Assembly (NCBI GenBank): GCA_041690055.1
Contig: JBDNFB010000009.1
Span: 92-64,091, forward strand
Source of the DNA: Myxococcota bacterium
Lineage (GTDB): Bacteria > Myxococcota_A > UBA9160 > UBA4427
Direction: 5' to 3'
DNA: 64,000 nt
Of this stretch, positions 1 to 64,000 are shown in pieces. The translations under genes were made by a program, and so were the position numbers. The notes under the pieces are model-generated. The model saw only the letters and a program-made list of their open reading frames with translations. It ran no database searches and was not told the DNA's origin. The first letter of the stretch is position 1. Each line of letters starts with the position of its first letter.

Positions 1-184
1 GCAGCAAAGTGTGCTGCTTCTCCGGGGTGCTGACCTCCTTATACCTTCCGGATTCTGGCGTGCCGTGACCGGAGTCCGCCGCCAGCGACTTGGGAAACCT
101 TGAACAGTTGACGCTGGCGGCTCGTGCCAACTGGCGACGATCGACTATCCTCCACTAAACCCTTTTGAGCGGATCCTGCAGGTT

Positions 185-682
185 ATGGGAGTATCCGTTA
201 GGCGGATTGAGGCACGCATCATGAACTGGGAGGCAATGGGAGCGATCGGTGAAACCGTAAGTGCGCTAGCGGTCGTTGTTTCGCTCGCTTATCTCGCCAT
301 TCAACTGCGGACAAACTCTCAAACACTCAAAGCCAACGCAGCGTGGGATGCTGAGGTCCTGTGGGGTGCGTCCAATGTCGGCATAGGAGAGAAGCCCGAA
401 GTAGCGCTGTTGGTGCACCGTGCGGCTGCTGCGGATGCCAAGCTAGATGACTTCTCAGAGGAAGAAAGAGCAATGATCTACTTCTTGGTCCGCGGTACCC
501 TGCAGTACGCCCAAGCTCAGTGGTGGCTCTGGAGAGAAGGCAATTTGCCCGACGAGATCTGGAGTATGCGAAGGAGATGGGCGAGGAACTACATCAATGC
601 ACCCTTGGTGAACGCTGTCTGGAATGACGACATCAAGCAGTACATCCTTACCGAAAATTTCGTTCGCGACGTGAGTCAATAG
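185..682 (+). CDS. hypothetical protein with one N-terminal hydrophobic helix
   Basis: 165-aa ORF. A more likely start is ATG 221 (MNWEAMG...). Hydrophobic helix AIGETVSALAVVVSLAYLAI. No family recognised. Lies in a visibly lower-GC patch beside an IS30 remnant. Confidence 0.4.
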   Translation: MGVSVRRIEARIMNWEAMGAIGETVSALAVVVSLAYLAIQLRTNSQTLKANAAWDAEVLWGASNVGIGEKPEVALLVHRAAAADAKLDDFSEEERAMIYFLVRGTLQYAQAQWWLWREGNLPDEIWSMRRRWARNYINAPLVNAVWNDDIKQYILTENFVRDVSQ

Positions 683-757
683 AGCCAGACGGAGAGATCT
701 ACTACTCTCCTTCGGAACCCGCCGCCGTCTAGTATCAAGTTTGAAGTGCAACAAATC

Positions 758-985
758 TCATTCCCCATAAAAGCACTCCTTGGGCGTTCGATATCCCAGT
801 CTCTTCCGAGGTCGGTCGTTAAGCTGCCTAGCAATATCGTCGCAGTCACTCTGGGCGACTCCCTTCTGACTCGTTCTCTTTGGTAGATATTGCCGAACCA
901 GGCCATTGAATTTCTCGTTGCACCCCCGTTCCCACGAGTGATACGGCGTTGCGAAGTAGACCTTCACTCCTGTCGATTTCCCCAT
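758..985 (-). pseudogene. IS30-family transposase, C-terminal remnant only
   Basis: The 75-aa ORF reads ...YHSWERGCNEKFNGLVRQYLPK...LNDRPRKRLGYRTPKECF. This matches the conserved C-terminal DDE 'E' region of IS30 transposases (ERG-NEN-NGL-RQY-PK ... LN-RPRK-LG-KTP). The N-terminal ~250 aa are missing and no intact upstream reading frame exists. Confidence 0.7.
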
Positions 986-1143
986 TTAGGGAACGGCGTC
1001 TCGACCCAGACCGCGGTTGAGGGTTAGGGTTTTGCGGTACTGACCTAATGGGGCCTTTTTCGGTTCTATTGGGGTCTATAGACTATTGATCAATCTTCTC
1101 GATCTTCCGAATATCTACCCATGGCGAGTCAGCACCCGGCGCA

Positions 1144-3180
1144 TTGGAGAAATGCTTGGAAGGCCTGAAGTTCATAAATCAGAATCATGATCTGAACGAG
1201 GTAATGGGCGGGACCTTTACTCCCTGGCTCGTTGTGCTCTCGGTCGCCGTCGCCGCGATGGCCGCCTACTCATCGCTGCTTTCGAGCGAGCGAATGCGAA
1301 ACTCTATAAGTTCGGCTTCTCGGCGTGCTTGGTACGTGGGCGGATCCATCGCGATGGGCGTGGGCATCTGGACGATGCATTTCATCGGAATGCTCGCGTA
1401 CAGAATAGATATGCCGGTCGCCTACGATGTCGGCATCACTTTGATGTCCGTAGTTCCAGGGATCGGTGCGAGTGCGGCGGCACTTCATATCATGCAATCC
1501 ACGAATCCAAGTTGGCTCCGACTCAACGTCGGGGGCTTGCTGATGGGGAGTGGGATCGGCGCGATGCATTACGCGGGAATGACCGCCATGGTCATGGCTG
1601 CGACGACAGTGTATGACCCGAAACTCTTCGTGCTCTCGATCATCATGGCGCATGTGCTGGCGACGCTTGCGCTTGCTGCCAAATTCCGATTTGGTTCGAG
1701 TCAGAAGCACGAAGGCCTTCGTCTTGCGGCCGGCGCGACGCTCATGGGATGTGCCATCGCCGGGACGCATTACACCGCGATGTTGGCTTCCTTCCATTTC
1801 CATGACATGAGCCGGCATGTGCTAGAAGGGGGCTTGTCTCCCACCGAATTGAGTCTGGGCGTCTCGGCGGCGACCGGGCTCATCCTGGGGCTGTCGGTCT
1901 TAAGCAGTATCGTCGATCGCCGGCTGCAGGGCATCAGTCTCGAACTTCAGGAAAGCGAAGAACGGACGCGACTCATTCTTGCGACCGCAGCAGAAGGGAT
2001 TATCGCCTTCGACGAAGCAGGTGCGCTCTACTCCCTCAATGCCGCAGCGAGTGAACTTTTTCAGTTTGATCAGAAAACGGCTTCGGATCGCAATCTGGCC
2101 GATCTCATTCACGAGAACGATGTGCTGGCGATGTTTTCGTGGCTCAAGACGTATGGAGATCAGAAGGATGATCGCAGGCTTCGACGACCAAGAAAGGTTG
2201 TTGGGCAGCGACAGAATGGCCAAACCTTTCCGCTTCAACTGACGATCTCTCGATGTGAGGTGGGGGGAAGTATTTCCTTTGCAGCTGTTTTGCGTGATCT
2301 CTCTGAAGCACCGACCCTGGAGGCTCGGCTCCTTCAATCTCAAAAGTTGGAAGCGATTGGAAGTCTCGCTACTGGAATCGCGCATGAGATCAACACGCCA
2401 GCCCAGTTCGTGGGTGATAATCTTGAGTTTATCGAAGACTCAGTCACCGATCTGGTCCCCCTTTTTGATTCAGTCGAAGCGGTTCTGGGCAGCGAAGGGG
2501 TAGAGAAGGAAGCCGCGCTTTTAGAGATGCGTACTCTTGCTGGAAAAGCCGATCTAGAGTTTCTTTCGAAAGAGCTCCCCGCCGCCCTAACGCAGTCGCG
2601 GGACGGAATCGCACGCGTCGCCGAAATCGTGAAGGCGATGAAGGATTTCTCGCATCCTGGGGCGGCGGGTATTCAGCACATTGACCTGAATCGGGCGATC
2701 GAGAGTACGGCGACCGTGGCGCGAAATGAGTGGAAGTACATCGCCGAGCTGGAGTTCGATTTCGACGCAGACCTTTCGCCCGTGCCTTGCCACGCCGGGG
2801 AAATTAATCAGTGCATTCTGAATATCCTCGTGAATGCCGCGCACGCGATTGATTCCAAGAGAGGCGATTCGAGCAGGCTCGGCCATATCCGAATTTCCAC
2901 GAGTCAGGACTCAGAGTACGTGCAGGTGGAGATTAAGGACGATGGAGGAGGGATTCCGAAAGAGGCCCAAACGCGGGTTTTCGATCCGTTCTTCACCACA
3001 AAGGGCGTGGGGAAGGGGACCGGTCAAGGGCTCTCGATTGCGTACTCCTCGATTGTAGAAAAGCACGGCGGGACGCTCGACTTCCGTGTCGAGGAAAGAG
3101 TCGGGACGACGTTTGTTATCCGACTGCCGTGGATCTCCCTGAATGCAGATTCAGGAAGCATTGAAAAAGGGTGGGGGTGA
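1144..3180 (+). CDS. sensor histidine kinase, MHYT (6-TM) - PAS - HisKA/HATPase
   Basis: Three MHYT-type motifs lie in TM helices: WTMHFIGM, GAMHYAGM, AGTHYTAM. A PAS-like region follows. H-box is GIAHEINTP, N-box NILVNAAHAI, G1 KDDGGGIP, G2 GKGTGQGLSI. TTG start at 1144, so the start is uncertain. Confidence 0.85.
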   Translation: MEKCLEGLKFINQNHDLNEVMGGTFTPWLVVLSVAVAAMAAYSSLLSSERMRNSISSASRRAWYVGGSIAMGVGIWTMHFIGMLAYRIDMPVAYDVGITLMSVVPGIGASAAALHIMQSTNPSWLRLNVGGLLMGSGIGAMHYAGMTAMVMAATTVYDPKLFVLSIIMAHVLATLALAAKFRFGSSQKHEGLRLAAGATLMGCAIAGTHYTAMLASFHFHDMSRHVLEGGLSPTELSLGVSAATGLILGLSVLSSIVDRRLQGISLELQESEERTRLILATAAEGIIAFDEAGALYSLNAAASELFQFDQKTASDRNLADLIHENDVLAMFSWLKTYGDQKDDRRLRRPRKVVGQRQNGQTFPLQLTISRCEVGGSISFAAVLRDLSEAPTLEARLLQSQKLEAIGSLATGIAHEINTPAQFVGDNLEFIEDSVTDLVPLFDSVEAVLGSEGVEKEAALLEMRTLAGKADLEFLSKELPAALTQSRDGIARVAEIVKAMKDFSHPGAAGIQHIDLNRAIESTATVARNEWKYIAELEFDFDADLSPVPCHAGEINQCILNILVNAAHAIDSKRGDSSRLGHIRISTSQDSEYVQVEIKDDGGGIPKEAQTRVFDPFFTTKGVGKGTGQGLSIAYSSIVEKHGGTLDFRVEERVGTTFVIRLPWISLNADSGSIEKGWG

Positions 3181-4374
3181 ATGATGCGCGTTCTTTTCGT
3201 CGACGATGAACAGAGTGTATTGGACGGTCTACGAAGATCTTTGCGTCGTCACTGCGGCGAGTGGGAGACGGAGTTCGCGCTCGGAGGTGATGAGGCGATC
3301 GCCTTGATGGAGATAGATTCTCCGGATGTGTTGGTGAGTGATATGAGAATGCCGGGAATGGACGGCGCGCAGCTTCTCAAAATCGCTCAGGAGCGCTGGC
3401 CGAGCACGATTCGTTTTTTGCTCAGTGGTCAGGCGAATTCAGAAGCGATCATGCGTGCGACGCTCGTTGCGCATCAATTCATCAGCAAACCGTGTGGTGG
3501 CGAGTTTCTACGAGCGACCATTAAACGGGCAGGCACCTTAATGCGCCTGGTCGAAGATCCCAATGTAAGGCGAGTCATCGGCGAAGTGCGTACACTGCCT
3601 CCAGTGCCCGAGACCTATCGGAAACTGACGAGGGCACTCGCGCTTGAGGGGGTCTCGATCGAGGTCATCGGAGCGATCGTCGCTCAGGATCCAACCATTT
3701 CGGCCAAGTTGCTGCAGCTCGTCAATTCGGCGTTCTTCGGTCTGCCTCGATCAGTCTCGGATGTGGCTGAAGCAGTTGCCTTGCTGGGGCTCGATGTGGT
3801 CCGCGATCTGGCTTTGACCCTCGGCGCATTTTCGACTGCCGATATTCCAGAATCGCTCCATCCGGAGATTGCTCAGATCGCGAGTCGATCGCTTGCGGTC
3901 GCGTTCGTCGCCCGAGAGATTGCGCCTAAGGGCTTCGGCAAAGAGGCCTACGCGGCGGGTCTCCTCCTTGATATTGGGCAGATTATCATTGCCGCGGAGA
4001 TGCCCGAATCGTTCGCGAAGATCAGCGCAGCTTGCGGATCGAGTACCTCGCCGCGAAGCGATTTGGAGAGAATCGAAATTGGGGCCGATCACGCTGCGAT
4101 CGGGGCCTATCTGCTTTCCGAATGGGGGCTTCCACATGATTTGACGAGCGCTGTAGCCTGGCATCACCGGCCGAGTGAGTCCGGCGCGGAAGAGTTCGAC
4201 CTCGCTGGCTGTCTCCATGTTGCCGACGCTCTCACGGAAGAGCTGCTCGAGGGCGGATGGCGTGAGGGGGCGGTGCTGGACGTCAAGTTTTTAGAGGGGT
4301 TGGGGCTCACGGGGGAGATCGAAGGCTGGCGAGAAGCCGCTGCAGTTGTCCTTGGTATGGGGGGTGAACAATGA
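3181..4374 (+). CDS. response regulator, REC + HDOD domain
   Basis: Receiver motifs are VLFVDDE, DVLVSDMRMPGMDG and ISKP. The HDOD signature is LPPVPETYRKL...DPTISAKLLQLVNSAFFGLPRSVSDVAEAVALLG. The ATG directly abuts the kinase stop (TGA 3178-3180). Confidence 0.85.
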   Translation: MMRVLFVDDEQSVLDGLRRSLRRHCGEWETEFALGGDEAIALMEIDSPDVLVSDMRMPGMDGAQLLKIAQERWPSTIRFLLSGQANSEAIMRATLVAHQFISKPCGGEFLRATIKRAGTLMRLVEDPNVRRVIGEVRTLPPVPETYRKLTRALALEGVSIEVIGAIVAQDPTISAKLLQLVNSAFFGLPRSVSDVAEAVALLGLDVVRDLALTLGAFSTADIPESLHPEIAQIASRSLAVAFVAREIAPKGFGKEAYAAGLLLDIGQIIIAAEMPESFAKISAACGSSTSPRSDLERIEIGADHAAIGAYLLSEWGLPHDLTSAVAWHHRPSESGAEEFDLAGCLHVADALTEELLEGGWREGAVLDVKFLEGLGLTGEIEGWREAAAVVLGMGGEQ

Positions 4375-5486
4375 TGCTGGGACGAATTCTCTGTGTCGAT
4401 GATGAACAAGGCGTGCTCGATGGATTGCGTCGAAACTTGCGTCGTGAGTTCGAGGTCGTGACCGCTCTGGGAGGAGCGGAAGGTCTAAAGGCTCTGGAGT
4501 CGGCTGCATACGACGTCGTTATGTCGGACTATCAGATGCCTGAGATGAGTGGCGCGCAATTTCTGGGACACGTGCGCAAGCGCTGGCCGGAAACGACGCG
4601 GGTCCTCTTAACCGGAAACGCCGATCTCGACGCGGCGATCGCGACGGTCAATGAGGGGCATGTCTACCGCTTTCTGCTGAAGCCCTGCCCAAAGGAGGTT
4701 TTGATCCCGGCCCTCGAATCGGCGATCAATTTTCACAATCTTGTCGTCGCTGAGCGGGTCCTACTTCAGGACACGCTCCACGGGGCAGTGCGAATGCTGA
4801 CAGACGCTTTGTCCCTCGTGAGCCCAGAGGGCTTCGGACATTGCGGTGGCGTGGCCCAACGAGCGAGCCAGGTGGCCGAAACTGTGGGGATCGCGGAGCC
4901 GTGGAAAGTCGAGATGGCGACGCTGCTCGCGCAGGTCACGCTGGTGACGCTGCCCGAGGAAACCCTCGAAAAGTTGCGCAATGGCGATGACCTTTCCAGC
5001 GACGAGCAGTCGATGATCGAGCGGCTGCCTTCAGTCGGTCGCGACCTTCTATCGCCGCTTCCGCGAATCGAGGACGTCTGCAAACTCGTCGAAGAGCAGG
5101 GACCACCCTGGGGCGCGGACGCGAAGCCGAATCCCAAACGGTCGCTTGGTGCAGCCGTGCTCCGTGCCTGCGTGGACGTAGAACTGCTTACTTCGCAGGG
5201 AGTCCCGTTCGTCGCCGCGATTCAATCGATGCGGCAAAGGGCGGGTTGGTATCCCGAAAAAGTGCTCGCTGCTCTGGAGGCGAATCCGCCGAGCGGAGAG
5301 AAGGACGTGAGGGAAGTCGAGGTGGCGGATGTGATTTCGGGAATGATCCTGCTCGACCCGGTCGAAACGGTCGACGGACGATTGCTCGTAGCCGCTGGAA
5401 GTAAGATCACCCCCGCAACCATCGAACGCATTCGAAACTTCCGAGCGAATACACGACTGAAGGAACCGATCCGCGTCACCGGCTAG
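4371..5486 (+). CDS. response regulator, REC + degenerate HD(-GYP)-like output domain
   Basis: Receiver motifs are ILCVDDE, DVVMSDYQMPEMSG and LLKP. The C-terminal part resembles an HD-GYP scaffold (GFGHCGGVAQRASQVAE...). The HD dyad position reads LLAQV and no GYP motif is present. ATGA overlap with the upstream gene. Confidence 0.7.
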   Translation: MMLGRILCVDDEQGVLDGLRRNLRREFEVVTALGGAEGLKALESAAYDVVMSDYQMPEMSGAQFLGHVRKRWPETTRVLLTGNADLDAAIATVNEGHVYRFLLKPCPKEVLIPALESAINFHNLVVAERVLLQDTLHGAVRMLTDALSLVSPEGFGHCGGVAQRASQVAETVGIAEPWKVEMATLLAQVTLVTLPEETLEKLRNGDDLSSDEQSMIERLPSVGRDLLSPLPRIEDVCKLVEEQGPPWGADAKPNPKRSLGAAVLRACVDVELLTSQGVPFVAAIQSMRQRAGWYPEKVLAALEANPPSGEKDVREVEVADVISGMILLDPVETVDGRLLVAAGSKITPATIERIRNFRANTRLKEPIRVTG

Positions 5487-6727
5487 TCCCAGACCGGCGC
5501 CTCAATCTGTCCGCCTAACGCAAGCGCGATCGCTTCGACCGCCTGCACTTCCACGTAGCCTTGGCTGCTCGTCGGATTGAGGCCATCGCTGGCTTCCATT
5601 GACGCGTCGGCCGGGTTGTAGAGTGACGACGGGCAGTCCGTCAAGGACTGGAAGAAGATATTGCCCTTGTAGAGTCCAAACTCGACGCGGCCATTGGCAT
5701 TCTTGGCCATCGTGTTGATCGCGCCGATCGCCGCGCGCGGCGCGGGATCGAAGAGGCGGCCATCATAAATCTGGTCCGAGACGATCTTCGAGCAGTGCTG
5801 GAAGAGCGAAGCCGCGCGTCGGTCAAGCACAGCTTGATAGACGGCTTCGAGGCCGCGGCCGAGCAGTTCCATGCCGGGGGATTCGTAGACGCCCCTGCTC
5901 TTTGTGCCGATGATGCGATTCTCAAGTGCGTTGGACAGGCCGATGCCGTTTCGGCCGGCAACGGCGTTGGCCTCTATGAGCATGTCGAGGGCACCGAGCT
6001 GCTTGCCGTTGATCTCGACGCAGGTGCCCTTTTCGAAGCGCATTGAAACAGTCTCGACTTTGTCCGGCGCGTCTTGCGGCCAAACGCACATCGTCGGATC
6101 GACGATCGTCGCGGGGGTCTCAAGCGATTCGAGGTCTTCCGCCTCGTGGGAGAGGCCGGCGATATTCGCGTCGGTCGAATAGCGCTTCGCGGGACCCTGT
6201 GAGGCTTCGATGCCCTTGTTCTGGAGGTAGGCGGCCATTTCTTTGCGGCCCGGGAATTGCTTGAGAAGTTCCGGGTCGCGCCAAGCGGCGTAGACCTTCA
6301 TGTCGGGCTGGAGCACGTTGGTGTAGCGCTCGAAGCGGAGCTGATCGTTGCCGCGGCCGGTCGCGCCGTGGGCGAGAACCGTGCAGCCTTCCGCGCGCAT
6401 GGCACCGATCAGGCCGTGCACCGTGACGGCGCGGGCGATGCCCGTCGTGTTCCAGTAGCCGCCGTCGTATCGCGCCTGTGCTTTCACGACGAGCATGGCG
6501 GCCTTGGCCATGGCGTCTTTCAGGTCGACGATGCGCGTGGGCGCACCGGCGGGTTCCATCCGGCGCGCAATATCGTTGATGTCTTCTTCGTCCGGCTGAG
6601 CAAGGTCGGCAGTGAATCCGACGACGTCGAGGCCGGCTTCGATCAGACGTGCCGTGACCGACTTACTGTCGAGTCCGCCCGAAACACAGATTCCAATCTT
6701 CTCGCCTTTGAGATCACTGATACGCAT
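5483..6727 (-). CDS. argG: argininosuccinate synthase
   Basis: Motifs: IGICVSGGLDSK (ATP-PPase P-loop), AHGATGRGNDQLRFE, ENRIIGTKSRGVYE. The track ORF extends to 6847. ATG at 6727 (MRISDLKGEK) gives a homologue-like N-terminus. Confidence 0.9.
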   Translation of the reverse strand: MRISDLKGEKIGICVSGGLDSKSVTARLIEAGLDVVGFTADLAQPDEEDINDIARRMEPAGAPTRIVDLKDAMAKAAMLVVKAQARYDGGYWNTTGIARAVTVHGLIGAMRAEGCTVLAHGATGRGNDQLRFERYTNVLQPDMKVYAAWRDPELLKQFPGRKEMAAYLQNKGIEASQGPAKRYSTDANIAGLSHEAEDLESLETPATIVDPTMCVWPQDAPDKVETVSMRFEKGTCVEINGKQLGALDMLIEANAVAGRNGIGLSNALENRIIGTKSRGVYESPGMELLGRGLEAVYQAVLDRRAASLFQHCSKIVSDQIYDGRLFDPAPRAAIGAINTMAKNANGRVEFGLYKGNIFFQSLTDCPSSLYNPADASMEASDGLNPTSSQGYVEVQAVEAIALALGGQIEAPVWD

Positions 6728-7044
6728 CGCTTCGCCTTCTGCCTTCGCCCTCTGCAGGGCTGATATGTGCTTGCTGGTGTGTGGCCTGGGGCCGGGCCGG
6801 GTTCCTCGACACAGCCGAGACAGCGAGGAGACAGCGTCTTCGGGCATGCGTCGGCCAGCGGGCTCTGGCCTCCGGTCATCCGGCGCCGGGCGAGCGGAAC
6901 AATAGCAAGAACGGGCCTTTGTGAAGGCCTGAGCCCGCGGGGTCCACGCTTTTCCACCTCGCGCGGCGTCGAAAATTCGGCGGGCGGAGGGGGGAAGAGG
7001 CTGGCGGGCGGGGCTAGAGAGGCGGGCGGTGGGGCGGCGAGCCC

Positions 7045-8502
7045 TTACTTGCCGGCGAGCTTCGCCTGCAGACTCTTGAAGGCCTTCTTGGCGCGGTCCG
7101 GGTTGAACTTGTCCGGATCATCGACGGCGGCGAGCAGCTTCGAGAGTTCATTGCGTTCGATCGCGTCGTAGGTCGGATCGTTGATCATCCCCTCGATCAG
7201 GTAGTTGTAGACGATCGACTGCAAGGCCATGGCCGCCTGCTCCGAGCCCGCGTAATCCGTGAACTCGCCCGCGACGGCTTGGCTGAGGATGCCCTTGGAC
7301 AGCTTGCGCAGCGCAGTCTTGTTCACCTTCCAGGCCTCGAGCTTCGGCAGCAGCTTCGCGATATTCGCGCGGATCGCTTTGGCGGTGGCCTGCGCGTTGC
7401 CGCGGCCTTCGCTGGTCGCCTGGTGCAGCGTGCGCAGATCCGTGCGCAGTTTGGCGGCCGCCGGCGCATCCACTACATCAAGCGCCTGCATCAACATCAA
7501 GAAAGCGGAGTCGTTCAGGCGGACAACGCCCGGGCCGAGCCCCGTACTCTTGCGCGGTCGCCAGCGCCGCGATTTGTCGATCGCGTGATGGCAGGCCTGG
7601 CAATCGTAGAGGACGAGCTCGGGAAACGCGCCTAACGAGTTTCGCTTCGGGTCCATCATGGCGTCAAGAATTTCATCGATCGCGACCGCCTGACCGATCG
7701 CCCAGAGCTTCACGTCGTTCGGTGCGGATTTGCCGCGCGCGAGATAATCGTCGTCCGGTTCCCAATGGTAGGGCTGCAGGATCGAGAAGAGGGAGAGCTC
7801 GAAGCTCTGTCGCGGATGGCCCGCACCCATCAGGCGATGGTCGACGAACTTATTACGATCTCCGAGATGGCAAGAGAGGCAGAGGCGCGCACGGGCGACG
7901 GGTTGATCCGTCGGATACATGCCGAGTTCGAGGTTCTTTGCGTGTGTGGCGTTGCTGTCATGAGGGATCAGCCATCGCTCGGCACCGCCGTGGCAGCCTT
8001 CGCAGCCGACGCCGTCTTCTATGCGAAATGCGTTGTTCTCCGTGCGCCGTTTGGCTGCGGGCGGATTGTCGGCGTGACAGTCGAGGCAGAGATTGTCCTG
8101 ATGCGGCTTCTTTTCCCGTCCGAGATTCTTCGAGATGCGAATCGAGTTCTTGTTCAGGAGCACCTTGTAAGCGCGCTGAGAATGTCGGTCTTCGTCGATC
8201 CAGATCGAATACTCGTTCTGCATGACATTGCGATCGTTGCGCGGGGCAGCGGATCCGTGGCAGGTACTGCCGTCGCAGCTCGACACGCCTTCGTGTTTAT
8301 CGGGACCGTATTGCGGGATTGGGGGCGCGGCGAAGGCGTCCAAGACGGAGGTAATCGCGAAGAGCGTCGTGACGAGCGCAGCGAAACGGGCGCTCCGGCC
8401 CGCAAAGCGCCGAAGTCGTCCGCCTGCGCCGGGCTCGGCGGCCGCCGCGTCGTGGCTGCTCGTGGAAAGAATCGGATCATCGTCGGACATGCTGCGCCTC
8501 AC
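7045..8502 (-). CDS. secreted multihaem c-type cytochrome
   Basis: Four CxxCH motifs (CLDCH, CEGCH, CLSCH, CQACH) plus one CX4CH (CDGSTCH). N-terminal hydrophobic signal-like segment FAALVTTLFAITSVLDAFA. Confidence 0.75.
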   Translation of the reverse strand: MRRSMSDDDPILSTSSHDAAAAEPGAGGRLRRFAGRSARFAALVTTLFAITSVLDAFAAPPIPQYGPDKHEGVSSCDGSTCHGSAAPRNDRNVMQNEYSIWIDEDRHSQRAYKVLLNKNSIRISKNLGREKKPHQDNLCLDCHADNPPAAKRRTENNAFRIEDGVGCEGCHGGAERWLIPHDSNATHAKNLELGMYPTDQPVARARLCLSCHLGDRNKFVDHRLMGAGHPRQSFELSLFSILQPYHWEPDDDYLARGKSAPNDVKLWAIGQAVAIDEILDAMMDPKRNSLGAFPELVLYDCQACHHAIDKSRRWRPRKSTGLGPGVVRLNDSAFLMLMQALDVVDAPAAAKLRTDLRTLHQATSEGRGNAQATAKAIRANIAKLLPKLEAWKVNKTALRKLSKGILSQAVAGEFTDYAGSEQAAMALQSIVYNYLIEGMINDPTYDAIERNELSKLLAAVDDPDKFNPDRAKKAFKSLQAKLAGK

Positions 8503-8692
8503 CCCTGAAACCCGCCGCGTAGACGGCGCGCGGACATTCTACCGCCCGCCACAGCATCCGTCGCAGGAAAGCCTGCCCAAGGTGTGCCTCGCCCGCGCGG
8601 CGCGGTAGAATAATGAGACGCGAACTTGGACCGCGAGGACTGATCTGCGTAGGCGGACAGGACTCGGAATCGAACTAAAATGGGAGCTCAAC

Positions 8693-9199
8693 ATGCGACG
8701 GATGATCGAACAACGGAGAGCCCTGCGGGCATTTTCTATAGCCAGAGTGGGAATCTCTTTTGGATTGGGGCTCGGCATTGTGGCGGTCATCGCGCACTTC
8801 GGGGCTCTTCCCGCCCAGGCCGAGTCGGGCATTCCGCGCAGTGACCGCCCGGACGAGGCGTACGTCTACTTCATCTCGCCCGCGGACGGTGAATCTGTGA
8901 CTTCCCCTGTGACCGTGCGATTCGGGCTGGGCGCGATGGGTGTGGCGCCGGCGGGAACGCAGAAAGCCGGCACGGGGCATCATCATTTGATCGTCGACGC
9001 CGATCTTCCACCGGTTGATTTACCTGTACCTCAATCCGAGAACTATCGACATTTTGGCGCGGGACAGACCGAGGTCTCTTTGGATCTCGCACCGGGCGAA
9101 CACACTTTGCAGCTCTTGCTCGCCGATCATATCCACGTGCCGCATAACCCGCCGGTGGTCTCTAAGCGCATCACGATTCGCGTGAAGGAAAAGGAATAG
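8693..9199 (+). CDS. DUF4399-like periplasmic protein
   Basis: Signal peptide (...AHFGALPAQA). The core VYFISPADGESV...GTGHHHLIVD...GEHTLQLLLADHIH matches my recollection of the DUF4399 HHH-containing fold. Confidence 0.65.
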   Translation: MRRMIEQRRALRAFSIARVGISFGLGLGIVAVIAHFGALPAQAESGIPRSDRPDEAYVYFISPADGESVTSPVTVRFGLGAMGVAPAGTQKAGTGHHHLIVDADLPPVDLPVPQSENYRHFGAGQTEVSLDLAPGEHTLQLLLADHIHVPHNPPVVSKRITIRVKEKE

Positions 9200-9212
9200 T
9201 CGGGGCTATCGC

Positions 9213-11333
9213 ATGAGCGCGAACGACGGGCGAGATCCCGAAGCAAAAGGCGGGACAGAGGACGGGGCCGACGACGAGGCGACGGTCCTTGCCGACTCCA
9301 ACTCCAACTCCAACTCCAACTCCGACACAGACACAGACCCGAGCGCCCAAGGCGCTGCCGAAGAGGCGGAAACCGTTCTCGCCCTGGACGACGATCCCAT
9401 TGCTCCGGAGAGCGGGGGCGAGTCCACCGCTGCCGATGATCTGGATGATGCGACCCAGATCCTGACACGGGGCCCGCGGATCACCGAGGAAGAGACGGTT
9501 TTGGCGACAGATGTGGCGGCGTCCGAGACGCCTGGATCTGCCGCGCCCACCTCGAAAGCGTCTGTCGAAGGCGCACGCGGTCCGAAGGATACGCGGATAC
9601 TTGATGATCTCGCTTCGGAGAAGGCCGCTGGGGGGCTTGGCTCTGGAGTAGGCGCTGGCATAGGCGCTGCCGTGGGTGCGCAGGCGGAAACGCCGAAGAC
9701 TTCTCCACCCGCCGCGAACACGGGCGGAGCGAACACGAGTCGCTCTGGACAAACGCGCGCGGAACCCCAGGCCCCGGCGCCGCCTCCGCCCGTTGCACCG
9801 ATCGATCCTGCACGCGGTCTGGTGCCGGGCACGGTTCTATTCGGCGAATACGAGATCGTCAACGTGTTAGGCGTGGGCGGTATGGGCGAGGTCTATCGCG
9901 CTCGCCATCGCCGTCTTGACGAGCATCGCGCGATCAAGGTGATGCATGCCGAGCTCTCGCAGAAAAAAGGCGCGAGCGAATTTTTCTACCGTGAGGCAAA
10001 GGCTCTGCTGGCTGTGCGCCATCCCGCTGTGGTGCATTGCCACGATCTGCTTTCTGATGACCAGGGCCGCGTCTACCTCATCATGGAAATGATCGAGGGC
10101 ATCCCGCTTTCGAAGAAAATGAACGATGGGCCGCTCTCGGCGGACGATGTGGCGGTTCTTGGTGCGCGGGTTTCGCGGGGTCTGACCGCAGCGCATCGTA
10201 AAGGTGTGATCCACCGCGACGTCTCGCCCGACAATATCGTCCTTCCCAATGGCCGCGTGCGCGAAGCGAAGATCATCGACTTCGGCATCGCGAAGCTCCT
10301 GGAAGAAGGGGAGGGCACGATCGTAGACGGCTTCAAGGGCAAGCTCTCCTACGCCTCGCCAGAGCAGCTCGGCTTTTTCGGCGGCAAAATCGATGGCCGC
10401 TCGGATTTCTATTCACTTGGACTCGTGTTGGTCGCTGCTGCGCTTGGTCGGCCGATGAGCATGGGCACGTCGGTGATGGAGGCGGTGGATGCGCGGCGCG
10501 CACTCGGTGCGCTTCCGGATGAGATTCCGATGGGGCTGCGTTCCGCGATTCAGCCTCTGCTGAAGCTGGACCCCAAGGATCGGCCCCAATACGTCGATCG
10601 ACTTTTCGTCGTGCCGGGTGGAAACAACGCTGCCGAAGACGAAGCCAGTTACGCGACGCCTTCCGGAGGGGGAGGAGGCGCCGGAGCCGGGGCTGCGAGT
10701 GCCTCAGTGACGGCGGGTAAGGATCGCGGAGTCGGTTTTGCCGCGGGAATCGGTGCGGCGGCTGTGCTCGGGTTGGCCGCGGGGATCGGATTCTGGACGC
10801 TGAGCGGGGAGAACGATGCGTCCTCGACTTTGGCTAAAAGGCCAGGGGCGCAGGCTGCAGCGCTCACGCCCATCGAACCTGCGGTGATCGCACCAATACC
10901 TTCGCCTTCGCCTTTGTCTTCGCCCACGCCCACGCCCACGCCCACGCCTGTCGTGGTGAAGGCGCCGGCACCCGCAGCCGTCGTCGCGAAGGTGCCGACG
11001 CAGCCGAAGCCCCGCCGACTGACGGCGAGCGACCGGATTCGGATTATCGGCCTTTTGAACAATGCGAAACTTGCGCTCGCTGAGAGTCGCTTGATGTCGC
11101 CCGCCGACGATAATGCCTATGACCGCTACCGCTCTGTGCTGAAGCTTGATCCGAGCAACGCCAAGGCGAAGAGCGGCCTGCGCACGGTGGCTGTCCGTTA
11201 CGTGTCGCTTGCTGATGCCTCGATTGGAAATGGGGATGTAGCGCAGGCGCGCACTTTCCTTGACCGGGCGAAGCGCGCCGACAAAAGTTACGTCGGGATT
11301 CGCGCGGCCGAAGCGCGTCTTTCTAGTCGCTAG
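9213..11333 (+). CDS. membrane-anchored Ser/Thr protein kinase (Hanks type) with acidic low-complexity N-terminus and C-terminal TPR/Sel1-like region
   Basis: Kinase motifs: GVGGMGEVYRA, AIKV, HRDVSPDNIVL, DFGIAK, SYASPEQ. One TM helix (FAAGIGAAAVLGLAAGIGFW). A PT-rich linker follows. Confidence 0.85.
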   Translation: MSANDGRDPEAKGGTEDGADDEATVLADSNSNSNSNSDTDTDPSAQGAAEEAETVLALDDDPIAPESGGESTAADDLDDATQILTRGPRITEEETVLATDVAASETPGSAAPTSKASVEGARGPKDTRILDDLASEKAAGGLGSGVGAGIGAAVGAQAETPKTSPPAANTGGANTSRSGQTRAEPQAPAPPPPVAPIDPARGLVPGTVLFGEYEIVNVLGVGGMGEVYRARHRRLDEHRAIKVMHAELSQKKGASEFFYREAKALLAVRHPAVVHCHDLLSDDQGRVYLIMEMIEGIPLSKKMNDGPLSADDVAVLGARVSRGLTAAHRKGVIHRDVSPDNIVLPNGRVREAKIIDFGIAKLLEEGEGTIVDGFKGKLSYASPEQLGFFGGKIDGRSDFYSLGLVLVAAALGRPMSMGTSVMEAVDARRALGALPDEIPMGLRSAIQPLLKLDPKDRPQYVDRLFVVPGGNNAAEDEASYATPSGGGGGAGAGAASASVTAGKDRGVGFAAGIGAAAVLGLAAGIGFWTLSGENDASSTLAKRPGAQAAALTPIEPAVIAPIPSPSPLSSPTPTPTPTPVVVKAPAPAAVVAKVPTQPKPRRLTASDRIRIIGLLNNAKLALAESRLMSPADDNAYDRYRSVLKLDPSNAKAKSGLRTVAVRYVSLADASIGNGDVAQARTFLDRAKRADKSYVGIRAAEARLSSR
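9297..9338 (+). repeat. in-frame hexanucleotide microsatellite (TCCAAC)x4 + TCCGAC + (ACAGAC)x2
   Basis: Read directly from the sequence. It encodes SNSNSNSNSDTDTD in the kinase N-terminus. Confidence 0.9.
10923..10946 (+). repeat. in-frame hexanucleotide microsatellite (CCCACG)x4
   Basis: Read directly from the sequence. It encodes the PTPTPTPT linker of the kinase. Confidence 0.9.
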
Positions 11334-11618
11334 CCAGCGGTCCGTGTACGTCTTGGCCAGCGCGGACTGGAGCCTGCTAATTCGTGCCACTCGGGTTTTC
11401 ACCTGAGGTCGCTTGGGGTCCAGCCCGGGCGCGCCTTTCGGGAATATATCTAGTCGACGCAGGCTCCCTTGCTAAACCGCTCTTTTCCCGCAAATTCGAG
11501 CAGTTAGGCCTTCGGAGCGCACGAGACTTGCCGATACGAGTTCGGTAGGAGTCGTAATGAAAAAATTTGGCCAGTCTTTTATTTTGGAATATCGCAGCGA
11601 TACGCGCGAGGGCTCGAG

Positions 11619-12872
11619 ATGAGCTCAAAACGTACGATGCTCTTGTTAGGGGCGGGGCCGGAGCAAATCGAGGCGCTGCGGATCGCGCGCGAACTGGGCT
11701 ATCGCACGATCGCTTTTGACAACGATGCGGATGCCGCGGGGCGCTCATTCGCCGACTCATTTGTTCAGGTTGATCTGAAGGACGAATCCGCTCTGCTGAG
11801 CGAAGCGGAACTCGCTTCGCCCGACGGCGTCTTCGTGCACGCCGCGGAGCTTGCCGTCGAAGCCGCACGCGTCGCGGAGTGGATGGGTCTGCCGGGCTTG
11901 AGTGTCGAGGCGGCCGCGACCGCGACCGATAAGAGCCTGCGGATCGAACGGCTGGCATCGGCGGGGGTTGCGACGCCTCGCTTCGATCTGCTCGAATCCG
12001 CCGCTCCGCTCGAAGAGTGGCAGGAACGCTTCGAGGAGTACGGATTCCCGCGCGTTGTGAAGCCCACTAATCAGGCGGGAGCGCGGGGCGTCGAGCTGAT
12101 CGCGTCTCCGGATGACCTCCGTTGCTATTACGCGAAGCGTGAGATGTTCTCCTCGAAGCAGTTCGTCTGTGAACAGTTGCTGGAGGGCGTGCAGCTGAGC
12201 ACGGAAAGCGTTGCGGTCGACGGGAAAATTCTTCACCACGCGGTCGCGCTCCGACACTACGACACCACAGAGCAGTATCGCCCCTTTTTCATAGAGGATG
12301 GTCACTCGCTTCCCTTTGCCCTGACCGAAAGACAGCGAGCTTCGGTGGAAAGTGTGATCGAGCGATGCTTTATCGTGTTAGGCGTTTCGACGGGCGTTTT
12401 GAAAGGCGATCTTGTGATTGCTCCGGATGGCGAAGTCTTCGTTTTGGAGATGGCTGCGCGGACGAGCGGCGGGCGTTTCGCCGACACGGTTGTGCCGCTC
12501 GGGACGGGGGTGCAGATTCTCTATCCGCTGATCGAGCTCGCGATGGGCGACTCGTTCTCGCAGGACTGGTTCGAGCCCACTCGGAATATGGGCGTGTCGC
12601 AGCGCTTCTTTCTTCACGAAGGGGCCTGTGAAGTCGCCCGCTGGCCAGCGATTCGTCAGCTCGTCGGACGACCCGGCGTCAGCGAATGGCGATTGAACGA
12701 GAAGATGTTTAGAGCCGGAATTTTGCCGGACGTGCAGAGTCATCGTGATCGGCTCGGCTACGTGATTTGTACAGGCGCGACGCGCGAAGAAGCAGATTCC
12801 CTGGCGCTCGAAATCACCTCCGCGTTTGCGCGCGGCCTAGAAACGCGCGCTCTTGGCGTCAGTGGGGAATGA
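11619..12872 (+). CDS. ATP-grasp family ligase (carboxylate-amine / L-amino-acid-ligase-like)
   Basis: N-terminal Rossmann-like LLLGAGPEQIEALRIARELGY, followed by FPRVVKPTNQAGARGV and a C-terminal VFVLEMAARTSGG ATP-grasp core. Confidence 0.7.
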   Translation: MSSKRTMLLLGAGPEQIEALRIARELGYRTIAFDNDADAAGRSFADSFVQVDLKDESALLSEAELASPDGVFVHAAELAVEAARVAEWMGLPGLSVEAAATATDKSLRIERLASAGVATPRFDLLESAAPLEEWQERFEEYGFPRVVKPTNQAGARGVELIASPDDLRCYYAKREMFSSKQFVCEQLLEGVQLSTESVAVDGKILHHAVALRHYDTTEQYRPFFIEDGHSLPFALTERQRASVESVIERCFIVLGVSTGVLKGDLVIAPDGEVFVLEMAARTSGGRFADTVVPLGTGVQILYPLIELAMGDSFSQDWFEPTRNMGVSQRFFLHEGACEVARWPAIRQLVGRPGVSEWRLNEKMFRAGILPDVQSHRDRLGYVICTGATREEADSLALEITSAFARGLETRALGVSGE

Positions 12873-14098
12873 TGGCTTCTAGGAACGAACGTCGATCGAT
12901 CGTGATGGTAGGGACGGGCGCCTACGTGACGCAGGATCCTTACGGGCCGGGCGTGCTGGCGCGGAGCGTGGCGGCCTGGTGCGCGAATCAAGGCGGTCCG
13001 GATGCTTGGGAGATCATCGTCGCCTGTCGTTCGGATGAAGGTAAGACGCGGATTGAACGAACCTGGCTCAAGATGAATGAAGAGATCGGCGTCGTCCCGC
13101 GTCTTCGGATTATTCCGTGCGAGGGAGAGGCTTTTGAATCGGCCATCGATCGCGCGCACGCGCTGATGATCTGCGTGCCCGACGCTGCGCATGCTTCGTT
13201 CCTTGAACGCGGGATTGTGGCGGGTGTGCCGACTTGGATCGTGAAGCCGATGGCAAGCTCAGGGGCCGTCTCGCGCTCGATTGCGACGCTCGCTGATGAT
13301 CTCGGCGTCCCGGTCTGGGTCGACTATCACAAGCGCTTCGATGTCTCGAACCGGGTTCTTCGATCAAAAGTGATGAGCGGCGAACACGGATCTCCGCGTC
13401 TCTACAGCGTGCGTTATTCGCAGCCGCGCGATCTGCCCCTCGAAGAATTTGAGTGGTCCGGCGCGACGGATGTTTTCAGCTACATCGGATGCCATTACGT
13501 CGATCAATTGCTCTACGTTTTTCCGGGGATCAAGGTCTTGGCAGCGAGCGCAACGGGTGTGCCCGGCCGCGTGCACGCTCGGCTCGGCGCAATGGCGTGG
13601 GATACCGTTCTCGCGCGCATCGAGGCGACCTGGCAGGGCCAGCCGCTCACGGCTCAGTTCGAAGTGGGGTGGAGTAATCCTCTCGGCAGTCCCACCAAGA
13701 GCCTTCAGGTCGTCGAACTCGCCTTCGATCGCGGGAAATGCTTCATGGACCAGACGCATAGGGGCGTCGAAGTCTGGAGCGATGCTCCGCTCTCCGTTCC
13801 GAATCCATATTTCTTCTCGCGCATTCACGACCCGCTCACGGGGCGCGATGCCTATCAGGGCTACGGCTACGACAGCGTGCGCCATTTCCTAGATTTCACG
13901 CTCGCCTCGCCGGGAGACCAGGCCGTGGCGCTTGCGAACGACTCGCTTCCTTGGGCACGTTCTGCCGCACACGTGGACGAAATCGTCGATCTCGTCCGCA
14001 CGTCGCTTGCGCGCGGCTCGCGAAGCGAAGTGGAAATCGAGTCCGAGGACCGCCCTGACTGGAAAGCCCTCGCGCCTAACGCGCCTGGTGCGACTTGA
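12869..14098 (+). CDS. Gfo/Idh/MocA-like NAD(P)-dependent oxidoreductase
   Basis: The start ATG 12869 overlaps the ATP-grasp stop (ATGA). IVMVGTGAY is a dinucleotide-binding start. The remaining family assignment is by general resemblance only. Confidence 0.55.
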   Translation: MMASRNERRSIVMVGTGAYVTQDPYGPGVLARSVAAWCANQGGPDAWEIIVACRSDEGKTRIERTWLKMNEEIGVVPRLRIIPCEGEAFESAIDRAHALMICVPDAAHASFLERGIVAGVPTWIVKPMASSGAVSRSIATLADDLGVPVWVDYHKRFDVSNRVLRSKVMSGEHGSPRLYSVRYSQPRDLPLEEFEWSGATDVFSYIGCHYVDQLLYVFPGIKVLAASATGVPGRVHARLGAMAWDTVLARIEATWQGQPLTAQFEVGWSNPLGSPTKSLQVVELAFDRGKCFMDQTHRGVEVWSDAPLSVPNPYFFSRIHDPLTGRDAYQGYGYDSVRHFLDFTLASPGDQAVALANDSLPWARSAAHVDEIVDLVRTSLARGSRSEVEIESEDRPDWKALAPNAPGAT

Positions 14099-14105
14099 GT
14101 AGTTG

Positions 14106-14141
14106 CCGCGACTACCGCGACTATCTCAGCTACCGCAACTA
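14106..14141. repeat. 9-nt tandem repeat x4 (CCGCGACTA CCGCGACTA TCTCAGCTA CCGCAACTA)
   Basis: Read directly from the sequence. It fills the convergent gap, and its last unit contains the stop codon (CTA = TAG on minus) of the lipoprotein gene. Confidence 0.85.
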
Positions 14142-16136
14142 AAGCTGCGGGCTCTGCATCGAGTAGCTCTTCAGATCATCGCGTAGAGAGCCGACTTCCT
14201 TCTGCTTGATCTCGCTGAGAACGATGGCGTAGGCCGCCTTGCGTGACGCTCCAATATAGTCGCCTTCGTTCACGAAGCGCTTTGCTTCCGTCTTGTAGGT
14301 CTCCTCGGGGTTCTCCAGGAACTTGACCAGCTTGACTCCGATCTCCTCCGAGATCTTGTCGGCGAGGCCGTCGTTGCCCGAGAGGATTTCGATATCCGGC
14401 GGCAGCTCGACAAAGTCCGTTTCCTGCTTGAAGTCGCCGAGCTGAACGCCCTCGCGGCCTTCGTCCTGGAACTCTTGCTTGCTCTGCGTCGAGTCTGTGA
14501 AGAGGACGCGGCCCGAGCTTGCTTCGATCACGCGGTAGGAGACGGAGATGATGCCGACCTTGCGGACGCTGTTCACTTCGATGCGGACATCTTCGGTCAC
14601 GTCGCGGGTGATCATCTGCTGTGGCTCGGGCGTCTTCTTGCGCTGGCGATCGCTGAGCTGGGCCCAGTTCGTGTACTCGGGGTTCGTGATGCTCTCTTGC
14701 CCCGTGACGACGCGGCGGGTCTCGCTGCCCGACTTCTCCGTTGTTTCGACTTTGGCATCGAGGATCGAGCCCTGGACAATGAAGTCCGCGGTGTCGAGCT
14801 CGCCGCAGGTGGCGCTGCGCTTACATTCTTCGAGGATGCGCTCGAGCTGTTCACGTTCGACGATGCGGACGTCGCTCGGGATCTCGCGGAAGATATGCTG
14901 CACGACCTTCGAGGAGACGGCGTCGCCGACCTTCGTGTTCGAGGTGCGCGGATTCTCGAAGGGGTAGGCCGTGAGGCCGCGGACCGCGCGGCGCGAGATC
15001 TCGTCGCGGGTCATGCGCAGGCGCTGGCGGATATTCGGCGTCGTCGGGCCGAACTCGGTCATGACGTTCAGGTAACCCCAAGCGAGTCCGAATTCGCCCG
15101 CGGCAGAAGCCTTCTGATAAGACTGATCGACCTGCTGGAGAAAGGTGCTTACGCCCGGAAGGTTCGGGTTCTCGCGATCGAGGAGCAGCGTGGAAATCAG
15201 AGTAGCGTCGCGGTAGCGCTGATAGGCGTCCGACAGATTGCGCTGGTTCAACGACTCCTGGCCGAGCATGCCGAACGCTTCCACCATCGGCGCGGCGGAT
15301 TCCGCGAGACCGTCCTTGATCTCACCAAAGCAGTCCGTCTCCGAGAACTCGGTCAGCATGTCCATCGATCGCGTGACGCGTCCGGTTTCCATGGCCTGGC
15401 TGAACTGCTTGAGAATGACCTTGCCGTCGACTTCGCATTTCTTCTTGCGGGCGGTTTCGTCTTCGGGGTTCACTTCCTGGACGATGCCGAGGAGATCCTG
15501 CGCCTTTTCATAGTCTTCGTTGCGGATCGCCTCTTCGGCTTCCTGCGACACGTCGCGGAGGATTGCGTCTCGCTGCGCTGCATAACGGGCCTGATCTTCG
15601 GAGCCCGTGCCGGAGAGCGCCGAGAGTTCCGACAGCAGATTCAGTCGCTCGAGGACCGAGTCCGCTGAAATGGTGGCGAGCTTCTGTTCGCGAATCGTGA
15701 TCGCGCTCTGGGTGGCCGCAATTTCCTGCTGCAGCTCACCGGAGATTTCGCTGAAGACGCCGTCGTCCCAGCGGCGAATTTTGTCGATGCCGCCCACCTC
15801 GCGCTGGACAGCGCCGAGGGGGAGATTGCCTTCTAGGCGTTCGACTTCGGAAAGACGAGTACGCACGACGGCGGCGGCGCGCTTGCCGAGCTCGCTGCCG
15901 ACGGTCTTTTGCTGCGTGGCGAGGCGGAGCGCCGCGTCGCTGCCCGGCTTGGCCGTGCCCATCTGGAGCGAGATCTCATCGAAGAGTGCCTCTAGGCTGG
16001 CCTGCGGGGCAGACTGCGGGTCGGCGGGAAGCTCGAGGACGGGACCTCCGCCGCCTCCGCAGCCTACGAGACCGACGGCACCAAAGAGGGCCAATAGAAG
16101 GATCAGAACCGAGAAATGGATTTGGCTGGTACGCAT
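14139..16136 (-). CDS. large lipoprotein with coiled-coil/TPR-like middle and CsgG/LpoB-like C-terminal region
   Basis: Lipobox LVGC in MRTSQIHFSVLILLLALFGAVGLVGCGGGG, with the start taken at ATG 16136. The C-terminal segment AYPFEN...VRIVEREQLERILEE...ADFIVQGSI resembles the CsgG-family pattern (inference). Confidence 0.6.
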   Translation of the reverse strand: MRTSQIHFSVLILLLALFGAVGLVGCGGGGGPVLELPADPQSAPQASLEALFDEISLQMGTAKPGSDAALRLATQQKTVGSELGKRAAAVVRTRLSEVERLEGNLPLGAVQREVGGIDKIRRWDDGVFSEISGELQQEIAATQSAITIREQKLATISADSVLERLNLLSELSALSGTGSEDQARYAAQRDAILRDVSQEAEEAIRNEDYEKAQDLLGIVQEVNPEDETARKKKCEVDGKVILKQFSQAMETGRVTRSMDMLTEFSETDCFGEIKDGLAESAAPMVEAFGMLGQESLNQRNLSDAYQRYRDATLISTLLLDRENPNLPGVSTFLQQVDQSYQKASAAGEFGLAWGYLNVMTEFGPTTPNIRQRLRMTRDEISRRAVRGLTAYPFENPRTSNTKVGDAVSSKVVQHIFREIPSDVRIVEREQLERILEECKRSATCGELDTADFIVQGSILDAKVETTEKSGSETRRVVTGQESITNPEYTNWAQLSDRQRKKTPEPQQMITRDVTEDVRIEVNSVRKVGIISVSYRVIEASSGRVLFTDSTQSKQEFQDEGREGVQLGDFKQETDFVELPPDIEILSGNDGLADKISEEIGVKLVKFLENPEETYKTEAKRFVNEGDYIGASRKAAYAIVLSEIKQKEVGSLRDDLKSYSMQSPQL

Positions 16137-16344
16137 TGGTCTGGGATCGCTCCGAAAAGTGGGGCTGTCAGCGCCCGGGACTAGAATTCTCGTCATCCCA
16201 CCCCCCCCTATGGGTTGAGGAGAGTGTTGCGGCTGCGCGGCTTCCTGAATCGGCTTTTTTTCGTTCAGGATCGTGAATCATCCGCTCGTTACGGCTTGGA
16301 AGCAATGGGATGGCGGCAATTTGAGGCAATTGAGGGGCGCGTAC

Positions 16345-16360
16345 TGTGAACCGTTTCACA
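16345..16360. promoter_or_regulatory. CRP/FNR-type palindrome TGTGA-N6-TCACA
   Basis: Sequence TGTGAACCGTTTCACA has perfect half-sites. It lies in the divergent intergenic region between the lipoprotein gene and murA. Confidence 0.4.
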
Positions 16361-16631
16361 CGGAGAGCATCCACTCTTACTCGCCGACCTTTTTAGGGGG
16401 CGCAACGAGTGTGCCACCATCGGCTGAACGGGTTCCGCGGCGGGGCGGATTCGCATCATTTTCGCCCCGGATGGCTCAACCCCCCAGGTTTCGCGATCAT
16501 GCAGCCGATAGGCAACACGTGAGCAAATGACGGAAATGCGCGCCCTGGAATGAGTCGGAGCGAACCGGATTGGCGCGCAGACCCATGGCCGCAGGAAAAG
16601 TCGCAGGAAATATAGAAAGAGGAGCAGTCGA

Positions 16632-17912
16632 TTGAGTCGTTTTGTGATTCAGGGAGGACGCCCGCTCGAGGGCGAAATTCGCGCGAGCGGAAGCAAGAAC
16701 GCCGCGCTGCCGATGATCGCTGCGGCGCTGCTCACCGATGAGGAAGTGATTCTCGAAAACGTGCCTTCGATTCGGGATGTCGATGTGATGCTCGAGATCG
16801 CCGGCGTACTCGGTGCCGAGGTTTCCCGACTCGACGATCGGATTACGATTCGCGCGGCCAACCTAAAAGATCAGCAGCTTCCCCATGAGCTCTGCGAGCG
16901 TGTCCGGACTTCGGTCCTCTTCGTCGCTCCTCTGCTGCATCGTCTGGGTCGCGCGAAGCTGCATCCGCCCGGGGGCGATGGTATTGGTCGCCGCCGTCTC
17001 GACACGCATTTCTACGGACTCCGCTCAATGGGCGCGATCGTGGATGATCGCGAGTTTGAATTTCGCGCGGATGAGCGCCTCAAGGGCGCCATGCTTTTCT
17101 TCGACGAAGCGAGCGTGACGGCGACGGAGCATATCCTGATGGCCGCAGCGCTGGCCGACGGGACGACAACGATCCTGAATGCCGCCAGTGAGCCGCATGT
17201 GATGGATCTGGCGAGCATGTTAGTTTCGATGGGCGCTCAGATCGATGGGCTCTACACGAATACGCTGACCGTGACCGGCGTCGATCGTCTGCACGGCGCG
17301 ACCCATCGTGTGGTTTCGGATCATATCGAGGTGGGTTCGTATCTCGCTCTCGCTGCTGCGACGGGCGGAGGCATTACGATTCACGATACGGTGCGCGGTC
17401 ATTACTGGATGATGCATCGCGTGTTCGAGCGCTTCGGCATCGAGCTCGATATCAAGAGTGACCGCATCGTGATGCCTTCAGGCCAAACCCCCCGCGTTCA
17501 AATGGATGCAGGAGGCAAAATTCCGCAGGTAGACGACGGCCCCTGGCCGCAGTTTCCCACGGATATGATGAGCCCATTCCTCGTTCTTGCGACGCAGAGC
17601 GAGGGCACGATTCTCTTCTTCGAGAAGATGTTCGAGGGGCGCATGTACTTCGTAGATCCGCTCGTGCAGATGGGCGCCAACGCGATCATTTGCGATCCGC
17701 ATCGGGTGATCATCTCGGGCCGTTCGCAGCTTGCTGGCCAAACGGTGCGCAGCCCTGATATCCGAGCGGGAATGGCGATGATCATCGCGGCGCTCTGTGC
17801 CACGAAGCGGCCGTGCATCGTGCAGAATGCCGAAATCGTGGACCGTGGCTACGAGCGAGTCGAAGAAAAACTTCGCGCCCTCGGCGCAGATATTGTGCGC
17901 GAAGAAGACTAG
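16632..17912 (+). CDS. murA: UDP-N-acetylglucosamine 1-carboxyvinyltransferase
   Basis: FVIQGGRPLEGEIRASGSKNAALPMIAAALL is the N-terminal MurA signature. TTG start is preceded by AGAAAGAGGAG. The active-site loop reads PPGGDGIGRRRLD. Confidence 0.9.
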   Translation: MSRFVIQGGRPLEGEIRASGSKNAALPMIAAALLTDEEVILENVPSIRDVDVMLEIAGVLGAEVSRLDDRITIRAANLKDQQLPHELCERVRTSVLFVAPLLHRLGRAKLHPPGGDGIGRRRLDTHFYGLRSMGAIVDDREFEFRADERLKGAMLFFDEASVTATEHILMAAALADGTTTILNAASEPHVMDLASMLVSMGAQIDGLYTNTLTVTGVDRLHGATHRVVSDHIEVGSYLALAAATGGGITIHDTVRGHYWMMHRVFERFGIELDIKSDRIVMPSGQTPRVQMDAGGKIPQVDDGPWPQFPTDMMSPFLVLATQSEGTILFFEKMFEGRMYFVDPLVQMGANAIICDPHRVIISGRSQLAGQTVRSPDIRAGMAMIIAALCATKRPCIVQNAEIVDRGYERVEEKLRALGADIVREED

Positions 17913-17999
17913 CTCGCTCGTCCACATTGGGGGCTGTGCACGCGGGCTGGGCGAGGAACTCAGGGCATGGGACGCCCACCAGACGCGACGCCTGGCACA

Positions 18000-19931
18000 T
18001 CAGGACAGCCGATTACGCCCGCGCCGCTGAGTGAGTGGTTGCGACCAACGATTCGCGGGAGCCGGTCGGATCGGCTGCGGGATTTCGACCGTCTGTTCCG
18101 CGGCGTGTGGATCGATCGAGACATCGAACGGCGAAGTCTCTTCGCCGTTCTGCGGGCCCGGTGGCCGTGCCTGTGTATCGGTTCGGGTGACGAGGTGTCC
18201 GCCTAACGCGCGAGCCGCGTCCTGCGCCTCTGTGAGGCATGTCGTGAGAGGAGAAGGCAGATCCCCGACATCCGGCTGCGGCCTTTTGCCGTAGACCTTC
18301 TCGAGTGAGCCGACGCGCGGCAAGTCGATGCCCACGGACAAGCGGACGGCCATCTCTGATTCTAATTCCGATTCGATGCGGAGGAAGAGTTTTTGGGGCG
18401 GCGTCGAGGGCGCGATGGCGTGCGGCGTGGTCTTTACGCCGAGGTGCGCGACGCCCCAACCGAGGAGCCCGCGCAGGCATGCCACAAGGAGCTCTTCATC
18501 ACCGGCGATTTGTGCCGGGGCGTTCCGCGTATCGACACGCAATGAGAACGTGTAATGGTTTTGGAGCGCAAACTGCGCCCGATCGACAAGCTTGCGCGTG
18601 TCCATCCAGTCGCCTGCGTGACGCCCGTCGCCCGTCGCAACTAGAGCGTCTTCGACGGCCTGAGTCAGATGCGCTGGGGGCGTCGAAGCGAGGACCGGTT
18701 CGTTGTCCGAAATTCCGCGCGAGTGCGCCCGTTTTCGCCTTGCGCTCGAAGGCTGCTCTTGCAGGGCACGCAGCGTTACGACGAAGCGCCATGTGCCTTC
18801 CGAGCCTCGCATGCGGTAGGGCGCAGGGGGTCCGGGAGGCGGCGGGTTCTCCGAGGGGTGGCCGGTTTCCGCACTGCGATCCGTCTCCACGCTTCGATCA
18901 GAAAGGCAGTAGGTGCGCGCCATCAACTCGACCGGCACGCGGCGTCCGCCGGCGGCGTGTAGCGTGAGCCGTTCGCGGATTGAGGATTGACCGGCCGGCT
19001 CGGTGAAAAGCCGCTCGAAGCGTTCGGTCACGTTGGCGTGATATTCGTTTGGGATCCAAAGTCGGAAATGGCTGCCCGTCACCTGTTCCGGCGTATAGCC
19101 GAGCAGATCGGAGACTGCGGCGCTGACATAGGAAACCTGGCCGTCTTCATTGATTTCGCAAAGGACGTCGACGGCCGCGTCGGTCATCTCGCGGTAGCGC
19201 TGCTCGTTCTTTTCAAGCTCAGCATGAGCTCGCGTTAGAGCATCGTGCTTCGCGTGGAGCTCGAGCTGTTGATCTTCGAGAAAGCGCAGAACGGAACCAG
19301 AAGAAAAGAGCATCTGTCGAAAATGCCGCAAACGGGCCGAAATCGTGCGGGAGGGCGGAACCGTGATTTGGAAGACGGCTTCGCGCTCGCCGATCTCGGA
19401 ACTGACGACGGCATCGGGCATGCCGAGAATGCGGGGAAGGGCGCGCGCACCGCCGGTCGCGATATGGAAAAGCTGTGGACAGGTGCGCAGCGTATCGTTC
19501 ACGCGTGCGCGAATCACGATGTCGTTTTGTCCGACCTGCTCGATCGAAGACTCGACCCCGGGCATCGCACGTCGCAGCGCCCATCGGCTCGCTGCGCGGT
19601 AGAGAGAGAAGGGAGAGGCGGTGAATCCGGCCAGCGCTTGGATCGCTCGAGCGGGTTTCATTTCGCAGAGCAGCTCGCCCAGTTTCTCCAGGCCTTCGGC
19701 TCCCTCGACTTCGTACTCGAGGCGGCAGAGAAAATCGGCGAAGTGGCTCCACTCGACGATGCGCGTGACTCGTCCCTGCGCATCAACAAAGATCGGGAGG
19801 TCGCCGATTAGGTCCGTGGCGACGACTCCGCGGCGAGAAAGCGCCGAAAAAAAATCGGTTAGGAAACGGGCGGAGACGTATCCGGGTTCCTCGGTTGTTG
19901 TGCGAGCACCCTCATTCGGGCCGGGACGCAT
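18000..19931 (-). CDS. PAS-domain sensor protein with degenerate histidine-kinase-like C-terminus
   Basis: Coiled coil then PAS (EMTDAAVDVLCEINEDGQVSYVSAAVSDLLGYTPEQVTGSHF). The C-terminal region has only faint N-box/G-box resemblance and lacks the conserved Asn/Gly motifs. Confidence 0.55.
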   Translation of the reverse strand: MRPGPNEGARTTTEEPGYVSARFLTDFFSALSRRGVVATDLIGDLPIFVDAQGRVTRIVEWSHFADFLCRLEYEVEGAEGLEKLGELLCEMKPARAIQALAGFTASPFSLYRAASRWALRRAMPGVESSIEQVGQNDIVIRARVNDTLRTCPQLFHIATGGARALPRILGMPDAVVSSEIGEREAVFQITVPPSRTISARLRHFRQMLFSSGSVLRFLEDQQLELHAKHDALTRAHAELEKNEQRYREMTDAAVDVLCEINEDGQVSYVSAAVSDLLGYTPEQVTGSHFRLWIPNEYHANVTERFERLFTEPAGQSSIRERLTLHAAGGRRVPVELMARTYCLSDRSVETDRSAETGHPSENPPPPGPPAPYRMRGSEGTWRFVVTLRALQEQPSSARRKRAHSRGISDNEPVLASTPPAHLTQAVEDALVATGDGRHAGDWMDTRKLVDRAQFALQNHYTFSLRVDTRNAPAQIAGDEELLVACLRGLLGWGVAHLGVKTTPHAIAPSTPPQKLFLRIESELESEMAVRLSVGIDLPRVGSLEKVYGKRPQPDVGDLPSPLTTCLTEAQDAARALGGHLVTRTDTQARPPGPQNGEETSPFDVSIDPHAAEQTVEIPQPIRPAPANRWSQPLTQRRGRNRLS

Positions 19932-19970
19932 GGATCTGACCGCCTATTGCCAGCGTTGGAGTCCAAAAGA

Positions 19971-19986
19971 TGGCACATTTACTGCG
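19971..19986 (+). promoter_or_regulatory. sigma-54-type -24/-12 promoter element
   Basis: TGGCACATTTACTGCG compared with consensus TGGCACG-N4-TTGCW. GG and GC are correctly spaced (GG-N10-GC). It sits 65 nt upstream of the first possible start of the TPR-kinase gene. Confidence 0.45.
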
Positions 19987-20050
19987 CAATTGTGTGTCAT
20001 CTGAGGCAAGCTTTGCCCCGAGGGGATTCTGGGTTCCGTGAACATCTCGT

Positions 20051-23000
20051 GTGCGCCTCCTCACTGGTGGGCTCACGTCGAAACCCTATCGGACGCGGAC
20101 TCGCGCTAGACTTCGTCCATCTATCCCTACCCCCAGACGTGATCTCCACTCCGCCCGATGGCGTAATGAGGCGCGCATGGATAGTGGAGGCTGCGTGCGG
20201 CCGACCTTGTGCTCGACCCAATCCGGAATGCCGAATTTGGTGATCCACGACCGCTCCCTGAGCGCGCCGGGATCCCGTAGGCGACGAGATCTGTTTTCGA
20301 AGGGCTACGCCCACAGAAGCGGAGTCCAGGCCTTGTTGCGTCCAGGTTTGGCGGGCCGAAAGTACGTGCGGTCGGTGCTTTGCTTTGGTCTTCTGGGCTT
20401 TGCGCTTTTGAGTTCCAGTTCGGCGCTGGCTACGACGCGTCTTGACTCGGCCCTCGATGGCCCCTGGAGATGGTTGGAGCCCGATCTGGACGGCTTGCAT
20501 TTCGCTGATTCCTTGGCGTCAGGGCCCTGGCTTGAATCGGCAGTGAGCCGCGATCCGGATCGGCGCGAAGAGTCGCGGGCCGCGATTGAGCGCGTCCTTG
20601 AGAGCGAAGCCCCGCCGTCGGAAGAGGGGATCTTGGAAGAAGAGCCGGCGGTCCAGGCTTCGATTCTGCGGCGAGCGGCACTCGATTCAGCTCGCTTGCT
20701 GGAGGCAGCAGGCGCTTCGGCCGCGGCCGCAGAGGCTTATACCAAGGTGGTGGCTTCGGGCGACGTGGTTTTGGTGGATGTTTGGCATGGGCTGGCCGTG
20801 AACTACGCGCGAGCGGGCGACGTGAAGCGAGCGGAACGCGCTTTTCTGTTCGGGCTTGATGCTTCCGGGCGTGCCTCGGATCAAATTCGGCTGCGCTACG
20901 ACCTGGCGGGTTTCTATGCACAGCAAGGGCGACTGCTGGAATCGATCGCGGTCGTCGAAGCCTTGATGCCCCACGCGCCGGATTCAAGGGAGCTTAATCG
21001 AGCACAGAGAGCTCTGGGCTACTCGATCGACCTCGCTGCTCAGATGCAGCCGAAGGGTGGCTTTGCGGACTGGCCCACGCCGGAACTCGAGCCGGGCTGG
21101 GAAGTGGTCAATCCGCGCGTTGCCACCGCGGCGGAAAGTCTCCCGGAGCCCGTGCGCGACCGCTTGCTCCCCTTCGTTCAAAGTTTTGTGGGCGATGACG
21201 GGACGCGGTCGGCGATGATGGTGGGTGCCGGTGCGCTCGTGCTTCTTGCCGGCTTCGTGTTATTCCGCCAGCGCGGCGATCTGGCGATTTCAATCGAGTA
21301 CCCCGAAGAGCTTCGCGGGATTTTTCGCGTGCGCGTTCGAGCGGGAAGCCGGCCGCTGCCCGATGCGGCGACGGAACATATGCTCCGTGAAGGCGGTGCT
21401 TCGACGCGCAGAGAACATCATATGGTGTCGCGCGAGACCCAGTTCCAGCGTCTCTTTACGGGCCGCTATCAGGTGATCGTGGATGGTCTCCTGATCGATC
21501 CCGCGACGGATGAGGTGCTCAGCCAGATCCACGAAGAGAAGATCGTACGCGTTCGACACAAGCGCACCGTGCGTCTTGAGTTCGATGAGCATCCGACGAC
21601 TTGCCCCGTCGACCTCGCGGTGATGTGGGGCGAACGTCCTGCGCAAGAAGCGCAGATCACGGTGCCTGGGATGATCGATAAGCCTCGCGCTGCGGCGCGA
21701 GGGTCGATCCGCGTCCTGCTTCCGAAGGGCGACTATCGCCTGCTTATCGGCTGTGGGGACCGCGTCTTTGATCGCGAACTTCATGTGTCGAGCTTTCGGC
21801 CTTCTTCGGTCACTCTCGATGTCTTGGACGAGAAAGCAGTCTTCAAGGGATGCCCGCCCGCTGTCGAGCCCTATTTGGTTGGGGACCTGCCTGGGGTGGC
21901 GAAGGCGCTTGAGCGCGATGGCCAATCTGAGTTGGGCTTTCGATTGCTTGCTTCTAAGCATGAAGCCGAGGGCGAGGCCGGCCGGGCTGCCGATTTTTAC
22001 GAGTCGGCGGGCGATCCCATGCAGGCCGCTCGACTGCGGCTTGCGCAGGGAGATTCAGGACGAGCCGCCGCACTCTTCGAACAAGCGGAGGCTTGGCTCT
22101 ACGCCGCCGAGGCGCATAAGAGCAACGGTGCGGTTGAACGCGCCGGCGAATGCTACGAAACCGCTCTGGACTATGAGCGCGCGATCGAGTGTTACAAGGA
22201 AGCCAGCGCAATCGATAAATGGGTCACGGCGCTCGAACGCTACGGCCGCGTTTTCGAGGCCTCAAAGCTTGCCATCGAACACAACCAGCGCCCTCGCGCG
22301 ATCCGGCTCCTGCAGCGCGTCGAAGCCACCGACCCCGACTTCAGGGAAGCCTGCGGATTGCTCGCGGACGCGTTTGAGACGGAAGGCCATTTCGATCTCG
22401 CCGCCGCCAAGATGAACGAGTACATAGGCACCTTCCGCCCGGCCTACGCGACGGCGGAGACCTACTCGCGCCTCGCCGAACTTTGGGAGAACGCCGGGCA
22501 TAACGAGCGCGCGCTGGAAGTCCTTGAGGACTTGCGCCGCCGCGAGCCGACCTTCCCGAATATCGCAGCGCGAATCGAACTGCTGCGTAAGGCGCGCAGC
22601 GCATCTGGCCATCTTTTCAGCTCTTCCGGCGGACGCATGGCCGATCAAGGCGCCACCGCTTTCGTAGGCGACGTGCGCTATGAGCTGCAGGAAGAAATCG
22701 GTCGCGGGGGCATGGGCGTTGTGTACCGCGCGCGGGACTCTCGGCTCGATCGCATCGTGGCGCTGAAGCGGTTGCCGGAGGGACTTCGTCGGCATCACCC
22801 GCGCGCGCTGCAGTTCTTTCTGCGTGAAGCGCAATCTGCGGCGCGTCTTAACCATCCCAATATCGTCACGGTCTTTGATGCCGACCAGCAGGATGGCCAG
22901 TTCTTCATCACTATGGAGCTGCTCGAAGGGCAGCCTCTGCATACGATCCTTCACGAACGCGGCCAGCTCTCGCCGTCCAACGTTCTGGGAATCGCACGGC

Positions 23001-23461
23001 AGGCATGCCGTGGTCTTGAATACGCACACGCTCAGGGCATCGTGCACCGTGATATCAAGACGGCGAATCTTTTTGTGACGACAGACCGTGTCGTCAAGAT
23101 CATGGATTTCGGTCTGGCAAAGGTGCTCGAGGAAGTGCGCGGCGCCACCACGATGGTTTCGGGTACTCCATACTACATGTCGCCCGAGCAAGTGCTCGGC
23201 CAGGACGTGGATCACAGATCTGATCTGTATTCCTTTGGTGTGACGCTCTTCGAGTTGTCGACCGGTGTTGTGCCGTTCGACACAGGAGAGGTGGCGTATC
23301 ACCATAGACATACGCCCGTGCCGGACCCTCAGTTGATTCGTCCAGACCTCCCTGATGATCTTTCACAGTTCATCTTGCGCCTGCTCTCGAAGGATGCGGG
23401 AGACCGATATCAATCGGCGACTGAGATGTTGGCGATCCTGACCGAGATGGATCACGAATAA
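20051..23461 (+). CDS. TPR-repeat sensor Ser/Thr protein kinase (periplasmic N-terminus, 1 TM, C-terminal Hanks kinase)
   Basis: C-terminal kinase motifs: GRGGMGVVYRA, ALKR, HRDIKTANLFV, DFGLAK, GTPYYMSPEQ. Signal-like LCFGLLGFALLSSSSALA and TM MMVGAGALVLLAGFVLF. The start is uncertain (GTG 20051, ATG 20228 or later). Confidence 0.8.
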   Translation: MRLLTGGLTSKPYRTRTRARLRPSIPTPRRDLHSARWRNEARMDSGGCVRPTLCSTQSGMPNLVIHDRSLSAPGSRRRRDLFSKGYAHRSGVQALLRPGLAGRKYVRSVLCFGLLGFALLSSSSALATTRLDSALDGPWRWLEPDLDGLHFADSLASGPWLESAVSRDPDRREESRAAIERVLESEAPPSEEGILEEEPAVQASILRRAALDSARLLEAAGASAAAAEAYTKVVASGDVVLVDVWHGLAVNYARAGDVKRAERAFLFGLDASGRASDQIRLRYDLAGFYAQQGRLLESIAVVEALMPHAPDSRELNRAQRALGYSIDLAAQMQPKGGFADWPTPELEPGWEVVNPRVATAAESLPEPVRDRLLPFVQSFVGDDGTRSAMMVGAGALVLLAGFVLFRQRGDLAISIEYPEELRGIFRVRVRAGSRPLPDAATEHMLREGGASTRREHHMVSRETQFQRLFTGRYQVIVDGLLIDPATDEVLSQIHEEKIVRVRHKRTVRLEFDEHPTTCPVDLAVMWGERPAQEAQITVPGMIDKPRAAARGSIRVLLPKGDYRLLIGCGDRVFDRELHVSSFRPSSVTLDVLDEKAVFKGCPPAVEPYLVGDLPGVAKALERDGQSELGFRLLASKHEAEGEAGRAADFYESAGDPMQAARLRLAQGDSGRAAALFEQAEAWLYAAEAHKSNGAVERAGECYETALDYERAIECYKEASAIDKWVTALERYGRVFEASKLAIEHNQRPRAIRLLQRVEATDPDFREACGLLADAFETEGHFDLAAAKMNEYIGTFRPAYATAETYSRLAELWENAGHNERALEVLEDLRRREPTFPNIAARIELLRKARSASGHLFSSSGGRMADQGATAFVGDVRYELQEEIGRGGMGVVYRARDSRLDRIVALKRLPEGLRRHHPRALQFFLREAQSAARLNHPNIVTVFDADQQDGQFFITMELLEGQPLHTILHERGQLSPSNVLGIARQACRGLEYAHAQGIVHRDIKTANLFVTTDRVVKIMDFGLAKVLEEVRGATTMVSGTPYYMSPEQVLGQDVDHRSDLYSFGVTLFELSTGVVPFDTGEVAYHHRHTPVPDPQLIRPDLPDDLSQFILRLLSKDAGDRYQSATEMLAILTEMDHE

Positions 23462-23713
23462 CCTTTTGGTTCGAAACTCGGTTTAGAATCTAAAAAGCGT
23501 GATGTTGGATGCTTGTCGCGTTCGAGGGATAGGTAGGTCGAGCCCTTCGAAATCAAGGCTTTAGCGATTCTCGATTTCCTGATTTCGAGAAAATTTCATC
23601 TGAAGCCGGATCAGTTTTTTTGCGTGTGAGTGGGGTCACTTTTTCATACGTGCGCTTCCGTCAGAGTGCGCGCCAATGAGCGCCCAACACTCTCCTCTGT
23701 ACAGCTGTCCAAG

Positions 23714-24415
23714 ATGATGCCTGCTTCTGTCGCTTTGCTTGGACCGCTCCGGGTCGTCCGATCGCGCGTCGTACACACTTCTGATCCCTATGTTGAAGCG
23801 GGTCATGTTGAAGCGGATCAGGACGCCCCGGACGATCCCGAACTCGATGCGCTCGTCGATCGCTATGGACATCGCGTTGGCTATTTCGCGCGGCGGGTCG
23901 AACGTCGGTTTGGCCTCGACTGGAGCGGACGAGACGACTTGATTTCGGCGGGCTATTGGGGGCTTCTCAAGGCGCTGCGTAATCGGCGAGAGGATGCCCA
24001 TGAACACGAACTTTCCGCCTACGTCTCGAAGCGGGTTGAAGGCGCGGTGATCGATGAAGCGCGGATGGCGCTGCGTCGGGCTTCGAATTATTCACAATGC
24101 GATCTTGAAGAGCTTGAGACGGGTTTGCCGCCTGAGGCGTGCAATGCGGATTGGATTGGGGGGCAAGCCTCCGCTGATCCCGAGGAACTGGTGGATCTTC
24201 GAGGCCGATGGAAAACCATTGAAGCCTCGTTCGATCATCTCTCCGAGGAGCACAGGAACTTGTTGATGGCCTATGCCTCCGGCCGCTCGCTTGCAGAGAT
24301 CGCTCGGAGCATAGGGGCAAGCCCGGCGCATCTTCAAAACCAGATGGGGCGAATTTCTCGGGCGATTCGCGCTCAATCCCCCGAGCTGCGAAGGCTGCTT
24401 CGCTTCGAGATCTAG
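23714..24415 (+). CDS. sigma-70 family RNA polymerase sigma factor (group 3/FliA-like or ECF-like)
   Basis: Region 2-like DALVDRYGHRVGYFARR...LISAGYWGLLKAL and region 4 HTH GRSLAEIARSIGASPAHLQNQMGRI. The start is uncertain (GTG 23630 or ATG 23714). Confidence 0.7.
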   Translation: MMPASVALLGPLRVVRSRVVHTSDPYVEAGHVEADQDAPDDPELDALVDRYGHRVGYFARRVERRFGLDWSGRDDLISAGYWGLLKALRNRREDAHEHELSAYVSKRVEGAVIDEARMALRRASNYSQCDLEELETGLPPEACNADWIGGQASADPEELVDLRGRWKTIEASFDHLSEEHRNLLMAYASGRSLAEIARSIGASPAHLQNQMGRISRAIRAQSPELRRLLRFEI

Positions 24416-24505
24416 GCCTCTTTAACCAGCGCAGCGCTCTGCGCCTTGAGGTCGAGGCCTCTTTACCGACGAAACCCGCTGCGCTTCGAGATCGAGCCTT
24501 TGCGA
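24395..24505 (+). repeat. degenerate ~40-nt tandem repeat (~2.7 copies) spanning the sigma-factor stop codon
   Basis: GCTTCGAGATCTAGGCCTCTTTA, GCCTTGAGGTCGAGGCCTCTTTA and GCGCTTCGAGATCGAGCCTTTG recur with a 40-nt period. Confidence 0.7.
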
Positions 24506-24636
24506 GCGGCATGCCGTCTGCTGATCGTTGATTGCGCTAGGCTGAGAAGCGGGGCTGTCGGGTGCGTTTGTCGCGCTGCGCCGGTACCCGCTCAAATGAT
24601 AAGGGCGGATTTCAGGGCCGCGGGGAGATCAGAAGC

Positions 24637-25374
24637 GTGTCAGATCAATCGAATGGACGAGCCGTCATCATCGCGGCAGTGCTCGTAAGTTTCGCCATCA
24701 TCGGCGCGAGTTTCTTCGTCGCCAACTCCCTGGATCGGGCGACGTCGGAGATTTCGGGCTTGACCGCGGTGCTCGAAGAAATGCCCGTGGCGGCTGCGGC
24801 GGCTGCTGGAGCGCCGCCCTCGAATCGCCCCCGCCGGCCCGACGCGAATAAGGAATACAAGGTCGCGGTCGATGAGGCGCCCGTGATGGGCGGGAAGAAC
24901 GCGAAGGTGACGATCGTCGAGTTCTCCGACTTCCAATGCCCCTTCTGTAATCGCGTGACGCCGACGCTGAACCAGATTCGCGACGAGTACGGCGACGATG
25001 TGCGGATCGCGTTCAAGCATATGCCGCTTTCGATTCACGCCCAGGCGCCCGCGGCGCACGCTGCGTCCGAGGCCGCCCATCGCCAGGGCAAGTTCTGGGA
25101 GATGCACGACCTGATCTTTGCGAACCAACGAGATCTGAGTGCAGCGACCTTCGAAAAGTACGCCGAGCAGCTTGGGCTGAATCTTTCTAAGTTCAAGGCG
25201 GACTCCGTCTCGGCGGACGTGAAGAAGCGCGTCGCGGATGATCTTCGCGAGGCGAGCGAGCTGGGGATCACAGGAACGCCTTCGTTCTTTATTAATGGAC
25301 GCTATCTCTCGGGCGCCCAGCCCTTTGCGAACTTCAAGCGAATGATTGATGAGGCGCTCGAGAAGGCCTCTTGA
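24637..25374 (+). CDS. DsbA-family thiol:disulfide oxidoreductase, membrane-anchored
   Basis: CPFC active site in FSDFQCPFCNRV. N-terminal TM VIIAAVLVSFAIIGASFFVA. GTG 24637 is preceded by GGGGAG; GTG 24562 is an alternative start. Confidence 0.75.
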   Translation: MSDQSNGRAVIIAAVLVSFAIIGASFFVANSLDRATSEISGLTAVLEEMPVAAAAAAGAPPSNRPRRPDANKEYKVAVDEAPVMGGKNAKVTIVEFSDFQCPFCNRVTPTLNQIRDEYGDDVRIAFKHMPLSIHAQAPAAHAASEAAHRQGKFWEMHDLIFANQRDLSAATFEKYAEQLGLNLSKFKADSVSADVKKRVADDLREASELGITGTPSFFINGRYLSGAQPFANFKRMIDEALEKAS

Positions 25375-25465
25375 TCTTTTCGCCCCGGGTTTGTTTGTCT
25401 CGCTTCCAGTTGTCTCGCGTGCCTTCGCCTGCTGTTCATAGGCGAGGCGAAGAACGGTCCGAATC

Positions 25466-26296
25466 ATGATTCGCGCCATCGTATTCGACTTGTTCGACAC
25501 GCTCGTCGACCAGAATCATGAGCAGCTCGCGCCCATTTCGGTCGAGGGGCGCAAGATCGGCTCGACGACACCCGCTCTGCATGCCTATTTGCAGAGCCAG
25601 GCGGGGATCGATCTTTCTCTGCTTGAGTTTGCGGACCGGCTCCTCGAAATCGATGGAACGCTGCGGGTAGAGACTATCGATCAAGGGATCGAGCTCCCGA
25701 CATTCGACCGCTTCACCGCGCTCGCCACGCATCTCGGCTGTGCCGAAGTGCTCGCCGTTGCGGCGGGCCTGACGGAAGTGCATATGAGTGCTCTGCGGGC
25801 GGCAGCGTCTACGCCCCTGCACCATGAAGCGGTTCTTATGGCGCTGGCTTCGGATTATCAGTTAGGCGTGTGTTCGAATTTTACCCATGCGGAATCAGCA
25901 CGCGCCGTGCTCGGTGAAGCAGGGTTGGATCACCATATGAGCTCGATTGTGATTTCGGAAGAGGTCGGCTTTCGTAAACCGCGCGCGGAAATTTTCGATG
26001 CCGTTGTGGATTCTCTTGGGGTGCCTGCGAGGGAGATCCTGCATGTGGGGGATAGTCTCACGGCGGATGTCGCCGGTGCTTCCGCGATGGGTATGCACAC
26101 GCTTTGGCTGACCCGCCAAATTCGCGACCCCGAACAGGAATTTTCACGTTATCGGGGGCCGCGGCCGGACGTATCGATCGAAGATCTGAGGGATCTGCCC
26201 CTGACCGTGGCGCGTTTCGCAGCGGGGGGTTCGCCGCGCTCACCCCGCACAACTAAACCCCCTCAGGCGAAAAAAGGGGCGGGCGAGGCGCGCTAG
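25466..26296 (+). CDS. HAD-superfamily hydrolase (subfamily IA-like)
   Basis: Motif I FDLFDTLVD, motif II VCSNFT, motif IV HVGDSLTADVAGA. Confidence 0.8.
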   Translation: MIRAIVFDLFDTLVDQNHEQLAPISVEGRKIGSTTPALHAYLQSQAGIDLSLLEFADRLLEIDGTLRVETIDQGIELPTFDRFTALATHLGCAEVLAVAAGLTEVHMSALRAAASTPLHHEAVLMALASDYQLGVCSNFTHAESARAVLGEAGLDHHMSSIVISEEVGFRKPRAEIFDAVVDSLGVPAREILHVGDSLTADVAGASAMGMHTLWLTRQIRDPEQEFSRYRGPRPDVSIEDLRDLPLTVARFAAGGSPRSPRTTKPPQAKKGAGEAR

Positions 26297-26703
26297 TGAA
26301 TCGATCCGGGTTGAATCAATTGGAAGAGGCCGACTTCCGCTTCGAAAGCCCTGCCGTCCTCTCTTTGCATCTCGAAGGTACCGGCCATCGATCCGAAGGG
26401 CGTTGGCAAGGGGCATCCGGAGGTGTATTCGAAGCCTTGCCCGGGCTGCAGTGTCGGTTGTTCGCCGACGACTCCGGGGCCATGCACTTCTTCGGTATGG
26501 CCGGTTCCGTCCACGATGGTCCAATGCCGGTTGACCAGCTGGACGGCAGTCTCGCCTTCGTTCGAAATGCGGATGGTGTAAAGGAAGAACCAGCGGCTGC
26601 CCGGCGGGTTGCTGTGCTCAGGCGAAAAGCGAGCGCTGACCTGCACGCGGACGCCCTCGGTTTCGGCTTCGGAATTCGTTTCAAAGAGATCGTCATCAGA
26701 CAC
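26293..26703 (-). CDS. apaG: ApaG (DUF525) protein
   Basis: VRVQVSARFSPEHSNPPGSRWFFLYTIRISNEG...RHWTIVDGTGHTEEVHGPGVVGEQP is the ApaG signature. The start is taken at GTG 26703. ATG 26772 is possible but would overlap the rsmE start codon. Confidence 0.8.
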   Translation of the reverse strand: MSDDDLFETNSEAETEGVRVQVSARFSPEHSNPPGSRWFFLYTIRISNEGETAVQLVNRHWTIVDGTGHTEEVHGPGVVGEQPTLQPGQGFEYTSGCPLPTPFGSMAGTFEMQREDGRAFEAEVGLFQLIQPGSIH

Positions 26704-26770
26704 GGCGCAGATCCTAGCAGGCAGGCCCGCATTGCGTTGGGACCTTGTTTCGATCGGGAAGAACACTGAC

Positions 26771-27487
26771 ATGAACTGCTTGCTGATCGAGCCAGAGGAG
26801 CTGAGAGGCGAACAGACGGGGCGCGTTCGAATCGAGGGCCGCCGCCGCCGCCATGCGGAAGAGATCTTGCGGGCAAGGGTTGGGGATACGCTGCGGGTGG
26901 GCGTGATCGATGGGCAGATGGGTGAGGGCCAGATTCTGCAGCTTGACCGGGAGACCCTTGAGCTCGAGGTGTCGCTCTCGCAGGAACCCCCGCCGAAGCA
27001 TGCTCTGCGATTGGTACTTGCTCTACCTCGGCCGCCGGTCTTCCGCCGACTCGTGACAACGATCGCAAGCCTTGGCGTGGAGGAACTGCTCGTTGTGGGC
27101 ACAGCGCGAACCGAGAAAAGCTTCTGGCAGAGTCATGTCGTTTCGCCGGAGGAGGTTCGGGAGCGACTGCTTCTCGGACTTGAGCAAGCGCGAGATACGC
27201 GGCTCCCGAAAGTGACGATGCATCGGTATTTCGAATCGCTGGTCGATGAGATCTTGCCCGGCGAAATCGCGAGCCGACGTGCGCTGCTCGCGCATCCGAG
27301 CGCGACGGACATATGTCCGCATGCGCCCAAAGAGCCGGTCACGGTCTTCGTGGGGCCCGAAGGCGGCTTCGTCGACTTTGAAGTGGAGCGGCTTTGCGGG
27401 ATCGGGTTCGAAGCCGTTGGCCTGGGGCCGCGGATCCTGCGTGTCGAGCCGGTTATTCCGCTTTTGGTGGGGCGTTTGTTGGCCTGA
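26771..27487 (+). CDS. rsmE: 16S rRNA (uracil1498-N3)-methyltransferase
   Basis: PUA-like N-terminus (HAEEILRARVGDTLRVGVIDG). SPOUT C-terminus with VFVGPEGGF and LGPRILRVE. Confidence 0.85.
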   Translation: MNCLLIEPEELRGEQTGRVRIEGRRRRHAEEILRARVGDTLRVGVIDGQMGEGQILQLDRETLELEVSLSQEPPPKHALRLVLALPRPPVFRRLVTTIASLGVEELLVVGTARTEKSFWQSHVVSPEEVRERLLLGLEQARDTRLPKVTMHRYFESLVDEILPGEIASRRALLAHPSATDICPHAPKEPVTVFVGPEGGFVDFEVERLCGIGFEAVGLGPRILRVEPVIPLLVGRLLA

Positions 27488-28157
27488 TCTTCTGCACGCC
27501 TTGGGGCAAGGCACGGGGCACGCCTTGGGGAAAGGACGGGAAGGCTGTGGCGGCGGCCATCGCGCGACCGGGTCGCCAGGCTGCCAGATCGTCGCGGACC
27601 GGGCTGATCGCCGGTGAACCCTGAAAGCCCATCATCGGTTCCTGCGCGGGCACTTCCATCGATTCAGTCAGGCTCATCGTTTTGGGCGGTTCGATGCCGA
27701 AATAGAGAATTCCGAAATGCACGACCATCAAGATTGAATAGACGGCGAGTGAGGCGTAGAGGCCCAGGCGCGCAAACCTGAAATTCTTGTGAGCGAGCAA
27801 GAGAATGAGCCAGCCGCCGACGACGACGCATTTCTGGATCAAAAATGCGCTGGGTCCTATGTCGAGGAAGAAGTCCATGAACGGATTGGCTTCTTTGCCA
27901 CCGCGGTTCAACCACATCATCGTGAAGAAGGCATCGCCCACATTCAGCAGAAAGATCGAGAGCAGGAGAATGACGTCGTGCTTCGTATAGCGATCGACGT
28001 AGCTTGCTTGATCCTCAACGCGGCGTCCTGCCGCTCGGCGCATGGGCATGATGAACCCGTCCCACATTCGAGTCGGGCGAGCGCGCCGATCCAAGCTGCG
28101 GCGGTCTGCATTGCCCGACCCATCTTGCTCGGCTGTAGAAGCGCGTTCGGTTGTCAT
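27453..28157 (-). CDS. DUF5658-like small polytopic membrane protein with Arg-rich N-terminus
   Basis: LLLSIFLLNVGDAFFTMMWLNRGGKEANPFM matches my recollection of DUF5658. The start is taken at ATG 28157 (MTTERAS). The track ORF extends to 28514. Confidence 0.55.
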   Translation of the reverse strand: MTTERASTAEQDGSGNADRRSLDRRARPTRMWDGFIMPMRRAAGRRVEDQASYVDRYTKHDVILLLSIFLLNVGDAFFTMMWLNRGGKEANPFMDFFLDIGPSAFLIQKCVVVGGWLILLLAHKNFRFARLGLYASLAVYSILMVVHFGILYFGIEPPKTMSLTESMEVPAQEPMMGFQGSPAISPVRDDLAAWRPGRAMAAATAFPSFPQGVPRALPQGVQKIRPTNAPPKAE

Positions 28158-28395
28158 TCTGAAATGCGCCTCGCCTGCACGCGTTTTGCCCCCTGCTCGT
28201 TTTCCGGCGAGCGGTATGCGTGGCCTATCGGCTACTCCAACGCGTGGGCTGAGCGCTCGGCGCCGCGAAAATCGCTGCGGAGCCAAGGCTGCGGGCGAGT
28301 TGCGCGCGGGTGGTCCGACGTTGCACGGGCAATCTCGAAGACGGCAAGGTCGTCGGTCGCGTGGGGATTCCTCGTCCTCGATCCCTGGCTCGATC

Positions 28396-29868
28396 CTAGA
28401 GAGGCAGAACCCGCTCGACGAGCCAGAAGAGGCCGATTCCGCAGAGCGCAGCGGCCGATGCCTCAGTCCAGAACTGGATGGATTTCTCGCGCAGCGTTCG
28501 GCGAGCCAGTACAAGGAGCGGCCAGATCAACAGCACGACGCCGAGCTGACCGATTTCGACGCCGAGATTGAAGCCGAGCAGCGCAGGAACGAGTCGGTCC
28601 GTCGGCAAGCTCATTTCCATCAAGATGCCTGCGAAACCAAATCCATGGACGAGGCCGAATGCGAAGGTGAGGCAAATGCGCAGCCATCCTCCGCTCCCTC
28701 CGTTTGCTTGCCCGGCGATCAGGGCGAAATAGCACGATGAGAAGACGAAGAGGCCAACGATCGTGAGCAGTGGCAGCGTGACCCACCCGCCGACCGCGGC
28801 GGCGCCAAGGAGAATCAGGAAAGCCTGCACGACGCGCGGGACGAGACCCGGCCGGCCGGCATTCTGCCACGCGACTTCGACCGCGACGAGCGCGACGGAA
28901 AATGCGATGACGGCTTCTACCGCCGCCGCGCGCGGATGCACCCAATTCAAGACAGCGAGCGCGAGGGTCAGGCTATGGGCAAGCGTGAAGCCGGTAATGA
29001 GGCGCGCGACTTCGCCGAAGCGGGAGGCGAGGAGAAGCAGGCCGAACACGAAAGCGAGATGGTCCCAGCCGCTCAGAATGTGTTCGATGCCAAGGTGGAG
29101 ATAGTCGAGGAGCCCGCTGCCCACCTGGACTGTCTCTTCACCATCCTCAGCGAGCCGCCGTAGGACGAACTCGGGCGCAGCCTCGGTCAGCACTTGTTCG
29201 CTGATGTCTTCCGAAACACCCGAGACCCCGGAGAAGCGAGCCCGGGCGAAATGCAGATGGGAGGGCGCGACATCGAGCAGGATTTGGCTGTGAATGGAAA
29301 GCGTCGCCGCGTCGGGCGGGCAATCCACGCGCCATTGGTACCGGACCCATCCTGGCTCATCGGGTCGCCTCGTTGCGGCGGGGTCCGGTGTGCAGAGCGT
29401 GCCGTCTGCGACTAAGACGAGTTCCCGGGGGAATGCTCGGGCCGGGAGGTCCGGTGCTCCGGGGGGCTGGGATCCCGGGACACTGCCAGGGGGAAGCGCC
29501 TCCGGCCCGCGGCGGCTGAGCTCAAGCAGCTTGAGGCGAACCGAGACGTCAGCGCCCGTCGCGTCGACCTCCCACGAGGAGTACGAGACGCTCCGCCCGT
29601 GGGCATCCGCGCCGCCGGCGGCGATTGAGAGGCCAAAGAGCGCGAGGATCAAGAACAGTGCTGACGCGGGTGCGGGTACGGATGCTCGCGGCAGGGCAGC
29701 AGAGGCCAGACGAGCCGGGCAAGGCGTGCGGACGGCAAGTTCATCCCGCGGAGCGGCACCAATCCGGGGACACGAGATTCGAAGGCAGGGGAGCATCGCG
29801 CTCCACGTTAGCGCGCGTATCCCCAGGGTGAAGTCGCTGCATACCTTGATGTGAGGTGTTTTTGACAT
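28396..29868 (-). CDS. HupE/UreJ-family membrane protein with ~250-aa N-terminal periplasmic domain
   Basis: GIEHILSGWDHLAFVFGLLLL...GFTLAHSLTLA is the HupE_UreJ_2-type motif. Multiple TM helices follow. The start is uncertain. Confidence 0.65.
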   Translation of the reverse strand: MSKTPHIKVCSDFTLGIRALTWSAMLPCLRISCPRIGAAPRDELAVRTPCPARLASAALPRASVPAPASALFLILALFGLSIAAGGADAHGRSVSYSSWEVDATGADVSVRLKLLELSRRGPEALPPGSVPGSQPPGAPDLPARAFPRELVLVADGTLCTPDPAATRRPDEPGWVRYQWRVDCPPDAATLSIHSQILLDVAPSHLHFARARFSGVSGVSEDISEQVLTEAAPEFVLRRLAEDGEETVQVGSGLLDYLHLGIEHILSGWDHLAFVFGLLLLASRFGEVARLITGFTLAHSLTLALAVLNWVHPRAAAVEAVIAFSVALVAVEVAWQNAGRPGLVPRVVQAFLILLGAAAVGGWVTLPLLTIVGLFVFSSCYFALIAGQANGGSGGWLRICLTFAFGLVHGFGFAGILMEMSLPTDRLVPALLGFNLGVEIGQLGVVLLIWPLLVLARRTLREKSIQFWTEASAAALCGIGLFWLVERVLPL

Positions 29869-30016
29869 GGCTTGAATCGACGGAATCGCACGCGAAAAAG
29901 GCCTGTTGGGGCCACGAAACGCCTTGTCTAGAACTAAAATCCCGCCGGCGAGACCAATTTTAAATTTACTCTTGCGGAAACGTAATGCTGGGCTATTTTT
30001 AAGTCTTAGGATAAAG

Positions 30017-30050
30017 AAAAGCCCGCAGCCAAACGGTCAGCGGGTTTTTC
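30017..30050. terminator. bidirectional rho-independent terminator
   Basis: AAAAGCCCGC-agccaaacggtca-GCGGGTTTTT. There is a GC stem with a U-run on both strands. It separates the end of the msh operon from the HupE gene. Confidence 0.65.
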
Positions 30051-30094
30051 TGCGTCTGGACCCCAGATCGAGGGTGGTAGATCGCGGGTTGAGA

Positions 30095-30268
30095 CGTGGA
30101 CCGTTAATTGCGCCTGCCATGAGCATCTGCTCGCCGGTCGATTCTTGGGGAAAAAGTCCATGGAATTGGGTACACCCAGCCACGCAGGGCAGCAAACCAC
30201 GTGAACGCAAGGTCTCATTTAGCTGTGATTGAGCGAACGGTCACCCCAGGCGCAATTAACGGTCCACG
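30095..30268. repeat. 174-bp element bounded by perfect 22-bp inverted repeats (candidate MITE or structured RNA)
   Basis: CGTGGACCGTTAATTGCGCCTG at 30095-30116 is the exact reverse complement of 30247-30268. The 8-mer GGGTTGAG occurs just outside both arms (30086-30093 and 30275-30282). Confidence 0.6.
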
Positions 30269-30313
30269 CCTGATGGGTTGAGGGGCAGGGTCGAGAGAAG
30301 GTTTAGAGAGGAT

Positions 30314-30733
30314 CTAGAGGACGATGCTCGCGCGGAGGTCCCGGAATACGTAGTTCGGCGAACCGATCGTTCCGAACTGGGCCTGAGACTGGATCAGCAG
30401 GTTGGCCCGATCGTCGCTCCCCTCACGGTGGGTTGTTGAAGTACACGTGACCACGACGCTGAATCCGCTGAGCGCACCCTCGGTCAAAGTGAGAGTGCTG
30501 GAAGCCGCCGGGCAGCCTCCAGTTGATGCCGCTCGATGGATCGCCCAATCGATTCCGCTGCGCGCCGCCCAATTGGCGCGGGTTCCGAGAATCGCCGCGG
30601 TCGAGCCCGACTGCTGGAGACTCGACATACGAAGCATTGCCCCTCCGGCCGCACCGAGCACCACCAGGATTGCCAGCGCGGCGACCAGGGCGAATCCGCC
30701 CGCGCGCTGAGGGATCACGGGACTATGGCGCAT
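30314..30733 (-). CDS. mshP: MSHA-type pilus minor component (MshP-like)
   Basis: The hydrophobic N-terminus RAGGFALVAALAILVVLGAAGG is prepilin-like but lacks Glu5. It is the last gene of the cluster, as for mshP in the Vibrio order. Confidence 0.5.
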   Translation of the reverse strand: MRHSPVIPQRAGGFALVAALAILVVLGAAGGAMLRMSSLQQSGSTAAILGTRANWAARSGIDWAIHRAASTGGCPAASSTLTLTEGALSGFSVVVTCTSTTHREGSDDRANLLIQSQAQFGTIGSPNYVFRDLRASIVL

Positions 30734-31652
30734 TGAACACCTGCACTTGCTGGAGAAGGCGAACGCGTTCGCTATCTCGTTCCAGCACGATTTTGAGGGT
30801 GATCAGGCCAGAGCGAGACGGCGTGCCTGACGCGTAATCGAAAGAGCAGCTTTCGACGAGGTCGGTTGTCCGGGCTGCGGAGCCGCCGGAGAGCGGTGCC
30901 GCCGAGCGGGACGTCGGCTGCGATGCCGCGATGGCGTAGTTTTCGATCCGCCAGAGCGCTGCATCCGTTGGATCACAGAGGTAGGTGATCGGGGTATCCA
31001 CGAGGAATACGCGGAGATTCGGGGAGGTGAGGCTGAAGCGGTGGTTCGCGCTCAGATGAAGCTGATCCTCATCGCCGTCATCGAGCAGCGTGATTGTCGT
31101 TCCGCTCGGCGTGATCGTGCCTGGATTTGCCCCGCCTGCGGCCTCGCTCCAAATGCCATTCCCCGTCGGATACACCGCCACGCGCGTGCCCCCCGCGAGG
31201 GCAGTACCCGCGCTGACGCCCAGGTTCTGGAAGCGGCCGAGGATGTTGAAGCGCGTATCTCCGCCGAAGGAGAGCCAGTCGCTGGCCGCCGTATGGTCGA
31301 CCTGGCCCGGGCCACCCGGATTATTGATTCCGGGATTGGTGCGGTAGCGCGCGCCGTCCACGGTATGGAGCAACTCGAGGGCTTGCCCGCCGCCCGCCAC
31401 GCGAACGCTATTGGGTAAGGCGCGTCGAAGATCTCGCGTCATGCGATTGAGCGTGAGGTCGGCCAGCGCGACCAATTCGGCGCGCCGGGAAACGGCGATA
31501 TAGCCCTGCATCGGATTCCGCAGCAGCTCGGCGAGGCCAACGGACAGAACCCCCACGAGGACGATCACTACGACCAGCTCGATGATCGTGAAGCCTGCGC
31601 GAGATGCGGGGCGCGAACGGGAGGGAGGATTAGGGAAGTGCGCGCCGGTCAT
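30723..31652 (-). CDS. mshO: MSHA-type minor pilin (MshO-like), prepilin N-terminal methylation motif
   Basis: Leader ...RPASRAG|FTIIELVVVIVLVG. Position is syntenic with mshO. Confidence 0.6.
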   Translation of the reverse strand: MTGAHFPNPPSRSRPASRAGFTIIELVVVIVLVGVLSVGLAELLRNPMQGYIAVSRRAELVALADLTLNRMTRDLRRALPNSVRVAGGGQALELLHTVDGARYRTNPGINNPGGPGQVDHTAASDWLSFGGDTRFNILGRFQNLGVSAGTALAGGTRVAVYPTGNGIWSEAAGGANPGTITPSGTTITLLDDGDEDQLHLSANHRFSLTSPNLRVFLVDTPITYLCDPTDAALWRIENYAIAASQPTSRSAAPLSGGSAARTTDLVESCSFDYASGTPSRSGLITLKIVLERDSERVRLLQQVQVFNAP

Positions 31653-32191
31653 AGGCTGGTCCGGTAACCGCTGATGCGGAGGGGACGACCGGTTGGATCG
31701 GTGACGACGATATCGACGCGCAGGAGATCGGCCGAGCCCGACAGCGTGCCGAGGGTTGCGCTGGTATCGACGTCCACCTCTACGCGGTAGCCACCGAGGC
31801 CTGAGATTAAAGTCCCGTTCTGGTCGCGCGCGCCAGTCTCGTCCAGATCCCTAAAATCGCAGATATTGTCGTAGAGCGCCCGTGAACCTTCGCGCGTTGG
31901 GCAAAGGGCTCCGTCGGTTGGGTCGAGGTAACTCTTCTGCAGGGCTTCCTCGAGGTACGACTCGGCAATGGAGATCGCCTGTCGCTCAAGCATTGGATCT
32001 GCGCTTCGGCGGGTCGTCGTGTCAACAAGGAGCAAAGTCCCCGTGATCGAAATCGCGATGATCACGATGGCGACAACGATCTCGACGAGGGTCATGCCTT
32101 TGTTCCGCGAGGTCAGGCCTCTCTTTTGCGGGGTCAGGCCTGCTCTTCGCGAGGTCAGGCCTGCGTTTCGTTGCGACGGCCTCGCGGCCAT
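31649..32191 (-). CDS. mshD: MSHA-type minor pilin (MshD-like) with unusually long repeat-containing leader
   Basis: Cleavage-type motif NKG|MTLVEIVVAIVIIAI. ATG 32191 gives a 32-aa leader containing three heptad repeats. ATGA overlap with mshO. Confidence 0.55.
   Translation of the reverse strand: MAARPSQRNAGLTSRRAGLTPQKRGLTSRNKGMTLVEIVVAIVIIAISITGTLLLVDTTTRRSADPMLERQAISIAESYLEEALQKSYLDPTDGALCPTREGSRALYDNICDFRDLDETGARDQNGTLISGLGGYRVEVDVDTSATLGTLSGSADLLRVDIVVTDPTGRPLRISGYRTSL
32107..32170 (-). repeat. 21-nt tandem repeat x3 inside the mshD leader coding region
   Basis: GGTCAGGCCT recurs at 32111, 32132 and 32153 (period 21). It translates on the minus strand to AGLTSRR, AGLTPQK and RGLTSRN. 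Confidence 0.85.
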
Positions 32192-32204
32192 GTGGGTGCT
32201 GGCG

Positions 32205-32702
32205 CTAGGGAACACGGACGAGGCCCGTTTCGCCGGTTGCTGCGAGCGCGCGCCCGCCCACGGAGAGGGTGACATCTGCGACTGCACCGGAGGCCGTGGT
32301 CGCACGGCCGAGGGCATCGAAGATGAGGGGGTCGACCGAACTCGTGATCGTCACGCCGGATGGGAGCGTGATCGCGAAGGGCATGGCGTTGGAGACGGGA
32401 TCCGACATCTCCTGTGTGAAGGCTCCCGTTCGGCAAGCCGCGCGCTGGCGGAGCGTGTAGCTGCCGGCATCGAAATCCACCTGAACAGGGCAGCCTGTAT
32501 GCGTCGCCATCCTCTGCGCAAAGCGGAGATCGCTCAAGGTCTGGCGATGTGCCTGAGCGCCGTTCATGTCGGACATGGAAATGAACCGCGGGGCCGCGAC
32601 GGCGGCGATGATTCCGATGATCGAAATGAGAACGACCGCCTCGACAAGGGTGAACCCCTGTTGTCGAGACGGTCGTTTCGGATTTTTCGTTCGGCGAATC
32701 AT
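32205..32702 (-). CDS. mshC: MSHA-type minor pilin (MshC-like; GspH/FimT-like)
   Basis: Leader MIRRTKNPKRPSRQQG|FTLVEAVVLISIIGIIAA. The start is taken at ATG 32702; in-frame ATGs at 32714 and 32729 lie inside the upstream repeat. Confidence 0.6.
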   Translation of the reverse strand: MIRRTKNPKRPSRQQGFTLVEAVVLISIIGIIAAVAAPRFISMSDMNGAQAHRQTLSDLRFAQRMATHTGCPVQVDFDAGSYTLRQRAACRTGAFTQEMSDPVSNAMPFAITLPSGVTITSSVDPLIFDALGRATTASGAVADVTLSVGGRALAATGETGLVRVP

Positions 32703-32714
32703 GAGGCCGTCCAT

Positions 32715-32774
32715 GTCGCAGAAACCCATGTCGCGGAAAACTAAGTCGCAGAAAACCGAGTCGCAGAAACCTAG
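32715..32774 (-). repeat. 15-nt tandem repeat x4 between mshA and mshC
   Basis: GTCGCAGAAACCCAT, GTCGCGGAAAACTAA, GTCGCAGAAAACCGA and GTCGCAGAAACCTAG on the plus strand (period 15). Confidence 0.85.
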
Positions 32775-32798
32775 GCTGAGGAACCGAATCTTCTTAGC

Positions 32799-33287
32799 TT
32801 ACGGCACCGTAGTTGCGACAGAGCCCAAACTCGTGTTGTAGGCGATGGAGCGACCGGCGTCTGCGTTGTAGGTAAAGGTGCAGATCGGCGAGGCTGCCGT
32901 CGCCTGGTAGTCGCCGCTCGTATCGGTTGCGACCGTCGGGCCGCTGGAGAGGACTGAGCCCCACAGCGCGATGCATTCTGCTGCGGTGACTGTGCCGTCG
33001 CCGCCGGCTACGTCCGAGTTTTCGGCCCAGCCCGCGTCGTTGAAGCCGACGATGACGCCGCCTTCGAGCGTGGCCGAGTTCACTGACGCGGATGCGCCCT
33101 GTGCAACCCAGGCCGAGTGAGTGAGGGTGATGCCGCTGGCGAGTGCGCCACCGACGCCTTCGACGGATGCGCTATGCGCATCGCGGGTCAGGTCTACAAA
33201 ACGCGGCAGAGCCGTTGCCGCGAGAATGCCAATGATCACGATCACGACGACGAGTTCGATGATCGTAAAGCCGCTATTGCTTCGCAT
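32799..33287 (-). CDS. mshA: major type IVa pilin of the MSHA-type pilus
   Basis: Short leader MRSNSG|FTIIELVVVIVIIGILAATALPRF. GAGGAA RBS lies before ATG 33287. The track ORF is artificially extended to 33494. Confidence 0.75.
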   Translation of the reverse strand: MRSNSGFTIIELVVVIVIIGILAATALPRFVDLTRDAHSASVEGVGGALASGITLTHSAWVAQGASASVNSATLEGGVIVGFNDAGWAENSDVAGGDGTVTAAECIALWGSVLSSGPTVATDTSGDYQATAASPICTFTYNADAGRSIAYNTSLGSVATTVP

Positions 33288-33498
33288 ATGGAGTTCCTCA
33301 ATCTGGTCCGCCGAGTTCAGTCTTGCGGAGGTATTCGATCCCAATCGATGCAGATGGCCCGAGTGGCTGACCTGCTCATTTTGGTTTCTTCGGTTTAGCA
33401 TTTCTCTATCTTTATGATGAAAGTAGAATGAAGTTGTCCTGTGTATGGATCTAGGCGAAACACCTGACGGCAAGCTCCTGAAAACAGTGCACACCGCG

Positions 33499-34728
33499 TT
33501 AGTTCCTGGCCGCTGAAGCCATCTCCCACATGGGCAGATAGACGCCGAGTGCCAGGAGCAGGACGAGTGCGCCCACGAAAATGATCATGATCGGCTCGAT
33601 GGCTTCGCCCACACGCTTGAGGTCGTAGTCGACCTCGCGTTCGTAGTAACCGGCCACTTCGGCGAGAGTGTCTTCGACGGAGCCGGTTTCTTCGCCAACC
33701 GAAAGCATTTGCAGAACGAGGGGCGTAAAGAGCCCGCTCGAATATGCGGCCGCGGTCAAGGTGTCGCCCGCTTCGATGTCGGCGCGCATCGCGACGATTT
33801 GGCCGCCGACGGAATCGTTGTCGACTGCGCGCGAGGCGATAAAGAGGCACTGCGTGACAGGTAAGCCCGCCCCCAAGGTGATTGCGAGGGTGCGGCAGAA
33901 TCGCGCGAGGAGAGCTCGTTCCAGAACCGACCCGATCAAAGGCAAGCGGAGTTGAAGCCCATGCCAGAACAGGCGGCCTGGTGATGTCTTCAGCCAGCGG
34001 CGTATGAAGAAGATCCCCGCCCCAATGCTCAGCAGGCCCACATGCCAGTAGTCAGCGGTAAACGAGGATGAGGTCATCAGCAGCTGCGTTGCCCACGGAA
34101 GGTCCGCGCCAAAACTGGCGAAGAGGCCCGCGAAGGGTGGAATCACAAAGACGTTGACGACTGAAATCGCGATCATGATCGAAACGAGGACCATGATCGG
34201 ATATCGCAGCGCGCTCTTAATGCGCTTGCGCGTCTCGTCTTCGAGGGTGAGGTAGCCGTATAACTGCTCAAAGGACTCTTCGAGTCGTCCCGAGCTTTCA
34301 CCGATATGCACGATGGAAACGAAAAGGCTTGAGAAGATCAGGGGGTAGCGCCCCAGTACACTAGCGAGTTCGTGACCCTTCTCGAGTTCGTCGGCAATTT
34401 CGCCGATCGTGCGCGACAACTCGGGGTTACGAATTGTTCCCCCTAGACCGCGAAGGCCGCGCGTAATCGAAACGCCCGCCCGTGTTAGGCTCGACATTTG
34501 ACGGCAGAACATGATGATGTCAACCAGCGTGATTTTGCGTACGTGCCATGCGCGTACGATCTTTTCGAGAGCCTCTGATTTTTGCGCGCGCGCAGCCGGC
34601 ACGATCTTGAGAGGGGTTACGCCTTTTTCGGCGAGTTCGTTGGCCACGCCGCTGGGCGTCGCGGATTCGATGATGCCCGTCGTCATCTCGCCCGAGGCGG
34701 TCCGCCCGCTGTATTCAAAGGTCGCCAT
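33499..34728 (-). CDS. mshG: type IV pilus / T2SS platform protein (GspF/PilC family)
   Basis: Two GspF-type repeats, three TM segments, conserved ...LSVGEETGSVEDTL... Confidence 0.85.
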   Translation of the reverse strand: MATFEYSGRTASGEMTTGIIESATPSGVANELAEKGVTPLKIVPAARAQKSEALEKIVRAWHVRKITLVDIIMFCRQMSSLTRAGVSITRGLRGLGGTIRNPELSRTIGEIADELEKGHELASVLGRYPLIFSSLFVSIVHIGESSGRLEESFEQLYGYLTLEDETRKRIKSALRYPIMVLVSIMIAISVVNVFVIPPFAGLFASFGADLPWATQLLMTSSSFTADYWHVGLLSIGAGIFFIRRWLKTSPGRLFWHGLQLRLPLIGSVLERALLARFCRTLAITLGAGLPVTQCLFIASRAVDNDSVGGQIVAMRADIEAGDTLTAAAYSSGLFTPLVLQMLSVGEETGSVEDTLAEVAGYYEREVDYDLKRVGEAIEPIMIIFVGALVLLLALGVYLPMWEMASAARN

Positions 34729-34751
34729 TATTGCTTCTCACAGTCAGCGCT

Positions 34752-36506
34752 TCACGCGGTCTCGGTTGGGGGCGAGGATTCGGCGGCACTGGGGCGCGAC
34801 GCTTCATCGCCGACGTGGCCCGCGACCCGCAGTACTTCTTGAAGCGTGGTGATCCGCTTTGCGGCGAGATCGAGCGCTGAATGGGAAAGCGGCTTGAAGC
34901 CTTCAGAACGATGGGCAGCGTGGATATAGGCAGTCGTATCGTTCTGTCGCAGGGCATCCGCCATTGCCTCGTTGATTTCGAGCAGCTCGTAGATACCGGT
35001 CCGTCCCTTATAACCCGTCCCATTGCACCTCGGACAGCCGCTACCGCGATGGAACTCGTGGTTCTCGGCTTTGGGTCCGACCTTGGCGCGCAGCCACATC
35101 TTCTCGGGATTGCTCAGCTCGTAGCTCTCCGAGCAGGAGTCACAGATCTTACGAACGAGGCGCTGGGCAAGGACTGCAGTGAGTGCGGACGCGACGAGGA
35201 ATCCCTCAGCGCCCATGTCGAGAAGTCGGGCAGCGCTGCCTGCGGCGCTATTGGTATGCAGCGTCGAGAAGACGAGGTGGCCCGTCATGGCAGAGCGCAG
35301 TGCGATCTCGGCGGTCTCCTGATCGCGCATCTCGCCGATCATCACGATGTCGGGATCCTGTCGAAGTGCTGAACGAAGCACGGAAGCGAAGCTGAGTCCG
35401 ATCTTTGTGTTGACCTGAACCTGTTGAATCCGGGGCATGCGGTATTCGACCGGATCCTCTGCGGAGATGATCTTCTTGGTGGCCTCGTTAAGCTCGGCGA
35501 GCGCGCCGTAGAGCGTTGTGGTCTTGCCGCTGCCCGTCGGCCCAGTGACGAGGATGAGTCCGTTGGGTTGCTGAATGAAATGGCGAAAGCGTTCAAGGAT
35601 TTTGGTGGGCATGCCAATATGCCCAAGGCCGAGCGCCTCTTCGCTCTGATCGAGCAAACGCATCACGACGGATTCGCCCCATTGTACGGGCATAGTTGAA
35701 AGGCGGACATCGACGCTTCGGTTCTTGACGCGGATATTGAAACGGCCGTCTTGAGGAAGTCGTCGTTCCGAGATATTTAGACCCGACATCAGTTTCAGGC
35801 GAAGGACGAGTGCCGAAGCGATTCTCGTTTCTTTCATGACCTGCTCGTTCAGGATGCCATCGATGCGCTGTCGAATGCGGAGGACGCTTTCGTCGGGTTC
35901 GATATGAATATCCGAGGTGCCTGTTTGGACGGCATCTTCGAAGATTGATTTCAGCAGGCGGACGACGGCGGCTTCGCTCTCTTCGAGCCCGGATTCGAGC
36001 TTGGAAAGGTCGTAGTCGCTGCCGGAGTCGAGTTCCTCATGCAGTTCTTCGGCGAGTTCGTGAATTTCGCTCGTGCGGCGATAGTTGCGATCGATGGCGG
36101 CAAGCAGCTCTGATTCGCGGACGACGGCGGGATCCATCGTCATCTTGATCAGACGTTCGATCTCGTCCATCGCGAAGATGTTTGTGGGGTCGGCCATGCC
36201 GACCATCGCGATGCCGTTCTTGACGTCCAGGACGATGGCGCGGAATCTTCGTGCGTACGATTCAGGAAGGAGATCGACGATGGATTGCTTTGTTTCGTAG
36301 CGCGCGAGATCGACGCAGGGGATATCGAGCTGCTGCGACAAGAAATCGAGAAAGCGATCCTCGTCGAGGTATCCCGCTTCGATCAATTGGCGACCGAGCT
36401 TCAGTCCGGTCTTCCTCTGTTCAGCCAGCGCGCTCTGAAGCTGGGCCTCGGAGATGACCTTGCTTTCGACGAGGAGTTCGCCGATTCGAATCTTTTTGCG
36501 CGCCAC
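34752..36506 (-). CDS. mshE: MSHA pilus extension ATPase (GspE family) with N-terminal MshEN c-di-GMP-binding domain
   Basis: Walker A is GPTGSGKTT, followed by Asp/His boxes. The tetracysteine motif is CDSC...CPRC. The N-terminus carries both 24-residue MshEN half-motifs: RIGELLVESKVISEAQLQSALAEQ and KLGRQLIEAGYLDEDRFLDFLSQQ. Confidence 0.9.
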   Translation of the reverse strand: MARKKIRIGELLVESKVISEAQLQSALAEQRKTGLKLGRQLIEAGYLDEDRFLDFLSQQLDIPCVDLARYETKQSIVDLLPESYARRFRAIVLDVKNGIAMVGMADPTNIFAMDEIERLIKMTMDPAVVRESELLAAIDRNYRRTSEIHELAEELHEELDSGSDYDLSKLESGLEESEAAVVRLLKSIFEDAVQTGTSDIHIEPDESVLRIRQRIDGILNEQVMKETRIASALVLRLKLMSGLNISERRLPQDGRFNIRVKNRSVDVRLSTMPVQWGESVVMRLLDQSEEALGLGHIGMPTKILERFRHFIQQPNGLILVTGPTGSGKTTTLYGALAELNEATKKIISAEDPVEYRMPRIQQVQVNTKIGLSFASVLRSALRQDPDIVMIGEMRDQETAEIALRSAMTGHLVFSTLHTNSAAGSAARLLDMGAEGFLVASALTAVLAQRLVRKICDSCSESYELSNPEKMWLRAKVGPKAENHEFHRGSGCPRCNGTGYKGRTGIYELLEINEAMADALRQNDTTAYIHAAHRSEGFKPLSHSALDLAAKRITTLQEVLRVAGHVGDEASRPSAAESSPPTETA

Positions 36507-36509
36507 CGG

Positions 36510-37964
36510 CTAGCTCTCCTGGTTCAGCGCGTCGATTCGCGCCGAAATCCAACCACGCGATCGTCCCGGGAGTTCGCCTAACTGCATAGCGATCCGGTAA
36601 ACATCAAGTGCTTCCACCGTTCGACCACGCGCCTCGAGTGAAATGCCCAGCCCCAGCCAGACTTTCGGTCGATTCGGGTAGCGGCGAAGAATCGCCTCGT
36701 AGCGCTCGATGGCGGAATCGTGTTGTCCGTTTTTCTGTAGGTAGGCGGCAGTCAGGGCCTGTACCTCGGGCGCCGCTTCAAGCGAGAGGCCGGAGTCATC
36801 AAGGAGCGTGATGGCGCTCTGGAGATCGTTTTCCGCGAGGAGCTTTGCGTGCACCATGAGGTACACGGGATTCTTTGGCTGAGCGTTCCGCGCCTCGCCG
36901 ATCAGCAAGAGCGCCTCATCGACTCGGCCCAGCTGGTTGAGTACGGTCACGCCTTCGACGATGGCGTCGTGATGGTCGGGTGAGGTCTCGCGCGCCGTCG
37001 AGTAGAGCCGTGCGGCGACCTCGAGATCGCCACTCTCCTTCGCTTCGCGAGCCGACTCGACGGTCCGGTCGGCGGATTGCCGGGCCTTTTCGCGGTGGCT
37101 GCGTTTGCGGTCGCTCGCGGACCGCGAAATCTGCATCTCGTGCTGCGGCTGATCGGTTTTCTGGCTTGGCTTGGCCTTCGCATTCATGCGCTTGGAACTA
37201 GCGTCGGAATAGGAAGCGGTCGCAACGGTCGCACTTTTTGGGGGCTTAGTTACAGCTCGGCGAATTGTCTCAACGCGCGGTCGTGCTGCCGGTTGGAAAT
37301 CGACGATCAATGTCGTGCCACCTGCCTGATCGAGGCGCTGACTCTGCACTCGAGAATCCGAATCGAGTGTGAACTGGAGGCGGATGCCATCGTCTTCATG
37401 CTGTGTCTGAATTGAGCGAATTGCTGTCCCGAATAGATCCAGGATGGGAAGGGGTTCGCGCAGCGTGGCATGCTCAAGCAGGATGTTGAAAACACCTTCG
37501 CTTTGTCCCGGTTCGATGCGGAATTCGGCATCTCTATCCGTTGCGATCTCGACGCGTGTTGCGCCATCGGTCTGTTCAACGCGGACGGCGCGCAAGGCAA
37601 CGGGACGATCAATCCGCAGATTGGCTTCGAAGGAGGAGGGGCGAGGTGCGCTCACCTTCGGCAGGGCACTGACCTTCGTCTGTCCGGCGGCGTTCATCGC
37701 CATCGGCCCTTCGTTGAGTGAGAGGCTGTCGGTCGAAGCGAATTCTTCGGCAGCGGATTTCGGCGGATCGAGCCGGGCCACACCAAAGCCGAGGCAACCG
37801 GCCGCGATGAGCGCAATGGCCTTCGGTACGCGGCCAATACTTGTCTTCGTCTCGAACGCCAGCGGCTTTCTCGGGGAAAGGCCTTCGAGAGGATCCGCAT
37901 CGCTTCGCGACATCCCCTCTCGGTTTCGATCGAGTTCGATCAAGAGATCGTTGACCAGGCTCAT
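36510..37964 (-). CDS. mshN: TPR-repeat pilus biogenesis protein (MshN-like)
   Basis: N-terminal LVNDLLIELD, one TM helix, C-terminal TPR repeats. Position is syntenic between mshM and mshE. Confidence 0.65.
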   Translation of the reverse strand: MSLVNDLLIELDRNREGMSRSDADPLEGLSPRKPLAFETKTSIGRVPKAIALIAAGCLGFGVARLDPPKSAAEEFASTDSLSLNEGPMAMNAAGQTKVSALPKVSAPRPSSFEANLRIDRPVALRAVRVEQTDGATRVEIATDRDAEFRIEPGQSEGVFNILLEHATLREPLPILDLFGTAIRSIQTQHEDDGIRLQFTLDSDSRVQSQRLDQAGGTTLIVDFQPAARPRVETIRRAVTKPPKSATVATASYSDASSKRMNAKAKPSQKTDQPQHEMQISRSASDRKRSHREKARQSADRTVESAREAKESGDLEVAARLYSTARETSPDHHDAIVEGVTVLNQLGRVDEALLLIGEARNAQPKNPVYLMVHAKLLAENDLQSAITLLDDSGLSLEAAPEVQALTAAYLQKNGQHDSAIERYEAILRRYPNRPKVWLGLGISLEARGRTVEALDVYRIAMQLGELPGRSRGWISARIDALNQES

Positions 37965-37982
37965 TTTGAGTCGCTCCTCGCC

Positions 37983-38879
37983 CTAAAAGGGGCGCCAGGA
38001 AAAAGGGGTGCTTGGAGAAGAGAGGCGCTGCACAGACTTGCCTCGGAATAAAGGCCGTGTGCGCCAGCGCTGAATGCCTTCGGTATCTTCGAATGCGCGC
38101 GCGACATGGCGGCATCCGACTTGATGTTCACCGTCGGCCCTCGCTGCGATCAGGCTCTTATGGCAGAGGATGTTCACGAGCCGGGGAATGCCACCGCTCC
38201 CGCGATGAATGCGCTCGATTGAGGCCGGCGTGAAAATCGTTTTCTGTGTTGTACCGGCATAGAGCATGCGACGCCGGATATAGGTTCGGCAGGCCTCTCG
38301 ATCGAGAGGTCGGAGCTGAGTACTGAACGAGATGCGTTGCTGAAGCTGGCGCAGCGTATAGTCGGCGAGCTTATCGTCCAGTTCGGGCTGCCCGAAGAGC
38401 ACCACTTGTACGAGTTTTCCGTCGGAACTCTCCAGATTCGAAAGCAATCGGAGTTCTTCGAGGGTTTCGGCGGGCATGGCCTGCGCTTCGTCGACGAAGA
38501 TGATTGCGCGCCCGCCACTGCTGGCGATCATTAAGAGAATCTTACGAATGCTCTTCTGTAGGCGGTGGAGGCTGGCCTCGGGCGGAACCGTATCGTCGAG
38601 TTCGTCTGCGATTGAGAGAAGAAGATCGTGGGGCGTCATCGAAGGGTTCGGGAGATAGACCGTGAAGTCTTCGGGCGCGGGATTTGCGAGCAGACTTCGA
38701 CAGAGGGCTGTTTTGCCCGTGCCGACCTCGCCAACCACCTTTATAAAACCTTCGCCTGTGCGGAGGCCGAACAGGACCGTGTTGAATGCTTCCCTATGCC
38801 CCGGGAGGTCGACGTATACCTGCCCGTTAGACAGCGGTTCAAAAGGCAATCGCTTGAGACCGAAATGCTCCAGATACAT
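37983..38879 (-). CDS. mshM: ExeA-like AAA+ ATPase (MshM)
   Basis: MYLEHFGLKRLPFE N-terminus, Walker A GEVGTGKT, Walker B IIFVDEAQ. The start is taken at ATG 38879, preceded by GGAAGGG. Confidence 0.8.
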   Translation of the reverse strand: MYLEHFGLKRLPFEPLSNGQVYVDLPGHREAFNTVLFGLRTGEGFIKVVGEVGTGKTALCRSLLANPAPEDFTVYLPNPSMTPHDLLLSIADELDDTVPPEASLHRLQKSIRKILLMIASSGGRAIIFVDEAQAMPAETLEELRLLSNLESSDGKLVQVVLFGQPELDDKLADYTLRQLQQRISFSTQLRPLDREACRTYIRRRMLYAGTTQKTIFTPASIERIHRGSGGIPRLVNILCHKSLIAARADGEHQVGCRHVARAFEDTEGIQRWRTRPLFRGKSVQRLSSPSTPFSWRPF

Positions 38880-38896
38880 AGGACTAGCCCTTCCGG

Positions 38897-40669
38897 CTAC
38901 TGACTGACCGGCGGCATGGGCGGAAGCCATCCGTCGAGTGAGAGTTCTTCATCGCGCATGGCATCGTGCGATCGCCATGCATCGTCGATGCGTGTGGAGG
39001 TGGATCGAAGTTCCCGGTCCCAAGTGTCGTTATTGACGACGACCGGGCGAAGCAGGATGACGAGTTCATTGCGCTTGTTGCCGAGCTGGGAATGCTCGAA
39101 GAGTCGTCCGAGGAAAGGGATTCGGCTTACCCAGGGCACACCGAAGGTCGTGTCGCGGGAATCGTTCTGGATCAGGCCGCCTATTACGACGACTTGTCCG
39201 CTGCGTGCACGAACGATGCTGTCTGACTCGCGGATGCTTGAGAACGCGAGGGGGAGTTCCTGGAGCTCGCCCGAGACTGTGAAGCTTTTTGTCTGATCGA
39301 CGACTTCGGTCACCGCGGGATGGACGTGGAGTATGACTTCGTCGTTGTCGCTGATCTGAGGCGTCACGTCGAGGGCGATCCCTGAGAAGAACGGAGTCAG
39401 CGTGACGTTCGGGTTGGACGTGGTCGCAGTGCCCGTCACGGTTGTCGTTGATACTTCCGTGACGAAGAACTCGTCGCTGCCCACCTTGATGACGGCCTTT
39501 TGGTTGTTGACGGTCGAGATGCGTGGGTTGGAAAGCGTGCGAACGCTGCCCTGGGTTTCAAGTAGCTCGATGAAGGCGCTGAATTTGTCGGCCTGGATCG
39601 CGAGGGAGAAGACGCCACCGAAGAGGCTGCCTGCGGAGCTCGCCAGAATGTCGGAGAGCGGCGGCCCGGCGTTTTGCTCACTGCCCCGGCTATCGGAGAA
39701 GCCAGTATCGAAGACCGATCCACCGCCCGACTGGCTGACGAGACCGGTGTCTCCGTTATGCGTCGCGATCTGCGCCCAGTTGATGCCCGATTGAAATCCG
39801 TCATTAAGCCCGACTTCAAGAATTTTCGCTTCGAGGATGACGACGCGATTGAGGCGAGACTCCGCCGTGCGGAGATACTCAGCGACTTTGGAGAGCTCTT
39901 CCGGGAGGCCGCGAACAACGAGAAGGCCCGCGTTCGGACTTGCAACGACGGAGCGACCGGTGCCGCCACCCACGATCGATTCGACGCTCGTGAGGATCTC
40001 TTTCCAGAGATGGTTTTCGCTCTTCGTCTGAATTCGGCTACCCGCCAGCGCGCCGCCCTGCTGCTGACCTTGCTGACCCGGCCCGCCTTGCACGGCAGGG
40101 TTGCCGCCACTTGCGATCTGATTGCGTCCGCCGACCTGATCCGAAATCTGACCTGAACTGATGCGTGTTTCCGAGCTTCCGGAACGTTCGAGGTTCAGGT
40201 AGTCGAGGTGGAAGACTTTGGTGCGAAGTCCTGTCGGGAGGACGAGGAAGCCTGTGCGCGTCTGCTCGTAGCCGAAACCGTAGGCTTGCTGAACCGTGTC
40301 GAGGACTTCTTCCACCGTGACATCGCGCAGAGAAAGTGAGACCTCGCCGGCGACGCCGGGTGCGAGCGTGAGGCTATAAGGCGTGTCTTCGACGAGGCTC
40401 ATGAAGAATTGACGTGCGGGTGCTCGGTCGACGGTCACGTCGAAGCGGGGTTCGCGACTGGAAGCGTTCTCCTGGGACGGCCCTTCCATGGACGGGATCA
40501 AGGCGTCGGCGACATCCTGCGGCGGAGCGGGAATCGATGAGAAAGCGGTGTCTTCACCGGGCGATGAATCGGGGCCGGTGGCCGGGCCCATCTGCGCACA
40601 GCTCAGCTGTGTGAAGACGCCGAACGCGAGGAGCGCCACGCGGGATCGGACTAGAGTATTCGCAGTCAT
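38897..40669 (-). CDS. mshL: secretin (GspD/PilQ family; MshL)
   Basis: The C-terminal secretin core is ...VVIGGLIQN...VPWVSRIPFLGRLF...ELVILLRPVVV. N-terminal signal/lipoprotein-like ...FTQLSCAQ. Confidence 0.85.
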   Translation of the reverse strand: MTANTLVRSRVALLAFGVFTQLSCAQMGPATGPDSSPGEDTAFSSIPAPPQDVADALIPSMEGPSQENASSREPRFDVTVDRAPARQFFMSLVEDTPYSLTLAPGVAGEVSLSLRDVTVEEVLDTVQQAYGFGYEQTRTGFLVLPTGLRTKVFHLDYLNLERSGSSETRISSGQISDQVGGRNQIASGGNPAVQGGPGQQGQQQGGALAGSRIQTKSENHLWKEILTSVESIVGGGTGRSVVASPNAGLLVVRGLPEELSKVAEYLRTAESRLNRVVILEAKILEVGLNDGFQSGINWAQIATHNGDTGLVSQSGGGSVFDTGFSDSRGSEQNAGPPLSDILASSAGSLFGGVFSLAIQADKFSAFIELLETQGSVRTLSNPRISTVNNQKAVIKVGSDEFFVTEVSTTTVTGTATTSNPNVTLTPFFSGIALDVTPQISDNDEVILHVHPAVTEVVDQTKSFTVSGELQELPLAFSSIRESDSIVRARSGQVVVIGGLIQNDSRDTTFGVPWVSRIPFLGRLFEHSQLGNKRNELVILLRPVVVNNDTWDRELRSTSTRIDDAWRSHDAMRDEELSLDGWLPPMPPVSQ

Positions 40670-41070
40670 TTCGAATTTCCTTCCGTCGCATAGTCGCGAG
40701 CGGAGTTTCGTGTCTTGGACGACTCGGTCTTCTTGATTCGCTCGTGGGACAGGCTGAGTTCGATGGATTTGCCCTCGCGGACCATCCGAACGCGACTTTT
40801 GGTGATCTCGATGATCGTCGCCGCTTCGATCTTTTCATTTTCGTGGACGCGCTTGCCGTTGATGATGGCGACGCGCCTGCCGGCCGCGTGCAGGATGGCC
40901 TGCAGCTCGAGCGGTCGGGGCGCTGAATCTTTCGCCTGGGCTTTGGCTGCCGGCTGGATTGAGGCCGGCGGCCGCGTTGGATCCGAGAAACGCTCCGCCG
41001 CATAGGCGGAGGCAGCGCACATGAGCGCGAGGGTGATGATCGAAACCTTGATTCGCTTTCCGCTAGACAC
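40666..41070 (-). CDS. mshK: MshK-like small periplasmic pilus biogenesis protein
   Basis: Signal peptide IITLALMCAASAYA, then LELQAILHAAGRRVAIINGKRV. GTG 41070 is preceded by GAGGAG at 7 nt. The track start at 41109 is a TTG. TGA overlaps the mshL ATG. Confidence 0.6.
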   Translation of the reverse strand: MSSGKRIKVSIITLALMCAASAYAAERFSDPTRPPASIQPAAKAQAKDSAPRPLELQAILHAAGRRVAIINGKRVHENEKIEAATIIEITKSRVRMVREGKSIELSLSHERIKKTESSKTRNSARDYATEGNSK

Positions 41071-41791
41071 CGATCCACTCCTCACTCTGGCTAATGGTGT
41101 GGAAGTCAATTGTGATGATCGCGGTTGGGTAGGTCTCGACTCGGTAGTCGAGCGAGTCCCACATTAAGTGCCATTCGGAATGCTCTACGCGCTCCAAGTA
41201 GTCGAGGGTGGACGAGAAGTCGCCCTCGATTTCGATACGGACACCGTGGCGGTACAATGTTTCGACACCGGCGATCGGCTGAGGATCTTCCCAATTTGTT
41301 GCGCTCGATCCGTTCGTTTCGTCGTCGGAACCCTCCGCACCGATCTGGTGGGGCGGCTCGCTCTCCAGACGAATCAATCGAAGGCCAGGCGTTTCTTCCA
41401 AGAGTTCTTCAAGGACCGCGACAATTGCTTGTGGCGGGACAAGGCCTTCGATTTCCGCAGACATTCGCTTTTCGATCTCACTGATCTGAGTCCGGACGAG
41501 TTCGGTTTCTTGAAGGATGCGTCGCTCTTCTGCGGATAGTTCCCCACTCGAGAGCGCAGTGAGTTCGCGTTCTTTCATCGACTGGGTTTCGCGCGTTCGG
41601 TCTGATCCGATTTCCACGCGGTTTCGATCGTCTGTGATCGGCTGGATCGCAATCAAGTCGATGGCGAAGAAGACAAGTCCAATCGCCATCGCGGCGAGCA
41701 TGAGCTTCTCACGGAAAGGGCGAGCAGCGAAAGCCGCGTCGGCGGAATCAAATTTTTCGCGGACCGAGTCTTGAAGAGAAATCATGGTCAT
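41063..41791 (-). CDS. mshJ: PilO-like inner-membrane pilus assembly protein (MshJ)
   Basis: ATG 41791 overlaps the mshI stop (ATGA). One TM helix (LMLAAMAIGLVFFAIDLIAI), then a coiled coil and a PilO-like C-terminus. Confidence 0.6.
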   Translation of the reverse strand: MTMISLQDSVREKFDSADAAFAARPFREKLMLAAMAIGLVFFAIDLIAIQPITDDRNRVEIGSDRTRETQSMKERELTALSSGELSAEERRILQETELVRTQISEIEKRMSAEIEGLVPPQAIVAVLEELLEETPGLRLIRLESEPPHQIGAEGSDDETNGSSATNWEDPQPIAGVETLYRHGVRIEIEGDFSSTLDYLERVEHSEWHLMWDSLDYRVETYPTAIITIDFHTISQSEEWIGV

Positions 41792-43452
41792 GCTCCTCCG
41801 TCTTTTTTCGGGGTCGACGTGGTGCTGATCTTGAAGGCGATGCCTTGCTGATTGTCGTCTGTCTCCATCATTTGGAAGGTGCGGAAACGGCGATCGGCAT
41901 AGCCCGTTTCGTTGCCGAGCAGCCTGAGGAAGGAGGGCAAGTCTTCGGGCGCGAGTGATCTTCCTTCGAGGGCAATGGATTGCCCGGAATTCGTAAGCGA
42001 GATGCGCTCCAGCCAAACGGCTTCTGTGTCTTGGCGCGCCAGCCCGCGGAGGAGCTCGGAGAACGGTGCGGATGGTTCGCTACTGCTCGTCCCGATATCT
42101 CGAAGCATGGCGAGACGCGCGTCTCGCTCCGCGCGCAGCGCGGTCAGGCGCTCGGCTGGCGTGGCCTGCGTTGCGCGAATTGCGGCCGCTGCAAGAAGAC
42201 TCTCGACCTGGGACTCAACCTGGGCATTTGCAGCTTCAAGACGCGTCAGCACGGCCTTCTCAAGCCCGAGCCAGTACCAAGAGAGGCTGGCGTAGGCGAG
42301 GAATACAGCGCCGAGGATTCCTGCCAGACGGAGAACGAGACCAAGGTCGAGCCCGCCGGAGTTCTTTTTGAGTGCTGCGGGTACGAGCACTCCGCCGACG
42401 AGGTCGGGAAGTGCGATGGCCGAGCCCGCCGCGAGGGTGAGGCTCGGATGCATATGAGAGGGCGGGGGCTCCGCGAAATCGAAGAAGCGTTCCAAGTCAA
42501 ACGGATCGACCTGCATAGGACGGAGCGCTTCGGCGAGCGCGGGAACGAGGGGTGTCAGGTCGGCTCGGCTCGGCATCATCACGAGCCGCGATGCGGGCGC
42601 GCGTCCATACTCGCTCTCGTAGTAGTCGAGAGAGCGCTGGACATCGAGCAAGAGGGGGTCGAGCTCCTGCAGGATTTTGAAGCCTGCGGGGTCTTCGGAC
42701 TCGCTCGCGTTGTGTGCGACATCCTCGATGGAATCGATGTCGAGATTCATGTTACGGGCGAGGAAGAGGCTGCCGCCCTGAGAAAGGGTTACGACGCTCG
42801 ACTTCTCTTCGATGCGGAGCATGGCGCTGCCGGCGACGACTGGGGGCATCCTGGTTTCGAGGGCCACCATCGTGGTTTCAGGAATCTCGAAACCAGCGAT
42901 TTCGAGTCCGGCTCCTGTGATCGCGATCGCGAGGGCTTTGAGCGGTTCGTGCCGGCCCGCGACGACAAACATGCGCGGTACGCGACCGCGATTGGCATCC
43001 TCCGGAATAGTCAGCGTCGCAAGTTCAGCGGTTTCGACGTCGAATTCAATCAAGTCGCGTATAAGCCACCGCGTCGCGTCCGCCAGTTCTTCGTCCGGGA
43101 CGTTCGCGGGGCGTTCGACGAGCCGGAGGCTGTACTGATCCTCGGCGAGAGTACAGCGGCACTCGCGCCCTTCGAGCTGATGGGTCGAGACGAAGATCTG
43201 GAGGGCTTCACCGAAATGCTCCATCGTCGAAAATTCGATCGATTCCCAAGCGGTGATATGCGGGCGTCCCTCGACTTCGCCTTCGCAGGCGACGACGGTG
43301 GCACGATCTGCGCTGAGCGCGATGCCGATAATCGAAGCTTCGGCATTGCCCGATCGGGATTTACGCTTCCAGAACTGCAAGCCTGAGATTCCCCTTAACA
43401 AGATGCGAGCGGGTGTGCGCGCAATCGGCAAACATCGCAAATCCCATTGCAA
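41788..43452 (-). CDS. mshI: fused PilM-like/PilN-like pilus assembly protein (MshI)
   Basis: Actin-like N-terminal half, central TM (LVLRLAGILGAVFLAYASL), coiled-coil/PilN-like C-terminus. A likelier start is TTG 43380 (LQFWKRKSR...), preceded by AGGGGA. Confidence 0.65.
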   Translation of the reverse strand: MQWDLRCLPIARTPARILLRGISGLQFWKRKSRSGNAEASIIGIALSADRATVVACEGEVEGRPHITAWESIEFSTMEHFGEALQIFVSTHQLEGRECRCTLAEDQYSLRLVERPANVPDEELADATRWLIRDLIEFDVETAELATLTIPEDANRGRVPRMFVVAGRHEPLKALAIAITGAGLEIAGFEIPETTMVALETRMPPVVAGSAMLRIEEKSSVVTLSQGGSLFLARNMNLDIDSIEDVAHNASESEDPAGFKILQELDPLLLDVQRSLDYYESEYGRAPASRLVMMPSRADLTPLVPALAEALRPMQVDPFDLERFFDFAEPPPSHMHPSLTLAAGSAIALPDLVGGVLVPAALKKNSGGLDLGLVLRLAGILGAVFLAYASLSWYWLGLEKAVLTRLEAANAQVESQVESLLAAAAIRATQATPAERLTALRAERDARLAMLRDIGTSSSEPSAPFSELLRGLARQDTEAVWLERISLTNSGQSIALEGRSLAPEDLPSFLRLLGNETGYADRRFRTFQMMETDDNQQGIAFKISTTSTPKKDGGA

Positions 43453-43457
43453 TGGGA
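43442..43457. promoter_or_regulatory. perfect 16-bp palindrome TCCCATTGCAATGGGA upstream of mshI
   Basis: Read directly from the sequence. It lies 62-77 nt upstream of the probable mshI start at 43380 and is a candidate operator for a dimeric regulator. Confidence 0.35.
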
Positions 43458-43619
43458 ATGCACCTTTGGATTGTTAACGGAAGCTGCCGGCGAAAGTTGA
43501 GGAGTTGTGTGCGGGCTTCAGGCGTATTACCGGTGGAGCGGTGAAGATTCGCCGCAAGCCGGACCGATCGCCGGAGTCAGACGCAGACATTGACCTGAAT
43601 TTGAATTGGGGTGAAATGC

Positions 43620-45038
43620 CTAACGAAGTGCAGCGCCTTCGGCGAAGCGGACGGCCTGAGTTCGGTCACCGCTTTCGTCAAAGCTCAGCAGCCAACCGTG
43701 TTGGAGCCCATGCGAGAACTCCGCCTGCATGCGGACCGAACCAGAGGGGTAGAATCGCGTCCAGACTCCGACGCGTAGGCCGTCCCGGTACTCGCCGATG
43801 GAGATGGGCTGTCCGTTCTCAAGATACTTTGCATACCAACCGTGCCGAAGACCGCCGGTGGCGGCGTTCTGTTCGCACCATTCTTCGTCGTGTCCATCGC
43901 GCGTCTGGTTTCGGAGCTCGGTATTGCCTGCGCAATCGCCGGTCACCTGCACTGGGAGAGGTCGAACTGGTGCGGGGGCCGCGGAACGCGCGATGGCGGC
44001 GGGGCCGGCATCGTTCATTCGAGTCGAGCTCGTTGATCGCGCTTGGCGAGCTGCCGTAAAGGAGGGAGAATATTTGGAACTGGGATCCGCAAGCAAGGCT
44101 TCAATCTCAACAAGATGCGTAGCCAGTTCGGTGTAGGTCTCGCCGCCGAGCGCATCTCGATTGGCTTCGAGTTCGGCCCGCGCGGACTGCAGAATTCCCA
44201 TTGCGTTGATCCGCTTCGCAGGATCCTGAAGGTTCGCGCCCGAAGTCGCGCGCTCAAGAGTGTCGAAGCGTTCCTGAAGCGTGAAGAGCGCCTGGATTGA
44301 AGCTTCGGTTTGGCTGTCTCTCGGCGAGGGGGTGCCGCCAGACGAAGGCAGGCCGTCGGGCATGCCAAGGTTGATGCCAGAGGTGGGCTTGAGCGCGTTT
44401 TGCTCTGCCATCTGGGCGGCAAGCTCTGCGAACTCCGGGTCCTGTGCGAGCGCTGCCCAACCTTCCGCATCTTTTGGGAAGCTTCCGTTTCGCTGCATCT
44501 GCTGGATCGCCTGAAATGAAGGCGCGAAGGAACTAAAGGTGAGCAAGAGCCCGAGCAAGAGTCCGAATTTGTTAGGCAGCTCCCAGCCATCATGGAAGGC
44601 GATATAGGGATAGGCGAAGAGATTAACGATGGGCACGAAGAGAAGGAGACCGACCCAGCCCGTGAGATCCCGTTCGGTCGCGGTATTCCAGAAAAGGCGA
44701 CCGAAATAGAAGAGGCCGAGGAGCGTCATGATCCCCATCCCGACAACGCCGACGCCAGCTCCGATGCCTGAGCCGAGCATGGCCGACGCCATTCCGAGGA
44801 CGATTGCCCCCACTATGAAGCCGAGCACGCCCATCAGGAACCGCCCGACCGAGCCGCCACCGACGACGATCATGGGCACCATCTGAAGCAGAGGGATCCA
44901 GGCGAGGACCTGCATGAGATCGCTCTCGTCGTTCTTGCTCACGATCACGGAAAGCGAGGCGCACCAGACGACCTGGAAGACGAGGGAGAGGGCGAAGATT
45001 CCGATGATAAAGGAGCCAATCCATTCCATGCAGCACAC
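43620..45038 (-). CDS. polytopic membrane protein with C-terminal MORN/YwqK-like repeats
   Basis: About 6 hydrophobic helices in the N-terminal 190 aa. The C-terminus has GLRHGWYAKYLENGQ...YRDGLRVGVWTRFYPSG...FSHGLQHGWLLSFDESG repeats. Confidence 0.55.
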   Translation of the reverse strand: MCCMEWIGSFIIGIFALSLVFQVVWCASLSVIVSKNDESDLMQVLAWIPLLQMVPMIVVGGGSVGRFLMGVLGFIVGAIVLGMASAMLGSGIGAGVGVVGMGIMTLLGLFYFGRLFWNTATERDLTGWVGLLLFVPIVNLFAYPYIAFHDGWELPNKFGLLLGLLLTFSSFAPSFQAIQQMQRNGSFPKDAEGWAALAQDPEFAELAAQMAEQNALKPTSGINLGMPDGLPSSGGTPSPRDSQTEASIQALFTLQERFDTLERATSGANLQDPAKRINAMGILQSARAELEANRDALGGETYTELATHLVEIEALLADPSSKYSPSFTAARQARSTSSTRMNDAGPAAIARSAAPAPVRPLPVQVTGDCAGNTELRNQTRDGHDEEWCEQNAATGGLRHGWYAKYLENGQPISIGEYRDGLRVGVWTRFYPSGSVRMQAEFSHGLQHGWLLSFDESGDRTQAVRFAEGAALR

Positions 45039-45145
45039 ATCGGGTGAGCGCGACGAGGAGTTGACTGCGATGGGTATAGGGAGAAAGAGGGAGCTTGGAA
45101 GAGGTCGGTTGCGAAAAGTTCCCCAAGGGAAATCGGGCCATCCGG

Positions 45146-45208
45146 TTGAAAATGAAAATGGTGTTCGTTACTAATCAGCGTCGCTAATTGAAAATTGATT
45201 TCATTTCC
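45146..45208. promoter_or_regulatory. AT-rich direct repeats with weak Fur-box-like character upstream of the porin gene
   Basis: TTGAAAAT occurs twice (45146, 45188). GAAAATGAAAATGGTGTTC matches 12/19 of GATAATGATAATCATTATC by my hand count. TGAAA-N5-TTTCA palindrome at 45189-45203. Confidence 0.25.
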
Positions 45209-45260
45209 GAGGGCCAGAGAGTCAAGAGACTCAGCCGGGACATGGGTGATGAGGAAAACG

Positions 45261-46616
45261 ATGACAACCGGACTGAAACTTTTGAACGGATCGATCTGTA
45301 TCGCTTTGGCGACGCTCCTATTGATCGCTACTGCGGTGGACGCCCGCGCAGCCGATGGGGACGCGGCCGAATCCTCAAGCACCGCAGGCGCCGCAAGTGA
45401 TAAGGAGCGGATCGAAGAGCTCGAAGAAAAAGTCGATGTTCTGGCGGACGAACTCGGCCGTTTGGAGTCCGTGTTCGCGGTGCCCGAAGAACTCGAGATG
45501 GTTTCAATGAACGGCTTGGGTCCGGCGGCCTCGAAGGTCTACAAGAAGGACAAGGGTCTTTCTATTGGTGGCTACGGTGAAGTTCGACTGCGCCGCTTCG
45601 AGGATAAAGAAGACGATAACCAGAACGATATTTTCGACGCGCTTCGCGCCGTTCTCTACGTCGGTTATAAGTTCAACGAGAACTGGGTCATCAACTCCGA
45701 ACTCGAGTTCGAGCACGGAGGCTCAAGCGGTGGCGGATCGGTTTCCACCGAATTTCTGACCCTCGATTACTTCTGGCGGGACGAGGTCAATTTCCGCGCC
45801 GGTCTTGTTTTGGTCCCGATGGGCTTCGTGAATGAGATTCACGAACCGAACTTCTTCTTTGGCGCAGAGCGACCGGAAATCGAACGACAGATCCTTCCGT
45901 CAACCTGGCGTGAGAACGGCGTGGGCATCTTCGGCCAGCTTGGTGAGCGTGTGTCCTACCGCGCGTACGTGATCAACGGCTTGGATGCCTCAGGGTTCAG
46001 GGCAGGCGGTCTGCGCGGGGGCCGCCAGAAGGGCAGCCGAGCGCTGGCGAATGACTTTGCTTTCGTCGCACGTGCCGATGTCGATGTGGCGCCCGGCCTG
46101 CAGGTCGGCGGTTCGGTCTATACGGGGCAGTCGGGTCAGGAGCAGGACTCGGAAGCCACGGGGACGACGAGGGATCTGCCCGATGTGCAGACGACGATCT
46201 ACGAGATCCATGCGCAGTACAAGGGCCATGGAGCTAGTTTTCGGGCACTCTGGACCGAGGCCTATATCGACGAGGCCGGCCGACTGTCTCGAGTGCTTGA
46301 CCTAGAGGATGACGAAGCGGTCGCGCAGCATATGCGCGGTTGGTACGTTGAAGTGGGCTACGACATTATGCCGATCCTCCATGCGGATACGCGCATGTCG
46401 CTCGAGCCCTTCTTCCGCTTCGAGCAGTACAATACCCAGCGCGACGTCGCCGATCAGTTTCAGAGCGACAAGAGCCTCGATATCGATCTCTATGAAGCGG
46501 GTCTGCACTTCAAGCCGATTCCGCAGGTTGTCTTGAAGGTTGACTACCGCCACTTCGAGCCCGATAAAGGCCATCGCGCCAACGAGATCCAGGCTGGTTT
46601 GGGATACGTCTTTTGA
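45261..46616 (+). CDS. outer-membrane beta-barrel protein (porin-like) with N-terminal coiled coil
   Basis: Signal peptide ...LLLIATAVDARA. Coiled coil ERIEELEEKVDVLADELGRLES. Alternating beta-strand pattern ends in the C-terminal GLGYVF. ATG 45261 is preceded by GAGGAA. Confidence 0.65.
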   Translation: MTTGLKLLNGSICIALATLLLIATAVDARAADGDAAESSSTAGAASDKERIEELEEKVDVLADELGRLESVFAVPEELEMVSMNGLGPAASKVYKKDKGLSIGGYGEVRLRRFEDKEDDNQNDIFDALRAVLYVGYKFNENWVINSELEFEHGGSSGGGSVSTEFLTLDYFWRDEVNFRAGLVLVPMGFVNEIHEPNFFFGAERPEIERQILPSTWRENGVGIFGQLGERVSYRAYVINGLDASGFRAGGLRGGRQKGSRALANDFAFVARADVDVAPGLQVGGSVYTGQSGQEQDSEATGTTRDLPDVQTTIYEIHAQYKGHGASFRALWTEAYIDEAGRLSRVLDLEDDEAVAQHMRGWYVEVGYDIMPILHADTRMSLEPFFRFEQYNTQRDVADQFQSDKSLDIDLYEAGLHFKPIPQVVLKVDYRHFEPDKGHRANEIQAGLGYVF

Positions 46617-47236
46617 GCCTGTTGTTTGAATCGCGGCGAACGCGACGAAGACAAGGAGTGCACGCGCGAAAGCGCGTGGCGCTCCTTGCGGCGTTCTGCA
46701 TTTGCCTTTTCGCGGTGACGGTTAGCGGGCCGGCGCAAGCGAAGGTTTTCGCTAGCCAGAACCAGGCGCTCGCGGAAGCCTTTCCGGATGCCACGCGCGT
46801 CGACCGCAAGACGATGATTCTGAAGAGGCCGCAGGTCGAAGCGATCGAGAATCGAACCGGTGGCAAGGTCAAATCGAAGATCGTTGTTCTCCACACCGCC
46901 TATCGCGACGACGAAGTCATTGGCTACGCGCATATCGACGTGCATACGGTGCGGACGCAGCCCGAGGCTTTCCTGGTTGTGTTGACGCCGGGGGGGCGAG
47001 TCCGGACGGTACGGATTTTGGCCTTCCACGAACCCCTCGACTATCTGCCGACGAATCGCTGGTACGATCAGTTTGCGGATAAGGGGAAGGGGGATAGCCT
47101 GCGTGTTGGCCGCGATATCCATGGCGTAGTCGGCGCTACACTCTCGGCGCGTGCAGCGGCGGACGGTGTGCGGCGGATGCTCGTGTACTACGAAGTGCTG
47201 CTCCGGCCGGCTCAAGTCGCCGACTCAAACTCCTAA
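46613..47236 (+). CDS. secreted FMN_bind-domain protein (predicted ApbE substrate)
   Basis: Signal peptide LLAAFCICLFAVTVSGPAQA. The C-terminal DIHGVVGATLSARAAADGV aligns to the FMN_bind flavinylation site (canonical D-x-x-S-G-A-T). TTGA overlap with the porin stop. Confidence 0.65.
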   Translation: MSLLFESRRTRRRQGVHARKRVALLAAFCICLFAVTVSGPAQAKVFASQNQALAEAFPDATRVDRKTMILKRPQVEAIENRTGGKVKSKIVVLHTAYRDDEVIGYAHIDVHTVRTQPEAFLVVLTPGGRVRTVRILAFHEPLDYLPTNRWYDQFADKGKGDSLRVGRDIHGVVGATLSARAAADGVRRMLVYYEVLLRPAQVADSNS

Positions 47237-47334
47237 ACGGGGCTAAAGGCGTCTAGGCCAGTTAAAGGCTTCTAGACCTCGCTATTGGCTTTGAGACTCC
47301 GTAGACGGATTCGCGTATATAAGGAAAGAGTGTC

Positions 47335-47940
47335 TTGCGCTTCACGCTCACGGGTGAGTGGGATCAGAACCGCCTCTTGCAGGCGGTCGTTGTCCTCTAT
47401 TGCGTCTTTGTGGTCCTGCTCTGGGCCACGAATTGGATGCTTTATTTTGATTCTATGGATCTGACGACTGCGTCGGTGGTGGATCATTTCCTGGGCGATG
47501 AAGAGGAGTTCCGTTCGGCGCGCACGTATCGTGGGATGCTTGAGCTCACGCATTTTCATCTTTTCTCGATGGGCATGTTGATGATGGTGTTGACGCATCT
47601 CGCGCTCTTTGTGCCGGTGGGAACGCGGCTAAAGCTTGCGCTGATTTTCGTGCCGTTCTTTTCTGCGCTTGCTTCCGAAGGCACGAGCTGGTTGGTGCGT
47701 TACGGCGGCGCGGGTTTCGCTTGGACGAAGATCGCTGGATTTTTGATGTTGCAGGGAAGCCTCGCCGCGCTGGTCGCGATTGCGATGTGGTCCGTTTTCG
47801 CGGGGCGGCAGGGCGAGAATTACCGGGGAGGAGCGAAGGGGGAAGAAGCCGAAGAGGCGGGCGAGGGTACCGCGACAGCGGCGAACGCCGGGTCGGGGCC
47901 TGCTGCCGAATTCGATTTTGACGATGATGGGTGGGACTGA
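47335..47940 (+). CDS. 4-TM membrane protein with intramembrane histidines and acidic C-terminal tail
   Basis: Four hydrophobic helices. LELTHFHLFSMGMLMMVLTHL has three His residues in or near TM2. No family firmly recognised (a DUF4405 or cytochrome-b-like fold is speculation). TTG start. Confidence 0.5.
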   Translation: MRFTLTGEWDQNRLLQAVVVLYCVFVVLLWATNWMLYFDSMDLTTASVVDHFLGDEEEFRSARTYRGMLELTHFHLFSMGMLMMVLTHLALFVPVGTRLKLALIFVPFFSALASEGTSWLVRYGGAGFAWTKIAGFLMLQGSLAALVAIAMWSVFAGRQGENYRGGAKGEEAEEAGEGTATAANAGSGPAAEFDFDDDGWD

Positions 47941-49001
47941 TGTTCCGCCGCCGCGGCGTTTTCTGCGCTGCGCATTGTGTGTGGATCGCTGTTCTGTGGT
48001 TCGGCGTGACCGCCTGCCATTCAGTCCGGCCGCTGCTGCCGCCGACTCCAGAGCGCGTCGTGGTTTCCGATGGTTGGCTCGCTATGGGGACCTTCTTCGA
48101 TGTGGATCTTCGCGTCGCGCCCGATTCGGTCGCCGCGGCGAATGCTTGGCTCGCCTGGACGCGCGAGGAAGTCGCGCGGCTTGAGGCGATCTACTCTAAA
48201 TACGATCCCGAGAGCGAGATCTCCGTACTGAACCGGGCGCTCGCTCGGGGCGAGCTTCAGTCGGAGCCCATGCCCGTGAGTCCCGAATTGACCTCGTTAA
48301 TTCTCGGCTCGGCAGAGGTTTGGGCTCGAACCGGAGGCGCGTTCGACGTCACGGTCGGCCCGTTGATCGACGTTTGGCAACGTGCGGTCGCTCGCCGCGC
48401 ATGGCCTTCGGACGAGGAGTTGCGTGAGGCCAAGCTGCGGAGCGGGATGGAGCGGCTGCTCCTTGGGGAGGGCGGTCTGCGCGTGCGCGGCGCGGGGATG
48501 CGACTCGATCTCGATGGTATTTCAAAGGGCGCCGTCCTCGATCATCTTGGACGCGATTTCAGGGCCCGGTTCGCGGGCGCCGCGGCGCTTCTGAGCTTCG
48601 GCGAGAGCAGCATCCTGGCGATCGGCGATCCGGACGGCGCGGGATGGCGTCTCGGAGTGACTTCCCGCGATCCGGACGTCGGAGAGCTGGCCCGCGTCGT
48701 ACTTCGCGATCGTGCTCTTTCGGTCAGCTCCAGTGTGGGCAGCGTGAGTGAGATCGGGGGCGAGCCCGTTTCGCACGTGGTGGACGCTCGGACGGGGAGC
48801 ATTGTGCGGGGGACGGTGGAGGCCGTCGTGATCGCTGCGTCTGCGACGGAAGCGGATGCCTGGAGTACCGCATTGCTCGCGTTAGGTGCGCGTAAGAAAT
48901 CCGTTCAGATCGTGGAGCGCGCCGGGCTGGATGCGTATGTCTATGAATCGGGCGGACGGACAATCGTCAGCCAAGGTTGGGACGAGTTCGTTTCATTTTG
49001 A
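47931..49001 (+). CDS. apbE: FAD:protein FMN transferase (ApbE family), lipoprotein, paralogue 2
   Basis: Lipobox GVTAC. Motifs GTFFDV, FDVTVGPL, DLDGISKGAVLD, SHVVDARTG and EADAWSTAL are typical of ApbE. Confidence 0.8.
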   Translation: MGLMFRRRGVFCAAHCVWIAVLWFGVTACHSVRPLLPPTPERVVVSDGWLAMGTFFDVDLRVAPDSVAAANAWLAWTREEVARLEAIYSKYDPESEISVLNRALARGELQSEPMPVSPELTSLILGSAEVWARTGGAFDVTVGPLIDVWQRAVARRAWPSDEELREAKLRSGMERLLLGEGGLRVRGAGMRLDLDGISKGAVLDHLGRDFRARFAGAAALLSFGESSILAIGDPDGAGWRLGVTSRDPDVGELARVVLRDRALSVSSSVGSVSEIGGEPVSHVVDARTGSIVRGTVEAVVIAASATEADAWSTALLALGARKKSVQIVERAGLDAYVYESGGRTIVSQGWDEFVSF

Positions 49002-49076
49002 TCGGGAGCACATCTTCTGGCTGAGGCTCAGGTGCAGACAGAAGGGGGCAGGAAGAGGCACAGGCGGCCGGAGCCG

Positions 49077-49256
49077 TTAGTCTGATCCGTACTCGGCGGC
49101 GAGTGCGCACTCTTGGCGGGCTTCCGCACTGCAGCTGCAGTCTTCTCCGGTTCCTCCGCAAGAGCCTTGAAGTTGGCGATCCGAGAAGATCACGCCGACG
49201 GCCATGGCGGCCATTGCTGCGCCGAAGATAATGACGGTCACGACGAAAATTTCCAT
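49077..49256 (-). CDS. nqrM: (Na+)-NQR maturation factor NqrM (59 aa; below the ORF-track cutoff)
   Basis: My translation is MEIFVVTVIIFGAAMAAMAVGVIFSDRQLQGSCGGTGEDCSCSAEARQECALAAEYGSD. It has one TM helix, then the GSCGG and CxC...C pattern of NqrM/DUF539. AGAGGGA RBS lies before ATG 49256; TAA stop at 49077. Confidence 0.75.
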   Translation of the reverse strand: MEIFVVTVIIFGAAMAAMAVGVIFSDRQLQGSCGGTGEDCSCSAEARQECALAAEYGSD

Positions 49257-49350
49257 TCAGTCCCTCTTTCTACGTCTCTGTCTTCTTGTTCGAGGCTAAC
49301 GCGGATTCCAGTGAACTCCAAAGCGACGCTGCAATTCGGGCGCGCCGAGA

Positions 49351-49704
49351 CTAGCGGCGTCGCGATTCGAAATAGGTAACGAGCGCCGTCGCGTTGTTCT
49401 GAATCAGTTCTTTGGAGCTGAAGACGATCGTGTTGATTCCTGATGCCATTTCAGATTCAAGGGCCGCGACAGCCTCGCGATTGGCATCGAGTTCCTTGAA
49501 GTAACGCTTCTGGAATTCGGCCCATTTCTCGGGGGTGTGCTGATACCATTTTCGAAGCTCTGTTGACGGCGACGCGTCCCGAGCCCAGTAATCAATTGCA
49601 GCTTTCTCTTTCGAGACCCCGCGCGGCCAGAGCCGGTCGATCAGGATTCGAGTTCCGTCCTTTTTCGAGGCGGCCTCATAAATTCGTTTCGTCTGCAATC
49701 GCAT
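49351..49704 (-). CDS. DUF488 (YeaO-like) protein
   Basis: KRIYEAASKKDGTRILIDRLWPRGVSKEKAAIDYWARDASPSTELRKWY matches the DUF488 signature. Confidence 0.75.
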   Translation of the reverse strand: MRLQTKRIYEAASKKDGTRILIDRLWPRGVSKEKAAIDYWARDASPSTELRKWYQHTPEKWAEFQKRYFKELDANREAVAALESEMASGINTIVFSSKELIQNNATALVTYFESRRR

Positions 49705-49722
49705 GGCTACCTGGGCTACTCG

Positions 49723-50100
49723 CTAATCGGGCTTTGACGGGCCCGCCAGGAGTTTAGGCAGTTCGTCCTGCAGCTCAAGCCAGGGCGCTTTCTCCTCGGT
49801 CCAGATATGAACGAGAGGCCTGCGGCCGGGATCGTCTAGAAGACACCCGACGCGCAAGATGATTTCCTCTTCATGGTCCCAGGCCGCATAGATCTGCGCA
49901 CCGCACTCCGGGCAGAAAAAGCGCTTCTTGCCCGGACTCGATTCGAAAGCACGGAGGTCCTTCTCGCCGCTTCGCCAGCGGATCTGCTGGCGCGCGACCC
50001 GAGCAGTTGTCGCGAAGGCCGCCGCCTGAGACTTCGGGCAGGTTCGGCAATGACAATGCCCCATCGGGCCAATCTCGCCTTTGATTTCGAAATCAATCAT
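49723..50100 (-). CDS. GFA/CENP-V family Zn-binding protein
   Basis: CHCRTC...FFCPECG cysteine pattern and length are typical of the GFA family. Confidence 0.75.
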   Translation of the reverse strand: MIDFEIKGEIGPMGHCHCRTCPKSQAAAFATTARVARQQIRWRSGEKDLRAFESSPGKKRFFCPECGAQIYAAWDHEEEIILRVGCLLDDPGRRPLVHIWTEEKAPWLELQDELPKLLAGPSKPD

Positions 50101-50238
50101 GCCGCAGAGACAAGCCGCTCGGAGCGAGGTGTCGGCGGCAGAGCGAGAGACCGAAGAAGATGCCGAGGGAGACGCCGAAGACGCCAGAGAAGACGCCAGA
50201 AAGACGCCAAGGAGTTCGACATGACCTGTTCGCTCCGT

Positions 50239-50622
50239 CTAGAGCGCGGCGACGATCGACCAGACTGAGGCGACCGCGACGACGAGAACCGATCCCAACG
50301 CGCCCACGGTGCGAAGATGCTTGAGCCCGCTCTCTGTGCCGAATCCGACGGCATGACAAACGCGCGCGAAGAAGAGTCCGCCTCCGAGGCCATGGATCAC
50401 GTTTCCGCCGACGCCGTTCAGTTCAAGGAGTGCGATCAGAATCAGACTGAGCGGAACGAACTCGACGAAGTTCGCGTGCCGCCGCATCGCCGTAATCACC
50501 TTGGGATCGCCGCCGTCCCCGATGCTGATGCCGGTGCTGCCCCGGACTTTACCGACGCTGAGCACGACGATGATGGAAAGGATTCCGAGCAGTCCAGCGT
50601 AGAGAAGCGTGATTGAGGGCAT
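50239..50622 (-). CDS. MAPEG-family membrane protein (YecN-like)
   Basis: ITLLYAGLLGILSIIVVLSVGKVR...RRHANFVEFVPLSLILIALLE matches the MAPEG pattern. About 4 TM helices. Confidence 0.75.
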   Translation of the reverse strand: MPSITLLYAGLLGILSIIVVLSVGKVRGSTGISIGDGGDPKVITAMRRHANFVEFVPLSLILIALLELNGVGGNVIHGLGGGLFFARVCHAVGFGTESGLKHLRTVGALGSVLVVAVASVWSIVAAL

Positions 50623-50712
50623 GATTAGCCTCCTTGTGAGTTGCCGGAACGGTAGGCCGGGTTGGAGGCGATGTCTTTGAATAGAACGATTTGCGTTCTA
50701 ATTCCGTCGTCC

Positions 50713-50775
50713 GAGTTAGGGGAGTTAAGGGGGTTAAGGGGGTTAAGGGGGTTAGGGAGGTTAATAGAGTTAGGC
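50713..50775 (+). repeat. G-rich 9-nt tandem repeat x7 (GRGTTARGG); G-quadruplex-capable
   Basis: GAGTTAGGG GAGTTAAGG GGGTTAAGG GGGTTAAGG GGGTTAGGG AGGTTAATA GAGTTAGGC. G-runs of 4, 5, 5, 5 and 3 are separated by 3-6 nt. The dgkA stop codon lies in the last unit. Confidence 0.85.
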
Positions 50776-51147
50776 GAAGAACAGAAGAAAGCGCCGGCCA
50801 AGGGTAAGGAGCCCCACGATCAGTGCACCCATCGAGGCCAATAGAACGGCTCCCGCGGCGACATCCTTCGCGCGTTCGATGCCAGGATGATGCTCGGGCG
50901 AGACGACGTCGCAGAGAGCCTCGATCGCCGTATTGAAGCCCTCGGCCGCCCACACCGAAGCCACTGCGAGGACTAGTGCGATCCACTCCAGTCGGTCGAC
51001 GCCTAAGGCGAATCCGAAGCCCACGACAAGGACCGTGGCAAAAGCATGGATGCGGGCGTTTCGCTCCGTGCGTAGCGTGGTCGCGATCCCGCGAAAGGCA
51101 TAGCGAAAGGTCAGGAAGGGGTTGGGTGAGGGGGGTTGGGCGGCCAT
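50770..51147 (-). CDS. dgkA: diacylglycerol kinase (prokaryotic DgkA family)
   Basis: FRYAFRGI...ERNARIH...AEGFNTAIEALCD...AKDVAAGAVL are DAGK_prokar motifs. Confidence 0.8.
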   Translation of the reverse strand: MAAQPPSPNPFLTFRYAFRGIATTLRTERNARIHAFATVLVVGFGFALGVDRLEWIALVLAVASVWAAEGFNTAIEALCDVVSPEHHPGIERAKDVAAGAVLLASMGALIVGLLTLGRRFLLFFA

Positions 51148-51189
51148 TCGGAATACGGAGTCTCCCGGGCGGAATTGCGGAAAGGTAAC

Positions 51190-52257
51190 TCAGTCGGGAA
51201 AGTGCGCGTTGCGATGCTCCGAGATCTCGCCTTCGGCGTCGCGGATGAGGACGAGTGCCCCCAATTTATACTGTTCGGCGAGAGCGAGGCCCTCCACGCC
51301 TAAGACCATGAGAGTCGTGGCCCAGGCGTCCGCTTCCGTCGCGCTCGCAGCGATGACAGTGGCCGCGGCGGGGCCGTTTTGGACGGGGCGTCCTGTACGC
51401 GGGTCGATCGTATGCGAGATGCGCTGCTCGCCTTCGAGATAGAAAATGCGGTAGTCGCCGGAGGTGGCCATGCCCTGGTTCTGCAGCTCGACGATCGACT
51501 GCACTTCGCGACCTTCGTCGAGGGGTTTCTCTATGCCGATTCGCCAGGGGCCACCACCAGGGCGTTGGCCTGCGGCATAGACTTCGCCGCCGATTTCAAC
51601 CATGAAGTCTTCGCGACCCATTTCGAGCAGGCCCGCGGCGACATGATCGACGCCATATCCCTTGGCGATCGCGGAGAGATCGATCTTCACGAGCGGATCT
51701 GCCTTGCGGAGGAAGCCCCCGCTGACTGCATTACCGCGGCCAATGCGAAGGATGCGTCCGCCCATGCGCGAGAGGTGGGTCTGAATCTCCTCTGCGCTTG
51801 GGGGTGAGTCCACCTGCGCGCGGCTGCCGAAGCCCCAGCGTGAAACGAGGGGTCCCACCGTGATGTCGAAGGCGCCTGAACTCCATTTGCAGAGCTCAAC
51901 CGCGTAGGCGACGACCTCGGCTGTTTCGAAGGAGACTGGGAAGCCGTCGGTGCTTTCGAAGGCGTTGAAGCGTGAGACTTCCGAATCGGGATTCCAATCC
52001 GAGAGCCAGCCGTCGATTTCCTCGAGGCGCCGCTCGGTCTCTTTTTTGGCCTGGACGCGAAGTGCCTCGCCGAGCCCAGGACCGGCCAATCGAATCTGGT
52101 ACGTCGTGCCCATCGTCTCGCCCTCGAACGTGAGCAGGTCGGTTTGGCTCGGGACGTCCGCCAGAAAAAGTCGGTGGATCGTCAAGCCTGAAAGCAGCAC
52201 GAAAGCGATCGCAATCATGCGCAGCGTGTGTCGGTCGATTTCGAGTCGGGGTGCCAT
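51190..52257 (-). CDS. apbE: FAD:protein FMN transferase (ApbE), nqr-linked paralogue 1
   Basis: Motifs GTTYQI, FDITVGPL, DLSAIAKGYGVD, SHTIDPRTG and EADAWATTL. It lies immediately downstream of nqrF, as in Vibrio. The start is taken at ATG 52257. Confidence 0.85.
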   Translation of the reverse strand: MAPRLEIDRHTLRMIAIAFVLLSGLTIHRLFLADVPSQTDLLTFEGETMGTTYQIRLAGPGLGEALRVQAKKETERRLEEIDGWLSDWNPDSEVSRFNAFESTDGFPVSFETAEVVAYAVELCKWSSGAFDITVGPLVSRWGFGSRAQVDSPPSAEEIQTHLSRMGGRILRIGRGNAVSGGFLRKADPLVKIDLSAIAKGYGVDHVAAGLLEMGREDFMVEIGGEVYAAGQRPGGGPWRIGIEKPLDEGREVQSIVELQNQGMATSGDYRIFYLEGEQRISHTIDPRTGRPVQNGPAAATVIAASATEADAWATTLMVLGVEGLALAEQYKLGALVLIRDAEGEISEHRNAHFPD

Positions 52258-52410
52258 GGCGGATTCCTCGAGTGCATGATGGCACGCCTCGCGTCTGCAG
52301 ACACGGACTCGCACCCCGCCCGCGCGCCGAGAATGAAAGCGCCGCGGCCGGCAAAGGAGAGCGCCGCGACTGCCAAGAAAAAGCGCCTGCGGCTGCCCCT
52401 AAAAAGAAAG

Positions 52411-52450
52411 GCAGGCCCGGCTTCACCGTGACCTGCCCTTGATTTGATCT
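52411..52450 (-). terminator. candidate rho-independent terminator/attenuator between nqrF and apbE
   Basis: Minus strand reads AAGGGCAGG-tcacggtgaagccggg-CCTGCCTTT followed by CTTTTT. The stem has one mismatch. Confidence 0.45.
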
Positions 52451-52490
52451 CGTATTCGTCCGGAGACGCCCTACGCGATCGTGATTCTGA

Positions 52491-53720
52491 TCAGCCGCCG
52501 AAATCGTCGAACCTGACGTTTTCGGGTTCGACGCCGAGGTCGGTGAGCATCTTGATCACCGCGTCGTTCATCATCGGCGGGCCACAGATGTAGTACTCAC
52601 AATCCTCCGGCGAGGGATGATCCTTCAGGTAGTTATCGAAAAGCACCTGATGGATGAAGCCCTTGTAGCCATCGAAATCATCTTCGGGCTGCGGTTCGGA
52701 GAGCGCGAGATGCCACTCGAAGTTCTCGTTTTCCGCCTGGATCGCGTCGAAGTCCTCGACGTAGAACGCTTCTCGGAGGCTGCGTGCGCCGTACCAGAAG
52801 GAAACCTTGCGGTCCGAGCTGAGTCGTCGGAACTGGTCGAAGATATGGGACCTCATGGGCGCCATGCCCGCGCCACCACCGATGAAGACCATCTCGTTCT
52901 GCGTGTCCTGGGCGAAGAACTCGCCGAAGGGACCGGAGATGACGACTTCGTCGCCCGGCTTCAAGTTGAAGATATAAGAAGACATCTGTCCCGGCGGAAT
53001 GCCTTCGGGGCCGCGCGGCGGCGGCGAAGCGATCCGGACGTTCAGCATGATGATGCCTGCTTCGTCCGGGTAGTTCGCCATCGAGTAGGCGCGGTTGATG
53101 GTCTCGCCGACCGTCGATGAATAGCGCCAAACATCGAACTGATCCCAGTCGCCTTGAAACTCTTCTTCGACGTTGAAGTCCTTGTAGTTCACTGTATGCG
53201 GCGGACATTCGATCTGGATATAGCCACCGGCGCGGAACGGGACGCTCTCGCCTGTAGGCAGTTCCAGCACGAGCTCTTTAATGAAAGTCGCCACATTATG
53301 GTTTGAGCGGACCGTACAGGTCCAGCGGCGGACACCAAAGATCTCATCCGGGATCTCGATGTTCATGTCCTGCTTGACCTTCACCTGACAGGAGAGTCGG
53401 CAGCCGTCGCGCGCGTCGCCGCGACTGACATGCCCAGTCTCCGTCGGGAGGATCGAACCGCCGCCGTCGTTGACCGTGACGCGACAAACGCCACACGTAC
53501 CCTGGCCACCGCACGCGGAGGGGATAAAGATCTGGTTATCGGCCAGGGTGTTCAGCAGCGTCGAGCCCGCTGGCGCCGTGAGCGCCTTGTCCGGATCGCC
53601 GTTGATCAGGATCGTGACGTCCCCGCTCTGGACGAGCTGCGCCTTGGCTGCCATCAGAATCATGACGAGCGCGAGAATCACAGTGGTGAATCCAGCTACG
53701 CCTAAGAGGATTGTTTCCAT
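52491..53720 (-). CDS. nqrF: Na+-translocating NADH:quinone oxidoreductase subunit F
   Basis: N-terminal TM, 2Fe-2S motif [19 protein letters not shown] domains ([20 protein letters not shown]). The real start is ATG 53720 (METILLG). The track ORF runs on through the upstream repeats. Confidence 0.95.
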
Positions 53721-53769
53721 CGTTCGTTTAAACTCCCTGGCTCGTGTTCTGGCTTCGTCCTGGCTGTCT

Positions 53770-53895
53770 GAGTCTTCAACCCAAGGCCGCGCCTGCGGCC
53801 GTAAAACAATCGAGTCTTCAACCCAAGGCCGCGCCTGCGGCCGTAAAACAATCGAGTCTTCAACCCAAGGCCGCTCCCGCGGCCGCAAGGTAAAT
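53770..53895 (-). repeat. 42-nt hairpin-containing tandem repeat x3 (REP-like) in the nqrE-nqrF spacer
   Basis: GAGTCTTCAACCCAAGGCCGCGCCTGCGGCCGTAAAACAATC occurs twice, plus one diverged copy. Each unit carries a GGCCGC-N4-GCGGCC stem-loop. Confidence 0.9.
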
Positions 53896-54503
53896 CAAAG
53901 TTGTATTCCTGCGAAGGCCATGAAGCCGACCGACATGAGGCCGACTGTGATGAAGGTGATACCTAGACCGCGGAGCGGACCGGGCACATTGCTGTATCGC
54001 ATCTTCTCGCGAATCGCGGCTAGGGCGACAACGGCAAGCAGCCATCCCACACCCGAACCCGCTCCAAAGACCGTAGCTTCCGCCAGCGTATAGTCTCGTT
54101 CCTGCATGAACAGCGATGCGCCGAGAATTGCGCAGTTCACCGCGATCAGCGGAAGGAACACGCCGAGCGCGTTGTAGAGCTCGGGTGAGAACCGGTCGAG
54201 AGTCATCTCGACGATCTGCACCGCAGCCGCGATCGTGCCGATCATCACCAGGAAGCTCAGAAAGCTCAGGTCGATATCGGGAACGCCGGCCCAGGCGAGC
54301 GCGCCGGGCTTAAGCAGGACGGTATTCAGCATCTGGTTGAGCGGACACGTAATGCCCAACACGAAGATGACGGCCATACCCAGGCCCATTGCTGTTTCGA
54401 CCTTCTTTGAGACGGCTAGGAAAGAGCACATCCCCAAGAAGAAGGCCAAGGCCATGTTCTCAACGAAGATTGCCTTCGTTGCTAAGCTCAAGTAGTGCTC
54501 CAA
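53895..54503 (-). CDS. nqrE: Na+-NQR subunit E
   Basis: [34 protein letters not shown] is near-identical in pattern to Vibrio NqrE. TTG start is preceded by GAGGAG. Confidence 0.95.
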
Positions 54504-55134
54504 CGTGGAACTCCTCTTCGATCTGCTCGGGCTTCCATGAGCGCACGGCCCAAATGAAGCATCCGATCAGGAAGAAAGCGGCCGGTGCCAAAAGCATCAG
54601 GCCATTCGGGACATACCAGCCACCCTGGGTGACCGGGTTCAAAATCGTGTAGCCGAAGAGCGACCCGGAACCGAGCAGCTCGCGGAAGAAGGCAACCGCC
54701 ATCAGGACGATCGAGTAGCCGATCCCGTTTGCGATGCCGTCAATGAAGGCGAGCTTCGGCGGGTTCTGCATGGCGAAGGCTTCGGCGCGGCCCATCACGA
54801 TGCAGTTCGTGATGATCAGGCCGACGAAGACGGAAAGCTCTTTAGCAATCTCGTAAACGAAGGCCTGGAGGATCTGGTCAACGACGATCACGAGCGACGC
54901 GATCACCGTCAGCTGGACGATGATGCGGATGCTGCTCGGGATTTTGTTGCGGAGAAGCGAGATAGACAGATTCGAGAGCGCGGTCACCGCGATCACGGCG
55001 AGACACATGACAAGCGCCGAGGACATCTTCGTCGTGACGGCGAGCGCCGAACAAATGCCGAGCACCTGAAGGGCGATCGGATTATTGTTGAAGAGTGGGT
55101 CGATGAACGCTTCTCGCGGGCTGACTTCTGCCAT
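54460..55134 (-). CDS. nqrD: Na+-NQR subunit D
   Basis: [20 protein letters not shown]...[14 protein letters not shown] are NqrD signatures. The C-terminal tail overlaps nqrE by 44 nt. Confidence 0.95.
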
Positions 55135-55148
55135 GGTCTGCTTCTCTC

Positions 55149-55193
55149 TTCTCTAACTTCTCTAACTTCTCTAACTTCTCTAACTTCTCTTAC
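55149..55193 (-). repeat. 9-nt tandem repeat x5 (plus TTCTCTAAC; mRNA sense GTTAGAGAA) just upstream of nqrD
   Basis: Read directly from the sequence. It ends 15 nt upstream of the nqrD ATG (55134) in the 111-nt nqrC-nqrD spacer. Confidence 0.9.
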
Positions 55194-55245
55194 TACTGTG
55201 TTCGGCATGACGAGCGTCGCGCCCGCAAAGCCGTGATGCCTTTTG

Positions 55246-56025
55246 CTAGACGCCTGCCTGCACGCGGTAATTCGCGAGGTAGGGTCCGAATCCATCATCG
55301 CCGAGCCAGAAGCGAACCAGGCTGGTCACGCCGCGGCTGGTAATCGTCGCGCCCGAGAGGCCATCGACGTTGTAGGGGTCTTCCGAGACTGGTCCGGCGG
55401 CGCCCTTCTTGACGGCGATGACGGGCTTGCCGCGCTCGTTGAAGGCGAGGCGTCCGGGCCAGAGCGCTTTCCAGCGCTTATTGTCCACTTCGCCGCCGAG
55501 GCCGGGCGTTTCTTTGTGTTTGTAGAAAGTAATGCCCTTGATCGTGCGCGCATCGGGAGCGAGCGCGAGATAACCGTAGAGCGTGCCCCAGAGGCCATAG
55601 CCTTCGATGGGCAGGATCAGACCCGTGAGCTCGCCGTTTTCCATGACGTCGAAGACGAGTGCGTTGTTCGGCAGGCGTCGCACTTTGGCGGCGTTTTCGG
55701 GCGCTTCCGTGCTTCGGTCGGGATCGCCGGCCGCAGCCTGCTGATCGAAGCTCGTTGCATCGATGTCGGGAATGATTTTACCCGTCTCGAGGGAGACGAC
55801 CTTCTGCTTGATGCTGGAACCGAAGAGTGTGGCGACTTCATCTCGCGGGACGCTGGCGCCGTCTTCGATCATGCCGGCGACGGTCAGGACTTTCGTCTGC
55901 CGATCGAGGAGCTTGTTCGCGTCTTGCATGTCCTTGAGGCCCACAGCGGAACCCGCGACAAACAGTGCGCATACGAGACAGATCGCGGCGGCAAAGCCGA
56001 TGATGTAGCTAGTACTATACTGCAT
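55246..56025 (-). CDS. nqrC: Na+-NQR subunit C
   Basis: N-terminal TM helix. Flavinylation site NVDGLSGATITSRGV. Confidence 0.95.
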   Translation of the reverse strand: MQYSTSYIIGFAAAICLVCALFVAGSAVGLKDMQDANKLLDRQTKVLTVAGMIEDGASVPRDEVATLFGSSIKQKVVSLETGKIIPDIDATSFDQQAAAGDPDRSTEAPENAAKVRRLPNNALVFDVMENGELTGLILPIEGYGLWGTLYGYLALAPDARTIKGITFYKHKETPGLGGEVDNKRWKALWPGRLAFNERGKPVIAVKKGAAGPVSEDPYNVDGLSGATITSRGVTSLVRFWLGDDGFGPYLANYRVQAGV

Positions 56026-57244
56026 AGCGTGCTTCCCTGCGGCGAACGTTCGCCTGGACGAAGTAGTGGTCGATCAGCGGCGCGAACATGTTCATGAACA
56101 GAATCGCGAGCATCATGCCTTCCGGGTAGGCCGGGTTGACCACGCGGATCAGGATGACGAGCACACCGATCAAGAGGCCGTAGATCAACTTGCCCTGGTT
56201 CGTGAAGGCTGAAGAAACCGGGTCGGTGGCCATGTAGACGAGGCCGAAGGCCCAGCTGCCCATGACCGCATGCCAGTACCACGGCACGCCGAACATCGGG
56301 TTCGTCTCGGAGCCGACGACGTTCAGGAAGCCGGCCATGATGATCGTTCCGCCGACGACACCCGCCATCGTTCGCCACGAGCCGATGCCCGTCCAAATCA
56401 GGTAGAAGGCGCCCATCATGGCAGCAAGGGTCGAAGTTTCACCCATCGATCCGGGAATGAAACCCAGGAAGGCTTGCGTCCAGCTCGCACCGGCGAGTGC
56501 AGCTTCGCCAGAGACAGCCGCCTGCGCGAGCAGGGTGGCACCGGAGTAGCCATCCAAGCCCGAGAAGTCCGCTGCGATCCATGCCGCGTCGCCGCTCAGC
56601 GCCGCGGGATATGCGAAGAAGAGGAAGGCGCGCGAAGTCAGGGCGGGGTTCAGGAAGTTCATACCCGTGCCGCCGAAGATCTCCTTCGCGAAGATTGTGC
56701 CGAAGGCCGTACCGATCACGACCATCCAGAGCGGGATCGTGGGCGGAAGCGTGAGCGGGATCAGCATGCCGGTGACAAGGAAGCCCTCGTTGATCTCGTG
56801 CTTGCGGATCATCGCGACGAGCGGTTCGAGGATGCCGCCGGTGGCCATCGAAGCGACCACAACCGGGAGGTAGTGGAGAGCACCGAAGACGGTGCACGCA
56901 ATGATATTTCGGAAGGACTCGCCGTCGATCGGGCCGGCGATGGCCTGATAGAGCCATGCCTGCCAGCTATCGAGCGGGATGGCGCCCTGCGCGATCGCGA
57001 GCATCGCCTGATAACCCGTATTGTACATCGCCATGCCCATACAGGGCAGAAGGGCGAGTACGACCGTGATCATCAGTCGTTTATTGTCGAGTCCATCCCG
57101 TACATGGGATGCCGTTCGCGTCACTTCACCCGGCGTGAAGAGGCCCGTGAACTGGGCCTCCCAAAGCGGGTAGAAAAATTCGAGCTTGCCGCCCTTTTCG
57201 AAGTGATGCTTTACGTTGAGGTGCGCGTCCTTTAGGAACTGCAT
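56015..57244 (-). CDS. nqrB: Na+-NQR subunit B
   Basis: Polytopic. Flavinylation site GLDGYSGATLLAQ. C-terminal NMFAPLIDHYFV. Confidence 0.95.
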   Translation of the reverse strand: MQFLKDAHLNVKHHFEKGGKLEFFYPLWEAQFTGLFTPGEVTRTASHVRDGLDNKRLMITVVLALLPCMGMAMYNTGYQAMLAIAQGAIPLDSWQAWLYQAIAGPIDGESFRNIIACTVFGALHYLPVVVASMATGGILEPLVAMIRKHEINEGFLVTGMLIPLTLPPTIPLWMVVIGTAFGTIFAKEIFGGTGMNFLNPALTSRAFLFFAYPAALSGDAAWIAADFSGLDGYSGATLLAQAAVSGEAALAGASWTQAFLGFIPGSMGETSTLAAMMGAFYLIWTGIGSWRTMAGVVGGTIIMAGFLNVVGSETNPMFGVPWYWHAVMGSWAFGLVYMATDPVSSAFTNQGKLIYGLLIGVLVILIRVVNPAYPEGMMLAILFMNMFAPLIDHYFVQANVRRREARYAV

Positions 57245-57251
57245 GGACCCC

Positions 57252-58637
57252 TCAACCCTCCTTCTCGATTATTTCGAGGTTCTTCCGCAAGAGCGGACCA
57301 AAATTATTCTTGCCCGGATCTACGTAGGTGCAGAGCGCGAGATCTTCTTCGTCAAGTTCGAGAATGCCGAAGCTTTCGGCGCGCTCGATATCGCCCACCA
57401 TCATTGATCGAAGCAAGAAGGTGGGCATCAAATCCATCGGCATGATCTTTTCGTACAGGCCGATCGGAACCATGGCGCGAACCGATCCGTTTGTGTTCGT
57501 CGTGAACCGGAATCGTTCGGGCTTAAAAATCTTCGAGAGATAGATACCGGTGACGGAGAAAAGATCCGCGCCGGGCGTGAGCCATCCCAAGAAAACGTTT
57601 TCGCGGTCTTCTTCAAGCAAGCTGATCTGCCGCTCGTAGCGACCCAGGAAGTCGAAGATCTCGCCTTCAGTTCGCTTACCAGAGAGAACACTGCCTGAAA
57701 TGGCGCGCATTTCTTTCTCGTCCGCGGCGATCTCGCCGGCCACGGTCTCGCTGATGCAGGCGCCGATGCGCGAACGGATGAGTCGCGGGTCTTCGACGTT
57801 CGGTCCGGCGATCGAAATCACGCGCGAGGTGTCGAGTCGACCCGTCGTCGCCAGGCGGCCGACTGCGGCGACGTCCTGGTAACCGATATGCCAAACCTTC
57901 TTCTCTCGGCTCACGGGGCGCAGCGTATGAATATGCATGCCGACCGTGCCCGAAGGATGCGGCCCGACAAAGCGCTCAACGCGCACCGTGTCCGGCGCCG
58001 CGTCTGCGATCTCGGAATGCTCTGTCGTGCAGAGATAAGTCGGACCGTCGACGAGCTTCGCGACGAGCGCGGCACCGAGTCGGAAATCGTCCATCTGATC
58101 TTCGAGGACAACTTCGGGGTCGGGCGCGTGAGGGTTTGTGTCCGTCGCAGTAATAAAGAGGGCTTCGGCCGTCGTGGTCGGCTCCGGAACCTTGCTGAAC
58201 GGGCGCGTTCGCAGCGCCGTCCATAGGCCCGATTCAACCATCAAGGCCTTGATCTGATCACCAGACAAGGATTCGGGAGAACCCCCCGTGAAATTCTCGA
58301 AGCTCTGGAATTCGTCATCCGCCGGTGTGCCTGACCGCTCGCCATCCGAAAGATCAATCACGACCGCCTGGAGCGCGCGCCTCTCGCCGCGGTGAATCCC
58401 GAGGACACGACCCGCAGCCGGCGCGGTATGCATGACGCCCGGAGACTTGCGGTCTTCGAAGAGAATCTGGCCGCGTTTCACGACCTGTCCCTCTTCAACG
58501 TGCATTCGCGGCTTCATGCCGGGATAGTCGTCCGCGACCACGGCCACGCGCGTGCAGGAGGCCGCTTCTCGGATGACCTGGAGAGGCTTTCCGGGAATGG
58601 GGAGGTCGAGGCCCTTGTGGATCTTATGCAGTGCCAT
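57252..58637 (-). CDS. nqrA: Na+-NQR subunit A
   Basis: MALHKIHKGLDLPIPGKP N-terminus and overall length are typical of NqrA. It is the first gene of the operon. Confidence 0.95.
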   Translation of the reverse strand: MALHKIHKGLDLPIPGKPLQVIREAASCTRVAVVADDYPGMKPRMHVEEGQVVKRGQILFEDRKSPGVMHTAPAAGRVLGIHRGERRALQAVVIDLSDGERSGTPADDEFQSFENFTGGSPESLSGDQIKALMVESGLWTALRTRPFSKVPEPTTTAEALFITATDTNPHAPDPEVVLEDQMDDFRLGAALVAKLVDGPTYLCTTEHSEIADAAPDTVRVERFVGPHPSGTVGMHIHTLRPVSREKKVWHIGYQDVAAVGRLATTGRLDTSRVISIAGPNVEDPRLIRSRIGACISETVAGEIAADEKEMRAISGSVLSGKRTEGEIFDFLGRYERQISLLEEDRENVFLGWLTPGADLFSVTGIYLSKIFKPERFRFTTNTNGSVRAMVPIGLYEKIMPMDLMPTFLLRSMMVGDIERAESFGILELDEEDLALCTYVDPGKNNFGPLLRKNLEIIEKEG

Positions 58638-58926
58638 GCTTACTCTGTCCGCCAGCCGGAGTTCTGGACTCGGGGCGCTCTGCGTGGTTGCTAGGCCGAG
58701 ACGCTGTGGATCGAAGAATTCGATCTCGAGGACGTCTCGGTGGAAACCGTCGATCTATGTTCCAAGCTTTGCGGTGCCACTCTAGTATCGCGACTAAGGC
58801 CGCTCGTCTTGCCGCTGCACAAAGCGCTCTTGCGGATTTTTCGTCTTCATTGTTCAGCTTGGCGCTGTTCTTGAACCGGAAAGTTCAGGGGACGTGCGCT
58901 GAAAAGAGAGCAGTTCAGACCAGATC

Positions 58927-59010
58927 CTTCAGCCAGCCCCCTTTTGAGCGGGCTCTGAAAAAGACAGCCTTGAGCGAGCCCGCTTTTAAGCGGGCTCTGA
59001 AAAAGTCAGA
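58927..59010. repeat. 42-nt tandem repeat x2, each with a hairpin followed by CTGAAAAAG, in the nqrA upstream region
   Basis: AGCCCCC-ttttga-GCGGGCT at 58935-58954 and GAGCCCGC-ttttaa-GCGGGCTC at 58976-58997. Period is 42 nt. Confidence 0.8.
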
Positions 59011-59396
59011 GATGTCAAAAGAATTCTGCGTGTTGGGATGACGGGAGAGTAGAGTTCCAGCAGGGTTCTTTCAAGCAATTCCGAGGCCGCAAACGGCCAC
59101 ACTTTGTCTGCGCGCGTGCCGCTTCATCGGGCCGCCCATCGGGTTGCTTGAGCTTGCTAGATGCTTGGGCGGGAACGTGCCCGGGCGCTGGCACGCGACC
59201 GGGTAGAAATGCAAGGAGGCAGAAGAACGCCGCAAAGTGACCTAGGGGGAAGGCGCGAAGGTCTCTAGGGTGATGCCTGGAGGGATTTCGCTTGGAAGCG
59301 AATAAGTGTTTGTACACAATTACGGTAGAGAGATATCCTAGGGACTGCAACAAATCCGGGCAGCATATCGCTGCAGAGCAGACGGAGGAGAACCCG

Positions 59397-59858
59397 ATGA
59401 GAGAGCCCAACTATATTCTCACTGCACGGGACCTGATGGCGACAGGTCTGCTGAGCTTTCGTCCCAAGCAAACGATCATGGAGGCCATGGCTGGCCTCTT
59501 GAAGCAGGGCGTGTCGGGTGGCCCGGTCATCGATGGTGATGGTCAGTTGCTCGGCGTGCTTTCAGAGCTCGACTGCCTTCGTGTCCTGGCCTCAGATGAA
59601 TTCTATCTCGAGGATCAGGAGGAGGGCGCGCTCGTCGAGAAATTCATGACCAAGGGCGTGCTCACGATTCCGGCTGATCTTGGAATCTATGCGATTTCGC
59701 ACTATTTCTTGACGAAGCCCGTTCGCCGCCTCCCTGTTGTCGAGGGCGGCCGGGTGATTGGGCAGGTCAGCCGCCGCGATGTCCTGCGCGGAGTCGAGCT
59801 CATGAGCCGAAAGCGGCTCGTGCGCAAACGCTTCCCGGACTATTTACAGCCCGCCTGA
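59397..59858 (+). CDS. CBS-pair domain protein
   Basis: ARDLMATGLLSFRPKQTIMEAMAGLLKQGVSGGPVIDGDGQLLGVLSELD and a second CBS unit ...RRLPVVEGGRVIGQVSRRDVL. ATG 59397 is preceded by GGAGGAG. Confidence 0.8.
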   Translation: MREPNYILTARDLMATGLLSFRPKQTIMEAMAGLLKQGVSGGPVIDGDGQLLGVLSELDCLRVLASDEFYLEDQEEGALVEKFMTKGVLTIPADLGIYAISHYFLTKPVRRLPVVEGGRVIGQVSRRDVLRGVELMSRKRLVRKRFPDYLQPA

Positions 59859-59910
59859 AGGAGGGCCGGGCTCAAGGCTGTTTAGAGCCGGCCCCGGTTC
59901 CGATGGGTTA

Positions 59911-59936
59911 AGCCAGGTCGAGCTCTCGACCTGGCT
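59911..59936. terminator. 12-bp perfect-stem palindrome in a convergent gap (likely bidirectional transcription stop)
   Basis: AGCCAGGTCGAG-CT-CTCGACCTGGCT. It is flanked by two further hairpins (59868-59900 and 59953-59982). There is no U-run. Confidence 0.4.
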
Positions 59937-59990
59937 GGCGGCGCGCGCCGACCCTATTGGGCGTTGCCGCTAATAGGGGCCGGCGGTCGA

Positions 59991-60422
59991 TCAGGGGAGT
60001 TTGACGAGGACTTTGCCGGTGACGTGGTCGCCGATGCTGTTGTGCCCGCGGAGCGAGACCTCGAAGGTGCCCGCTTCTTCGTCTTTGGCCGTCACGGCGC
60101 CTTCCAGGGTCATGGTGTCGCCCGGGTAGTTCGGTGCGCCCAGCCGAATGTCGACTTTGCGAAGGCGCGCCGCGGGGCCGGTCCAATCGGTCACGAATCG
60201 CCCGACGAAACCATTGGTCGTCAGAATGTTCATGAAGATATCGGGCGAGCCCCGTTCAGCCGCGAGGGTCGGGTCGTGGTGCACGTCCTGATAATCCCGC
60301 GAGGCGAGCGCGGTCGCGACGATCAGCGTCCGAGTGAGCGGAATCGCCAGAGGCGGGATCGCGTCCCCGACCGAGATCGAGGAAAGCGAGCGCGACGCGA
60401 CTGTGTCGACTTCGGCGCTCAT
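59991..60422 (-). CDS. MaoC-like (R)-hydratase hotdog subunit, C-terminal type
   Basis: ...DYQDVHHDPTLAAERGSPDIFMNILTTNGFVGRFVTDW is the hydratase motif region. ATGA-type overlap with the upstream ACAD gene. Confidence 0.75.
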   Translation of the reverse strand: MSAEVDTVASRSLSSISVGDAIPPLAIPLTRTLIVATALASRDYQDVHHDPTLAAERGSPDIFMNILTTNGFVGRFVTDWTGPAARLRKVDIRLGAPNYPGDTMTLEGAVTAKDEEAGTFEVSLRGHNSIGDHVTGKVLVKLP

Positions 60423-61579
60423 TGAAGGATCTCTCCGGGAGCGACGCCGGCCTTGGCTTCGGAGGCGATGATCGCGCCGAGGATCGAGAGCTGCTCAGCG
60501 GATCCGCCGAGCGTCATGGCGACATGCTTGAGGCGGAGGAAATGGCGATGGATCGGGTAGTCCACATCCGAGCCGATGCCGCCGTGGAGATGCTGACAGG
60601 TATGCGACACACGGTGGCCGCCCATGCAGGCCCACCATTTGGCGATGGCTGCGTACTTCTCCGAATCGTCGCCGTTATCGATTCGCCAAGCGGCCTGCCA
60701 CATGGTCGAGCGCATATTCTGCACATCGATATAGGCATCCGCGGCCCGCAAGGAGACGCCCTGGAAGGAGCCGATCTCGCGGCCGAACTGTTTTCGCTCG
60801 CTGGTATACACTGCGGTCTGTCGGAGGCCCTCTTCGGCGGCGCCGACGCCGATTGCCGAGAGCGCCGTTGCGGCGCGCGGTGCAAGCCAGGTGATCACTT
60901 CTTCGCCGCGTCCGGGGAGGGCGACGACGTGATCGCCCGAGACGGCCACATTGTCGAGGGTCACGACGAACTGTCGCTCGTGCGCGGTGGTGTCCTGCTC
61001 CGCGAGGGTGACGCCGTCGGCGTTAGGCGAGATCAGGAAGAGGCCGAGGCCGTTATCGCTCGAAGCGCTGACCAGGACATAATCGGCGGCGGCGGCGAAG
61101 GGGACGCAGACCTTCTCTCCGGTGAGGGCGAAGCCGTCGCTCGTGGCGGTGGCCTTCGTTCGTGCCTTATGCGCGAGCGCGGTGTCGCCGATTTCAAAAA
61201 GACCCTGGGTGAGGAGTACTTCGCCGGCAATCACGCGCGGCAAGAGGTCCTTCTTGAGGCTGTCGCTGCCGAATTTTTCGATCGGGAGCGCGGTATAGAC
61301 GATGCATTCCATCATCGGCAGAGGAGCGAGGTTGCGGCCCGCTTCTTCCAGCATGAGGCAGAGGGCGAGGAAGCTGAAGCCCTGTCCTCCGACATCTTCG
61401 GAGAGCGGGAGGCCGATCAGGTTTGATCCGGCGAGCTGACCCCAGAGGTCGGCGTCGAAGCCCGGGCCTTCGCGGTCGGCTTCGACTTCGCGCATGCGAT
61501 CGAAGCTGGTGGAGTCCGCGAGGATATGTCCTGCGAGGTCCTTGGCGGCTTCTTCTTCTTCACTGAATTTGAAATTCAT
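60419..61579 (-). CDS. acyl-CoA dehydrogenase family protein (subunit 2 of a probable heteromeric pair)
   Basis: ACAD fold motifs (LGLPLSEDVGGQG, FGREIGSFQGV, HGGIGSDVDYP). The canonical YEG catalytic position reads LGG. Confidence 0.75.
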   Translation of the reverse strand: MNFKFSEEEEAAKDLAGHILADSTSFDRMREVEADREGPGFDADLWGQLAGSNLIGLPLSEDVGGQGFSFLALCLMLEEAGRNLAPLPMMECIVYTALPIEKFGSDSLKKDLLPRVIAGEVLLTQGLFEIGDTALAHKARTKATATSDGFALTGEKVCVPFAAAADYVLVSASSDNGLGLFLISPNADGVTLAEQDTTAHERQFVVTLDNVAVSGDHVVALPGRGEEVITWLAPRAATALSAIGVGAAEEGLRQTAVYTSERKQFGREIGSFQGVSLRAADAYIDVQNMRSTMWQAAWRIDNGDDSEKYAAIAKWWACMGGHRVSHTCQHLHGGIGSDVDYPIHRHFLRLKHVAMTLGGSAEQLSILGAIIASEAKAGVAPGEILQ

Positions 61580-61654
61580 TGATTTACTCCGTTGGGTTCG
61601 ATCTGAGGGCGGCGAGTCGGAGCATAGGCTCCGTCGCCGACGATTCTTGAGATG

Positions 61655-62203
61655 TTAGTCCGCGCTCGGCGGCCGGAACTTGAGGATGCGGAAGCGCATA
61701 GTGCCTACGATCTCTCCGTTCTGGTCCTTGTATTCGTAGAGCTGCGTTACGAAATGGCCGGTACCGAGTCCCGTCTTCTTTTCCGGGGAAATCGATTCGA
61801 CCATGACTGTGTGCGTGAGCAGGTCTCCGGGCTCAAGATCGCGGAAGTACTCCTGCTCGCAGTTCGTAGCCACGACGGAGGTAAAGCCCGCTTCATCCAG
61901 GATCTCGAGCGACGATTGTTCGTCGCCCCTGGCGTCTGCATAGGCCTGCTCTTCTTTAGTAGGAGGCCGAAGTCCCCGCATCGTCCACGCCTGGAGCATC
62001 GTGGGCGGCGCAATAACCCCGCCCTTTGCGGGACCCGTTCCGAGCTCAGGTTGCAAGTAGGCGGGATTGCGGTCGCCGACCGCGTCGCACCAATGATGGA
62101 TCATCGGCTCGTTGACCGGATAGGGGCAGCTACCGGGGGGTCCCTCGGCAGTGCCTTCAGCGGCCTTCAAGCTCTTCATCAACGCTTCATTTGATTCGCT
62201 CAT
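61655..62203 (-). CDS. FAS1-like/MaoC N-terminal-type hotdog subunit
   Basis: PVNEPMIHHWCDAVGDRNPAY...APPTMLQAW is typical of the non-catalytic N-terminal hotdog partner. Confidence 0.7.
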   Translation of the reverse strand: MSESNEALMKSLKAAEGTAEGPPGSCPYPVNEPMIHHWCDAVGDRNPAYLQPELGTGPAKGGVIAPPTMLQAWTMRGLRPPTKEEQAYADARGDEQSSLEILDEAGFTSVVATNCEQEYFRDLEPGDLLTHTVMVESISPEKKTGLGTGHFVTQLYEYKDQNGEIVGTMRFRILKFRPPSAD

Positions 62204-62217
62204 TAGTTGGCCCCGAA

Positions 62218-63393
62218 CTAGCGCGGCACGCGCGGCATGCGCAGGCCAGCCATGGAAACGATCTCGCGCTGGATCTCATTCACGCCACCGCCGAAGGTGT
62301 TGATCGTGCCGAGTCGCGATTCACTCTCGATCTCGCCGTCGATCTGCGCCGCCGGCGAGTCCGCCTTAACCAGGGCTGCCGGGCCGACGATCTCCTGAAG
62401 AAGTCGGTAGACCTCGAGGACCACCTCGGTGCCGTAGACCTTCACCGCGGACGCATCCGCGGGATTCACGAAACCGGACTCGAGTTCCGCCGCCATGCGC
62501 CAGTTGAGCAGTTTCATGGCTTCGATGCGGGCGTAGACTTCGCCGAGGTTCTGCTGAACCCAGGGCAGGTCGATCATCTTGCCGCCGTCCGGGGTCTCTG
62601 TCTCCGTCGCCCAAGAGATGACCTTTTCGGTCCGCGCGTAGGCGGCAGATCCGAAGGCCGCGAGGCCGATGCGTTCATGGTTGAGCTGAAGCGTGATGAG
62701 CTTCCAGCCGCCGTTGATACCGCCGACCACGTTCTCCTTGGGCACGCGGACATTTTCGTAGTAGCTCATCGCCGTCGATGTGCCGCCCATCGTGTGAATC
62801 GGCGAAGCGCTGAATCCGGGGGAATCCGCGGGGACGATGATGATGCTGATGCCCTTATGCTTGGGGGCATCGGGGTCCGTGCGTACGGCCAGCCAGATAT
62901 AGTCGGTATCGGTCGCACCCGACGTGAACATCTTGGTGCCGTTGATGACCCATTCGTCGCCGTCGAGGACGGCTTCGCAGCTCAGGGCCGCGAGGTCGGT
63001 GCCGGCGTTGGGCTCGGAATAGCCGATCGAGAAATGGCAGTCGCCGGCGAGGATGCGCGGCAGGAATTCCGCCTTCTGATCCGGGGTGCCGTGTTCCATG
63101 AGCGCCGGACCGACGGTCGAAACCGTGACGAAGGGGAAAGGCGCGCCCGAGCGTCGTTGTTCTTCCAGGAAGATCATCTGCTCGGTCATGGTCATGCCGC
63201 CACCGCCGAACTCCTTCGGCCAACCGACTCCGAGCCAGCCGTCCTTACCGATCTGGCGGATCAGCTTGCGGTACATCCCGCCGCCTTCCATCCCGCGGAT
63301 TTCCGAACGGATTTCCGGCGTCAGCAGGTTCTCGAAATAGGACCGCAGCGTATTGCGAAGGGTTTTTTGGTCGGGGGTCAGATCAATGAACAT
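62218..63393 (-). CDS. acyl-CoA dehydrogenase family protein (subunit 1)
   Basis: MFIDLTPDQKTLRNTLRSYF..., GYSEPNAGTDLA, TFGGGVNEIQREIV. The start is taken at ATG 63393. Confidence 0.8.
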   Translation of the reverse strand: MFIDLTPDQKTLRNTLRSYFENLLTPEIRSEIRGMEGGGMYRKLIRQIGKDGWLGVGWPKEFGGGGMTMTEQMIFLEEQRRSGAPFPFVTVSTVGPALMEHGTPDQKAEFLPRILAGDCHFSIGYSEPNAGTDLAALSCEAVLDGDEWVINGTKMFTSGATDTDYIWLAVRTDPDAPKHKGISIIIVPADSPGFSASPIHTMGGTSTAMSYYENVRVPKENVVGGINGGWKLITLQLNHERIGLAAFGSAAYARTEKVISWATETETPDGGKMIDLPWVQQNLGEVYARIEAMKLLNWRMAAELESGFVNPADASAVKVYGTEVVLEVYRLLQEIVGPAALVKADSPAAQIDGEIESESRLGTINTFGGGVNEIQREIVSMAGLRMPRVPR

Positions 63394-63924
63394 GCTCGCC
63401 TCGATTCGCCGCGCGGATGCGGGCTGGATAAGGAGTTGGCTGGGATACGTCATCGCAGGATCGACTGCTTGACAATCGAAGTACTATAACGGCGCAGATC
63501 GGTCAGTGAAACATGTTCTAGTTCCTCGGTCATTTTTTTGATCCCGCGGGGATTCTGGCGTGATTCCTCCGTGGCTTGTCTGCTGTGCCCCCGCGGGTAG
63601 GTGCAGTCGTCCTCGACGCGGATGGCTCATGGCCTGCGATGAAGCCTAAGGGCATCGAGCCGGGCCGAGATGTGATGCCTCGCACAAGATCGTGACGAAG
63701 CGTCCTCGCGTTCAGAGCTTCGGGCAGGTAGAAACCGAACGACTCCAGATTCTTTTCTAGATTTTTCGCGTCGATGTTACGAATTAAATGAGGGACGCAT
63801 TTTCAAGGGCATCAAGAGTTGCCGATCCTATTCGAACCGATCCGCGCCTTGGCTCTTGGGGGAATCGGAAAGAGTTTGAATTGCGGGCGCTCGCGTCCGT
63901 GTCTCGCTGACTGGGGAATGAGAA

Positions 63925-64000
63925 GTGGAAGACGATCTAAAACGCATCGCCGCACGAATTAGAAGCTGGCGGGATGAAGCCGGCCTTACCCTTCAGCAGC
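63925..64000 (+). CDS. XRE-family HTH regulator, 5' fragment (runs off window)
   Basis: GTG 63925 gives VEDDLKRIAARIRSWRDEAGLTLQQ, the usual start of an XRE HTH. Only 25 codons are visible. Confidence 0.35.
   Translation, partial: MEDDLKRIAARIRSWRDEAGLTLQQ

Follow-up and report, generated by a model that had tools for sequence, protein, structure and literature searches.

The window analyzed here, a 64,000-nucleotide stretch of a Myxococcota bacterium contig, contains a four-gene operon (45261-49001) whose co-directional, plus-strand genes encode a porin, a secreted FMN_bind protein (P2), a four-transmembrane (4-TM) protein (P3), and a lipoprotein ApbE. Our leading interpretation, to which we assign about an even chance, is that this is an iron-starvation operon building a three-compartment, flavin-dependent iron-acquisition module in which P3 is the membrane partner of P2 and preferably feeds it electrons. 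The features of the locus are as follows.

45153-45167, no strand assigned: distal Fur-type box TGAAAATGGTGTTCG, within the longer element TTGAAAATGAAAATGGTGTTCGTTA (45146-45172)
45189-45203, no strand assigned: proximal Fur-type box TGAAAATTGATTTCA, ~60-70 nt 5' of the barrel start codon
45261-46616, + strand: outer-membrane porin (ORF, AF2 model, Foldseek, orthologue conservation)
46613-47236, + strand: secreted FMN_bind-type protein P2 (Pfam FMN_bind, orthologues, RnfG profile match)
47335-47940, + strand: inner-membrane 4-TM protein P3, Aq_1264_TM (PF27139, precomputed on an identical protein)
47931-49001, + strand: lipoprotein ApbE (FAD:protein FMN transferase), cluster-specific paralogue (PF02424, lipobox)

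The barrel ORF can be read from 45195 or 45261, with alternative starts at 45246 and 45249. All of the ORFs, the TTGA at the barrel/P2 junction (46613-46616), and the 10-nt P3/ApbE overlap (47931-47940) are present as set out in the preliminary description, as are the motifs it listed for the four proteins and for NqrB and NqrC. Relatives run to hundreds or thousands for every one of the four proteins, and those listed (best 120 per search) are 58-100% identical to the window proteins.

The upstream DNA contains a pair of Fur-type 7-1-7 boxes of the delta-proteobacterial type (consensus TGAAAATNATTTTCA), with three mismatches to the consensus in the distal box and two in the proximal box. Close relatives carry the distal element at the same position, where it reads TTGAAAATGAAAACCGTTTTCGTTAAAA, and the box consensus of the operon equals WTGAAAATNATTTTCAW, the FUR box of delta-proteobacteria defined from regions upstream of feoAB and fur (Rodionov et al., 2004; PMC545781). 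Across 63 orthologous loci, sites with at most two mismatches number 34 in 22.7 kb of operon-upstream DNA versus 15 in 850 kb elsewhere, an enrichment of ~85-fold, and 12 of those 15 "background" sites directly precede a small additional gene that opens the same operon. Distant lineages have their own Fur-type variants (e.g. TGATAATGATTATCA), and one locus (L166) has a perfect site ~40 nt 5' of the barrel gene. What had been described as AT-rich repeats with weak Fur-box resemblance does resemble Fur boxes, but "weak" does not hold for a phylogenetically conserved pair.

A Fur-regulated porin, psp, was predicted in Geobacter metallireducens and Desulfuromonas, with two tandem dFUR boxes 5' of the gene, weak similarity to PF07396 (phosphate-selective porin), and homologues in Aquifex and uncultured bacteria (Rodionov et al., 2004; PMC545781). 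It was treated there as a single gene, and FMN_bind, 4-TM, and ApbE genes were not mentioned. The window porin likewise has two boxes, one of its homologues carries PF07396, and the downstream 4-TM family is named after Aquifex aq_1264; we infer that the window barrel is the psp equivalent, in which case Fur regulation of the porin was already predicted in 2004. Because of the two window boxes, the enrichment, the lineage variants, and the psp prediction, Fur control is the expected mode of regulation. The identity of the regulator is uncertain: the boxes were matched to a computational consensus of other delta-proteobacteria, and the protein that binds them could be a paralogue within the Fur family that responds to Mn, Zn, or peroxide.

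About 160 fetched loci (GC 29-72%), from Myxococcota, Thermodesulfobacteriota, and Aquificaceae, share the gene order barrel-P2-P3. Among 80 distant loci, P3 is found in 73, P2 in 68, and the barrel in 61, while an adjacent ApbE is found in 27, and 11 Myxococcota loci are without the cluster's own ApbE. The genes are co-conserved, the core unit being the porin-FMN_bind-Aq_1264_TM trio with ApbE as an optional neighbor. Iron genes recur beside the trio: an FTR1 iron permease (E 1.5e-25) lies directly 3' of P3 in eight low-GC loci and also adjoins the operon in L060, L124, and L149, a fur gene lies 3' of the operon in L167, and in one case a P3 relative is fused to Fe_dep_repr_C and FeoA and followed by a fur gene. 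Together with the conserved boxes, these links strengthen an earlier guess of reductive iron uptake.

The Fur boxes would also suit an iron-sparing replacement, in which a periplasmic heme or Fe-S carrier is swapped under iron limitation for the flavin-based P2 and P3, much as flavodoxin replaces ferredoxin, so that the module serves respiration or envelope redox maintenance and not iron uptake. The same logic is raised explicitly in the flavinylation literature (PMC8238504, discussion), a Fur-regulated flavodoxin is predicted in Desulfovibrio (PMC545781), and the Na+-NQR operon is the neighbor of this one both in the window and in the nearest relatives. We nonetheless consider this unlikely: it gives no role to a dedicated, extremely conserved first-gene porin, no more than about 26 of 82 loci have NQR as a neighbor, a terminal oxidoreductase was not found conserved beside the trio, and the FTR1, fur, and DtxR/FeoA links indicate iron handling itself.

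In the first protein a signal peptide is followed by an N-terminal coiled coil (about 45390-45473), and the sequence ends in GLGYVF; a database protein of identical sequence is 451 aa long. It matches Pfam OMP_b-brl (E 2e-7), its AF2 model has 16 strands at moderate confidence (pLDDT 75.6), and Foldseek aligns the model to OmpU/OmpC/OmpF/OmpM1 (E 6e-14 to 1e-11). The porin is probably a trimer. Among 118 orthologues, conservation reaches at least 90% at 69 positions, the loop joining strand 5 to strand 6 (about 45813-45908) is strongly conserved (PMGFVNEIHEPNFFFGAERPEIER.ILPSTWRENG), and the acidic, His-containing constriction loop is unusually conserved.

The preliminary description had favored a path for electrons that starts at the inner membrane, crosses the periplasm, and reaches the outer membrane, with extracellular electron transfer as one possible role. 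On such a reading the barrel would take part in the transfer, and its KGHGAS stretch, noted in that description, might be a second flavin site. The gene order (outer-membrane barrel, periplasmic flavoprotein, inner-membrane protein, ApbE) fits such a reading and a flavinylated DUF3570 protein provides a precedent (PMC8238504). KGHGAS exists in the window barrel, but its columns vary among orthologues (KYRGLE, QYSGFE, KGYGLS, etc.), and it is neither a conserved motif nor a likely second flavin site; P2 has a single flavin site. Conserved [ST]GA[ST] was not found in the barrel orthologue alignment, and the barrel gave no match to DUF3570 (PF12094) even at E 10. A DUF3570 or MtrB-like identity was also rejected, as the model indicates an ordinary general-porin fold, a 16-strand barrel too small for MtrB-style sheathing of a redox protein. 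With KGHGAS variable and the porin fold ordinary, neither electron conduction at the outer membrane nor extracellular electron transfer finds support; we regard the conduit as extremely improbable and largely refuted by the sequence analysis. The DUF3570/DsbD flavinylated outer-membrane system (Meheust et al., 2021) is similar in pairing an ApbE cluster with an outer-membrane-type protein of ~420-450 aa and in its occasional iron-transporter links, but DsbD, thioredoxin-like, and DUF4266 genes are absent here, as are its PF12094 and [ST]GA[ST] signatures, and the acceptor is a separate FMN_bind protein.

That acceptor, P2, has the mature N-terminus AKVFASQ and a predicted flavinylation motif DIHGVVGAT (residues 168-176, DNA 47114-47140) ending in the predicted acceptor Thr176 (codon 47138-47140). 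The window protein scores 16.8 bits against Pfam FMN_bind, below the gathering score of 22, whereas all 23 of 23 aligned orthologues match the family (best E 2.8e-5); its best sequence relatives include TIGR01947 rnfG (E 0.002), and the P2 family profile matches RnfG in the PDB (E 0.0024). Its motif, H-G-V-V-G-A-T, departs from the canonical form in having no Asp at -6 and no Ser/Thr at -3, unlike NqrB (DGYSGAT) and NqrC (DGLSGAT) of the same window, but canonical [ST]GAT is present in many P2 orthologues. Conservation of the GAT threonine, on which the assignment had been said to depend, is complete: T176 is 100% and G174 98% conserved in 144 orthologues. Since T176 is invariant, many orthologues read [ST]GAT, and ApbE is adjacent, sequence comparison supports P2 as a genuine FMN_bind-type acceptor predicted to carry covalent flavin. 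Like the FMN_bind domains of RnfG, NqrC, and the NosR N-terminus, P2 is periplasmic with a GAT acceptor near the C-terminus; it differs in being soluble, stand-alone, and secreted, outside the Rnf, Nqr, and Nos complexes, and all of its scores are far under the family cut-offs.

P3 belongs to Aq_1264_TM, a Pfam family with no known function, and its AF2 model has four TM helices at moderate confidence (pLDDT 70). The near-invariant family signature, E70-x-x-H73-x-H75 (47542-47559) plus H88 (47596-47598), falls entirely in TM2, in the motifs THFHLF (residues 72-77) and LTHL (around H88); one helix bears every conserved His, three in all, and the acidic tail ends in DGWD. No PDB sequence match or significant fold match was found, and Pfam, PDB sequence, and fold searches detected no similarity to any cytochrome, the known flavinylation-associated ones included. 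In 13 tandem-duplicated P3 proteins, repeat 1 retains E70 and H73 and lacks H75 and H88, whereas repeat 2 lacks H73 and retains H75 and H88. This complementary loss rules out symmetric H88/H88' heme ligation and is the reason P3 is taken as a probable dimer with one asymmetric site. Charge distribution, and the additional TM helix found between the P3 and ApbE parts of the fusion proteins, suggest an N-in/C-in topology with E70/H73/H75 periplasmic. FezC/DUF4405 cytochromes (Huang et al., 2024; PMC11334425) are comparable in that they are membrane proteins with His residues, small or homodimeric, and have links to apbE and iron handling, but P3 has no sequence match to them. Its His lie on a single helix, in contrast to the two pairs of His in PepSY-like, MsrQ-like, and DUF4405 proteins (PMC11334425), and its tandem repeats leave room for one bis-His site at most; heme binding by P3 is hypothetical.

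P3 may provide electron input or Fe2+ passage. As an inner-membrane channel or permease for Fe2+ (or another divalent metal) in the same Fur-controlled uptake operon, the P3 dimer would pass iron that the porin admits and flavinylated P2 reduces through a Glu/His site, with E70, H73, and H75 at the periplasmic mouth and H88 towards the cytoplasm; the electron donor of P2 would be encoded elsewhere. Conserved Glu and His in the membrane are typical metal ligands, and complementary His loss fits a single central substrate site built from two repeats. Fusions of P3 to cytoplasmic C-terminal Fe_dep_repr_C (DtxR_C) plus FeoA and to PilZ domains resemble transporter regulatory domains and would be expected of a regulated channel more than of a protein that carries electrons. 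The trio would then form a complete outer membrane-periplasm-inner membrane route, which would explain why no conserved permease lies nearby. On the other hand, FTR1 directly after P3 in several lineages would be redundant, P3-ApbE fusions in several lineages point to the flavin side, no similarity to a known transporter family or fold was found (Pfam, PDB sequence, and fold searches), and the electron source of P2 is left unexplained; we regard a channel as possible, though somewhat doubtful.

The operon ApbE (PF02424, E 8e-48) has the lipobox VTAC, with Cys29 encoded at 48015-48017, and is 33% identical to the nqr-linked ApbE (51190-52257), in agreement with its description as a second, distinct copy; the view that the operon is an extracytosolic flavinylation module served by a dedicated ApbE is likewise supported. 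The P3-ApbE fusions could also be read as a sign that P3 exports FAD to periplasmic ApbE and that the operon is mainly a flavinylation-maturation cassette for P2, the FAD route to ApbE being an acknowledged open question (PMC12052999). We hold this to be very unlikely, as P3 tracks P2 and the porin in the distant loci and not ApbE, 11 Myxococcota loci are without the cluster's own ApbE, and other ApbE substrates, such as the nqr operon here, are not paired with P3. A 4-TM protein with a Glu/His signature is also not known to resemble any flavin exporter.

Under the preferred iron-acquisition reading, low iron would vacate the two Fur-type boxes and lead to co-transcription of the four genes, and the 16-strand porin would admit iron species to the periplasm. 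By the established ApbE mechanism, the lipoprotein would move FMN from FAD onto Thr176 of P2, which would then carry out one-electron iron chemistry in the periplasm, most likely reduction of Fe(III) or Fe(III)-chelates to Fe(II). P3 would be an inner-membrane dimer with its E70/H73/H75 cluster at the periplasmic end of TM2; its interface would preferably bind a redox cofactor (one His-ligated heme b or a metal) and pass quinol-derived electrons to the P2 flavin. Entry of Fe(II) would fall to a permease whose gene lies outside the operon or, in some lineages, to the neighboring FTR1. The iron-handling role is proposed because of the FTR1 adjacency and the Fe_dep_repr_C/FeoA fusion with its fur gene, and the integrity of the module because trio order is kept and P3-ApbE fusions occur. 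Counting against this reading are the dissimilarity of P3 to known cytochromes, the non-canonical P2 motif, the sub-threshold FMN_bind score, and missing components: no cytosolic electron donor, terminal iron permease, siderophore, or TonB component is present in the window operon or conserved beside it.

Flavinylated FMN_bind proteins and membrane electron-transfer partners are repeatedly tied to iron assimilation, in PepSY-like/FoxB, MsrQ-like, and P19-FTR1 clusters that contain FMN_bind proteins and ApbE (Meheust et al., 2021; PMC8238504). As in these systems, ApbE adjoins a secreted FMN_bind acceptor, the inner-membrane partner is small and bears His residues, and Fur regulation and iron-transporter co-localization serve as functional clues. 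The operon differs in its partner, Aq_1264_TM, which is outside the five described classes and is no relative of DUF4405, PepSY, or MsrQ proteins, in a first gene that encodes a dedicated porin and not a TonB-dependent receptor, in the absence of NAD-binding or VIT1 components, and in an acceptor motif that is VVGAT in the window lineage and not [ST]GAT. The system is most likely an unstudied one, a variant of the known flavinylation-linked iron-assimilation systems.

The operon at 45261-49001 (plus strand) encodes a predicted porin-like beta-barrel, a probable FMN_bind protein (P2), a four-helix membrane protein (P3) and an ApbE, and belongs to an uncultured Myxococcota-type MAG whose nearest relatives are listed at NCBI under names like 'Myxococcota bacterium'. 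The preliminary description had reported four co-directional genes with a TTGA junction and a 10-nt overlap, a barrel ending in GLGYVF and containing a KGHGAS string, the site DIHGVVGAT in P2, the stretch THFHLF...LTHL in P3, an ApbE lipobox, and canonical acceptor motifs in NqrB (DGYSGAT) and NqrC (DGLSGAT) of the same window; all were found when ORFs and sequence were checked. A sigma-70 promoter scan returned nothing, and terminator-like matches were no more numerous than the chance level.

Predicted features of the operon and its upstream region
45153-45167: predicted Fur-type box, 3 mismatches
45189-45203: predicted Fur-type box, 2 mismatches
45195-46616, plus strand: barrel ORF; start at 45261 taken from an identical 451-aa database protein
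46613-47236, plus strand: P2, ORF
47335-47940, plus strand: P3, TTG start after the ribosome-binding site AAGGAAAGAG
47931-49001, plus strand: ApbE, ORF; two genes 3' of P2

A membrane protein of 472 aa whose C-terminal part has MORN-like repeats (43620-45038, minus strand) is encoded divergently, sharing with the operon the intergenic region that holds the Fur-type boxes, and is kept in the closest relatives only.

Scanning species-representative genomes by pattern gave 469 stretches encoding a P3 relative; the 80 loci returned come almost entirely from Myxococcota MAGs, and their P3 proteins are 49-83% identical. Barrel, P2 and P3 stand in the same order in essentially every one of these loci with enough flanking sequence, and a plus-strand ApbE is usually next. 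The cluster ApbE is missing in eleven genomes (L028-L031, L033, L034, L038, L039, L056, L058 and L069), where a convergent nqr-type ApbE directly follows P3 instead, which suggests that a single ApbE can serve both the NQR and the P2 systems; four species-representative loci have no ApbE within reach. A metagenome-contig scan seeded with distant P3 relatives added 80 further loci (GC 0.29-0.72) in which the barrel-P2-P3 order is upheld and ApbE adjoins the trio in 27, upstream or downstream and on either strand. Aquificaceae contigs encode an FMN_bind protein followed by a tandem-duplicated Aq_1264_TM protein (the family of P3), and in two further lineages barrel and P2 precede a P3-ApbE fusion. 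Because gene order is constant and ApbE adjacency variable, the unit of selection is the trio of barrel, P2 and P3; ApbE often lies beside it but can be dispensed with. Of the four-gene set in the preliminary description, the recurring order of the first three genes was upheld and the constant presence of the fourth was not. The weak co-occurrence of P3 with ApbE also makes it less likely that P3 is an FAD exporter.

NQR was rejected as part of the unit, being adjacent in only ~26 of 82 loci. De novo clustering of flanking ORFs, which is noisy at high GC, gave no other conserved neighbours, only lineage-specific housekeeping genes and, in high-GC loci, wrong-frame ORFs; the flanking clusters of the distant set (FTR1, a Sel1 protein, DUF1844 and a small secreted protein) are each confined to one lineage. 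In the window, a Na+-NQR operon with its own ApbE (51190-58637, minus strand) is convergent to the cluster. A 42-bp tandem repeat (53770-53885, 2.8 copies, 97% matches) lies in the nqrE/nqrF interval on the 5' side of nqrF, within a long ORF where it reads as a repeated 14-letter peptide, and a 9-bp tandem repeat, GTTAAGGGG (~5.6 copies, 50713-50774), sits between a MAPEG gene (50239-50622) and a diacylglycerol kinase gene (50770-51147).

In the AF2 model of the barrel, of moderate confidence (pLDDT 75.6, pTM 0.71), an N-terminal coiled coil is followed by 16 strands. Foldseek matched this model in the PDB to OmpU, OmpM1, OmpC and OmpF (E 6e-14 to 1e-11, target TM-scores reaching 0.72). The modelled strand number, the long loop that follows strand 5 and the fold similarity to solved porins are those of the trimeric general porins. 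The long loop is the most conserved segment of the protein (PMGFVNEIHEPNFFFGAERPE.ER.ILPSTWRENG) and, by established porin architecture, would correspond to the L3 constriction loop; 69 barrel positions are at least 90% conserved among 118 orthologues (GC 29-72%). In Pfam the window barrel matches OMP_b-brl (PF13505) at its C-terminus and nothing else; PF07396 (Porin_O_P) is not matched by it and is carried by one of the 120 homologues listed.

KGHGAS, considered as a second flavin site, was rejected as such, since its alignment columns vary freely among the 118 orthologues (KYRGLE, QYSGFE, KGYGLS and others). A DUF3570 barrel was likewise discarded: the check gave no match to PF12094 even at E 10, and flavinylated barrels of that family carry PF12094 together with two conserved [S/T]GA[S/T] motifs; the window barrel has no conserved motif of this kind. 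MtrAB-type conduits have a ~26-strand barrel sheathing a periplasmic multi-cofactor redox protein, whereas the window barrel is modelled with 16 strands and P2 has one predicted flavin site, and this type was rejected as well. The predicted 16-strand porin fold and the variable KGHGAS columns contradict the electron conduit from inner to outer membrane envisaged in the preliminary description, and an outer-membrane conduit is one of the less likely explanations of the operon.

P2 scores 16.8 bits against Pfam FMN_bind (PF04205), for which the gathering score is 22. Its family is large (1392 matches; those listed share 58-100% identity with the window protein), relatives are labelled RnfG-like or FMN-binding by their sources, all 23 aligned orthologues match FMN_bind at E <= 0.05 (best 2.8e-5), and the family profile matched RnfG among PDB sequences (E 0.0024). 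P2 is predicted to be extracytosolic; its predicted signal peptide is cut between AQA and KVF, the cut preceding the conserved AKVFASQ. Across 144 non-identical orthologues from very different lineages, the acceptor residue T176 is present in every one and G174 in 98%, and many distant members have the canonical I[ST]GAT. The window sequence, H170-G-V-V173-G-A-T176, departs from the full motif D-x-x-[S/T]-G-A-[S/T] at positions -6 (His) and -3 (Val). Since the acceptor Thr never varies and so many orthologues have I[ST]GAT, VVGAT and the His at -6 are best read from the alignment as a lineage-specific departure; exchange of the conserved motif Asp for Ala has minor effects only, according to a review of ApbE (PMC12052999). 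P2 is a probable FMN_bind protein by its orthologues, the invariant Thr and the RnfG link; the window protein itself falls below the Pfam gathering score and has a non-canonical motif.

The cluster ApbE matches the full PF02424 domain, covering positions 1-265 of a 266-position profile (E 8.3e-48, 163.6 bits), scores 98 bits against NF007774, under the equivalog cut-off of 498, and is 33% identical to the nqr-linked paralogue of the window (51190-52257). Its N-terminus (...WFGVTAC) has the lipobox VTAC with Cys29, and the protein is predicted to be lipid-anchored and extracytosolic.

P3 belongs to PF27139.1 (Aq_1264_TM), a precomputed assignment for the identical database protein P0121 and for all 120 relatives listed, and a search with the family profile gathered 641 clusters at 50% identity. 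The DUF4405-type identity considered earlier was not borne out: P3 had no match at E 10 in a local Pfam copy older than PF27139, and its conserved His residues are in TM2 only. Nothing was returned from NCBIfam, and nothing relevant from PDB sequences with the family profile. The AF2 model, of moderate confidence (pLDDT 70), has four TM helices; its best Foldseek matches in the PDB are MAPEG-type four-helix proteins at E 0.76, which we take as meaningless, and FoxB is not among the matches. The residues E70, H73, H75 and H88 of TM2 hardly vary across the family. Haem b proteins of the PepSY-like/FoxB, MsrQ-like, DUF4405 and FezC types have two conserved His pairs embedded in the membrane as haem ligands, whereas P3 has H73, H75 and H88 as its only conserved His residues.

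Mean K+R counts in P3 (N-terminus 2.5, loop 2 2.1, C-tail 2.1) favour an N-in/C-in topology, and in the P3-ApbE fusion proteins the two parts are joined by a basic segment plus one extra TM helix. From the charge distribution and this extra helix we place E70, H73 and H75 at the probable periplasmic end of TM2, with H88 towards the cytoplasm. In tandem-duplicated relatives (n=13), repeat 1 keeps E70 and H73 and is without H75 and H88, and repeat 2 keeps H75 and H88 and has lost H73. This complementary loss implies that single-domain P3 would work as a dimer and that one asymmetric ligand set, H73 of one subunit with H75 and H88 of the other, would be enough. Symmetric H88/H88' haem ligation is excluded by the residue pattern of the repeats, which leaves room for one bis-His cofactor (H73/H75') close to the periplasmic face or for one metal-binding path. 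Among P3 relatives, P0381 is fused to a PilZ domain, and P0399 (locus L167) joins Aq_1264_TM to a C-terminal DtxR-type metal-binding domain (Fe_dep_repr_C) and FeoA, with a fur-family gene immediately next (1477-3275 for the two genes).

The delta-proteobacterial FUR box consensus, WTGAAAATNATTTTCAW, was derived from regions upstream of feoAB and fur (Rodionov et al., PMC545781). Upstream regions of the close relatives have two common elements, TTGAAAATGAAAACCGTTTTCGTTAAAA and ATTGAAAATCATTTTCAATT, whose core, the 7-1-7 palindrome TGAAAAT-N-ATTTTCA, corresponds to this FUR box. In 63 distinct loci, sites with at most 2 mismatches number 34 in 22.7 kb of upstream sequence and 15 in the other 850 kb, or 1.5 versus 0.018 per kb. 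Twelve of the 15 outlying sites lie 316-408 nt upstream of the barrel, ahead of a small Zn-ribbon ORF that precedes it. Distant lineages have Fur-type variants of their own, such as TGATAATGATTATCA, and locus L166 has a perfect site ~40 nt ahead of the barrel gene. The Fur-box resemblance first noticed upstream of the operon is borne out by the two predicted boxes and by this upstream enrichment. The operon is therefore predicted to be Fur-repressed, by a consensus that is computational and delta-proteobacterial; the regulator could also be a different Fur-family paralogue. The Zn-ribbon ORF (~95 aa, Com-like signature C.C..C...KCRRCKR) forms an extra first operon gene between Fur box and porin in a Myxococcota subset (L035, L065, L066, L072, L082 and others) and is absent from the window. 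A third Fur-type site in the window, TGAAAATCGTTTTCT (38231-38245, 2 mismatches), lies inside a minus-strand block of secretin/pilus-like genes and may be a chance match, 0.9 matches being expected per window.

A Fur-regulated porin, psp, with two tandem boxes, weak similarity to PF07396 and Aquifex homologues was predicted in 2004 in Geobacter metallireducens and Desulfuromonas (Rodionov et al., PMC545781), and we infer that psp and the window barrel are of one family. No fur or FTR1 gene was found in the window. In eight low-GC loci (L088, L089 and L091-L096), ~0.9 kb downstream of P3, there is a gene for an FTR1 permease (E 1.5e-25); in this marine lineage a secreted ~116-aa protein with no Pfam match is encoded between the two. 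FTR1 also adjoins the trio in L060 (9559-11781), L124 (1780-3714) and L149 (715-2901), so that several unrelated lineages have it next to the trio, and the FTR1 gene of L060 has two Fur-type boxes of its own.

The best-supported reading is a predicted Fur-repressed iron-acquisition module with P3 as its electron input, a scheme to which, taken whole, we give an even chance of being right. The porin would admit iron species, ApbE would load FMN onto P2, P2 would act on iron by redox chemistry in the periplasm, ferric reduction being the likeliest reaction, and P3 would be the membrane partner of P2. Electron input is the preferred role for P3 because all characterised flavinylated FMN_bind proteins are wired to a membrane electron-transfer component (PMC8238504), and because of the P3-ApbE fusions and the separate FTR1 permease that some lineages have in addition. 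The main rival reading makes P3 itself an Fe2+ channel, which its Glu/His ligands, its fusions to regulatory domains and the lack of a conserved permease would suit; we consider it rather unlikely. Replacement of another carrier for the sparing of iron is also less likely, as the porin would be left without a role.

The module is similar to the flavinylation-linked iron-assimilation systems that Meheust et al. 2021 described (PepSY-like, MsrQ-like and P19/FTR1 clusters), but P3 is in none of the five classes described there, nor is it DUF4405/FezC (PMC11334425). Supplementary file 1 of the same study contains an alphaproteobacterial cluster from Emcibacter_A sp002749135 (NVVY01000001.1, genes 100-103) with a divergent ApbE, an OprO/P-like porin, an FMN_bind protein and a 210-aa K09939 protein, tagged only 'OrganohalideReductase' from a dehalogenase six genes off (Meheust et al. 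2021). There the K09939 protein takes the place of Aq_1264_TM, and the membrane partner of porin-FMN_bind clusters may be interchangeable. Neither aq_1264 nor PF27139 is mentioned in any paper of the library searched, and no description of the system came up there, also when FMN-binding, porin and Fur were combined.

Tentatively, and at less than even confidence, we suggest that the trio (a Fur-regulated porin, a periplasmic protein with covalent flavin and a dimer of Aq_1264_TM) is a self-contained, previously undescribed reductive iron import pathway present in several phyla. Aq_1264_TM would then be a membrane protein of a new class: a minimal dimeric redox carrier whose His site is asymmetric, or else a new Fe2+ channel that receives iron directly from the flavoprotein. 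Its scale is given by the 469 P3-encoding stretches and 641 clusters, and its partners are unusually conserved, the porin at 69 positions. If true, this would add a flavin-based, siderophore-independent route of iron acquisition, carried by abundant uncultured marine and soil Myxococcota and Thermodesulfobacteriota, by Aquificaceae, and probably by Geobacter and Desulfuromonas. It would also give a function to the Pfam family Aq_1264_TM, explain the Fur-regulated 'porin' of 2004, and offer a compact three- or four-gene model of the way in which ApbE-flavinylated proteins connect to the membrane.
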